Source: Squalus acanthias (lineage: Eukaryota). Taken from it: a stretch of DNA of 64,000 nt. The notes under the pieces are model-generated. The model saw only the letters and a program-made list of their open reading frames with translations. It was not told the DNA's origin and made no database searches. Within the stretch, counting starts at the first letter, position 1, and each line of letters opens with the position of its first letter. The translations under genes and the position numbers were made by a program. Positions 1-64,000 of the stretch are shown one piece after another. The stretch is from the NCBI GenBank assembly GCA_030390025.1, contig CM059448.1, positions 17,298,001-17,362,000 on the forward strand. Direction: 5' to 3'.

Positions 1-1468
1 AAATCATACTGCTGAATATTGATTCGGTGAGAACTTTCAAGGTGATGGATAATTTGAGTGAGAATAACAGCTTCCATAACTTTAGAAAATAATCGATGCA
101 AGAGCAATAAGGCAGTAAGTAGTTAGAAGGATAAGATGGGTCAATTTTCTGAGAGCAAACATGAGCATGTTTCCAACGAAGAATCAAAGGTGGACTGCAA
201 GAAAGTGATTCAAAAGACTGCATAATCCAAGGATAATGTTGGAGGCAGATCTTGAGACTAGGAAGGATATCAGCAGCATCAGGAGTCTTATTGAAGTCCT
301 GAGAGAGGGGATCTTTGAATCATTGTGCGAATAAAACTGGACGTTGGTCATAATGGTCAAAGGGAATAGAGGGAGTCCTTTACTAATATGATTGAGATTA
401 GAATTGTGGAAGAAAAGGGATCCAAAAAAGATCAACTTTCTCTTTAGGAAATTTTGACAGGTCCCCCCTTAATTTACAGAATAGAATACTACTGTACTAT
501 AATACTGAAGAGGTCTGGCAGAATCAGAGGGCTTGTAGAATTTGACATATATTACACATATATTGCAGTTTCTTAAATATACTACAGTGACCACATTGAC
601 TTATTCAGGCAGCCTGACCCCAAGCTCCAATGTTTTTCAGCGATTGCTGCGGTGCACATGTGACAGCAGTTCTTTCATCTCTATTCATCTTTCATAGGCA
701 CCAAGCAGAGGCCAAAGAGACCGACAGTGAGAACAGCATGAAGCAAAGAGGGAGGGGTAGAAAAAGAGAACAAACGTGCATCATTCTATTCCAAAGCACC
801 AGACAGTGCTGATCCAACAAAGTGTGACACTTTTTAAACAGCGATTAAAGGGCTTCAAACCAAAGGCAAAATAACCAATAGAAATTTAAATTATTTCCTA
901 TAGTTTACAAGTATGTGGTTTTCAAGATTTTCCACATGAAACCTACATCTCAGAACTAATTTCATAAAGAAGCATGGTACATTGTCACACAAAAATTTAG
1001 TGCTACACTTGCTCAAAGAAATTTTGGCCAACCTATAACTGAGCTAGGTTAAATAAACATAGCAGGAGGAGCAGAAAATGGATTTGCATCCCTGTCAGTA
1101 TGGGCAAGAATCAAACCCAGGTTCTCGAGGTTAAAGAACATTATAATCTCATTGTACCATCCAGGTCTCTTTAAAAAATGATCTAAAACTGTGCTGAAAG
1201 GATTGATTAGCAGTCCCGCTATGCTTAAATCACAAAGATTTTGTAGTTAAGAAACAAACTTGCATTTACATTGCACCTTTCACATAGTCAGGATATCCCA
1301 GAGTGCTTCACAAACGTGGCTGCCAATTTGCGCATCCAAAATTCCATTGATGGCAATGAAATGAATGACCAATTAAGCTTGGTTGAGAGTTGAATATTGA
1401 CCCGGTCACTGGGAGAGCTCGCTGCTCTTCAAAAAAGTCCACCTGAACCAGCAGACAGGACCTCAGTT

Positions 1469-2028
1469 CTAGACACAAAAGGCATCAAGGGGTTATGGGA
1501 AGAGAGCAGGAATATGGTATGGAGATAGAGGATCAGCCATGATCGTATTGAATGGCGGAGCAGGCTCGAAGGGCAACACGGTGGCATAGTGGTTAGCACT
1601 GGTGCCTCACAGCGCCAGAGACCCGGGTTCGAATCTGACCTCGGGTGACTGTCTGTGTGGAGTTTGCACATTCTCCCCGTGTCTGCGTGGGTTTCCTCCG
1701 GGTGCTCCGGTTTCCTCCCACAGTCCAAAAATGTGCGGGTTAGGTTGATTTGGCTATGATAAATTGACCCTTAGTGTTAGGGGGGGATTAAATATGTGGG
1801 GTTATGGGGATAGGATGGGATATGTTAGGGGGAATTAAATACGTGGGGTTACGGGGGTAGGGTGGGATATGTGTACTGTGGGGATTAAAGCAGGGACAGG
1901 GTACTGGATTTGAATGATCAGCCATGATCGTATTGAATGGTGGAGCAGGCTCGACGGGCCGAATGGCCTACTCCTGCTCCTAGATTCTATGAATGGCCTA
2001 CTCCTGCTCCTATTTTTCTATGTTTCTA
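1469..2028 (+). mobile_element. HER1/CR1 LINE 3' tail fragment, interrupted by a SINE
   Basis: GATCAGCCATGATCGTATTGAATGGCGGAGCAGGCTCGAAGGG (to ~1573) resumes as GAATGGCCTACTCCTGCTCCTATTT at 1991; same tail as the LINE at 3601. Confidence 0.75.
1571..1990 (+). mobile_element. HE1-like V-SINE, full length
   Basis: tRNA-like head with A box (TGGCATAGTGG) and B box (GGTTCGAATC), V-domain (TGTGTGGAGTTTGCACATTCTCCCCGTGTCTGCGTGGGTTTCCTCCGGGTGCTCCGG), ~47-bp internal tandem units, LINE-derived tail. Confidence 0.85.
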
Positions 2029-3600
2029 ACATCTAATCTGAAAAATGGCCGCTCCAGTGTAGTACTGGAGAAGTGCGGCCTTGTCAACGTGTCAGCCTAG
2101 ATTTGTGTGCTCAAGTCCTGGAGGTGAGAGTCCGACCACTTACCCATGCTGACACTTAGATTTAGAATAGTAATATTCAAAATTTAAATTTTGGCCCCAT
2201 TATATAAAACTAAATAATAAAACTTTAAATTTTGTGTTGAGATATTTGTGTCAAGGAAGCAGAATTTGTAGTATAGCACTGAATGTATATCTATTCAGTG
2301 GCAAAACAGCACGCAATTTGCCGTCTCAGTAAAGCAAACCAAAGAAAATCACGGCAATGCATTTGTTTTGTGGAGGCAACCGGTAGATTATTCCAGTAAT
2401 GTGAAGCCTTTGTAAGTACAGCAGGTCATATTGCCTTACACCATAGTCAGTGTGATACCTTGCAGTTCCTTGAAGTGAAAGGTTAGATTTACAAGGAAAA
2501 TTTAACATCTCTTTTTAATTAGAATTGTTGAAAATCTTATCCGTTTATAATTGATAAAACAAAGGATAAAAGCAGCATACATAAATAATGACCCTAACTT
2601 TATCCAGCAGCACAGCCTAATTAATTATTGTAGATAGGAAACAGATCCATTGGGTGACAAATGAATGGAAGATTCGAAAGTCGCTACCTCTGCAAGATTC
2701 TCTTCCTATTTGAAAGTTGCCTCACAGTCTGTCTACCAACAGAACTTTACATTAGGAAACACACAGCTGTATCCCCACCCCTTCAATTTTAAAATCAATT
2801 CCTCTCCCCCGCCATTATAGCCCCATTTTGCAGCCTGCACACTATTCTCATTCGGCCAAGAGGGATCGGAAAAGCAACTTAGGCCATTGTCAGGCACAGT
2901 CAAATCGTTATTTTTTTCCCCCCAAACTTGAAAACAGAATGTGTTACATTTTATATAACTGTGGTTTTTCCGACTTCGCCACTGATTCATGCTGGGTTAC
3001 AGTTCCACAGGTGATGATTGCATTCTGGTACGTGGCCATTCTTCATGTGTCAGCCTAGACAGTGCGGGTCAAGCTATTGAACTTTGGGAAGCAGGACAGC
3101 AAGTCGAATCCTATTATATATTATGTACATACCCACTATCAGCAATCAGGAACCCTAGCTGATATCTTTCCTCCAAGTAGTAAACCACAAGATTACTGAA
3201 TGGTGCAAATTTACAACAAAAAATGTGTTTTTCCCAACATGTCTATTCTTTTAAGAGGTACTGTGTGAAACGGTGCCAAAGTGATAAGCAAAATCAGGTC
3301 AATACAAAGCAACCATGATGGAAGCCAATGGGAGGCACAGCGATTCTAGTAATATAGTAATGTTTTGGGTAAAAGACCTTTAGCCCATTTTTCCAAACCT
3401 CCCATCAGTTTCCTTACCGTAATTTTGGAAATAGCCCTGTAATCCCCTTTCCTTTTATATAACTCGCCATGGCTTTCTATTCCACTAGCCCCACTGGTAA
3501 TTCTGTTCCATAGTTCCATCACACTCCTCCAAAAAAATGTTGCTAAAATGTCCTATTTTCCTTTGTGACCCCTTAACTTTAAACTGGGTCCCCTGATGCT

Positions 3601-4275
3601 CATAACATAACATAAGAAATAGGAGCAGGAGTAGGCCATTCAGCCCTTCGAGCCTGCTCCACCATTCAATGAGATCATGGCTGATCTTCTGCCTCAACTC
3701 CATTCACCAGCCCCATCACCATATCCCTTGATGCCTTTACTAGTCAGAAATCTATCGACTTCTGTTTTGAATATACCCAGTGACTGAGCCTCCACAGCCC
3801 TCTGGGGTAGAGAATTCCAAAGATTCACCACCCTGTGTGTGAAGAAATGTCTTCTCATCTCAGTCCTGAATGGCCTACCCTTTATCCCGAGGCTGTGGCC
3901 CCTAGTTCTAGACTCCTCAGCCAAGGGAAACATTCTCCCAGCATCCACCCTATCAAGCCCTGTAATAATTTTGTATGCTTCAATGAGATCCCCTCTCATT
4001 CTTCTGAATTCAAGAGAATACAGGCCTAGTTTACACAATCTCTTCTCAAACGACAGTCCCGCCATCCCAGGAATCAATCTCGTGAACTTTCGTTGCACTC
4101 CCTCTATGGCAAGTATATCCTTCCTTAGGTAAGGAGACCAAAATTGTACACAGTACTCCAGGTGTGGTCTCGCCAAGGCCCTATATAATTGGAGCAAGAC
4201 TTCTTCACTCCTTTACTTAAATCCTCTTGTAATGAAGGCCAGCATACCATTTGCCCTCCTAATGGCTTGTGTATC
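3601..4275 (-). mobile_element. CR1-clade (HER1-like) LINE 3' fragment
   Basis: ORF 3694-4197 LYRALARPHLEYCVQFWSPY...LYSLEFRRMRGDLIEAYKI is a CR1 ORF2 C-terminus; 3' tail ends in TTATG repeats. Confidence 0.92.
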
Positions 4276-4293
4276 ACCATATATACTCTCCAC

Positions 4294-4403
4294 CAATGTT
4301 CCCTTGAAGCTGCGCAGACACGCAGCTCTCCAAACCGCGCGTGCATAGTATTTTGAATGGGCCGCACAGCCCCGCGCCCCCCAAAAAATTACCGGGAACA
4401 TTG
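4294..4403. mobile_element. hAT-type MITE, copy 1 (110 bp)
   Basis: TIR CAATGTTCCC...GGGAACATTG; 8-bp TSD CTCTCCAC/TTCTCCAC. Confidence 0.8.
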
Positions 4404-4644
4404 TTCTCCACCCCACCCAAAACCACGAGATTTCCTGGGAGAGGCGAAAAACCAGATTAAAAATCCCAGGCTGATGCAAACTAGAAGATCGATCGTGGAT
4501 CTCCTCATGTTTCACATCCAATGAAGCGTGGCCACTATTGTTATTGTAGGCAAACATTTGGACACAACAAGAGGTCACCGCATCAAATGAGACGAATGGC
4601 CAGTTAAATCCCTCAAATCCTGTGTTCAACAGAAAAACTTTGTA

Positions 4645-5175
4645 TCTCATGATTTTACATCTATCAATGTTAAACCTCATTTGCCATCTTTCTGCCCATC
4701 AAAGTAGCCTGTCCAGACCCTATCACTGGCTACTACACTGAATTTGATGTCCTCTGCAAACTTTGAGACTTTGAACAGACCATTCTCCACATCATTTACA
4801 AAGATTATAAACATCAGCCCCAACACCAACTCATTTGGCACTCCCAAATATCACCAGTCATTTAACCATGCATCAATCCAGCCTAATACTATGCTATATG
4901 TCCCATGGGCATGCACCTGATGAATCAGTCTGTATACGAGATGGTGTCAACTGTCTTCCTGAAATCCTCTGCCTCACTCTTGTCCTCCAGATCTGTAATC
5001 TCCCTAAAGAAATCGAGTAAATTGATCAGACATGACCTGCCCTTTCTGAACCTACCTAACTCCCTAATCAGACCATGTCCTTCCAGATGACCCATTATGC
5101 TATCCCTCAAAGTCTCAAACACTTTCCTCACAATCGAATGAAGGCTCACAGGTCTGCAATTATAAATTATCAATG
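4645..5175 (-). mobile_element. Degenerate CR1 LINE reverse-transcriptase fragments
   Basis: RPVSLHSIVRKVFE, FRKGRSCLINLLDFF and MRFNIDRCKIM remnants. Confidence 0.75.
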
Positions 5176-6697
5176 TTCCGAAACAGGTTACTGCACATTT
5201 TCTATAGGAGCCTGGAGCAACTAAGAAGAAAGGCTTGACTTTGGACAAGAGATCCAATACTGTTGCATCCAAAACATTTTTGCCTTTAAAACGGTTTCAA
5301 TGTCTTTATGGATTAGTTTAGGTTATTTTTCATTCCAACTCGCTAAAGACAGTGTCAGCTACCCAAAGGAACACACTTGTCAATGCAGACAATTAAAAAA
5401 AATATATTAGTTATACAATTGTAACAACATGCAGGGAGTCAACAAATAAAAGTATAGTAAACAGAATTTGTGACATTGCACTCTCAGCGTGCAGTATGAC
5501 TGGCCCTGGACAGAAACTTGAAGGTGTAGATCCTCTGAAACCTCTTTGTGGAGCCCAGTTTGAAAACCTATACACTATCAGAGGAGTTAAGATGTGTAAG
5601 ATGTTTGCAGCCAGATGTTTATCCCATCCATCTGTGCTGGATTCCAGCCCAATTCCCAGAGATGGAAGGACAATGCGGAGTCCACTGTACTACCAAGTTC
5701 CCTGAATCAGTTAATTTCATTTGTAAAAATATTACCCTCACACGCACCAAAAAAGTACACAGCATCAGTTCTGATGCCATACAGAAGATTCACAAATGTG
5801 AGAGAACAATAATTCATGCATATAGAAGGGAACAAGTGATTAATGAAGGCCTTTCTCAAGAAAAAAGATCTATGTAACACACTACTACTGGTGCAGTACT
5901 CGCTCTATTCTGCACAGCAACAATTCAGAAGAAATATTAATTAAAATCTCAATTTATGCAAATACTCACTTCTGATTATGTAAATATTGTATACTGCTTT
6001 GGAATGGGGCTGGGGAAAGATATATTTTTTAAACCACATATGCAGTCACTAGAATGATGGATGTGTGGTAGTAACCATCACATTTCAAGTGTGTGCGTAA
6101 TGTACAATTTAATTTTCACAAATCTGAAATATCACCTAAAGGAACAGAATACAGTATTCAAAAAGAAAACTTAAATAAGACACACCAAAATGTAATTTAA
6201 ATACAGCATACAACAAACTCAACATACATAGCCCACTACAAACTCATTTCTCATTTCAAACAAGATTTTAAAGTGGGTATTTCCCATCTTTCTTAGAAGC
6301 AGCTATTCATCGCCAGATTATTCTTAGATGCTGGCTAGAATTCACAGCAAATCACATAGGTTAATAGACTAAGAATTGAGCATATTAATTACCATCCTAC
6401 GTGCTGCTAAAGTAAAAATAAAAATCTACATTACCTCAATAGGGATATCATTAGGGGACAAAAGAATTAAACTCCCTCTAAAGCAGTGACTTGCAGATGT
6501 TAGGTAAGAAACAAACAAACAAATATTCAGATATCAGAAAGCGCACAATTTAGGGAGATGCGACATTAAAAAAGATGCACATACAATCTTTAAATTAAGT
6601 GCAGATTGTGCATCTGCTTAAGATGCAGATGTAGCTAGCAGCTGAATCATACACTGGAAAAATAATCTAGACTATAATCAATACTGTAACATTGAGG

Positions 6698-7269
6698 TAA
6701 AAACAGAAAATGCTGGAAATACTCAGCAGGTCAGGCAGCATCTGTGGAGAGAGAAACAGAGTTATCGTTTCAGGTTGATGACCTTTTATTGGAACTGGAA
6801 AAAGTTTTAGAGATGTAACAGATTTTAAGCAAGTGCAGGGGGCAGGGAAAGGGGGAAGAGGAGGAAAGAACAAAAGGGAAGGTCTGTGATAGGGTGGAAG
6901 GCAGGAGAGATTAAATGACAAAAAGGTATGATGGCACAAAGCAAAAGGAGATGGCAATGGGACAAGTTAAAGAAACAAAAGATGGGTCTAGAAAAGGTGT
7001 AAATGGGAATGGCAGAATCAACAGCTGCCATCTGAACAAATAGGGGCAGAGGTTATGGTCTGAAATTGTTGAACTCGATGTCGAGTCCGGAAGGCTGTAA
7101 AGTGCCTAATCGAAAGATGAGGTGCTGTTCCTCGAGCTTCGTTCGAACAGTGCAAGAGACCGAGGAAGAAGAGGCCAGAGTGGGAGTGGAGCGGAGAATT
7201 AAAGTGACAGGCGACTGGAAGCTCACGGTCACGCTTACAGACTGAACGGAGGTGTTCCGCAAAGCGGTC
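6698..7269 (-). mobile_element. 5'-truncated Penelope-like element (GIY-YIG endonuclease C-terminus plus pLTR, decayed hammerhead)
   Basis: Remnant reading frame ...KLEEQHLIFRLGTLQPSGLDIEFNNF*, typical of the end of a PLE GIY-YIG domain; 9-bp TSD ACATTGAGG at 6689-6697 and 7270-7278; mutated hammerhead at 6760-6796. Confidence 0.85.
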
Positions 7270-7496
7270 ACATTGAGGGGTTTTCCCCTAATTAATTAGT
7301 CACAGCTATTTTTCCATTACAATGCACTGGGAAATCTCAAAATACCAGTGTTATTCATCACTTTCCTTGTTTGGAAACTACAGTACCAGGTAAGATCAAA
7401 ATACTTCTCATTGTGAAGAAAATCTCCTGCACAACTTTCTCCCTCAAGGCGCTAACTCATACAGGAGTATGGCTTCACATGCACTCGAAGCTTTCA

Positions 7497-7623
7497 CAAA
7501 CTGGCTGCCGCGTTTCCTACATTACAATCGTGACTACACTTCAAAAGTACTTAATTGGCTGTAAAGCGCTTTGGAACGTCCTGATGTCGTGAAAGGCGCT
7601 ATAGAAATGCAAGTCTGTCTTTC
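7497..7623 (+). mobile_element. Deu-domain SINE 3' fragment
   Basis: GGCTGCCGCGTTTCCTACATTACAA...GGCGCTATAGAAATGCAAGTC. Confidence 0.75.
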
Positions 7624-10235
7624 TTGCCAGCACCTCCATCAAATAGATATTCGTGCATGAGTCCAAACACCGAGTATTGGCAGACTAATCAGCAATGGGG
7701 AAAGGGTAAATCACAGCCAAGCCAGATACTGTCCTCACCAGACAGCCACATCCACCCTTTACAGGAAAGGCAACTGGAAGACAGTCTGGAGTTTGCTATA
7801 CCAGGCACTGCTTTTATCACTGGGCCATCATGGGAACCCCAGGAAATATCCAATTTGCATATTTCAAGTAACCCTCTTCGTACTGCTCAAGCCAGCTGTG
7901 GCATCCAGGTTTAAACATCTTTCCGCAGCATCATCGAATACCGTAATTGTGTTTATAAAGTTGGCTGAAGGAGCATTACCCTATTACAGTTGACTCGGGA
8001 TAAATGCATACCTGATCTAAGCACAATTCTGATCCAATCATAGAATTCCAATGTACCAAATCAACATCCATTCACCCAATATACAGAACTCCTGATCTAA
8101 GCATACAACGCTCCCCAAACTATTTAGATTTTCATTGCTCAGCACACTGAATGTGGTCAGTCCAGCAGTTGTCAGCCCCCTTTTGTATAGCATTACGTAT
8201 CCTAAAGTATTTTAATTTTAATTCTGCTACAGCGCAGGCTGGGGTAAATATTGCACTTTTCTTAATCAATCACAGAAATCCTCATCCAAGCGCAATTAGG
8301 ACCAAAGCAGAACATTTCTTGAAGTCGTTACAGAATTCAAACAGGAACTGGTTAAGTTCCTAAGTCAGCAAAGAGTAGAGGGTTATGACTTTGAGGTAGG
8401 AAGCTTTTTTAAAAAAAAAAATAATTTAAAATGAACAGATGGAGTCACAACAAAAGGAGCTGGATAACTGACTGACTGCAGGATGGGGTGAATGGCCTTT
8501 TATTGTTCTTTATATTAATGTTCTAATGGTTTGATCAGAATTTAATTGGACTTTTTTGGGCCAGTATCAGGTTTATCTGAAACATGAAATCCTACTGGCA
8601 GTAAACAATAAAATTTGGAAATGGTAAGCTTAAAAAACCTTCACACCGAGTTGTGAATAGACAGCCATCATATGATATAAATCTGGACTTGAAGCACTCA
8701 AAGAAAATCATGATTCTAGAAGTAACAGGGAATAGATGATACAGTGTACTTAATTCAAAGCTGCTTAATTCAAAATATCTGCTAATTCAATTTTTGCACA
8801 TTACATTCATACTTTGTAATGTTAATTATATTGTTTAATCCAAATTACTGGATAATTCATTTTTTAGTGCAAAAAACAACTTTGAATTATCAGGACCAGA
8901 CTGCACAGGTTTGGAGCTAAAGCAAGAGGTTGACTAAAATGGAGTGGACCCTGTACATGGACCAAAATGACAGATCAACTTAGATGGGCTAATATGGTAT
9001 TTTCTCATTCTTAATGGAACAGAAAAGTGTAGGAATGGTGCTGTTTGTAAATTCTGTATCATTTTACCCTATGGCTCCCTCCACAGTACAATCATCAAAT
9101 AAAATCAGTCACACTCGAACACACACGGGGATATATGTTTTATGCTACTTCAAAAGCCAGCATATGTAGAAAAGGGTATTATACATCATAAAGAAACAGT
9201 TAACATATAGGAAATGGGCAATTATATGGAGATTATATGTGCCTAATAGAAAAGTAATATGCATGAACATGGTACAACAACAGTATCTTTGACATGGAAG
9301 TAGTGCGCTGTATTCACTGGTGGAGCATTTTATTCAAGTGTATTTTTATGGAATTGTGGAAAGGATTAGACTTTCCCCATAGGATACCAAATTCCAGTGC
9401 ATTGAGTGGGAGTAGCTAGCCTAAATACAAAATTTGTCAACATGTCAGCATCAACTCTTGGCAAGGATCTTGAAAAAAGGCAAACTGTAAAACAATGGGT
9501 GGCGTAAGGAAATAACATTTGTTGCTTCCTACAGGCTGATTTGAGAGTTGAAACAAAGAAAAATTAGCTTATCCAATTGCCACATCTAATTTGCTGAAAA
9601 ATGCAAGAACCAAAGCAGTCGAATTTAATATTAACCTTTGTTTTTTTTTTTAAAAACTACATTTTGGTCTACGAGCAATCAAACTAAACAAGCCTTTAGC
9701 ACAAAATCAATTTCACCAAAGGCACATTCTCAGAAAGTAGGTTTTTTTCCTCCCAATTGGTTGACTTTACTCTGCCCCTGGTGTAAATGAATGCGCCATT
9801 GGAGAGTGTAAACGACAACAGGTTCAACTCTGCCTTTACTTATTGCACTTGCGTTGGACAAATATTGAACTCTGTTCAAGGAAACAAAAAAGTTGTATTA
9901 TTGTGAACTAAAAACTGAACTTAGGGGTCAGCCTTGGCTCAGTGGTAGCACTCTTGCCTCGGACTCAAAAGGTTGTGGATTCAAGCACCACTCCAGAGTC
10001 CTGAGCACATAAATTTCGGCTGACATTCCAGTGCAGTACTGGAGGAATGCTGTACTGTCCGAGGTGCCGTCTTTGGGATGCAACGTTAAATCGAGGCCCT
10101 GTCTGGCCCCTTAGATGGACATAAATCATCCAATGGCACTATTCAAAGTAGAGCAGGGAAGTTCTATTGGTGATAACAACAGAAAACGCTGGAAAAACTC
10201 AGCAGGCCAGGCAGCATCCGAGGAGAGAGAAACAG

Positions 10236-10272
10236 AGTTAACGTTTCAGGTCGAAGACCTTTCGTCAGAACT
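10236..10272 (-). ncRNA. Minimal type I hammerhead ribozyme motif (inverted copy)
   Basis: Exact reverse complement of 10475-10511. Confidence 0.82.
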
Positions 10273-10474
10273 GGAAAAAAAAGCAGGAAATGGAATAGAT
10301 TTTAAAGCAGGTTTAGGGGCGGGGAATGGGATGAAAGAAGATATCTCTTAATGTCTCTCAATCTCTCCTGCTTTCTATCCTATCACTGACCTTCCCTTTT
10401 GTTCCTTCATCCCCTCCCCCATTTCCCCGCCCCTAAATCTGCTTTAAAATCTATTCCATTTCCTGCTTTTTTCC

Positions 10475-10511
10475 AGTTCTGACGAAAGGTCTTCGACCTG
10501 AAACGTTAACT
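10475..10511 (+). ncRNA. Minimal type I hammerhead ribozyme motif
   Basis: AGTT-CTGACGA-A-AGGTC ttc GACCT-GAAA-CG-TT-AACT: helix I AGTT/AACT, CUGANGA and GAAA boxes, 5-bp helix II, palindromic helix III AACGTT. Confidence 0.82.
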
Positions 10512-12032
10512 CTGTTTCTCTCTCCATGGATGCTGCCTGGCCTGCTGAATTTTTCCAGCGTTTTCTGTTGTTATTTCGGATTTCCAGCATCCGCAGTATT
10601 TTGCTATTCAAGTTCTATTGGTGTCCTGACCAACATTTATCCCTCAACCAACACCACTAAAACAGATTATCTGGTCATTTCTCTTATTGCTGTTTGTGGG
10701 AACTTGTGCATAAACTGGCTGCCACGTTTCCCTATATTAAAACAGTGACTACACTTCAAAAGTACTTAATTGGCTGTGAAGCGCTTTGGGATGTCCTGAG
10801 GTGATGAAAGGCGCAAAATGGATGATCTTTCTTTCTAAATAACTTTTCATTATGAGGAGCCAATTCCTTCCAGTGGTTAAACAAGTAAATCCAGTGTGAA
10901 AGCAATTCAGATTAGAAGTAATGAGGCAAAGACTTTCTTGTTGAAGGGACTTCAGGCCTTAGTGTGCTCTTCCATTGTAGGTCTGCACAGGGCTATGATC
11001 TGGTTCAAGAATTTGAGCTTTACAAAAGGTCACATCATATTATTTCTCCACAACAGATTGAGCCAGTCACAAACAAACGAATGAAGTGACCATTTAAATC
11101 AAGGACAAACTAAGACACAATTGAAAATGAACTTTCAGTCAGGAAGTAGCTACATTTAACAGCTACTAACAGAGTTTAAATTCAGCAAAGTTAGTAGTTA
11201 AATGATTAGCAAGCTCTTTTTCTACATATATTTTATTTACACACTTTGCTTGAGTTAATAAACAAAGTGAAAAAGAATAGAGAAAATTCAGATTAGCAAT
11301 GCTCAAAAGGCAAGAAGACACTGACCTTCAAGGAACACATTTCCAAACCAACCAGCAAAAAATCAGATGCTGTCTTGCTGAAGGCTTGTTTATAATGCAA
11401 GCTACATCTTGGGACACTGGCTTAAGAGCATTGTTACTGTGTACAGTGGCCAAGACTAATTGGCTATCGTACATGCAGAATGTACAATCACAGTGATGTC
11501 AACAGATGTCATGACACACAAAACGTCTAGATCACTATAGTGAGTTATATCATGATGGTAGTGTGCATAGGAGGATATCATGCTGTTGCGTGATGACATC
11601 AGCGAAAGTGTTCCAAAATCACACTGTTGCTAGAGAAGCACTTTGTGGGCAGAGTTAGACCAGGCATTAAGGCCCAGTGAAAAACAGGCCTTCCTGGCTG
11701 CAGGTCGAACAAAATCCAACAGTTTTACCTTCAACTGCCACTGGCTATGGGAGATAAATGGGAACCGGTGGCCAAAGCACCTAGAGAGAGCAACAATTAC
11801 AGTAAGAATTCTGCCTCACTCTGGTGACAACGTAGTTCAATGGTAGTGCTGGCATAGTTAGCGATTACAAAGAAACCAAGCATATTTCAAAGCAGGGAGT
11901 ATAGTAAATTGCAACTCCAGGAAATTACTACTCAACTGAGGGGAAACATGCATAAAGTGGTGTAGGGGCTCCATTAGTGGCAACAGATTTCACACATTAA
12001 CTTTCTGTGATAGTGTGATCTCTTATATGGTG

Positions 12033-12201
12033 TAAAAACAGAAAATGCTGGAGATACTCAGCAAATCAGGCAGCATCTGTGAAGAGAGAAACAGAGTTTA
12101 CGTTAACTCAGTTTCGCTCTTCACAGATGCTGCCTGACCTGTTGAGTATCTCCAGCATTTTCTGTTTTTATTTCAGATTTCCAGCATCTGCAGTATTTTC
12201 T
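12033..12201 (+). mobile_element. Short Penelope-like fold-back insertion, family A
   Basis: 138-bp spacerless imperfect palindrome 12033-12170 centred on ACGT (12100-12103); tail 12171-12201; TSD TCTTATATGGTG (12021-12032) / TCTTATATAGTG (12202-12213). Confidence 0.85.
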
Positions 12202-12887
12202 TCTTATATAGTGTATGCGGGCTTCAGAAAGACCCAAAATTCCTCAAAATCTGACCTCCATTCAAAAAGGTTAATTTTTGTACTCTTGATATTGATGAAA
12301 GAATGATCCAGAACCAGGACTACGGTTGGATCTACACCAGCAGATTCAGGCACAATAGTTGATCAAATTCAGCCCATTTCATATACCAAATCCATTTTCT
12401 GTTCTGCCCATAACCAGCTGCTGCCTTCACTTGAATTTAATTATATGCATGGATAAAATAAATATAAAATAAATTCTGCTGTTAAACTACCCAATGATAA
12501 TAACCAGAGCTGTGGTAGCTCATTGCAGATTTGACATCTTGAGCCAGGATATTTGGCGCTATCACAACACAACCTTGGTTTCAAACCACAGCATACACAC
12601 CACATCAAAGATAACAATAATTTGCATCACCCTAAAGTGCTTTGTGCTCCTCCTCCCAAGCTGGAAGGCTGTAACATTTCAAGGGAGAAGGGGAAGATGA
12701 TGTGCAAATTGTGTCGGACACCAACTGGATGAAACTGCAGACGAGGAGGCAAACATTTCAAGTTTATGAAATAATCTTGATCTTTGGGTTTACAGTCATA
12801 TAAAATATTGTAAATAATTAAAAATAGAGGTAAGTTAGGAATGCAAAAACATTCTTGGTGTAAAAGATGACAAAAACATTACATGCA

Positions 12888-13300
12888 CCCTGATGGCTCA
12901 GTGGGAAAGGCAGTCTATGTAACAGCCGTACAGACCAGAAGCTGCCAGGATCAATTCTCAGTCTGTGCAGATCTCAGCCAGAATAGTAGTAGATGAGCCT
13001 CAAAACGGCTCAGCACCACTGGGCTGGGATAGGGGGAAAGAAAATTCAGCCAGAACTCCGTGCTTCAGACGACTATTGTGCATCTCCTCTAGGAAAACTG
13101 TGCATGTTTAGACATCAGGTTAAGACAGGATCAGGCTCTGCTAGAATACCCCCACCTGTTGAAAAATCTAACGACCAATGTTCACTATTTAGGCTCACAC
13201 AAGGATAGCACTTAAGTGAGGTAGCTTAGCATGACCACCACCCATGGACCCACACTCCAGAAGAGTCAACACTTGAGCGGGGAGGGGCAAAATTGGGGGG
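12888..13300 (+). mobile_element. Old unclassified SINE-like repeat (related fragments ~3040-3180, 7630-7850, 16350-16690, 17290-17660, 58935-59230)
   Basis: A-box-like head (TGGCTCAGTGG); shared diverged blocks such as GGACAGGATC.GGCT and TGTCTAGGCTCACAC recur in the listed copies. Confidence 0.55.
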
Positions 13301-13609
13301 GGGGAATAACCATGATGCTAAATATTTTGGGAGACTGCGCAAGAATATGTCACCGCAAAAAGTTTTACACCAGAGAGAAAACAGATCCAAACAAGTGTGG
13401 GAGGGTGGGTAAAGAATAAGGATGGTTTTGTTTTACCAGTAACAGAAAAGGCCAGAAAAACACTTTTCGTCTAAGCCCTAATCATACAAAGATGAGCCAC
13501 AGAGGCTGCATCTACACTGTCATTTTCAAGTCGATGCTGACAAAGTTTTACACGCACAGATGCAAAAATTGTAGTATAACTCGGAGATAGTCCCCAATGA
13601 TGAAGATGA

Positions 13610-13850
13610 AGAAGTATTTATATAGCGCCTTTAATGTAGTAAAACATCCCAAGGCGATTCACAGAAGCGCTATAAAACAAAATTTGACATCGTGCCACAT
13701 AAGGAGATATTAGGACAGATGTGGTCAAAGAGGTAGGTTTTAAGGAGCGCCTTCAAGAAGGAAAGAGAGGAAGAGGTTTAGGGAGGGAATACCAGAGTTT
13801 AGGACCTTGGCAGCTGAAGGCACAGCCACCAATGGTGGAGCGATTAAAAT
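13610..13850 (-). mobile_element. L2/CR1-clade LINE 3' end (same tail at ~28265-28395 + and ~57210-57325 +)
   Basis: TATTTATATAGCGCCTTTAATGTAGTAAAACATCCCAAGGCG...GCCACATAAGGAGATATTAGG; the final segment is shared with the Deu-SINE tail. Confidence 0.7.
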
Positions 13851-15826
13851 CATACTAATCACATTAAAATCCATACAAAAACATACTTTTCAATACTGGT
13901 AGAAAGCCTATAGTCCCATGTGTTCTCTCTAACATTTAAAATTAGCCACCTGGGATGCAGAGCTCTACACATCCATCCAAGCACATGTGTGCAGAGCTCC
14001 TTAGATGCTGACCTCAGTGTAAAGAAGGTGTACAGAACACAACCTTGCACTTCACAGATACGGAGACTAGCATAATTACAGCCAGAATCACAAGATAATT
14101 GACAGTTTCAGACACTAGAAATGTTGTTTGAACCCGGACACTGCACGATTCCTTTAAACTCCAAAGTATATAACATTTTCCACTTTCATTTGTGGAACTG
14201 GAATTCTTCATAAACACCGTAAACTGGATGAGTTAACAGTATTCAGAGGCACCTCTGGCTTTTGCGATACAACTGAATGTGCCTATAGAACGTATATAAA
14301 TTCATGATAATCGATCAAGTGACTTGTGTAACTCTAGGGTTACTTTTTGTTGCCCGATACTATGCAATTCACTCTCGTGCCTATAACACTGTAAATCTTT
14401 ATCACCTGATCAAAACATCTTCGGATTTTCTAGGTCCATTCTGAATATACGTGTATTGCATACAAATACAAAACCAGTTTAAATAGCAAAACACAATTTG
14501 AAAAATGAGTCATAAAGACATATAGAAAGGCATTAAAGGTGGCCCCAGGTGTAAAATAGGCCCGTTTATAGCATGTCAAATGATATTGTTACAGAAATGG
14601 TTTTTCATATCACCATTTGGCAATTTAGTCACTAAGCTGTCAATTATACAACAACAGTTTACCTCACAATACACTTCCAGTTGCAGTGCATGCTGTTTTT
14701 ATTATTGGACACAGTTGACTAATTTGACGAGTCAAAGCACCAACTGTTTATTCTGCCATACCTCTGTAATGATATTGCATTCCTGGCCGGTAATGAAACA
14801 TGGCACTTTCCACAGCTTGTAATGTAACTCATTAAATAAGTTAACAACATGCATTTTGCAAACAAGGTCAAATAATTATTATGCAGTTTGACCCTTCCAA
14901 TCACCTTCTTTCAACACAATATGTACATCAATCAAAATGCCAAGTTACAAAAGTCCTACTTTCACATTTATCCAACACATGGTAAAGCTCAAACTCAAAA
15001 GCACTGCTCTGCTTCATCATTCGGCTGTGGCTGAGGGGCTCAATCAAAAGGAATTTGCACACTTGAAATAAAACAATCAACCAAAAATACAGTGCGTTTA
15101 CTGTGCAAGCAGTACATAGTAAATGTGGTTTATAAACACAAGATTATTCGGAACCTTTTAAAGGTTAGCATGTTTTTTGGCTACTTTGCTGACTAGGCAG
15201 ACTGACTAATGCTTTCTTGAAAGATTTTATTTGCAAAATCAATTGTTGCTTCTAGCCCAGATTAATCAAAGCCACTATATTACATGCAATTATTTAAATT
15301 TGGATTTTCTTACATATCCTTACACTCGGAGTCCCTTACTACGAGCTCAAACCATTTTCTTTCACCTTGCCTGTCTTATGCACCTTTAGTGGCTATCTAT
15401 TGGATCTTCATCTTGTCTTCTCAGCTGGGGAAGATGTGTGACACGGTGAAGACAATATAAAATATCAACAGGTGCAATATTATAAAATACATCTTAAACC
15501 AGAACCTCAAGTGTAACATCACAACTGATGAGTGGACGAGTTGGCACTTGATAAAAAGATGAAGTGCTGCAACACTCCAAAGACCACATTGTTTCAAGAA
15601 TCAATGGCAAGCAACAGAATAAGAAAGGAAGGTGCAGCGCAAGCAATACGTTCGGGAGGATTCCAACCTGGTTGTGGTTTTTGATTGTGAAATCTGTAGG
15701 GGAATCAGCAAATCCTCACAGTCAGAAATAGAATCAGTGTCAACAGGTAATGAAAATCTCCATCTGGGAGTCGTCAAACATGATAAATGATTATCAACAT
15801 AAAACATACAATTAAATACAACTTAC

Positions 15827-15964
15827 TGTCCTTCAAAGCAGTTGCAAATTCTGGTCCACCTTTCTTTTTGAAAGTAGGCAAGGAGTCTGGCTGTGGAAGC
15901 TGATTGGCAGTCACAAGAGCTTTCTGTAGTCGGATTCGTCCTTCGAGTAATTGATCCCACAACA
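15827..15964 (-). CDS. AATF: AATF coding exon 4 (start of AATF-Che1 domain); gene continues beyond the left edge
   Basis: Acceptor TTTTGAAG; [46 protein letters not shown]; donor GTAAGT; 138 nt. No convincing exon 5 found in 1-15826. Confidence 0.93.
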
Positions 15965-17051
15965 CTTCAAAAACAGAAGATGCAAATGATTTTAGTTTCT
16001 TCTACTTCAGACTGCTTGCCTTGACAATATTTAAGCAATAAATGGGCGTACACAAGCGCAATCAGTTGTAATTGAGGGAATATAGATTGAAGGGTGAGAC
16101 AACAGGTAGTTTATCAAATTGCGGTCTTCAACTGCAAACTACAGTATGCATGCAAGTTGTGAGCCAATTTATTTTTTGTTTTACACAGCTCAGCAAGGTT
16201 AGAGGTACCTTTATTATCATGGTCTATAAATCTGCTAATACCTTAGACACTACTGTCTCAGACTCCACTCTGTCCCTCAACCTAAATTGGAGGCGAGCAG
16301 CATAACCAATCATAACTTAAGAAAGGCACCCAATTATATCGATCAGGAAGGAATCGGTTTAATTCCCTAGCCCAAATTGAGTTAGCTGAATCATCAGCCG
16401 TGAGCTCAGCATCATCGGCTACCATCAGGGGGTGGGGGCCGTGCACCTCCTGACTTGTCTCCACTGATCCTGGCTAGAAAGTGCGCATGTGTGGATTTCC
16501 GCTGAGAACACACTCAGGTTGGGCTAGGATATCCCCATGGTGGAATGTCCTGCCAAGACACGCTGTCTAGACTCATACATTAAGAATGGGCAAAGTATCG
16601 AAGGGCTGTCAGCAACTATTGAATCCTACCCAGCATCAGTTAGTGCTTTACGAGAGGCAGAAAAAAAAGTTGGGGGAAAAGAAAGAGACCATCTGGTGAA
16701 GAACATCCAGGAAATAAAAACTATTCCGTGAAAATGGCTCAAAATCAGTCCTTGTCAGCTGAAAGATACAGTGCATGCAAAAAAAGCTTTCAGGAGCAGA
16801 ATGCGAGACAGGCAAACCAGCTTAATTTCAAAGCCCATGTGGAACGTTTAGAAACCTATCTGGAGCTTTAATCAACCAGACATTTCGAAACCAGTGAAAG
16901 CAAGATTTGAATCTTAGCAAATAGCTGGAGTAGAATTTTAAGATAATTAATTAGTTTTTTTTTAAAAAGCAACAAAAAAGAGAAAAGGCTTAGTCCCAGT
17001 TCATTCATGTGTAGAGACATTCAGCTGTGTTCAATGTCCTTAACACACCAT

Positions 17052-17139
17052 CAATGTTCCCTCGAAGGTGCGTGGGTGCCCGGCCGCACAGCAAATTTAA
17101 AGGGACCGCGCACCAAAACAAAAATTAGAGGGTACACTG
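17052..17139. mobile_element. hAT-type MITE, copy 2 (88 bp)
   Basis: TIR CAATGTTCCCTC...GAGGGTACACTG; 8-bp flanks CACACCAT/ACCACCAT (6/8); GC-rich core with GGCCGCACAGC shared with copy 1. Confidence 0.68.
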
Positions 17140-18044
17140 ACCACCATCCCTTGATTCTCTCAGTTTGGGCAGAATGAAAGCTACAACTGAATCCCAAATG
17201 ATGAAGGCAGATTGGAGTAAAAGTCTTGGCTTGCACTAGCACCTCAGTATCTGCTGGCCATCAATGGCATGCACGCAGTTCCATCCATTTTTAATTCCTG
17301 TCCTCCCAATTTCACCCTTCGTCTTGCTAAGGTGCGATTCCACAGACACCAGTAGCCCACTTGTATCATGGCCAAGGGGCCATTCTTCATGTGTCAGCCA
17401 ACACAGCGAACATGCTATTTGTGAAGGGTATCACAGCCAAGCTGGATCATGTCCTCACCGGACATCCATGCACATGCATTTTCCAGCAAGGTCACTGGAC
17501 AGCGATCACTGGCTGATTTTATCCCTTCCCAAGCCCAGGGGCACGGAGACCAAATGTAGCATCCAAATGCCCAGCGGACATCAGCTAATGGAGTATAAAT
17601 CGAGAAGTGAACCTTGGAATTTCTCGTCGGTTAGCCTTAGCGCTCCCTTCAGGAGAAATCTCTAGTCATTTTTAAATTCAAAAGAAGTGAAGCTGTGACT
17701 GTCTCAATCCAGAGTAACCATGAAGACCAGTCTTTTACAAATCAACATCTCAATGCATTGCATTTTTAGCATTTTGCTTTTAAGTTTCGTGTTCTTGTGT
17801 TACACTAGCAGATATCCACAACAATGCTTACAGGTAGTCTGAGGACAGGAAAATGTTTGTAATGATTACCTTCTAACCTGAATGCTACTGCTCTAAATAA
17901 GTAAATGCAAGTAATTGTAGCCAGTTAGGTCAGAGAGCAATTGTAATTGCTTGCGAATTTTAGGCTCCAGAGCAATACAGTGTGACATCTGGTGTTTGAT
18001 GGATGCATACTAGATGCAAAGCTTTTATATATAGACTAGTAGGT

Positions 18045-18435
18045 CTTTTTTATTTGTTCATGGGATGTGGGCATCGCTGGCATTTATTGCCCATTCCTAA
18101 TTGCCCTTGAGAAGGTGGTGGTGAGGCTCGTTAAGCCATTTCAGAGGGCAGTTAAGAGTTAACCACATTGCTGTGGGTCTGCAGTCACATATAGGCCAGA
18201 CCCTGGACGGCAGTTTTCCTTCCCTAAAGGACATTAGTGAACCAGATGGGTTTTTATGACAATCCGGTAGTTTCATGGTCACCATTACTGATACGAGCTT
18301 TTTATTCCAGATTTATTTACTAACTGCATTTAAATTCCCCAGCTGCCGTGGTGGGATTTGAACTCACGTCTCCGGATCATTAGTCCAGTCCTCTGGATTA
18401 CTAGTCCAGTAACATAACCACTATGCTACCGTAAC
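18045..18435 (-). mobile_element. tRNA-derived SINE
   Basis: Minus strand begins GGTAGCATAGTGGTTATGTTACTGGACTAGTAATCCAGAGG...GAGTTCAAATCCCACC (A and B boxes) and ends in an A-rich tail. Confidence 0.75.
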
Positions 18436-18514
18436 CCCTGTGGCAATGCTCACAGTAAATCAGATGGTGCGCTGTTTTATGATAACAGGAGGTTTATATC
18501 ATGTAATAAATAAT

Positions 18515-19228
18515 GGCCCGGATTTTGCGGTCAGCAGCGAATGAACAGCGCCAGTCGTTCATTACACTTATGCACAGACTTTCTATGGGCTTTTGCACTG
18601 GAACTTGCGGTAATTAGAAATCCATTTCAACGCGGTGCCCTCTACAGGGAATCTGGGACCTGTGTGAACAGGGCAAGCAACTGTGCATCTCCTTAACCAA
18701 TCAGATTGAAGAATTCTTAATGAGCAGCGCAGAGTCTATACCAGGAAATGCAAGTTAGAATATTTAATTCAATGTAAAATCTTGTACAGGAAGCAAAAGA
18801 GAGAAAGAAAGATGGGATTAAGAGAAAGTAACAAAAGAGACAGAATTTTTTTTTTTAATCTCCAACAATAATTAAAATCTGAGGAAATGAGACTCCACAC
18901 TTGTAAAAGTTAATTTTCAGGGCCAGAAGAGGTCATTTGGCAGTTAAAAATCCACTTACACTAGAATGGACAAGCCCTAACTTTTATTGGCGAGTTTAGT
19001 GGGTATCTAGCAGATAAGGTTAGCAACTTCACGCATCTCACATGTTTCAATGGCGAGTCTTTCGCCGAGATACTGGTATAGTGAAGCTTCTGGAGGAGCA
19101 GGGCAACTCAGACAGCAACTTCCTGATTTCCGTGTTTAACTGCACACGTGTGGCTGCTGTCTGATTTACTCTTTAATAATGGTGAGCGTTGATAGCCTCA
19201 CCGTTATTTTTACCGCAAAATCTGGGCC
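18515..19228. mobile_element. Non-autonomous DNA transposon, PIF/Harbinger-like (714 bp)
   Basis: 17-bp TIR GGCCCGGATTTTGCGGT / ACCGCAAAATCTGGGCC (1 mismatch); 3-bp TSD AAT; no ORF. Confidence 0.72.
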
Positions 19229-21613
19229 AATATATTAGTCTACTAAGCTGGAGCTGTATCCCTTTAAAGTAACAAAGTCGAATTGTGGTTAAGTAAACAC
19301 AAACTCAGGCCACAGTTTAATTGTTATTTGGTCAGGGTACTTTGCAAACTGCAAAGTATTTATCAGTTTCAGCATCAGGTGAAAGTACCCTGGATAAAGA
19401 AAATGGCTCCCATCCCTTCTTTCTTCCAAAAACAGATTACTTTGCATCAGTAATGTATGCATGCACCAAAATACAGCTTTTAATGTATTAGCAAATATCC
19501 AGTGGTGTATTATTTCTCTGCTAATATGATGTGTCTATTTAAGGCGACAAAGTATAATTACTGTTACTGGGCGAGAGTTAGTACAAAGGTTAATTAAGAG
19601 ACTACAAATATTTTGGCTCTGGTATTTTGCATTCTTGAAGAATTGCTTGATTTTTTTTTGAAGTGAGGGCTACACAGAAATTTGGCTCTAATACTAGATG
19701 TGACAAGAAGTATGCACTAGACGTACTGTTTTTAGAATAGCTGTTTACAACAAGTGAGAGAAAGCACTCTTTTATAAACTCTGGAACATTATAGGCGTAA
19801 GTGTGTGTCCCATTAAGCTACAAAATCTATTTGCTATTAAGTAAGCATTGGGATTATAGAAGTCAATTTAAAAGCGGTTATTGTTGGGCAAGTTCATTAA
19901 TTGAAAGACTGCAGATATCCTGGCTCTAGAATTGTGCATTTCTGGGGAGCTCATCACCCTTCTTTTCAAAGTCCAACACAGAATGTGGAAGGCGATAGAT
20001 AGGAAATGTGCAGTTTACATTACCAAGTATGATGATTCTACTTCAAAACATGAGTGTAAACGGGAGTGTCAAAACAGCAGCAGAAGCAAGACAAAAATGA
20101 CTGTCTCAATAGGTGAGAAATACAGTTATGAAAACCACTGTGGAACTGTACCCCAGGAGCACGGAGTTTTTAAAACAAATTTTACAGAAGTATTTTTGAA
20201 ATACTGAAATGGTGAATCAGTCATTCTGAAGACAATAGGAAGGAAGAACTATAAAAGAGTAAAAGATAGGATTTTCTAACACTTTTGCTTGGTCAGTCAC
20301 TGAGTGGCAAAGCTGCCCAAAGCCCGCTGAGAAGGTCAGTCACACTTTAGTGACAGGCCCATCACAAAAGTTACCAGACGCAATTCATACAGACAAATAT
20401 AAAATAGAGTTTATCCAAATACAGGGACACACAGTTACTAAATCTAATCCCGGAAGAAAAATGCAATTTGGTTAATACTCACATGAGGAATGCAACAAAG
20501 TAAAGGAACTAATAATTAAGTGCTTTGAACCATTTTTGAAAGTTTAGAACATTCCTGTGTTCATAGCTGGCAAGAGATATGCCTCTTTAGTTCCACTAGA
20601 GGCATTCCCTACTTAAAAGTAGGAAGGCTGCCTCAGCTAGAAGAAAGCCAAACTGTCACAGCAGGAATTACTGCCAGGCCCAATTCAAGCATCAGAATTT
20701 CCCATTACCTTCTAATACTACACAAATCTGCATCAGAAATACAACATTGTCCACAGATTGTCGGGCTTTTTAGTTGGGTAATGGGGATGGGGAGAAGAGA
20801 AGCTGAGAATAAAGTTATGAATCAACACAACAACTCTCATCGGGTACACTTATTTTAAAAAAGAACTCAAGTCCCTCTTCATGGGCTGGAAAGCCGAAAA
20901 AACACAACCCCAGGAAACTTGAATTCAATCATCATGGTAACTCGGAACATATTGTTCTGTGTCAGATTCCAATGCTTACGTTTTTCTTTGATTTTTATCA
21001 TCTTATTCCCTCCTCCCTCTTTAGATTTCCCTGGGACAGTCAGCCACCAGAAATGCATGAAAGAACCCAAAGGTTACGTCTTTCCTGCAGAAAGGCACCT
21101 CGTTTCTGCCCAACACCGAGATCAGTGCATAGAATTTTTGGGAGAAGCCGACATCTTCCTATAAAGCAGTGCAGCACATTGGGGCACCAATATATTCACC
21201 AAATCACCCCGTTTCCACCAGGCTAAGTTGTTACAAGGTTTATGCAGTATTTTTGGAATGTAGCAAGGTAACATGGTGGAAATTCAGTCATTACTCCATT
21301 AACACTTTGAAACATTCTTAAAGAATATTACTTTTAATTGAAGAGGAGCAGAATCAATCCTGCCCTGCAGAAGAAAACCTCACTCAACTGATCACATAAT
21401 GACATTGACTGAATGTGAAAAATCCCAGATCAACTCCACACTCCACCAGGTGAAGGATGGAGCATGGCGAGAATAGTGAAAATGTAACCAAAGGTCAAGG
21501 GGGAAAAAAAAGGGAAATTATGCTTTTTTACACGACCAAACATTTATTTCCTAATGTAAACACAAGACCACAATAACCACTTTATCACCAGTACAAAGGA
21601 AACATTAACATAC

Positions 21614-21955
21614 CTATTTGGTTTTTTACTGACTGTCCCTTCTCCACCTCTTCGGCCACTTTTTCCTTGGAGAAAGTCATTACTGTGACATTGTCTTTCT
21701 CCGCATCTTCATCACTTCTGTCATCATCTTGATCATCCTCCTCCTCCTCCTCCTCTTCTTCGCCACTATCATCACTTTCTCCAATATCATCCATGCCTTC
21801 TGTGAATTTCTCAAAGTCTTTGATTTTTTGGAAGTCAAAATTACATTCTTTCATCTTATTACTCAAAGGTTCTGTGTTGTTCTCCTCTTCCTCGTCATCT
21901 TCTTCATCCTCAGTGCTTTCCATGTCCTCAGCTGCTTCTTCCTCATCATCATCAT
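21614..21955 (-). CDS. AATF: AATF coding exon 3 (acidic region)
   Basis: Acceptor TGTTAG; D/E-rich stretch, then TEGMDD...VMTFSKEKVAEEVEKGQSVKNQI; donor GTATGT; 342 nt. Confidence 0.92.
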
Positions 21956-22196
21956 CTAACAATTATGGGCATAAAATGTTAAAAGTTTAAAACAGGTTTC
22001 TTAAGACATCATGCTTTTGCCTGCTTGCTTAGCAAATATTTTACACAAATTTTACGTACATATTGAAAGGATATGTAAAATAATTCAGAATTCCCCATCT
22101 AAATACTTATACCACATGACCTATTGGATTTCCCTTCAGCTTTAAGGTTTTGCTAAAACTGGAGATGAAACTACAACCCTGCAACACCTTAAGCTG

Positions 22197-22375
22197 GCAT
22201 AGAAACATAGAAACTAGGAGCAGGAGTAGGCCATTCGGCCCGTCGAGCCTGCTCCACCATTCAATACGATCATGGCTGATCATCCAAATCCAGTACCCTG
22301 TCCCTGCTTTCTCACACAGAATCCCCATCGAGCCTGCACCGACACATATCCCACCCTATCCCCGTAACCCCACTC
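22197..22375 (-). mobile_element. HE1-like SINE 3' fragment
   Basis: Close reverse complement of ~1843-1990; ends in TTTCTATG repeats. Confidence 0.82.
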
Positions 22376-23344
22376 ACACAACTTAATTTTTCATTAGCTA
22401 TACAAATTGAAACCATAAAATTAACCAGATGGCCCAATTTGGTAGGCACCCTGCTGCCAGGTTAAGTTGCTATGTGGTATATGCATATTTTCAACATGTA
22501 ATAGGCTTACATGAAGGGAATTCACGGTCATGGACACCATCAAATGCTTAAAGCAAACACTGCAAACATTGACAAATAGCTGTATGAACTGTACAGTACG
22601 CAAGGTAGGATCCAAGGAGATTCTATGCCTTCTCTTGAAATATGCTTTCTTTTATTTCCAAGAGCAAGATATACTGGGCAACTTCCAAAAGGCAAAGTCA
22701 TGAGCTGTGCAGCCTTGCGACCGGCAGTTATTTAATAAAAAATAAATTCACAGGGACGCAGAGTGTAGTCACCTCTATTTAAAGTGACTCAAAGTGGAGA
22801 ATTCCAAGGCATTTGGGACCTACAGCCATTACAATAATTTCTATTCAATTAAATGTCAGCTGCTTACTTCAGCAAGTGAATACTACTCCCGTTTACAGGT
22901 TATATTTAAAGCCCAAACTACGCACAGTTACCATCCGTATAAATTACATCACTTTTATTTTTGCAGAATCCAAATACAGTCCATTAAGAATAGAAAACCG
23001 CATTTTGGAAATCATTCTACTGCAGCTAAAAATAAAAAGGAAATGTGCAAAGAAAAACTGAATCCCTGCTAACGGAGGAACATTGCTGTATTTTTGATCA
23101 CATGCATTTTCAAGCTAAAAGACTATTTTTTGTTAACTTTTTGCTCTCACTTTGAAGCTAGAAAATGGAGAACGCCCCAACCACGTGACAACAATAAATC
23201 AATTACCTACCCATAAACGTGGGATAATATAAAGCATACGAACTGCACAGCTATTACTTGGGATGGATCTGACTCCCACGTCCTGGGTGTATGGTGTTTT
23301 TAGGACTGCTTGAAACTGTGAAAATGCTGAGGCATATCACCTAC

Positions 23345-23527
23345 CTGATGCGTCAGACAAAGAATCCTCTCCAGCCTCTTCCTGCAATGCCTTTCGCGAG
23401 GTTGCCTGCCCGGCATACCTCCTGTCTATATCAGACAGCAACACTGAAGCATATTTCCGCAGTTTACTGTCAAATGTGCAGTCATCTTCTCCCTCGTCAA
23501 ACCGGTCAATGACTTTGGCAATAGTTG
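23345..23527 (-). CDS. AATF: AATF coding exon 2
   Basis: Acceptor TTCACAG; [16 protein letters not shown]...[26 protein letters not shown] (AATF motifs [10 protein letters not shown] and RYxGxxxSRK); donor GTAGGT; 183 nt. Confidence 0.92.
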
Positions 23528-25849
23528 CTGTGAAGCAAAGAGAAAACTTTAGTCCCGGCATGCACTTGGTTTTAACAGTAAGACAATATAGCTACAGCTA
23601 GCATGCAAACAGCTCAATCCACTTCAATAAAGGCTACAAGACTGCTTCATTATAAAATTGTTAAAGAAGCAATATTCCTTAATTAGCACAGGTGACAGTT
23701 ATAATTTATTTCTATTGATTTTTTTTTTAAGTTTGCTACCACCCTGCTAGGACTGACATTTTCAGAGTGGGTGGGTTGAGCGGGCTACAGCTGTGTGTTG
23801 CTTCCTACCTGCAGTCTGATTCTCCATCAATAGCTGCCCATGGGACAGAAACACTTGCTTCACCGCTATGTCTGACACTCCAGCTAATCGAAGGGAACAG
23901 CAGGTTTAGCGCTGCACGAAAATAAACTTTAACGGTACCCTAGATACTATATTCAATGGTACAATATACCTTTTGTTTCTGAATAAAATGGTTCTTTCAA
24001 TTGTCTACATATGTAAAAAAAAAAGTTTGCTGCACATTGGTTTGTGGCACAATGCAATTACTGTGGATGCTCAAGCTACAGCCAGTGGTCCACACACAGC
24101 TCAGAAAATCCAGGCAACTCCGTCCTTTTTGCACTAATATTTTTTACTTGCTAGGCTGTCCTATTTGAATTTCAGCTGCCCAAAGTTTGGCAAAGTGATT
24201 TTCTTCGCACTGTTGGTGGCTAAATCCCAAATGGTAACACCATGATTCGCAGGACATAGGCAGGTTGGCTGTAGCACAGCACAGAAAGTCCAACATACCA
24301 GTCAGAAACATGGCAGTAGACCAGCAGTAGTTTGTGCAAGGTGAGGTGCCTGATGTTTAGGGGTGTGGAGCTGCTGAGAACAGCTCCACCTGGTTCAGAG
24401 GTGCAAATCAGCAGCTGGGAGAACTAGTGAGTCACATGGGAATAATTAGCCAGAGCTCAGTTTAGGAAATAGGGTTCAAAATAGCAAATTTATATGTGGC
24501 AGGAAGCAAGCAGTGCATGCAGGACGTTTTAAAATATCTATAATTTCAATGTTAAAACTGCTTTCAAATCTAATTTCTCGACATGATATGGTTATCTGTC
24601 ATGCATGGAATCACAAGCCTATTTAAGGCCCTACTTTTGCATGATGCTACTGTACGAGAGCAAAATGCTTATGGCTATAGTCAATTATTAATGAATCCCC
24701 TTCATTTACGACAACATCCTAGGATCATTAAACACTTCTGTACAGCAGGTATATATGAAGTCGCCAGTACTACAGCATATTGTATCTTAGACCACAGATG
24801 TGATAACTGCAAGCCAGTCAGATCACCTCGATGGAACTACTAATACATATATGTAACTTTACCTCAGATTCTGCAATACAACTGTTGGATGACATGCTCC
24901 ATAAAATGAGCACCTGATTACAGGTCATCACCGAACTGCGTGGGGTACACGAGCATCAAAATGACCTTTTAGTTGAAAAAACAGTTCCTATGCTTTAAAA
25001 ATTGAGACCAGAAGAAATTAAAGATAAGAGTGAAGGGTTTCAATAGCTCAAGCAGCGAGAACAAAGTTGAACCAGAAAAGTTGTGAAGACAAGAGCAAGG
25101 AGCTGCTCATCATGTGAACTACCTTCTTCAGATGGCCATTTTGTACCGTTCCTCAAGTCACCAGATGAAGCACTGGGCAAAAAATTAGACCACAAAACAC
25201 ACCTTGACTGTCCCATCTTACCACCAGGAGAAGCGTGTATCTCACCAACAGGGGACAGATCAAGGTGGAGAAACATATGGACAACACTTAATGCCAAACT
25301 GTTAAATATGAAAACGTGAGAGAAACTGAGGAGGATCACCGGTGAAAATGAGTTGCGATTAGGATTAATTTAATATTCAAAAAGGCTTGCAAATCAAATA
25401 TTCTGTTTATGGAAGAATAAAAATTTCATTTATTACATTTTGTCTGCATTATTGTTAGCACAGCGGGCACTTTAGTGCCTCCCATCTCTTTATTGAAAGT
25501 GCCTTCCAAATCTCTCCAGAGAATTTGGTCCACCATCATGAAAATCACATTAGTGGAAATTACAGTTAGAAATTATGACCTGGCACAGCCCCAACTGCCC
25601 TATATTTTCATTATGCGTTAAAGCTAGTTTCATTTTTAGCTGTGACTCACTGGTACTATAAATATTATAAAATAAACAACTACAAACACATGGCCTTAAT
25701 GCCAAGCAGAAATAGGCTTCCCACATTAACTCCTTCACAGATCTAATTTGGAAATACTTTGATGCGTCGGGATACTTAAAGAGTGCCAGTGAATCACAGA
25801 ACTCAGTATAAAAAGCAAGAGCTCTGACAAATTTAAACAAATAGCTTTG

Positions 25850-26392
25850 GCTGACAATCCAGCGCAATATTGAGGGAGAGTGGCACTGCTGGAGGTGCCG
25901 TCTTTCAGATGGGACATTAAAAAACTGCGTTTCCGTCTGCCCTCTCAGGTGGACATAAAAAATGCCATGGCACCAATGTTCCCCTAATTATTTTTTGGGC
26001 CGCGCGGCCCCTTTAACGAGCTGTGCGGCCCATTCAAACTTCCGCGCATGCGCGGTTTTTTGCATCATGAAGCCGGCTCACCGGCTGCGCGGGACCTCGA
26101 GACAGCTGCGCGGCCACGCTGCTTAAAGGGAACTTTGCATGCCACTATTGGAAGAAAAGCCAGGAGGTTCTCTGTGTCCTGGCTAATTATTTATCCCTCG
26201 ACCAACACAACTAGAGCAGTTAAATTGGTCATTATTCTCACTGCTGTTTGTGGGACCTTGCTGCGCATAAATTTGCTGCCGTGTTTCCCCACATTACAAC
26301 AGTGACTACACCAAAAGTAATTAATTGGCTACAAAGCACTTTGGGCCTCCTGAGGACGCGAAGGAACTGTATAAATGCAAGTTCTTTCTTTT
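25850..26392 (+). mobile_element. Deu-domain SINE, 5'-truncated
   Basis: Matches the 9927-10835 copy from the core to the TATAAATGCAAG tail. Confidence 0.78.
25974..26137. mobile_element. hAT-type MITE, copy 3 (164 bp), inside a Deu-SINE
   Basis: TIR CAATGTTCCC...GGGAACTTTG; TSD CATGGCAC/CATGCCAC; host SINE is contiguous once it is removed. Confidence 0.8.
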
Positions 26393-26724
26393 AGTGGAAT
26401 ATAGGGAAAAGCCCCAAAACTGAACTTTATGCAAACATGGAAATAAAATAAAAATTAACAGTATATATCGCCACAACTATAAAATTAAGAAACTATCTTC
26501 TTGAATGAACACTAAAATAAATCTATAATTTTGCACCTCTGTTAGGCTTTAACTGCAAACAATCCACTGACATGTCTAGTATTGGCACAAAGATACAGTT
26601 CTAACGTGTTTTTTTTTTTTTTACAGAAAATCAGATAAGATTAGGTCACCCTCGAGACAACTGATACTGAGTATACTGGAAGGTGGCATGAAGGAAAAAT
26701 TATCCAATCATTTCAATTAAAGGA

Positions 26725-27135
26725 AAGAACTAACAATTATATAGCATCTTTCGCATCCTCAGATGTCCCAAAGTGCTTCCCCGCCAATTTTTTTCCCGAT
26801 GTGTAGTCACTTGTTATATAGGCAAATGCAGCCGCCAATTTGTGCACAGCACAGTCCCGCAAGTAGCAATGAGATTATTGACCAGTTAATCTGTTTTGGT
26901 TATATTCGTTGAAGGGTGAATGTTGGACACCAGGAAGATTCCCATGCTTTTCTTTGAAAAATGCGATGGGATCATTTATGTTAACTAAGACACGGTCTTG
27001 GCTTAATGTCTGATTCAAAATACTGGCACCTCCGACAATGCAGCACTCCCTCAGTATTACATTGAGGTGTCAAACTTAGATTATGTACTCAAGTCCCTGG
27101 TGCGAGGGCTTGAACTCAGGGAAAAGAGCACCATC
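26725..27135 (-). mobile_element. Deu-domain SINE, diverged
   Basis: Reverse-complement match to the same family (GGCACCTCCGACAATGCAGCACTCCCTCAGT). Confidence 0.72.
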
Positions 27136-27169
27136 ATTGATGTTCTGGGAGATTGAGCTTGTGACTGAC

Positions 27170-27880
27170 AAATGATAATTAACTTAGAAAAGTGCAGTGT
27201 TATGCATGTGGGTAGGTCGAATGCTGAACATACAAACTCTAATGCATAGATCTGTAAGGTTCAGGACCAATGCCGTGAAGTGAGAGCTAGAGCGAATAGG
27301 ATGTATTTATAGGACAATTGACTACAATACAAAGCATACCATTTTGTCTTTGTACAAGACTTTGATTTGGCCTCAGTTACAATACTGTGTCCAGTTTTGG
27401 TTTCCTCACATGGTGAGTGAAGTTGAGGCTTTTGAAAGGGTGCAGAGGAGGATCACAAGATTAATACCCAGTTTAAAGCATCTTAGTTACCATGATCGGC
27501 TCAAAGAGCAGGGATTCCACACTTTAAAGAAACATAGACTTAAGAGGCAATTTGATCAAGATTAAGATGATGATGAAGGGAATAGATTGCATTTGTGTAG
27601 ACAGTTTATTTTAACTAAATAGGCTAGGGAGGACCAGGGGGTCACAATCAAGTTATGCAAGGCCGGGACTAGTTTCTGATCGTCTAAAGGGGTCAGAGAG
27701 GAATTTTCCAGATTTTTTCCCCCGAATTGGCCTGGGTTTTTTCACTGATCCTAGGAGATTACATGGCTTTGGAGTTGGGTGGGAGTGTATGCATTGTCAT
27801 GCACAAGGAATGACAGTTTTGTGGGACAGGCTGGATGGACCAGTGGGTCTTTTCCTGTCCATCATTGTTGTGTTCGTATT
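27170..27880 (+). mobile_element. Degenerate CR1 LINE 3' fragment
   Basis: LYKTLIWPQLQYCVQFWFPH...ERVQRRITRLIP remnant with frameshifts, followed by a CR1-type tail. Confidence 0.82.
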
Positions 27881-29057
27881 GAGCCAAGGGTGACACTTAA
27901 ACAAACAATGTGTATCCGAGTGGAACCGGTGAGGGCGAGCTGTGCTATAATTTTACCTTTGCACCAAAGCTAAACTAGCACTGTAAATCCAAGGTCCAAC
28001 CCAACTCCACAGCAAAGCAAAGTGAGATTGCCTGGAAGTGGTGGTATCACACCGCTTTGGTTTGGCACCACACAATGTAAATCGGTGGGGGTGGAGGTCA
28101 AACTTGGATACATGAGTTATTGGAAATGCACCGAGGGAATACTGTGGATAGGTGAGCTAGATGGACCCCTCTACCTGAAACTGTTACTATGATACAAAGC
28201 ACTCAAGAGGGCTGAGCACATTCTAAATCCAATTTAAATGTTTTGAAAGAGGGAATTTTCCATATCTGCTTCAGGTTTTTGGTCACATGTCCCAATATGT
28301 CCTTATGTGGCTTGGAGTCAAATTTTGTTCCAGTGAAGCGCCTTGGAACGATTTTTACTACATTATAGGTGCTATATAAATGCAAGATGCTGTTGTAAAC
28401 ATTTAAATGAAGTAGGGCTTGAGGACGCTGGTGTGGCGTATAAACACTGGCATAGACCATTGGGCCGAATGGCCTGTTCCTGTGCTGTGCATTCCATGCA
28501 AATGTTTTAACTGTTGGGAGAGAGTTGTGCCCACGCCTGTATGTGTCTCTCTCATGGTTAAGATTGTCTGTCGGGCTCCAGCCAAGCAGAACAGCGTTTA
28601 CATGCGCCTGGCTGGAGCCCGACAGACCAAGCGCGGGGGAGGGGGGCGGGCATTGTAAATGCGGCCCGAGGCCGGAGCGGTGACCCACCTGGGGCGGGCT
28701 GGCTGCTTCAAACCAGCAGGGCTCAGACTGAAGCAGACTCGCAAACTCTGCTTAACGGCCCAAAACTTTCAGCAGGATGCAGGTAATAAAATAACGTGCA
28801 TTTAAATAACAAACAAAAAAAAAAAAAAGAGCTCAGAACCGAACAAGCCGCAATTAGCGACTCCCAACGACTAAAGTTCCACTTGTTAACCCGGGTCCTG
28901 TAAAGCCCGAGCCGGGGCTCGAAACCGGGCCCGAGCGCGCGCTCGCTCACAGAAGGAGCCGCCAGGCTCTCACAGACCGGCTCATTTACTTATTGCGATA
29001 GAGCACGAACTCCTCTAGCCAGGGAGTGAACACGCTTCGATCGAAGGGCCCCGTTAC

Positions 29058-29142
29058 CTTCATCCTGCTCGTCCTCCGGGTCTTTAAAGGTCGGTAACGG
29101 GTTTAACAAGTCCTCCAACTGCTGCGAGATGGGCGCCGCCAT
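29058..29142 (-). CDS. AATF: Apoptosis antagonizing transcription factor (Che-1/Bfr2 family), coding exon 1
   Basis: AAGATGGCGGCG start; MAAPISQQLEDLLNPLPTFKDPEDEQDE resembles the AATF N-terminus (LxxLLNP...DPE); donor GTAACG; 85 nt, phase 1. Confidence 0.92.
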
Positions 29143-29235
29143 CTTAGCCCGGACCTTCAGCGCCAATGGAGCCTATTCAGGATGACGTAACCCAGCTTCC
29201 GGCCCCGAATTACAACCCCGACTTCCGGCTCTGCC
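29132..29235 (-). promoter_or_regulatory. AATF: AATF housekeeping-type core promoter in a CpG island (~28600-29230)
   Basis: YY1 motif (GCCGCCATCTT) over the ATG, CCAAT 29163, CRE/ATF TGACGTAA 29183-29190, two ETS sites CTTCCGG at 29196 and 29222. Confidence 0.75.
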
Positions 29236-31486
29236 TGACACACAGTGCTGATCACTATTCATCTATTTTACAATGTTCAGCTTGCTCAAGATCCTTCTCA
29301 TTGCAGTAACCTTTTTGAAAAAAATACATATTTTTTTCTTTCTTTCTGAATAAGAAACTGCATAATTGTGATCATAATTTTAACAAAGTTTTGTAGGATA
29401 TTACGTTTTTCGAATTCCATTGCATTAAAGAAGTCTAGCCTTAAAATATTGAATAATATCTTATTTCTGGAAAATACGGCAACCGAAATCTGTTTAGGAT
29501 TCTAAATAAAACTGACATGCAATCATTTCGCCCCGATTTCTCCACTCTCATGGGTCATGGTTTTAAGTTTTCCTGATGTTGAGACTTTTGGCGTATAGAC
29601 AACCAAGGAGACTTTATTAATACTCAATCACTGTGAAACCACAATAGAATTATGTCAAGGAAAATATTAACAGCGATTATTTCAATACATACATGTGATG
29701 CATAAAGTGAAAACTAAACAAATATAATATTGTATTTGTGCTTCGAGTTATTATGCGCCATAACGTCATATATATTGTATGAATCATGGTTAATATCATA
29801 TTAAAATATTCATAATCGGTGAATAAATATGATTGAAAATCTATTGCCGCATCTTTCGACGTTACATATATTTATTTTAACGCACCTTTTAATTAATTTA
29901 ACCAATTGGATTAAATGAATGTTAAACTATGAAATACAATTTACGTTGTTTAATAAAATTGTTTTTAAATTAATAAAATAGTCATATTGTACTCACAGGA
30001 AATATAAATTCAGCTTTATAATAGGCCGTACGGAGAACGATTGGAGGATATGCAAAATACAATGGAATTCCATTAAAATGTACAGAATACTTAGGATACA
30101 CAGAGGCAAAGGTAGTATATGTAGCTTGTTCTATTTGGTGCGAAACCTTTCATGAAGAAATAAGAAATTTGCTTGTATCAAAATTGTATTCGGGAGGATT
30201 AAATGGCACTTTGCAATTCAGGTATATAGAAAAAGTACAATAAACTACAGCAGTGGAATCTGGCGTCCGAAAAAGTGAAATCGACCGGACCCCTATGGAG
30301 TTATTAATGAAATTATTTCCTAATACGGTGTTGGAACTTAAATTACTGCTAAGAGCTATTTCAAACCGGCGTTCTTTAATATTTTCAAATCACATTTCTA
30401 TGCCAAAATAAAAAATTCAATAACTCAATTTTTTGGCGGGGAAGTGGATTATGAATGTCATACTTTAAGGACTATTCCGTGTATTTTTACATTTCTTACA
30501 TCACCGTTTCTAACTCCTTTAGAAACCTATAGAGAAAACGTTTTACAGATGCTATCTGAAAGAAGAAAAACACTGAAATGTAATTCAGTGGTTAAAAATT
30601 GATACAGAAAATGAACAATGATGATTTATTTGGGAGGAAGATTTAGGTGTTGCACTTGTTACATCTATGATGTTGCTTACCTCTCTTACATATTGTGTGT
30701 ACCAATTTTCATAAAAGCTTTTAAGCGACATTGAAAAAAACAAATATGTTGGTCTTCCAGTCAGAATTTTCTGCCCCCCCAATAATAAACGAATTTCTGA
30801 GGAATTACTTTTTCTCAAAGTGCAACAGTTAGTCATTCACCTGAAATAACACATTGATAAATCGCTAAAACTGGTTTGAGCCGATTATTGTATGTAAATA
30901 ATAGTAATTAACATTAAAAGCAAGGCCGTGCATTATTAATCACTAGGTAATAAAAATAAATATCGGCTAAAAAATTATTTCTTTAAACTGTTGTGACGCG
31001 TTGCTTAAAGGTATACGATCAATCACTTATTCGATGTGATTTAATTATTTTGAACTCGATGCAATTGCAACGGCTAATTTTAAAATGATGTTCCATTAAA
31101 AAACAAAGTAAGCTGCGATAAAGTCCAACTCTTACGTGCTTGAATGAAAATCGAATACACAGGAATTGGATTCTATCCGCGAGTTCTATATTTACTTTTT
31201 AACTTATTTTAATTAACACTGTATTCCATTTGGAACGAGCAGTAGGTATCAATGTTAATGCAAAAAAATAAAAGTAATGCATGCTCAAAAGTTTTTAATA
31301 TATAATTTGGGGTAGTTAATTTATAGATGTTGGTAGTTAAACAGATCGTGCTTCGGGAGCAGAAATAGACATTTATTGTATAGATAAGTGAAAGTAAGAG
31401 TGACCAAGATACTCCCCGTTCATTCTGCCACGATACCTTGTTCATAAACAAAGCACTGACATTTAAAGACATTAAAACATCAATTT

Positions 31487-32517
31487 TTTATTAAAAAGTC
31501 ACAAATTTATTCAACATGTTTTTCATTTATACAGTGAATGGTCTAATATGCAACGGAGGTCACAGAAGCTTAGGCCTATTATTATGACAAAAAATGATAT
31601 CATGAGGAATTCTATACTGTATAAAGAAAAAAAAGTAGCAGCTAGGGACTGCATATTTGACCATGTAGTAAAATTGTTTAAATATTTGACCTTTCGTTTC
31701 TGTAAGACACAAAAATAAAATCCTGTATGAATCTATATGGGCATTATTAACAATATGAATGATTTCTATGAGAGAGCTAAAAATTAGCAGAAAGTATATT
31801 TTTAACACTCTCTTTCTGAACACTTTCTCCAGTGGATGGTGCAGTGCACCTACAGTAATTGTGCTATGACTTATCTATTTGGCACCTTTCTAGTTTGTTT
31901 CTCCACTTTTGTAAACATACGCAAAAAAAAAACACTTTGTACAAACTGGAGCTGTGAACCACAACTCCAGCAAATCTTTTGTACATTTTTTTGGAAACAA
32001 AAAAAAAGTTTGGTTACTTGATGCCCGTTTGTTCAATTCAGATCAAGAGGTTCTAAAATGTTTTCTAAAACATTAAACTCCTGAATTAAATATAATACGT
32101 AAACAGTAGACTCTTTCAGTTCATTCATGAGCTTTTTTTTTTGTTGTTCAGCTTTGTGTAGGTAGAGTAGTTTGCGTTGAAGTCTTGAGGGCTCCCAAAC
32201 GCCTTTGTCTTTTCGAGGTCATTCTGAAATTTGTTCCTTTTGGGTTTTAGGATCCCAGCTTTTGTCGCCCTGCTTAAAACGTTGTTGTTGTGTTAGCTCG
32301 GTGCAACTTTCTCCTTGTTTGAAGTTTTTAAAAAATTGTTATTTTAATATTTTTTTCGCGACGAGTTTTGTTGAAGATCTCGCCTTGTTCTTGCTGTCCG
32401 GGCAACGCTATTGTCTTTGGGGTTGGGATGGAGCAGAGAGAGAGAGAGAGAGAGGGATACATTGTCAATATTGTCCCTTGACGTGAGTTTCGGCAATTTC
32501 CGCCAAGTCGGAAGTCG
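31487..32517 (-). other. LHX1: Probable LHX1 3' UTR with candidate poly(A) signals
   Basis: A/U-rich region after the stop; AATAAA on the minus strand at 31506-31511 and 31487-31492. The true end cannot be fixed from sequence alone. Confidence 0.55.
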
Positions 32518-32912
32518 TTACCAAACGGCAGCCTCGTTCATTTCCGGAGGCGGATGTGACAAATGGCTGGTGTATCCCCCGTTGGTGAGGGAGAAGGACG
32601 GGCTGGGACCCGGCCCGAACACATCCGCCGCCATCGAGTGCATTGACGGTCCTGTTAGACCCGGCTCTGGGCTCGGAGAGTCCCCGTGAGAGTGAGAGAT
32701 CATGTCGGTGAACCTCTGGCTGTCGCCTGGTCCCGGCAGGTTGCTGGGGTGATGGCCGGGCAGTGGGTGCTCGAGTCCGCCGAGTGGGGTCGCCCCAGGC
32801 CCGGAGGAGGGCACAAAACCCAGATCCACTGGAGTCTGCGCCTGAGACGAGGGGGGACCTTGAGGAAAGAAATCATAATTGCTTCCAGGACCATAATATT
32901 CAGTCTGATAAT
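32518..32912 (-). CDS. LHX1: LIM homeobox 1, coding exon 5 (C-terminal region to stop)
   Basis: Acceptor TTCCCAG; [31 protein letters not shown]...[11 protein letters not shown]...[32 protein letters not shown] and EMNEAAVW are LHX1-type, and adjacency to AATF supports LHX1 over LHX5. Exons sum to 1233 nt (410 aa). Confidence 0.95.
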
Positions 32913-35900
32913 CTGGGAAGGAAAAAAAAGGGAGAAAATAAATATAAATGCACGTTATCCTTATGCATACACATTGCAGTTTCAAGAAGTCAAATACAAA
33001 TAAGAGTAGGGACGAATGAACTTTGCAATCAGATAAACTAGGTTTTGTTGGAGGGTTTCAGCAATGCGTTGTTCAAAACCAAAACGCGAGCCAAGTGAAA
33101 TCAAAATAGGAACACAACGAATTAAAACTCACAGTAACAAAGTTTGCAGTTAATTCCTAACCTGGCCTTGCACTCTGAAAACTTTAGAATTGAAATCGGT
33201 GACTTTAGTTTATCTCCTTTGCACGTTGGAGAACTGATAAAGGGTAGGCACCTCCTAAACATGAATTGACCTTTAAAGGCACCAAACTCAAACCTGGTTA
33301 CTCCCCTCCCAAGACACACACACAGTTACAATGTGGTCCATAGATTCAACCTTCAACATAAAGCCAGGCGCATTCGTTCCCAAATTATTGCATTTATTGT
33401 TATTCTTTATAAGTTACTCGAGTTGATCTGCTGTCACTATGAAATCTGCGATCAGAAACTAAGCCTTCACACATCTCTGGGAACCACAGAGGCCGACATA
33501 CTGCTCTCTAGCAATGTGAAATAAAACGGGGTTGTTGTACATAGGGTGGGGAGATAAAGTGGTAATGATCCTTTCTGGTCCAATGAGACCCAATCATAGG
33601 GCATGTCTCTGGTGCGAGGTTTAAGACAAAATAAAACATTTACACAATTCTAGGCGTTTTAATTTTTTAGTAGCCAAAACAAACATTTATGAAATTCTTT
33701 CAGAGACAATAAAATCAGAACATTTTTTTGTGACACAGTGAATTATTTTCTCTTTTAGCTAATGAGCCTTACATTCGAGCATCCCCAAACTCCGTTGATC
33801 AGAATTACTCTGTGAATTCACAGTGTGACGCGCAACGGGCAAGGCAAACAGCAATCAAATGTTTTTTTGTTCTAATTTATGCCCCATTTGTAAATCAGAC
33901 TGATGTCTTGGGGTTTTTTTTTTTGCTCAAGATTTCATCTCTGTAAGTGAAAAATGAAGCAGATGTGATTGCAAACAAACGCTTGGGAAACTATTCTGTG
34001 TTATTAATCCCTATCACACACAAGGTCTGGCGCAGCAGGGTCCCACTTTTTGAATAATGCTCACTCATTTTACACAAACGCAACCGCTCTCACAAAACCA
34101 CCACTCAACTAGTCATTGTCGAGCACTCGGCAAATAACAGCCTGCCATCCCACAACCTTAGTCTGAAAGATCTTGTAAAATAGTTTATTATTCGGAGCTG
34201 AGGTTTAAGTCGTGCACTCGCACTTAGTTACCTAGTTACCAGATTCAGTGAAGTGTTCTGAAAACAGTCTGCTACCTAAATGCTCCACAGGTATTAATGC
34301 AAATTACTCCCAATATGCATTATTTAAAAATCCGAGTATTAAAACCAATGGTTCATGCACCAACATAATTTACACCCCCAAATCTTAATAGGGTCTATAT
34401 ATTTTTTTAAATTAACACGGGGTTCAGTGTTAAATGTGCAGTCAGTTCTTTTGAAGGCTTTTCTGAAATTCATCTGGATCTGTTTTTCCCTGGTAAAATG
34501 TATTTGAATTTAAACGCCGTTACAGTACTCTGTATCCGACGCGTTATTTTTCAATTCAGCCTGAATGCATGCTAATTTACATAAGTAAATGAAATGGAGA
34601 ACGTGCATACTAAAACTGGCCGCTACGAGTAAGCTAAGCACGGATGAAAATGATGCCGGCACTTTCCAATCATCCAATAGTTGTATAGAAAACTTCAATA
34701 AATGCGATCATATCCGACCTCATTTTAATTTCAAATCAGTCCTGTTTCAATGTAAGATCGAATATGGGGAAATCCCTGCCAGCTCACCCGCTTATCGCCG
34801 CGTGTAAAATATCTTTTAAAATGTTTTCTTTTAAAAGGTACTTGGGAGACGTTGGATCAGCAATTAGCTGCCCAGCACAATCCAATGTAAATGAAGTTAA
34901 AAAAATAAACTTACTCCGCTTATGGTTCATAATTAATCAATAATACAGCAAAGCGCGGTCATTCTCTTTTTCATATGAAACATACATCACACCTTTCTTT
35001 CGAAATGCATGGGAACGATGCTAAACTACGATTTAAAGCCAAAAGTTTTTATTTGGGTGGGGGAGGGGGGAGGGGAGGGGGTTCCAGCATTCAAGGGTTG
35101 ATGAAGTTTAAGCTTCGTGCTATGGTTTTGTTAAGAGCCTCCCACTTATGCTGTACATTCACGCCATATTAATTAACCCCATCCCCTCCTGTGTGCTTAT
35201 TGTCTTCCCCGTGTCCTCGCCATCAAATAACAGCGAGTCTGCTGTTTACAATCCACTGGAAGCTCCGCCAGCCTGTCACTAAACATACACATGGAAACTT
35301 TGTTACAAAAAAAAGTTCACAAATGTTAACCCAGTTGATTGTACAGTGGAATTGTACCGGATAGCCCTTTCCGATATCTCGGTATGTATTATAGAAAAAT
35401 AATAAAAATCTATAACGCGCTACACTCATTCTAACACACTTTTCTTTTAAAATTAAGTCAATGGTATAAATTACAAGATAACATTGATCCAGATATAAAC
35501 AATCCCAGGCCCTATTCTAACTGCGTGCTGGTCTGAATAGATATGTGCTATTGTAACTAAAGCGTTTTCTGTTACATCAAGTAAGCATTTGATTATTCAT
35601 AATTATAAGTAAATAAAACGGAAGCACATGTTTCACATCACAGTGTCCACGTTACACAAAGATAGTGAAATGTTTATAATACGAAGTCAAAACGGGTAAA
35701 CGTTGAATACATAATGTACAGCAATATAATCAAGTAAAGCCTACCCTTATACTTTTTTTTTGGAAAAAAAAAGTTTTAAAAAAATTACCTTAACTTTATG
35801 GCACTCCCTATTTAGGCTTGAAACCTGGTTTACTTGCATTCTGTTAAACTGCAAATCGGAAAATAAAACCCACAATTGTAAGCAACGTTAACGTTAGTTA

Positions 35901-36449
35901 GTTTTAATAGGAAGACTGAAAACATTTAAGCTACATTTAAGTATCTTTTTAAGAACCCAGTGTAGATGTCAGTAGTAAACATAACCCTGTGGCAATGCAC
36001 CATTATGCTATTCCCTGGCTCTTTTTATACTGGCGAATATACACATATGTTGTATTATTTCAGTTCCTTTTGTATATTCCTATGGTTATTTTAGGCGGGC
36101 CATTTATTTTAGACGCTACTTATTGGGGTTCCCTGTTTCTCAGTCGGTTCTTGTAAGCGGGAAACACTGCTTAGTTGATTCTGCATATGAAACTGATCTG
36201 ACATTGACAAGTAGATCGTTGAGGGAAAAGAGATACTTTAGCCTTAAAATAGCACGGAGACTCTCTTCGTGTAATCAGTGATTGAATAAGTCAATAATAA
36301 GTCAATAAATGGCTAACTTCATACAGTATTTCAATTGTCCGTCAATACATGACTGTAAAACTGAATTTGCAGCGTCCTTCTCATTAAATAAGTAATCAGT
36401 TTTTAAGCACATCCTGGGGAGTGTTTAACAGAAATGAATTGGGACTTAC

Positions 36450-36615
36450 CCCCGTAGTAATTGAAAGGGCCGTTTCCCATCATGTCAGCCCCGTCGAGGC
36501 GATCTCCCAGGGGTCTCATCCGTCTGGGGCTGCGGAAAAACGCGTGTCTACGAGCCCCTAAAGCACTCAGCTGCTTCATCCGCCTCTCCTTAGACCTCCT
36601 GTTCTGGAACCAGAC
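36450..36615 (-). CDS. LHX1: LIM homeobox 1, coding exon 4 (homeodomain helix 3)
   Basis: Acceptor CCCCAG; [42 protein letters not shown]...YYG; donor GTAAGT; 166 nt. Confidence 0.96.
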
Positions 36616-38515
36616 CTGGGGCACAAAGCAGCCGCAAGATTCATTTTATTTCGACAATCCTGAGTTAATATTAAACCATACATACAACGCAAACAATACC
36701 CTTCCCAGCCCCATAATTCAGAATTGAGGTAAACCTGCAGCACCTCTTTAAAAAAAGCTTGGCTTTAATTCTACACTGCAACATTAATCTCAAACCAGTC
36801 TTGAAACACAGAATGCTAATATTGACACCTTCCTGTTTCATAAGCTGAAAGAAAACCGGAAGGCTTCCCCAGAATTAAATGCTAAACCCAATTTACAACA
36901 GTCATGCCAAGCATTTCAACGATATCCCCTTGATTCCAGACTCTTAGGATAACACACAGCCAATGGACCTGCTATATTTTAAAATGCAATTGCAAGTTGA
37001 ATGAAAACTCGACTTCCTTCTTTTAATATATATTCAAATGCAGAATGGTTCCGTTATTTGTTTTATGGTGGAAATATGCTTGAAATGTCACATCTTGGAA
37101 AAAGTGGCTCTTAAATGAAAAGCAAGAAAGCGTTCTTCGCCAGTTTACCTTTTAAAACTCACTTTTTCCTTTTGAAAAAGGTAACGGACTCATTGAACAA
37201 CATCGTTCAATTCTTAAGTTTCTTATTGAAATAAAGTCAGACATTTAATAATCGCAAAATTGCACTGAATGAAGTAAAATTAATGCTTAAAATCAGGTTG
37301 CACAGAAGTGCCGACAAATTGAAAAATATTTGCATGAATACAATTTGCTTTGTAAGACAGGTGAAGGGTTCTGAAGCTAATTCCAATTGCCCTGCAAGAT
37401 TATAAGTAATTATTATCCTCTGGGGCTGGTGTGTTCTATATTTAACCTGGGCCGACTAAAGTGACGGCCTTACCCTTTCAGTAACCCACCTCAGGATTCT
37501 CGGCCCCTTTATTCCACAATTAGAATAAATGTAGAAAATGTTGCCTTTTTACATGCCCTATGTGGTGTTATTGTCCCCATTACAACAGAATCGTGTTTCT
37601 ACCTTCGTTGCCTCAGAGCTGGGGTCCTCTGCACCCACCCAGGGCTGGAGGTATCGCGTATGTAATGTTTAGCAATAATCTCTTACTCACACAACTGCCA
37701 GTTTAATTCGGCGGCTCTCTCCTCCCGCTCTTGCGGTCGTTTTTTTTTATCAGCTGCCCTAACATTTAACCCGGGTATTCCTGTTCATTTTCTCTGAGCT
37801 GTTTACACCTCGGGTTGCTTCCCTAAGCAGGGTGCTCTCGGATAGTTTAACCCGTCTCTGTACCGGATTTGCTGGTGCAGCTATTGTCTTGTACACTTGT
37901 TTCTGGGTTGACGATGGCTTGTGCCGCTCTGACCATATCACCATTACATTTGGCCTGCGTTATTGTCTCTATTTATATTTGCTTGGACGCGGCTTGACCT
38001 CTTGGGTGCAGTCTTCTGGGTTTTCCTACCTTCATTACTCTCACATTTGACCTGATTAAAACGGATTGTTTACCCACCTCCTCTTGCTTGGCTTTGCGTT
38101 CTATACTTTTGACGCTTTCTCCCGGCTTAAACTTTTCCCCGCTGAGGTGTAGCCATCCCGATAATCCAGCTTTTTGTGTAATAAAGCGCTCTGAGGATTT
38201 ATCCCGGGTCAATGCTATCCATTACCTGTGCCCGTTGGTTCGCCATTTCTAGTACGACCCCCCTCCCCCACTGCCACCTTTAGTCTGCCCTCCCCGAGTT
38301 AACTGTTTTTTTTATACTCTATCCCAATTTCTAAATCTCTCATTTGTACAACCCTCTTTTGCTTGGTTTCCTGAAGCATTTATCTCCATTTTATCCCCCC
38401 ACTCAGAGCACTTCTCTGCAAGTTTAATATTGAGCCTAAATCACTGCCTCCCCCTGCCTCCATGTCGCCCATGTTTTGTTACATTGGAGCCCTCAGTTCT
38501 AAATGTCTCTCTTAC

Positions 38516-38793
38516 CTGTATAACCCTCATGTTTAGCCCGGTTTCCTGAGCTAGCTGCTCTCGGATGTGCCTGGTGGGTTTGGGAGTGGCTGCAAATGCC
38601 GCTTTGAGAGTTTCCAGCTGTTTTGCTTTGATGGTTGTGCGGGGACCCCGGCGCTTGGCTCCCAGATTCTGTTCCTCGTTCTCGTTATTGGCAGTCTCTT
38701 TATCTGAAATATTGGCGCTTTCTGAGTCTTTTGTGTCATCTTGTAAATGATCTTGAGAATCCGGTGACAAACTTTGATCACTACATGCCGTTA
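38516..38793 (-). CDS. LHX1: LIM homeobox 1, coding exon 3 (linker and most of the homeodomain)
   Basis: Acceptor TGTACAG; [15 protein letters not shown]...[47 protein letters not shown]; donor GTAAGA; 278 nt. Confidence 0.96.
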
Positions 38794-51321: not shown

Positions 51322-54300
51322 CAAACGCAGCTCCAGCATGGGAAAAAAAGGCACTACCGAAGCCACGGCTTTTATTTTATTTCCTCTAGATCAGGAGGGA
51401 GATAGTGCTCTTTTTTTCTCTCTCTCGCTGGGAACGGGTGCTGGGGGAGAGATATTTTATTTATATTTTACGGTTTTATGTTAGCGACGTGTCAGGGAGA
51501 CAAAATAAATTGCTAATGCATAAGCAAAACCCGACTGCTTTGGCTTGCTGCGTGTCAGAACTGTGTGGAAGGAGTGGTGATATGGGATTTAGAACGGATG
51601 GGAGGCTCTGAGGGATTTAAGTTGGAAATTACTCTCTCCTCCTGTACAAAATCAGTGACTGATGATGGGCTTTCTGACTGAATTTGAAAGTGCTGGTCCT
51701 AGGGCAAAAGACTGGCTCTGGTGTACTAAAAAAAGAAAGAAAGCACTGGGTAAGAAGAAGCAGTTTGACAGAATAGGTGCTGAAAACAAAGCAGAGATAT
51801 TTCCAATATCTCCTGGCTTTCGCATTGCCTGTGGTTTGATTATGTTATTAAGAATTATCCTTTTCCAAAAGCCATTATATTCACGCGAATTACAATTCAA
51901 GACCACGGCCTTTTACAAAATATGAAACTGTACCCATAAGTTCAAGACGTGACATGACACTGCAGTACAAAACAATGTTGGTTTAAGCACTTACATTAAA
52001 AGAGGTAGGCTGCCGAGCAACTCTCGGCACAGAGCCAAGTCAACTATCGCAAAGCATAACTGCACATCAGATAGTTGTGATAAATTAACAAATATTAGCA
52101 AAAATAATCAGTTTGCAGAAGATTGACCCCAACAATGCATTAATTCCAGCAGGCCAATGAATTAAAAATGGCGACTACATTGACTGGGGGACCTTAAATC
52201 CACGTGTGCAAAATTGACAACCACTAGCCAAAACAAGTTATGTTGTTTAATTTGATTAGTGAAAACTGTAAACAGCTTATTTACGCGGGGTCCTTCTTTC
52301 AACTTCAGCACGTACAAAGCTGGAGCCGGGGAGCTTCCTTTGCAAGGAAACTTCAGGCACCGGTGATATTTTATGCTTATGATGTCATTTGTGTCCCAAA
52401 TATTACAGGAATACAAATGGCTCTGAAACTGTTAAGGCTTCTATCTCATATTTCATATGTGTAAAATAAGGAGCTGTAGGGGTAATTTGAATTTACTGCA
52501 CACCTCAATGACTGCATACAAATAGGCATGACATTTGCAGTGGTTGTCCTAAAAGACTGTATTAGACCTTTAGAAATCTAATCAGCAACCCCCTAAAATA
52601 GCGCATCTATCTAGCAATGTTTTTTGTACTGTTGTAAAATGAATTCTGCCATTACAACCTATTTTCCAGGGTTCGCACAGTCTAGGAAACACGATGGGTA
52701 AAGTAGTATTTAAGTATCATAGTCTCAAAACAGTGTCTAACTTCACATATTGCTAAAGGCAACGCCGATTTAAACAAAATTAACACGTCGTGAATGAGAC
52801 AACATTATTAATCCGAAGCTAATTTTAAGAGGGACTTGATTTGTATAGGCTTTCTTCGGCAACAAAAGTATAGAAGTAGGCGTGGATTTTAGGAGGTTTA
52901 AATGCACCGTTTCTGTCTATGTTGGTTTGAAATATACGTCGTTCGAGATTTTGTCGCTTTAATTGCAAAAGTTATTTACAGCGATCACATTGGTGCAGTT
53001 AAAAGGGGTTACTCAGTCTCATCGCCTAGTAATAAACTATGTTGTTTGTTATGACTCGTTCTGCAGACACCTCTTCAGTAAAGGTTGTAAATAAAGGCTG
53101 TTCAGTGGACTCTGGGGTGGGTAATAGTTCTCACCTTGACTGCAAAGCCTGGCCCAAATGTTGGATGACGAGGTCACAGAGGAACTGGATGTGTGGCCAC
53201 TTGGCCAGACTTGGAGGAGTGTCAAGTTGAGGAAAAGAGTGTTGAGGTGGAACAGTGACATTCCAAACTTGGGGGTCAGGCGTCAGGTTAACCTTTATCT
53301 GGCCTTTGCCTCGAATCTGGCCTTGGATAACAATCTGCTAAAGGTACAACATCTTTGATGTATTGAGCGATTTATGAGAAGCAGTGTTGACACAGACATT
53401 CAGAGCTTTCTTTTAAAAAAGAAAAAAGACGTTCCTAATTTATTCACCTTGCAGTCTCCTATTTAAAAAACGAATAACTCACAAAACGACAGAAACAAAA
53501 CAAAGTGCCTTATGAAAAAAAACACAGAAGGAAGGATATTAATAGAAGGTGAATAGATTTTAGGCAGGTATGAAGGACCACGAGAGAAGAGGAGAAATGA
53601 GAATGAAAAATATAAACTGAATCAAGATGCAATCAATGTATAAATATACACAACTATAAACAGAGCAATATGCGAACGGTCAAACTGAAGTCCTATAAAT
53701 GCTGAAAAGATCAAAAATGCAATTATCAATTCATATATTGAATAATAATAATTATAAACAACTGATTTCGCAGCATGCTACAGTAGGTCTTTATATTTTG
53801 GTGTAAATATATTTGTATAGTATTTAATTATTGGTAATAAAGTATGGATTTTGTAAATTCATTTTAATTTTTTTATATAACGGAGGCATCTTTAGATTGG
53901 ATATCATTACAATGATTTAAGTCTTTTAGCATGTTATTATTCAGCCATCAGTTCCTGGGGTGTGCTCTGCATCACCAGTGACAACCCCTGCAGGCTCATT
54001 CACGTTGCTACAACACCTAGCCCCGCAGGGGTAATGGCACCTCGGCCACAGGCGCGAATTCTAACACGGAGCTCGGTATCTGCTCAGAAATATCATATTG
54101 TCAGCTCTACATTTGCTTTTTTGCACGAACTGGGTTACGATGCTTCTGGAAATTAGGCCTTAACGGCATTACGGCATTGTCGAATTTCATTGTAATTAAA
54201 GTTGCTACAATCGAGAGTTAATTGTTATTTCTGAAGGAAAGCGATGGCTGGGGACAAAAAAGTGCAAGTGAATAACCCAATCCTGCTCACTGGTTGTGTG

Positions 54301-55284
54301 CCTATATGTGCTCAGTTATCTATCCTCTCTTGCCTTCATGCAGCACACACAGTTTCCTGGTGACAGTGCTTTGAGCTTGTGGAGTTAAAACCAAAGGTTT
54401 GAGTTTATCACTCCATACACACCGAGTGCCAGTCACTGAGTGTTCTCACGACTGCTCGCCCAAGCAGCACAGAAACAAGGCCTAATCCCAATGCCTGCCT
54501 TGGGGTCAGTCAGTGCCTTCAAGGGTATATACGACACAAACGCCAGGATTCACTCGCTGCTTCGGTAATGTACCGCGGGGCAGCCCCACGGAGCCAGTAA
54601 CCGTGGAGTTAAATCGCATCTCAGGATGATCTTTACAAACCTAAAATCACCCAATAGCTGCAAGGGTAAACAGCACCATAGGGTGACTCTCGCAAACCAC
54701 ACAGTTCCCCAATAGCCAGAGGGGCACTCGGTATCCCGGAGACCCAAGAGTCCATCATAAATTCAAATATCATGTGGGGAACATCCACTTTAACCCTCCG
54801 AAGTCTTCAATATGAACCTTGCATCTCTACCTTTACAATAACATATTTCTTATGTCTGACATATAGCACCATGGTGCCGTTCTTCTTCCTAATAAAATAT
54901 TTTAATCTCGGTGCTTTTCTCATTTATAATTGTTTATTTTCTACTTTCGTTACTCACCTTTATACAATACCTCTATCTCCTCGTTCAATTTTTACCCCAA
55001 TCACACCCCTCCCTAAAAAACCCCACCTATCTTTCGGCAAAGAAAATGCTCTCTGACACAGAGGATAGTTCTGTGTAGGCTTACAAATTAAATTTATCAC
55101 AAAATCCAGAACCAGATTACAAATGTACCCACTTACGTAACTCCCAACAACTTCCCTCTCCTTTCACAAACAGTATAATGCACCCCCAAAAAGCTGCTGA
55201 ACATTCGGGGCTATGGGTACATCCTCCTCCCATACTTTGCAATCCTCACCTGGGCAGCTGACTCCCGACTCTCTCTGGAACAAT

Positions 55285-55504
55285 AATGAGAAGTCGCACA
55301 ACACCAGGTTATAGTCCAACAGTTTTATTTGAAATCATAAGCTTTCGGAACTTACGTGGCCCCTTCCCGGTTCACCTGAGGAAGGGGCCACGTAAGCTCC
55401 GAAAGCTTGTGATTTCAAATAAAACTGTTGGACTATAACCTGGTGTTGTGCGACTTCTCATTTTTGTCCACCCCAGTCCAACACCGGCATCTCCGCATCA
55501 TGAC
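55285..55504 (+). mobile_element. Penelope-like fold-back insertion, family B
   Basis: 83-bp inverted arms 55285-55367 / 55380-55462 (2 mismatches seen), 12-nt spacer, tail 55463-55504, perfect 12-bp TSD CTCTGGAACAAT at 55273-55284 and 55505-55516. PLE assignment rests on architecture and the hammerhead, since there is no ORF. Confidence 0.82.
55372..55412 (+). ncRNA. Minimal type I hammerhead ribozyme motif
   Basis: TCAC-CTGAGGA-A-GGGGC cacgtaa GCTCC-GAAA-GC-TT-GTGA: helix I TCAC/GTGA, intact boxes, 5-bp helix II with one G-U, palindromic helix III AAGCTT. Confidence 0.82.
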
Positions 55505-56199
55505 CTCTGGAACAATGCAAGAGGCCTCAATGTAAACAAAGTGCACATTGCAGGAGTCAGCCTACCATTTTTAAGATTGTAATTCCCAAGAGTCACCACG
55601 TGATGCTCTTTCCTGATCTCCAGGATCATTGTTCAGCATCCCACTCTTCGAGCATCATTGTTGAATGGCCCACTGACTGGGAGTCTTATTGATTGGCTTG
55701 TTTCCTGGGGAGAAGAGGGGGAAAGTAAAAATAATTAAGAGGAAGGAGAGAAAAGTAAAGAAGCACAGAGAGGAAAAGAGGAGCGAGAGAGAGAGACGTA
55801 CACAGAAACAATAGTAAAGAAGATTGACAGACAGAGAGAGAAACAACAGTGAAGAGAGGGAGGATTTTTTTTTGCAGACTTATCAGAACAAATATCCTTT
55901 GCTACAGGAGTGTGAGGAACCATGAGAACTCTTTAGTGGAGCTCAGTCTCCTGAAGAATTGAAAAGGTGGGACCCAGTTCTAAAATATTTAAGAGCCACT
56001 GCTTTAAGACAACCCTAATGTGCACATGTACAGGAGTCTGTCTCTGAACTTTTATTTCAGATGGAGATTGGGAGAAGGCAGAGAGATGAGAGCAGCTGAC
56101 TGAAAATCCATGCTTTTGGCAAGTGAGGAAGAAATAGCAGGTGGCTGCAGGGGCCACTGAGAGATTTTTCTCTTCAGTTTTTAATTTAATTGCACTTGA

Positions 56200-56930
56200 G
56201 TGCCTGGGACAGTCCAGAGAGTCTGAGAGGGAGGGAGAAATCGAAGGGACAAGGAGAGATAGAGACTGGATGCAAAAGATGGCAGGAATTAGAGAACAGC
56301 AAAGAAAGCAGAGAGACAGAACTCAAAGAGAGTGGAATAAAAAGTGTCATCTAGAGAAAAGGGGGAGAAGATCACAAAAAAACATAGAAAGGGGGAAGCA
56401 CAGAAGGGAGAGAGAAAAAAGTACAGAAACTACAGAGAAAAAGAGACAAATTGACACAGAGAAGGATCAGAGAAAATATTACATTAACCTCAGGTAGCGA
56501 CAGAACAAGGGAGTAACCCAATTTTGCAGAAACTGCAGAGCAAGGGAGATACAGACAGATGAGGGAGAGAGAAAATATTACAGAAATTGCAAATAGGCAC
56601 AAAACAGATACCCAGAGAAAGAGGGAGAAAATATTACAGAAACTGTGGAGATAGAGCAAATAGAAAATATAGAAACCACAAATAGAATACAGAAATCAGA
56701 GAGAGAATGTGCATTTATGTTGTGTACTGTTTGGATTAATAAAAAGGGGAAATAAGATTCTGTTGAGGAGGGGTAGAAGAGAGATGGAGATATATTGTTC
56801 TCAGGTTGGGGACAGCAAACCTGCTGAGGAGGGGGAACACCTGTTGAGAGGTGGAAAGAGGGAGGGAGAGAAACCTTTTTACATAGAAAGGGACATCTCT
56901 GGCTCTTCTAAGAGCAGGAGGGAAGGTTAT
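56200..56930. repeat. Purine-rich (GA) low-complexity tract
   Basis: Strong A/G skew; imperfect repeats of GAGAAAATATTACAGAAA. Confidence 0.7.
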
Positions 56931-59244
56931 TATTGAGCTTAGTGTTATAAAACAGCATATCATCTGACTCACCACAAACAATGTTATGGGAGGTCCACAA
57001 AAAACACTTGGATCAATATACTGCTTTATCATCCCTTTCCAAAGCATCTTATAGCACTTCACATCCAATGAACTGCTTTGAAGTGACTCTTGTTAATAAG
57101 CTAATAAGTATATATATTATAATGTTGGAATATTATTGTGAATCAAAGATGTTATACAATTATATGCATTTCTCCATATTGCATTCAAGACTTTAAAGAA
57201 ACACATTTTTGCTAATATCTCCTTATGTGGCTCGGTGTCAAATATTGTTTTATAACACTCCTGTGAAGCATCTTAGGACCTTTTACTATGTTAAAGGTGC
57301 TATATAAATGCAAGATGTTGTTGTTTGCTGATTCAACATGCCAGAAGACTTGCATTTAATGCATATTAGAAGATTCAGTACTCAATAGGGTTATATCTTT
57401 TAATTTAACCAAAATCCTTAAGTCTGTTTAAGTTTAAACAATTTACAGAGAGCATTCGTGTTTTTTGATGAGAAAAATATCATGGTGGAACAGTACAATC
57501 AGGGAATAATATATGAAATTGTACTCGCTCTTTTTGCTTTGCATCTTATTGAAACCTTTTTCTTTTGAAATATTTACAGCATTCTAACCATTCAGTGTTC
57601 AGTATAACACATTGGATTTCATAAACCAATGGATTATGTTGGATCCGGGGTGGGGCAGGGGTGAAAAGTTATATGAGTTAGGTTGTGGAGTTGGCTAAAG
57701 CCTTTGCAGCTGACCCACAAAGTAATGGCTACAGCTATATTTAGATAATGTTTATATGTGTGACCACTCGGTATTTACAGTGATACCATAAGATTCCATA
57801 TTTGAAGCAATGATATAATTCACACTATTTTCAACATTGCAGGGAACTTTTCCTGAAGGCTGCAGTATACACTGGTGAATTGGTGAATGACATGTGTTTT
57901 TGAAATACATATTCAGCTAGAAAGATAATCTTGAGACACATTGCATATTTCAAACATCAAGCGACATGGGTTTGACACATTCACTGATTATTTTCTACCT
58001 TTTGTGTTAATTTTTTCCATTCTTTTCCGGGTTACCCTCTCCTTCATGCCACGCAACGCTCCAGCTGAGAAAGGAAGATCAGGCAACCTGCTCCAAGTTC
58101 TTTGCTAAAAGCTGCTCTGTAAAGAGCAGCTAGGAGGTGCAAGGCACAGGCTGGGATGACTCATCCTTTGATTTTTCTTTCTCATAGGGAAATCACTTTC
58201 TTCTATTTGGCACCTCCTTGATTTCCTGGTGTGGAGAATCATAGGGATAAACCCACATCTTACTGTTCCATGGCACAGTGCCTTGGCATATAACCAAACT
58301 AGCATATTCACTACTGCATGTTAACATTAAAGCATAAGAAAGTACAAGTTATCAGTGACAATGATATAACTGTGTTCTGTAAACCCATATTATAGAGCCC
58401 GATATAGAATAAGTAGTCCAATATCTGAATTTGAAACTGTCTTAATTGGATAGATTCTGCTCACTGGATCTTGTATGGTTTTAACATCAATCCCATATAA
58501 TGTAACAGAAGCATACAGCCAAAGAAGCTATGGGTATAGATTGAGTAATGTGCATATTAGACATTCCATGCATTTTTATACATATAAACAAACATCTTGT
58601 GAATGTGCAATGTCAGAAAATCTTTGAAACTATTGGGAAATACTGCCGATGTTTGGGATTATTTATGGTTAAACTGACAATTATAAATATCTCTGCAGCA
58701 AAATATATTAACTAATACACCAGCTCTGCTTGTATATGTCTGTGCCTTCTATTACTTCTGTCCACCCCTTTATTATTCTCCAGTGGAATTTCTATTAATG
58801 TCTACCTCCCAGCATGATGGTCATTTTTAATAGTCTCCATCGATGAACCATTACTTTTCCTGGCAGACACACCGAGTCACCTTCTCCCATCTTTAATGTT
58901 TTGTTCACAACTTCATACAAAAATGACAGACAGGCTCCCCCATTGGCTCAGCTTATCAGTGCATGTTTTAGTGTGGAACTGAGCCAAATGGCCCAGGAGA
59001 ATTCCAGGTTATATTCCTGGTCTCTGACGTGATAGGTGATCTCAGCCACGGCGACAGTCAAAAAAAACCAATTTTACCATTTTGTTCCACGTCGTGCACA
59101 GAAGAAATCTTTCCGCTGGCCAGTGTTTGCTATCCAATGATCTGTGCTGAGCAAAATCGACATAATACTGAGTAAAGTCATCTTCTTGCCAGGTGCAACA
59201 GCCCAGTAGTGAGTCCCATCCCTTTAATTAATATAACTTACTGA

Positions 59245-59520
59245 GCACCCTCTCAGGTGGATGTAAAAGATCCCATGGCACCATTTTGAAGAATCCCCGG
59301 TGTCCTGGCCAATATTTATCCCTCAACCAACATCACTAAAGCAAATTATTTGGTCATTGTCACATTGCTGTTTGTGGGAGCTTGCTGTGCACAAATTGGC
59401 TGCCACGTTTCCTACATTACAACAGTGATTACATTTTAAAAGTACTTAATTGACTGTAAAGCACTTTGCGATGTCCTGAGGTCGTGAAAGGCGCTATATA
59501 AATGCAAGTCTTTTTTCTTT
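59245..59520 (+). mobile_element. Deu-domain SINE, 3' half
   Basis: CTCTCAGGTGGATGTAAAAGATCCCATGGCAC...GGCGCTATATAAATGCAAGTC. Confidence 0.8.
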
Positions 59521-62500
59521 TTTTATAGTCATTCATTTACAGTGAACTTAGTTACAATGGCCTGATAATGAGGCATCTTCGTGCTGAATACAGCCACCCT
59601 TTTGCTGATCAACATTTATTTTAAAAGCATTTTATGCACTGAAGGAGAGTTTTGGGAGAGTAGTGCCACACAGCCCATAACCGATTTCCTCATGTACATT
59701 TCCACCTGGTGCTCTTCCTTATCTGATGCCAGGTAGAAGCAAAGACATGAAAGAAGTGGATTTCCATTATGGAGAGCTGTACTCAACATGATGGTATTCA
59801 TTATGGAGTTTGCTGTGATTAAGATTGGTATAGCGGTTAAGTTGGGCAGTTTATACTTCTAATAGCAGGAGCACCACCATTTGCTGTCCATGACTGTTTT
59901 TAAATGTAAAAGCGTCTAATGTTTATTCCCATCAATGAAATGGTGGAAGTCAAATGCTGCCATGAGGTCTGTTGACAACCTCAACAAAGTATTTGATTAT
60001 AGCGAGTCCCACATATTTGCATATCTGTTAATTGCTTACTCAACCAATTATCATCATCATCTCTGAGACATGTTTCCTTCAATTACAAATGTGTATTAAC
60101 ATTTTCATTTTTTTACTGTTTAATTAAAGACTCTGCACCCACGAGCAGTTTTATTTGCTCATACCCATTTGGCATGCTATTTTAAAAATTTCTGTTTGTC
60201 CGCACCATTATCAATTGAATATAGTTTGCTGTGAGATTTTGTTGTTGTGACACTGTCAACCAGAAAAGATATGGCTTGTTTAGGCAACACCGAGCACAAT
60301 TTGCCCTCTGTAGTTCCTGATGTGACCTGCATGCATAATTGTTGTACATTATTCAAGGGCTATTTGCATATTCTGTGTGCAGTTTGGGTGAAGTTCTGGT
60401 TATTAACTGCCTAACATGGAGAGAGACTTTGGCAAGTAAGAAATGGTCTATTGGGAAGCTTGGTTTAGCATAATCTTCTTACTGGGAATAGAATAGTGAC
60501 TTGGTATGGCTCGAAGTCATGCTGTAAAACTTTAATATCAGTATTGAACTATATTGATTCATTACTGGGAAAGGACACAGTTTAGAGCTGAATATAAATA
60601 ATGTTCATGGTTAAGTAGGATATCTGCTGAATGAATTTAATCTCAATCCTTTACATATTTTAATTTTATGTTCAGATATTTATGGGTGTACTACAGGCTA
60701 AAACTAAGTATGGATTAAACTATAATGCATGGCCTCATTATTGATTAGAAATTCTTGTGTGAGCAATAGCTCACAGTTTGTCTGTGTTTTGCACATCAGC
60801 CAAAAAGTTCCTCCCTGATTTCTGGGGTAACAACAGAGATTCTGCAGTTGAGCTTGCTAAAAAGGTCAATTCAGGGGAGCTTGTGCTAAATTCTCAGCCT
60901 TGTACTTCCCACTGAATGTTCGGCAGCGCCTGTCCAGAACTGGTATTAGAGCAGCAGAAGGAATGGGAAGGTGTGGATGGTGATGTGAAACGAAGAAAAA
61001 GAGCATGTGGTACATTGGGGAAGCTGAGACAAAGACAAAGTGGAATGGAGATCAGGAAAAAATACTACTTGGATGGGAAACCGCTGCACTTGTCACAAGT
61101 ACCATGTGGGCACCTAGGTCATGTGTTAAATTAATGTCAAACCCATCAGTTATATATCTGTGCTATCAATTATTTTCACGTTAGAAGGCAGAACTGAAGA
61201 GCAGTATTACATAATTCCATATATTATCATTTAAATACGAATGATTGTGTACACCGGACCAACGTAAAACTAACAGGACTGTTGAAATGTACTAATCCTG
61301 CTGATATTTGACCTACTATTATCACGGCGTGATTGCATTTTAATTATCCACAGGACAGAGCCATTCAAATTTAAAATCCAAAAGGAATGGCTGAGCATCA
61401 GATATAGTTACAGATTGTGATGCATCAAAATGGCTTTCAGAAGTGACACAAGAATTGGCTTCTGCTGGTGTAACCATCCTTGCCCCAGCAACTGCAACAG
61501 TAAACAGTTGATCAACATTGCAGTGGTAAGTGCAGACTGCAAGCGCTCTACTACTATGCCAGCTTTTTTTTTAGATGTCCCGTGGAATCCTATTTTGATC
61601 TTGAATGATGGTGGTCATGTTTTATGAAGTGTGTGAGTGAAGATAGGCCTCAAATAAGAATATTGTTGAATGCTAACCCTCATATGGTAGCTATTTAATG
61701 ATATTGAGACATATATCAATGAAAGGGCATGCAATGTACAATGTCAGTATGTAAGCTGAAAAACCCATTGTCATTATTATTTTCTTTCATGCCCTGTTAT
61801 ATAATAGTGGCGATATGATGGCATAATATTTTGGAAAAAGGAGCAAAGCAAAAATGTGATTATTCCTTTTTCACTGTGTGTTCCATCCTAGATCAGAATT
61901 ACTTGCATGCACTGCCACTTTTTAATACTTAGTGCAAAATAGTAAATATTTTTAAGATATCATGAATATGCACCAAGTCTTTAAGACAATCTTAATCTCT
62001 GCAGCACAATTAAATTACATTTTCTATGTATTTTAGTATAATATATTTCATCATTAACACAAGTTTCCCCAGATTACAAGATTGACTATACGCCAAAAGT
62101 ATTTCATTTTGGGATGTCCTAGGGTTGTGAAAGGCACTATATAATGTCCCTTTTGAGGCATGAGATGTGATTTGCTTCTCACAGTTTAAAAAAAAGTACT
62201 AGACTTAACAAGTAGCTCAGCACCATTATGGCAGGTGTGTTCTCATAAATTAGTTGCATTAATTCTAATACTTTCAAACGGTCATGAATTCCATTGAGTA
62301 AAATAACACGCGAGAGTTATAACTTACAGAAATCAAAACTAATGCACCATTCACCCATATTTAACACACAAAGAGAAATCCCTAGCCATAATTGTTGAAA
62401 TAAATGGGCAAAAAGCATGACTGCTGAATGCAAGCACAAGGTAAGATTTCATCTTGCTATTTATATGTAAAGCAGGGCATAGTTTTATAAACTGGTCAAA

Positions 62501-63853
62501 GTGGTGATGTTTACAGGTCACATAGATTCAGCCCTTCATGATGTTCATCTAATTGACTTACCCACTTATTTACATAACACAATGCTATCCCACTCTTACT
62601 GCCATACAATGCAGTGGAATGGACTGAAGTGTTATTTGTGAACTGTGATTTGCAAGCTCAGTATTTTTACAGGTCTGTCCTGCATTGTATTCAGCTTAAA
62701 TTACCTGTGCCTTTTGTTGAATAAAGATCATATTAGTAATTTTGTGCCTGATATACGTGCAAGTGATATAATGATTGGTGAGAGTGAACATTAATATTTG
62801 CTTTATATGAGTTCTATTTATCCAACAGTGGTTAAAATTTACACGAATTACACAAATGTAATGCAACAAAGGGCTTAATTTAATTATACTTAATTTATTT
62901 TTATTACTTTAGTTGTTTGCACTGGATTTTACTTTTGTTGCAAATGCTAACTGCAAAAATCGTTAATTGGTCCAAAAATTCATAGGGATTTTAAATCAAT
63001 GGATTTTCTTGTTCACAGAATCAACAAAGTTAAAATCCACATGAAATGCATTTATTATACAGTACGTGTTATATATCCCCAAAATACGATCTTGGGAAAT
63101 AGACCACAGAAATATAAAATGTGAATTACAAATTAATATTTATAATCCAGTAGCAATCCTCATACATACCAGCTTGTTTATTTGTAGTAGTCTTGCCAAC
63201 TTACAGTATCAGAAATTGTTTCCTGGAATTGCAGCTGGAACATCCAGTTACACTGTAATAGATTTTATTTCTGCCATAGTTCCAGAAATGAATGACTTCT
63301 GTGAAAACGCGTGCACTGACAGCAATTTGCATTAATTAAAGGGTTTCAACTGCCTCTTCCCTCTACAAACATATACAATAAGTCAAATTGCATGTGAATA
63401 CAGCAGGCAACACTGTGTTTATTTTAGGTTCAACAGTATCTCATTTACACGTGTTAATTAGAGCTAATTGGGACTAATTAAATGAACAGGAACCCCTCTG
63501 GGGATGTTCATACCTATAATTTTGGTAAATAGTCTTAATTAACATATGCAAGTTAGGGCTAATTAGCATTGATTAAGGGATTTTAGCTAAATTTTAAAGC
63601 GCTGCTCTTCAAATACTTTAAGCAGTACAGAATGTGGAATAAACGTTAAGCATTAAAAAGAAAAAAATGCTTTGGTTCCATTTAACATCAAGCTTATTTA
63701 CACTGTTTCAATTAAGTTATTACTTAACATCTGTAGTTTGTGTGCCAATGATTACAAAGTCTTCACTTGGAGAATTGAAATTTATCCCTTGTATTCCAGA
63801 TAATAATTTTAAATCTGGTTTGAATATTATATAATGGGTTAGCCTAAAGACTA

Positions 63854-64000
63854 AGGGGGAGAAATTCACTATCGGCCCGCAAGGGGTGCTAATTTTTAAA
63901 AGTTTGTAAAGTTAGTGCCAGGTGCTAACGATTTCAAACTTTTGAAAAATTCGCCGTTTGCGCTCCAAGAAGGAAGTGGAGCGCTAAATCAAGCGCTCCA
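63854..64000. mobile_element. Probable end of a DNA transposon/MITE cut by the window edge
   Basis: Abrupt switch to CpG-containing sequence starting GGGGGAGAAATT; the partner TIR is not visible. Confidence 0.35.

Follow-up and report, generated by a model that had tools for sequence, protein, structure and literature searches.

Insertions of Penelope-like elements (PLEs) with an inverted pLTR, a 31-bp tail, a 9-bp target-site duplication (TSD) and junction palindromes have been published (PMC3846280). For one PLE of the lizard Anolis carolinensis, Poseidon PAc, in vitro work describes cleavage and extension of both strands, and two reverse transcriptase (RT) start sites that bound the tail; the hammerhead ribozyme of this element is dispensable for insertion, and requires its protein (Frangieh et al. 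2024, PMC11167929). The minimal hammerheads of metazoan PLEs, in which the G10.1–C11.1 pair is highly conserved, show no cleavage as monomers and poor cleavage as dimers (Cervera and De la Pena 2014, PMC4209133). Non-LTR retrozymes have been reported in one chondrichthyan (Li, Clavereau and Pollet 2026, 10.64898/2026.07.22.740005). The fold-back insertion described here, A, is a 437-base hairpin in AATF intron 4 of Squalus acanthias, located in a window of 64 kb, which is the whole stretch of DNA analysed. It is very probably a single insertion in which a high-copy Penelope-like retrotransposon left two truncated 3' ends, placed head to head in a SINE and likely primed from both strands of a staggered cut, with the hammerhead predicted to be an inert passenger.

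Mapping of shark AATF proteins places exons 1–4 on the minus strand at 29142–29047, 23528–23346, 21869–21609 and 15965–15825, and found no exon beyond exon 4 in the window. Because exon 4 is the last AATF exon in the window, A is assigned to intron 4, as are two related copies, B and C. A is flanked by an exact 14-nt direct repeat (10159–10172 and 10610–10623), for which the chance expectation is about 2e-6 even with 300 placements allowed. Next to the left repeat is an inverted, 5'-truncated copy of the element 3' end (10173–10340, minus strand, hence sense in the AATF pre-mRNA), which stops at an inner, tail-less site. It meets a direct 5'-truncated copy of the same end (pLTR region; 10341–10574, plus strand), with 81% identity to copy B across 224 nt, at a head-to-head junction with the 8-nt palindrome AGATATCT (10339–10346). 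A tail of 35 nt (10575–10609, plus strand) separates the inner from the outer 3' end, at both of which family ends pile up in four sequencing runs, and it has no partner in the left arm. The arms (10173–10326 and 10423–10574) match over about 153 bp apart from four substitutions and an indel of 2 nt within a run of T, and pairing extends another 15–20 nt past a 7-nt deletion, to about 10340. The first-pass annotation had thus placed the insertion, the minus-strand gene, the perfect TSD and the unpaired tail correctly; its inverted arms of about 155 bp are present and near-identical, only slightly longer than stated.

Both A and its TSD sit in an older SINE on the plus strand, which alignment to paralogous copies shows to be split into a 5' part (9939–10158) and a 3' part (10624–10814), and which is putatively SacSINE1/Deu-like. 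This SINE family occurs in sharks (PMC5499810). Deleting the insert and one of the repeats leaves a site that can be aligned to the SINE at 50111–49930, with 151 of 184 positions identical and without a gap over the 14-mer; the copies at 26139–26311 and 27043–26798 give a similar alignment. Because the 14-mer is single in these paralogues and the empty-site alignment is free of gaps, it is a true target duplication. Among the contigs listed from the four runs, unique ones leave a gap from about 9950 to 10785, with both edges inside the host SINE.

The sister copies define the ends of the family. Copy B (6698–7271, minus strand) is a single copy of 574 nt that stops at the inner site and has an exact 9-bp TSD, two letters of which are shared with the element; a 14-bp TSD considered for this copy was ruled out, as the family sequence runs to 7271. 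Copy C (12033–12201) is another fold-back, which shares both outer ends with A but not its centre, and is flanked by a 12-bp TSD with one mismatch. Its tail of about 30 nt is found at one end only, as in A, and its centre is the 6-nt, loop-less palindrome of the hammerhead's helix III. Truncation at the 5' end with an adjacent inverted copy is thus found in both A and C. The three inverted or tail-less copies in the window stop within 1 nt of one another, and the two tailed copies, A and C, both stop at the tail. In all four runs read out (of 24 listed, all DNA or of unstated kind), contigs leave the family into mixed flanks at two sites (458–756 at 6698 and 465–738 at 12199), with an agreement of 0.40–0.48. 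These piles coincide with the ends of copies B and C, and so arise partly by construction, and the consensus at 6698 begins with nine letters of the tail. Family depth is four to five orders of magnitude above that of unique intron, and A's family is a very high-copy Penelope-like one. Contigs of related organisms reach into copies B and C by 22–30 letters, below a threshold of 31, so that the presence of these copies in relatives is no more than suggested.

The Penelope derivation proposed in the first-pass annotation is supported by coding sequence, in copy B rather than in A, which has no ORF. Copy B retains the frameshifted C-terminus (last ~70 amino acids) of a putative GIY-YIG endonuclease, and its translation matches proteins P0177 (E 6.9e-8) and P0053 (E 3.5e-16). 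P0177 has 813 amino acids and Pfam matches to RVT_1 (E 1.7e-8) and GIY-YIG (E 1.4e-5); P0177 and P0125, both with RT and GIY-YIG domains, match the endonuclease end of copy B. A Pfam search with the two short pieces of copy B alone gave no match, nor did the peptide from the ATG at 10530 through the tail of A match any of the fetched proteins. A CX2-5CxxC linker between RT and endonuclease is present in the close homologues P0037, P0053 and P0067; of 151 hits examined, 45 were of sufficient length for this test, and 22 of them match the pattern. In copy B, the linker region is outside the part kept. Through these homologues the linker points to Neptune (or Nematis) as the clade of A's family. 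A decayed hammerhead (6796–6760) lies about 260 nt past the endonuclease end in copy B, which puts the motif within the pLTR, beyond the stop codon of the endonuclease; in A it is intact.

The hammerhead motifs of A, at 10475–10511 (plus) and 10236–10272 (minus, sense in the AATF pre-mRNA), are identical at 37 of 37 positions, in agreement with the earlier reading of two intact motifs on opposite strands. The pattern CTGANGA-N(1-30)-GAAACGTT matches twice in the window, where 0.02 matches are expected, and none of 100 shuffles reached two. All core letters are present (C3 U4 G5 A6 N7 G8 A9, G12 A13 A14, A15.1–U16.1, and H17), with a helix I of 4 bp, a helix II of 5 bp, a palindromic ACGU helix III and a GUU triplet. 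The extra base between 9 and 10.1 is A10486, after A9, and the palindromic 15.2–16.2 pair is C10504–G10505. The predicted cut after GUU, between 10507 and 10508, was reproduced. Read as a minimal type I hammerhead whose helix III is palindromic, the motif agrees with the published one except at 10.1–11.1, where the G–C pair is absent and A10487–U10499 is found. The search with hammerhead models that had been proposed as a check gave no Rfam match at E≤1 in the window; the motif has no helix III stem-loop. Sub-threshold Rfam matches in the window (miRNA-like hairpin and tRNA) were dismissed as generic. Pattern scans of metagenome and viral contigs returned zero loci each.

A plausible course of insertion starts with the element's GIY-YIG endonuclease, which would nick the two strands 14 nt apart. 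By extension from the lizard element in vitro, the tailed copy of 269 nt would stem from priming by one 3' end at the outer start, and the tail-less copy of about 168 nt from priming by the other at the inner start, which lies 35 nt upstream. Both cDNAs would then halt early and be joined, with the TSD produced by fill-in. These steps draw on a single in vitro study of a different clade (Poseidon), the main text of which does not report head-to-head products (PMC11167929), and A's tail matches the two RT start sites mapped there. Since A and C differ in their centres and agree in their outer ends, the mirror half appears to be built at insertion; copy B shows that a copy stopping at the inner site can be an entire insertion, flanked by a TSD of its own, and the loop-less, palindromic centre of copy C fits annealing of two cDNA ends.

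A different route from the same Penelope-like origin is self-priming, in which a folded-back cDNA or template is copied to form the mirror arm and the endonuclease resolves the hairpin 35 nt short of its end. Such priming has been proposed from junction palindromes (Arkhipova 2013, PMC3846280), and the tail has been read as endonuclease resolution of an intermediate (Craig 2021, PMC8557442). The 8-nt palindrome at A's junction would suit it, as would the subfamily letters that the two arms of A have in common against B and C. However, A's junction shows no clear complementarity to the start point of the mirror arm, copy B, with a TSD of its own, stops at the inner site shared with A and lacks a partner arm, the centre of copy C has no loop, and the two ends match RT start sites mapped in vitro (PMC11167929). 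We therefore regard self-priming as unlikely, while granting it some weight. Considerably harder to reconcile with the copies is movement of the palindrome as a whole non-autonomous unit, either as a MITE-like DNA transposon with long terminal inverted repeats (TIRs) or as a palindromic RNA mobilised in trans. In favour of such a unit, A has long inverted repeats and its TSD is clean, and a few one-centre fold-back joints have high summed depth (10267 to 10481 in four of four runs, 10254 to 10484 in two, and 6768 to 10481 in one), which indicates that some centres recur. Among the 15 joints listed of 4196, however, none is at A's centre, and the centres of A and C differ. The ends are asymmetric with a tail on one side only, the TSDs measure 14, 12 and 9 bp, and copy B has a single arm and continues into sequence that codes for the endonuclease. 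Symmetric TIRs, a fixed TSD length and a uniform interior, the features of MITEs and other non-autonomous DNA transposons, are absent from A–C, and we give this reading very little credence.

With the head-to-head geometry seen in the sequence, a transcript of either strand presents its antisense arm first and its sense hammerhead second. The ribozyme is then predicted to pair with its mirror copy while emerging, and never to fold. Equilibrium folding, which leaves proteins and kinetics out of account, supports the earlier proposal of a ribozyme locked in a long double-stranded hairpin: in the predicted structure the antisense copy pairs with the whole minus-strand motif, helices I and II can be imposed only at a cost of 63.9 kcal/mol, and their pair probabilities round to zero. 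Snapshots of the nascent transcript are already zipped in the model. It is very improbable that the hammerhead instead is active in the AATF pre-mRNA, or that the hairpin has been adopted by the host for intron cleavage, editing-dependent splicing or as a source of small RNAs. In favour of activity or adoption, every catalytic-core letter is intact in both arms, but this is expected at the arm divergence of 2.6%; a pyrimidine tract and CAG also precede helix I on the minus strand. Apart from the cost of unlocking, the lone 37-mer prefers a misfold (−9.1 versus −5.9 kcal/mol), and in the bare dimer the active form loses to an inactive one (−9.7 versus −22.9 kcal/mol), in line with the poor performance of minimal hammerheads (PMC4209133) and the protein requirement of the lizard ribozyme (PMC11167929). 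Between AATF exon 1 and the window start, the minus strand holds one intact core only; partners for dimers may lie beyond the window, in the remainder of intron 4 and in later introns. Given the depth of the family, the presence of a single copy in a long intron calls for no particular explanation. The modelled hairpin, with 169 pairs, 89 paired adenosines and an unbroken helix of 58 bp, is a plausible and probable ADAR substrate during the lifetime of the intron, with no function proposed for AATF, while Dicer would be less likely to process such a hairpin, given its nuclear, intronic location. Adoption is also favoured by the size of this hairpin and by published editing data (PMC5625713), with abundant hyper-editing in the brain of a chondrichthyan and heavy editing of Penelope repeats in lizard.

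The sequence of A indicates a moderate age. The arm divergence (2.6%, range 0.7–6.7) overlaps the distance at which two related species lie (about 3.6%), and at that divergence a 14-bp TSD would remain perfect 69% of the time. The insertion first proposed as fairly young is so in a relative sense only: A is younger than the two neighbouring copies, with a CpG observed/expected ratio of 0.84–0.86 versus 0.13 and 0.30. A-to-G differences between A and copies B and C were considered as ADAR footprints and rejected, since most restore CpGs, A being the less decayed copy. The core of the locked A is intact, compared with four changes in 13 core positions in the lone sense copy B (P 0.002–0.14 by the background rate assumed; post hoc, and partly CpG decay). 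A speculative and rather improbable extension is that head-to-head insertion acts as a built-in off switch: with the antisense arm first, an element would silence its own ribozyme, fold-backs would be tolerated in introns and lone sense copies would lose the core faster, and tens of thousands of shark hairpins would form a main ADAR substrate, as a counterpart of inverted Alus.

As one insertion, A is of little importance. Shark PLE insertions as a class are a large natural record of Penelope-like integration, in which each copy shows two fixed 3' ends, a TSD length and a junction sequence; they can test the two-start-site model, derived from one lizard element in vitro, outside the Poseidon clade, and may supply a large share of the double-stranded RNA in shark introns. 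That the architecture of A is a textbook insertion product of the PLE class, and recurs in the same intron, was missed in the first-pass annotation. No paper devoted to shark PLE fold-backs was found in the literature covered, which excluded most subscription papers and Repbase.

Compared with the inverted-pLTR insertions of endonuclease-positive PLEs (Pen2a_Av, PMC3846280; PMC8557442), A has the same direct copy with an adjacent inverted 5'-truncated copy, a 30–40-nt tail confined to one end, a TSD that encloses the unit as a whole, a junction palindrome and another retroelement as target. Unlike these, it has no ORF between the repeats but stumps of 269 and ~168 nt, a TSD of 14 bp instead of 8–10 bp, and a shark host. 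As for Poseidon PAc (PMC11167929), two 3' ends lie a tail length apart downstream of the hammerhead, the products are consistent with cutting and extension of both strands, and the template is uncut at the ribozyme site, copy C retaining the upstream bases. The CX2-5CxxC linker of the endonuclease homologues is, however, absent from Penelope/Poseidon. Minimal hammerheads of metazoan PLEs (PMC4209133) share with A the type I fold, the 4-bp helix I, the extra base between 9 and 10.1, the palindromic 15.2–16.2 and the lack of loop 3, and dual motifs 100–700 bp apart on opposite strands were already noted for them; A differs in A10.1–U11.1 for the conserved G–C and in its 5-bp helix II, and sharks are not named in the results or discussion of that study. 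Non-LTR retrozymes (10.64898/2026.07.22.740005) are likewise short, non-coding and PLE-derived with a type I hammerhead, but form head-to-tail tandems with at least two sense ribozymes, whereas A is head-to-head with one sense ribozyme per strand. Both the inverted truncated copy with tail and TSD and the opposite-strand minimal hammerheads are already published (PMC3846280, PMC8557442, PMC4209133), and A is probably one more such insertion, ordinary and inert.

Insert A is a fold-back of 437 nt between exact 14-nt direct repeats (10159–10172 and 10610–10623), which confirms the perfect 14-bp target-site duplication (TSD) proposed in the first-pass annotation. Its inverted arms (10173–10326 and 10423–10574) had been put at ~155 bp; the arms are present, with 4 substitutions and a single 2-nt indel between them, but pairing extends past a 7-nt deletion as far as ~10340. 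As originally claimed, the 35-nt tail (10575–10609) has no mirror partner, and the two 37-nt hammerhead motifs on opposite strands (10236–10272, minus; 10475–10511, plus) are identical. A hammerhead pattern scan of the window gave just these 2 matches, with 0.02 expected; an Rfam search of the window returned no hammerhead match. The minus-strand RNA of A has a folding energy of −307 kcal/mol (z −28), and the hairpin comprises 169 pairs with 89 paired A. Hairpins of this predicted kind are hyper-edited in other animals, lizard Penelope repeats among them (passages of PMC5625713).

Mapping with shark AATF proteins (best match Heptranchias perlo) placed four AATF exons on the minus strand, the last reaching 15825, and found none beyond within the window. 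A therefore lies in AATF intron 4, in agreement with the earlier minus-strand placement. Fragments at 3694–5296 (minus), which we take to resemble CR1-type LINE reverse transcriptase, share this intron, and upstream of AATF the minus strand also holds ORFs (32518–39835) with LIM and homeodomain-like sequence, presumably LHX1-like. A interrupts a SINE that we assume to resemble SacSINE1, and its flanks align to other dispersed SINE copies. With the insert excised in silico, the site aligns to these copies with the 14-mer occurring once, and this paralogue alignment stands in for an empty-site test of the TSD. A SINE family of the SacSINE1 type is described in part of PMC5499810.

Every hammerhead core letter is present in the motif of A, together with an extra base after A9 and a palindromic CG, both features of minimal hammerheads of Penelope-like elements (PLEs) in passages of PMC4209133. 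The antisense arm precedes the sense arm in the transcript of either strand, and the arms are already paired in folding snapshots of the nascent transcript. For the minus-strand RNA to adopt the ribozyme helices, folding predicts a penalty of 63.9 kcal/mol, which supports the earlier suggestion of a ribozyme locked in a long dsRNA hairpin. The bare motif is predicted to favour a misfold over the active fold, its active dimer lies 13 kcal/mol above the inactive one in folding, and the window holds no second intact core on the pre-mRNA strand. In the relevant portions of the literature, single minimal motifs do not cleave (PMC4209133), dimers are required (review PMC6765202), and the hammerhead of a lizard element requires its protein (PMC11167929). 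Because of the locking, the misfold, the poor dimer, the lack of a partner in the window and the published inactivity, ribozyme cleavage of AATF pre-mRNA appears unlikely. A pyrimidine tract and CAG resembling a splice acceptor end within the helix I 5′ strand (10300–10270, minus; 10447–10476, plus), but a search further downstream on the minus strand gave no strong donor motif; Drosophila virilis Penelope has an intron whose end falls at the equivalent spot, according to part of PMC4209133.

Two additional family copies, B and C, both lie within intron 4. Copy B (7271–6698, minus) is one-armed with a 9-bp TSD, and stops at the same tail-less point as the left arm of A. Within AATF pre-mRNA, B is a sense copy standing alone, and its motif (6796–6760, minus) has 4 changes from A in 13 core positions, partly explicable by CpG decay. 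The 5′ part of B translates into the frameshifted C-terminus of a GIY-YIG endonuclease; in a homologue of 813 aa (E 6.9e-8 against B), both an RT and a GIY-YIG domain pass the Pfam cut-off. The CX2-5CxxC linker is present in close homologues, with 22 carriers among the 45 testable hits of 151 examined; sections of PMC8557442 assign this linker to Neptune and Nematis, not Penelope or Poseidon. One Heptranchias perlo protein (P0037), named receptor-transporting protein 3-like at NCBI, has a C-terminal PLE endonuclease; this and the similar fusions P0038 and P0053 are probably gene-model artefacts. Copy C (12033–12201) is a second fold-back with both outer ends as in A and a 12-bp TSD with one mismatch; its centre (12095–12110) is the hammerhead's own helix III palindrome, which lies a short way upstream of the cut. 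In both A (10530–10609, plus) and C (12127–12201, plus), a reading frame runs through the tail from an ATG 22 nt past the predicted cut, and the ORF of the element may begin here; this frame had no match among the fetched proteins.

Since the centres of A and C differ, the mirror half is made at insertion, and since C keeps bases upstream of the cut, its template was not ribozyme-cleaved RNA. In the relevant part of PMC11167929, the lizard Poseidon protein cuts and extends both target strands, two reverse-transcription start sites bound the genomic tail, and hammerhead mutants insert normally. By analogy, A fits such two-start-site insertion: one cDNA would have begun at the outer start and the other at the inner start, each primed from one end of a staggered cut of 14 nt, and the two would then have been joined head to head. 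Copy B shows that the inner-start product alone can be an insertion. For the mirror arm, the self-priming model outlined in part of PMC3846280 remains a rival to this two-cDNA scheme.

Four of 24 listed sequencing runs, all as contigs, were aligned to 6400–12400. In the four runs, summed depth on the element exceeds that on unique intron by a factor of 7e4 to 2.5e5, which is not to be read as a copy number. Per run, hundreds of contigs exit the family at the inner or tail end into mixed flanks, with end piles that arise partly by construction because they coincide with the ends of B and C. Agreement among contigs leaving at the two ends is low (0.39–0.48), and the majority therefore have no one common continuation. 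Three of the 15 best-supported joints (10267 to 10481, 10254 to 10484 and 6768 to 10481) resemble other fold-backs; their sense arms begin in the CUGA box, so element 5′ ends may cluster at the upstream edge of the ribozyme. A joint from 12199 to 6698, tail end to inner-end antisense copy (2–8 contigs, 4/4 runs), reads as tail-to-tail, allowing for intervening letters, which is the reverse of the usual arrangement. The flanks end at the inner junctions in ATTGGTG (10166–10172), TATGGTG (12026–12032) and ATTGAGG (6691–6697), possibly reflecting a target preference; the loose-end consensus from the runs is A-rich, and no such preference was seen in it.

The arms of A diverge by 2.6% (95% range 0.7–6.7) and those of C by 8.5%. 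A has retained its CpGs, with observed/expected of 0.84–0.86 compared with 0.51 for the window, whereas B stands at 0.13 and C at 0.30. Judged by sequence, A is younger than B and C, which bears out part of the proposed fairly young insertion, but A need not be recent, and would be older than its arm divergence implies if the arms underwent gene conversion. For unique intron, distances summed over contig pieces shown from the runs are ~0.7% to another sample of this organism, 3.6% to two relatives and 5.1% to a third relative.

As for known systems, the hammerhead of A has a GUU triplet and an A–U 10.1–11.1 pair, whereas PLE minimal hammerheads have a conserved G–C there in passages of PMC4209133, which also report such motifs paired on opposite strands 100–700 bp apart. 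The inverted truncated copy, one-sided tail (30–40 nt in the precedents), surrounding TSD and junction palindrome are common to A and the PLE inverted-copy insertions described in parts of PMC3846280, PMC8557442 and the curation guide PMC8969392. Insert A is thus a fresh instance of an already documented architecture.

Follow-up and report, generated by a model that had tools for sequence, protein, structure and literature searches.

What kind of element left a short insertion with inverted arms, a hammerhead motif and a one-sided tail in the genome of Squalus acanthias, and how did its inverted arrangement arise? The insertion, which we call family B, spans 55273-55516 of the window, i.e., the whole stretch of 64,000 nucleotides that was analysed, and is made up of a TSD, an inverted arm, a centre, a direct arm, a tail and a second TSD, as follows:

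55273-55284: left TSD, 12 bp, exact repeat of 55505-55516
55285-55367, minus strand: inverted arm, 83 bp, a copy of the pLTR 3' end that lacks the tail and is truncated further
55368-55371: junction bases (CGGT, 4 nt), whose allotment to the direct copy needs a consensus
55380-55462, plus strand: direct arm, 83 bp, the part duplicated in the inverted copy
55463-55504, plus strand: tail, 42 nt, one-sided, between the right arm and the right TSD
55505-55516: right TSD, 12 bp, exact repeat of 55273-55284

The two 12-mers form the sole exact pair lying 200-260 bp apart in the whole 64-kb window. The arms are reverse complements over 83 bp with 2 mismatches, both transitions (98% identity), and are separated by a centre of 12 nt (55368-55379). 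The TSD, arms, tail and hammerhead described in the initial annotation were all borne out, the TSD being exact and the arms differing at the 2 positions mentioned. There is no ORF in the insertion. Just to its right, two 27-nt direct repeats with 74% identity lie 29 bp apart (55619-55674), probably by chance or through an old local duplication.

This anatomy agrees with that of EN+ PLEs (Penelope-type elements) in several respects. The target duplication, which is of variable length in these elements, is 12 bp and exact; the 83-bp arm corresponds to the inverted 5'-truncated pLTR copy at the 5' end; the tail is found at one end only, its 42 nt slightly exceeding the usual 30-40 bp; and the hammerhead lies within the pLTR. 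Tails of 30-40 bp and inverted 5'-truncated copies are given as a general PLE layout, also in clades without hammerheads, in PMC8557442, and inverted pLTRs with short extensions serve as routine marks in curation (PMC8969392). An inverted pLTR, a 31-bp one-sided tail, TSDs of 8-10 bp and junction palindromes are described in the passages of PMC3846280 compared here. In particular, Pen2a_Av and its relatives, as presented there and in PMC8557442, share with family B a head-to-head inverted pLTR that is shorter than the direct one, a one-end tail, a TSD around the insert, a junction palindrome and an ATG near the tail end. Compared with those elements, family B has no ORF, no second direct pLTR, a 12-bp TSD (8-10 bp in the rotifer examples) and a 42-nt tail. 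Its plus-strand ATG (55500-55502) is followed by two bases before the tail ends, has 29 open in-frame codons on its upstream side, and is possibly the start codon of the parent ORF; in other PLEs the pLTR and tail overlap the ORF start, according to the same part of PMC3846280.

The second component of the insertion is a ribozyme motif with the following parts:

55372-55412, plus strand: type I minimal hammerhead, by descriptor match and published minimal-hammerhead consensus
55372-55375/55409-55412, plus strand: helix I, 4 bp
55376-55382, plus strand: core CUGAGGA, followed by an extra A at 55383
55384-55388/55396-55400, plus strand: helix II, 5 bp, one of them G-U
55401-55404, plus strand: GAAA
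55404-55407, plus strand: palindromic helix III, the letters from GAAA to the cut being GAAA, GC and UU
55408/55409, plus strand: predicted cut, after CUU

The motif contains CUGANGA, GAAA and UH in type I order together with helices I and II, and it also has the extra base after A9 (55383), G10.1-C11.1 (within 55384-55400) and the palindromic 15.2-16.2 (55405-55406). The cut predicted in the initial annotation is correctly placed, and its helix III, quoted as the 6-mer AAGCTT, had to be shortened: helix III proper is the 4-nt AGCU (A15.1-G-C-U16.1), which pairs only between two molecules. The A and U that flank it in the 6-mer are, in standard hammerhead numbering, core A14 and the cleavage-site base U17. 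The numbering used here agrees with that of PMC4209133 in the parts compared, and the motif fits the minimal-hammerhead consensus shown in Fig. S3 of that paper. A hammerhead descriptor gave 3 matches in the window, i.e., the family B motif and both arms of a second inverted element (10159-10623, see below), while 100 block-shuffled windows gave a mean of 0.02 matches (one match in 2 of the 100, three in none). A stricter, published-style pattern matched the window once, at the family B motif, which was reached by 1 of 100 shuffles. Chance does not account for the hammerhead found in family B. Taken alone, the 41-nt motif has a fold stability typical of its shuffles (z -0.14), and its centroid structure is the hammerhead fold. 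The family B motif does not match the curated Rfam hammerhead model, and a scan of the window at the Rfam gathering score returned no hammerhead; minimal hammerhead variants are defined by a descriptor, not by the Rfam model, in the passage of PMC4209133 that introduces them. Around the element, 11 Rfam matches were obtained at E up to 10, all below gathering and none a hammerhead. They are mostly microRNA models that fit the hairpin, and we rejected them as structure-only matches.

Metazoan PLE minimal type I hammerheads, as far as PMC4209133 was compared, resemble the family B motif in their short helix I, missing loop 3, NUH triplet (CUU), AU-rich 3' flank and occurrence as several unrelated families within one genome. 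PLE repeats are described there as having an additional base behind CUGANGA (consensus CUGANGAH), G10.1-C11.1 and the palindromic 15.2-16.2, and the paper also reports many divergent families per genome and opposite-strand pairs 100-700 bp apart. The GC-UU ending is found in the Chrysemys and Philodina rows of that paper and a 4-bp helix I, as in family B, in the Petromyzon row. Family B itself is not among the rows of Fig. S3 compared, and no cartilaginous fish is among those rows; unlike the minimal hammerheads treated in the parts compared, the family B hammerhead is overlapped by its own antisense arm. None of these traits is new: the layout, an extra base following CUGANGA, a palindromic helix III and numerous sequence-divergent hammerhead families in a single genome have all been published (PMC4209133, PMC3846280 and PMC8557442).

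Long near-perfect inverted arms flanked by a TSD are also what a MITE or foldback element would present, and Rfam sees only a hairpin in this element. We consider it very improbable that family B is such an element with an incidental hammerhead match. The 42-nt one-sided tail separates the right arm from the TSD, so that the inverted repeats do not abut the TSD at both ends; the hammerhead match is beyond chance; and the same layout occurs in a second family of the window (family A) that is tied to a GIY-YIG ORF. The features of family A are as follows:

10159-10623, plus strand: inverted copy with a 14-bp TSD and a 35-nt tail, both of its arms containing a full hammerhead
12021-12213, plus strand: palindromic copy with a tail of about 31 nt and a 12-bp TSD with one mismatch
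6689-7278, minus strand: single copy, 5'-truncated and tail-less, with a 9-bp TSD and a decayed hammerhead core
7062-7269, minus strand: frameshifted C-terminal GIY-YIG fragment within copy 6689-7278

Among these three copies, 10159-10623 is inserted into a dispersed repeat, further copies of which lie near 25890-26390, 26710-26980, 49850-50270 and 59250-59520. The GIY-YIG end of copy 6689-7278 showed 71% identity to a gene model of Heptranchias perlo and 70% to one of Leucoraja erinacea (two of four candidates), both of which have Pfam GIY-YIG matches below the curated cut-off. Only the GIY-YIG ends of these models were used, since chimeric annotation seems to account for the RT match of the Leucoraja model and for the N-terminal portion of the Heptranchias model. 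With the Heptranchias region as query, 8 proteins were retrieved among 100 candidates, and RVT_1 is annotated in 6 of the 8; a named relative among them combines RVT_1, GIY-YIG and the CX2-5CxxC linker of Neptune/Nematis PLEs. Since the GIY-YIG end of copy 6689-7278 leads on in this way to RT+GIY-YIG ORFs, family A can be classed by sequence as a PLE, with a link to the Neptune/Nematis type. In a tblastn comparison of four PLE-type proteins with the window, the fragment at 7062-7269 was the sole match.

Family B is built like family A, as had been claimed, and is unrelated to it in sequence outside the hammerhead core: in local and global alignments of the hammerhead-to-end region, the spacer and the tail, 99 to 896 of 1000 shuffles reached the observed scores, and a global alignment of the hammerhead alone was mildly above shuffles (31 of 1000 reached the score). 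The differences between the two hammerheads had been read as natural covariation, which was overstated; because the two motifs are unalignable and each was selected by a pattern that demands pairing, comparing them is no test of covariation. The proposed link to an autonomous RT+GIY-YIG element holds for family A, and for family B no ORF link was found. In blastn within the window, only the family B element itself rose above noise, and a 23-nt family B pattern had no match in the bacterial and archaeal genomes scanned or in plasmids and phages. The frame in phase with the tail ATG gave no protein match at E up to 1 among 2 candidates; a search of 1.84 billion representatives gave 2 matches, both to long repeat proteins with no significant stretch, which were rejected as summed-repeat artefacts. 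Of the 178 stop-to-stop ORFs of at least 70 aa, 47 (40 from 48-63 kb and 7 from 3.7-7.3 kb) were compared with Pfam, which gave 4 weak matches below the cut-off, none of them RT or GIY-YIG. Elsewhere in the window, the decayed end of a CR1/L2-type LINE ORF2 (3485-5296, minus strand) was recognised from its translation, with no Pfam match, and pieces related to the 3' end of a CR1/L2-type LINE lie near 1480-2020 and 22200-22370.

The architecture and the hammerhead type of this one copy, which has no ORF link, would by analogy place family B among the PLEs, and we consider it very probably a PLE-type pLTR insertion. Most likely, it is an ordinary short Penelope-type leftover whose end was inserted twice, head to head, and which carries a hammerhead. 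A single retrotransposition product of a PLE family with a head-to-head second copy explains the locus best, and we hold this explanation with high confidence. The donor RNA may have been either a full element or a non-autonomous pLTR/retrozyme RNA. Non-LTR retrozymes, which are tied to pLTRs in a study that includes one chondrichthyan genome (bioRxiv 10.64898/2026.07.22.740005, in the part compared), resemble family B in being short, non-coding, PLE-pLTR-related sequences with a type I hammerhead. According to the same part, they are direct tandem repeats with a hammerhead per unit; family B has one complete motif in an inverted arrangement, and no tandem family B copy, i.e., no direct tandem unit of the retrozyme kind, was found in the window.

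The surroundings of the insertion raise the question of whether the host makes use of it. The genes recognised nearby are as follows:

about 32500-42130, minus strand: LIM-homeobox gene, with two LIM exons near 42026-42127 and 39629-39724
38441-39001, minus strand: interval with the homeodomain exon of this gene
32518-33057, minus strand: interval with the last exon of this gene

This gene resembles LHX1. An acidic coding exon on the minus strand (21585-21962) resembles AATF, which is the usual neighbour of LHX1. The family B element lies about 13 kb upstream of the LIM-homeobox gene, its 83-bp hairpin can form on either strand, and microRNA models match it below threshold (best 52 bits, compared with a gathering score of 98). 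Co-option by the host, as a source of hairpin RNA or as a regulatory element of this neighbouring developmental gene, nevertheless appears extremely unlikely; the microRNA scores reflect the hairpin only, and the near-identical arms suggest a young insertion.

Accepting family B as a PLE product, we next consider how a tail-bearing and a tail-less copy could come to lie head to head. The non-inverted copy 6689-7278 and both family A inverted arms share one tail-less end point, and since this copy is not inverted, the proximal site would serve as an independent start site. In vitro experiments with a PLE protein show nicking and extension of both strands from two RT starts that bound the tail within a stem-loop, on uncleaved RNA (PMC11167929). 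Because of this behaviour and the shared tail-less end in family A, we lean, with slightly better than even confidence, towards a two-primer route for the family B insertion. In a single retrotransposition event, the last approximately 137 nt of the pLTR would have been copied together with a second, shorter copy in head-to-head orientation. The RT/GIY-YIG protein would nick both target strands 12 bp apart, which would give rise to the TSD. One nick would prime cDNA at a distal RT start, presumably the tail end (55504), yielding the tail-bearing direct copy, and the other would prime at a proximal start 42 nt upstream (55462/55463), yielding the tail-less inverted copy; this proximal position is suggested by analogy with the starts reported in PMC11167929, as far as compared, and with the family A copies. 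Both cDNAs would read through the uncleaved hammerhead and terminate within its helices or slightly 5' of them; each attached to a different strand, they would finally be joined end to end. The hammerhead would simply have been carried along from the parent pLTR; there, its activity would require dimer formation through the AGCU palindrome.

Poseidon of Anolis carolinensis (PAc), as described in the parts of PMC11167929 compared, is a useful reference for this scheme, and it shares with family B two RT starts bounding the tail (presumed in family B), a stem-loop in the start region and an upstream hammerhead that is read through uncleaved. The PAc ORF begins inside the hammerhead, whereas in family B the sole nearby candidate ATG is at the tail end; in addition, the relatives of family A carry the CX2-5CxxC linker of Neptune/Nematis, which sets them against PAc.

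The two-primer route has to be weighed against a rival in which a single nucleic acid primes itself or folds back at a palindrome of the junction; this rival keeps the PLE identity and replaces the two primings. Self-priming at palindromes is favoured over two primers in the corresponding passage of PMC3846280, palindromes are present at all 3 inverted junctions (8 bp at 10339-10346, helix III at 12100-12103 and 4 bp at 55367-55370), and the family B arms are 98% identical. However, fold-back alone leaves unexplained the exact termination of inverted arms at the tail boundary, where the non-inverted copy also ends. Unduplicated bases separate the arms, 12 in family B and about 64 in copy 10159-10623, and the 4-bp palindrome of family B is weak, as five separate ones occur within 55360-55415. 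We regard fold-back as possible, at clearly lower probability, and as a fair rival to the two-primer route. Microhomology at the tail-less junction amounts to 4 of 5 bases in family B; it is not general, because none of note was found in the two family A copies.

The positions of the junctions relative to the hammerhead provide further information. It had been claimed that the inversion breakpoint of family B falls in the ribozyme, with the direct copy beginning at helix I. The first part is correct for the inverted arm, which ends at 55380, i.e., at G7 inside the CUGAGGA box, and which holds the hammerhead 3' part only, from G7 on, so that there is no complete core on the minus strand. The start of the direct copy is less precise than claimed; it lies within 55367-55372, with 4-5 nt of uncertainty from the CGGT bases. 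A junction within the hammerhead was found in 2 of the 3 inverted copies of the window, namely family B and one family A copy (12021-12213), a near-perfect palindrome of 138 bp that is centred on the helix III palindrome (12101/12102; helix III at 12100-12103). The third (10159-10623) has its junction at the 8-bp palindrome, well before the hammerhead: helix I is about 65 nt further downstream in the inverted arm and about 135 nt in the direct copy. With so few copies and a motif 50-100 nt from the start site, junctions in the hammerhead are a lead and no more; catalysis would not be needed to explain them if the RT stalled on meeting the first stable helices or if self-complementary stretches annealed.

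Cleavage by the hammerhead could in principle set the breakpoints, and the palindrome centre of copy 12021-12213, which is 3 nt 5' of the cut site, is compatible with one of its arms ending at the cut. In family B, cleavage did not set the breakpoints, since both arms cross the cut site and extend 29 nt and 37-41 nt 5' of it. Copy 10159-10623 holds the whole hammerhead in both arms, and in the anole PLE uncleaved RNA is the dominant substrate, with no reads ending at the cut in the data compared (PMC11167929). As an explanation of the breakpoints, cleavage is therefore highly unlikely. A different role was also considered, in which the palindromic hammerhead pairs two PLE RNAs for a dimeric protein, and two RTs converge and stop there, so that junctions cluster in the hammerhead. 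Besides the 2 of 3 junctions in the motif, one of them centred on the helix III palindrome, this idea draws on minimal hammerheads being dimer-only, poor cleavers (no cleavage as monomers and low cleavage as dimers in the assays compared in PMC4209133) and on the predicted dimeric state of the PLE protein (PMC11167929, same part). It appears unlikely for several reasons: in the third copy, about 65-135 nt separate the junction from the downstream helix I; Naiad/Chlamys PLEs make the same inverted and tailed insertions without canonical hammerheads (PMC8557442, in the section compared); the full pLTR is dispensable in vitro and catalytic mutants insert normally (PMC11167929, in the experiments compared); nearest-neighbour modelling gives the double-hammerhead fold -18.1 kcal/mol, which is less favourable than the -20.6 of two monomers and the -27.3 of the dimer minimum; and the ends of short insertions will frequently lie close to a motif that is only 50-100 nt away from the start site. 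We also give little credence to the full form of the proposal, in which the main role of the dimer-only hammerhead would be RNA-RNA pairing rather than nuclease activity, holding two templates on a dimeric RT/endonuclease; priming at both target nicks would send two RTs towards the contact, with junctions piling up there, and a stem between tail and spacer, of similar shape in the unalignable families, would mark the two RT starts.

As a ribozyme, the family B copy is most likely silent. Folding predictions suggest this: in a read-through transcript of the whole element, all bases from G7 on are engaged with the inverted arm in the 83-bp hairpin. Helices I and II have a pair probability of 0.0 in that transcript, and 0.13-0.16 in an RNA starting at 55368, in the loop. 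A different structure is shared by the two families, a stem between the spacer and the tail:

55426-55483, plus strand: family B tail-spacer stem, 9 bp, perfect, formed by spacer 55426-55434 with tail 55475-55483
10528-10592: family A tail-spacer stem, 8 bp
12124-12190: family A tail-spacer stem, 9 bp

In both families the stem encloses the arm/tail junction, and for family B stems as long were found in 13 of 2000 shuffles; the corresponding counts for family A were 18 and 2 of 2000, all of these tests being post hoc. Between the stems of the two family A copies there is one G-C to A-U exchange, and the family B tail has a second possible partner at 55440-55448. The global fold z-scores of the post-hammerhead regions are weak (-1.0, -1.7 and -1.5), and only the targeted stem test was significant. 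The stem resembles the start-site stem-loop of PAc in both families and, judged from these predictions, would be more likely than any new feature of the hammerhead to represent a functional structure common to the two families.

In conclusion, family B is one more truncated PLE copy with a published layout, and its value is mainly as data. The formation of inverted pLTRs in PLEs and the role of their weak hammerheads are both stated as open in the parts of PMC8557442 and PMC11167929 compared, and no published mapping of inversion junctions relative to the hammerhead was found in our search of mainly open-access literature. If short copies of families A and B are numerous in the genome, the positions of their junctions relative to the hammerhead and the two starts could separate the two-primer, fold-back and hammerhead-dimer models.
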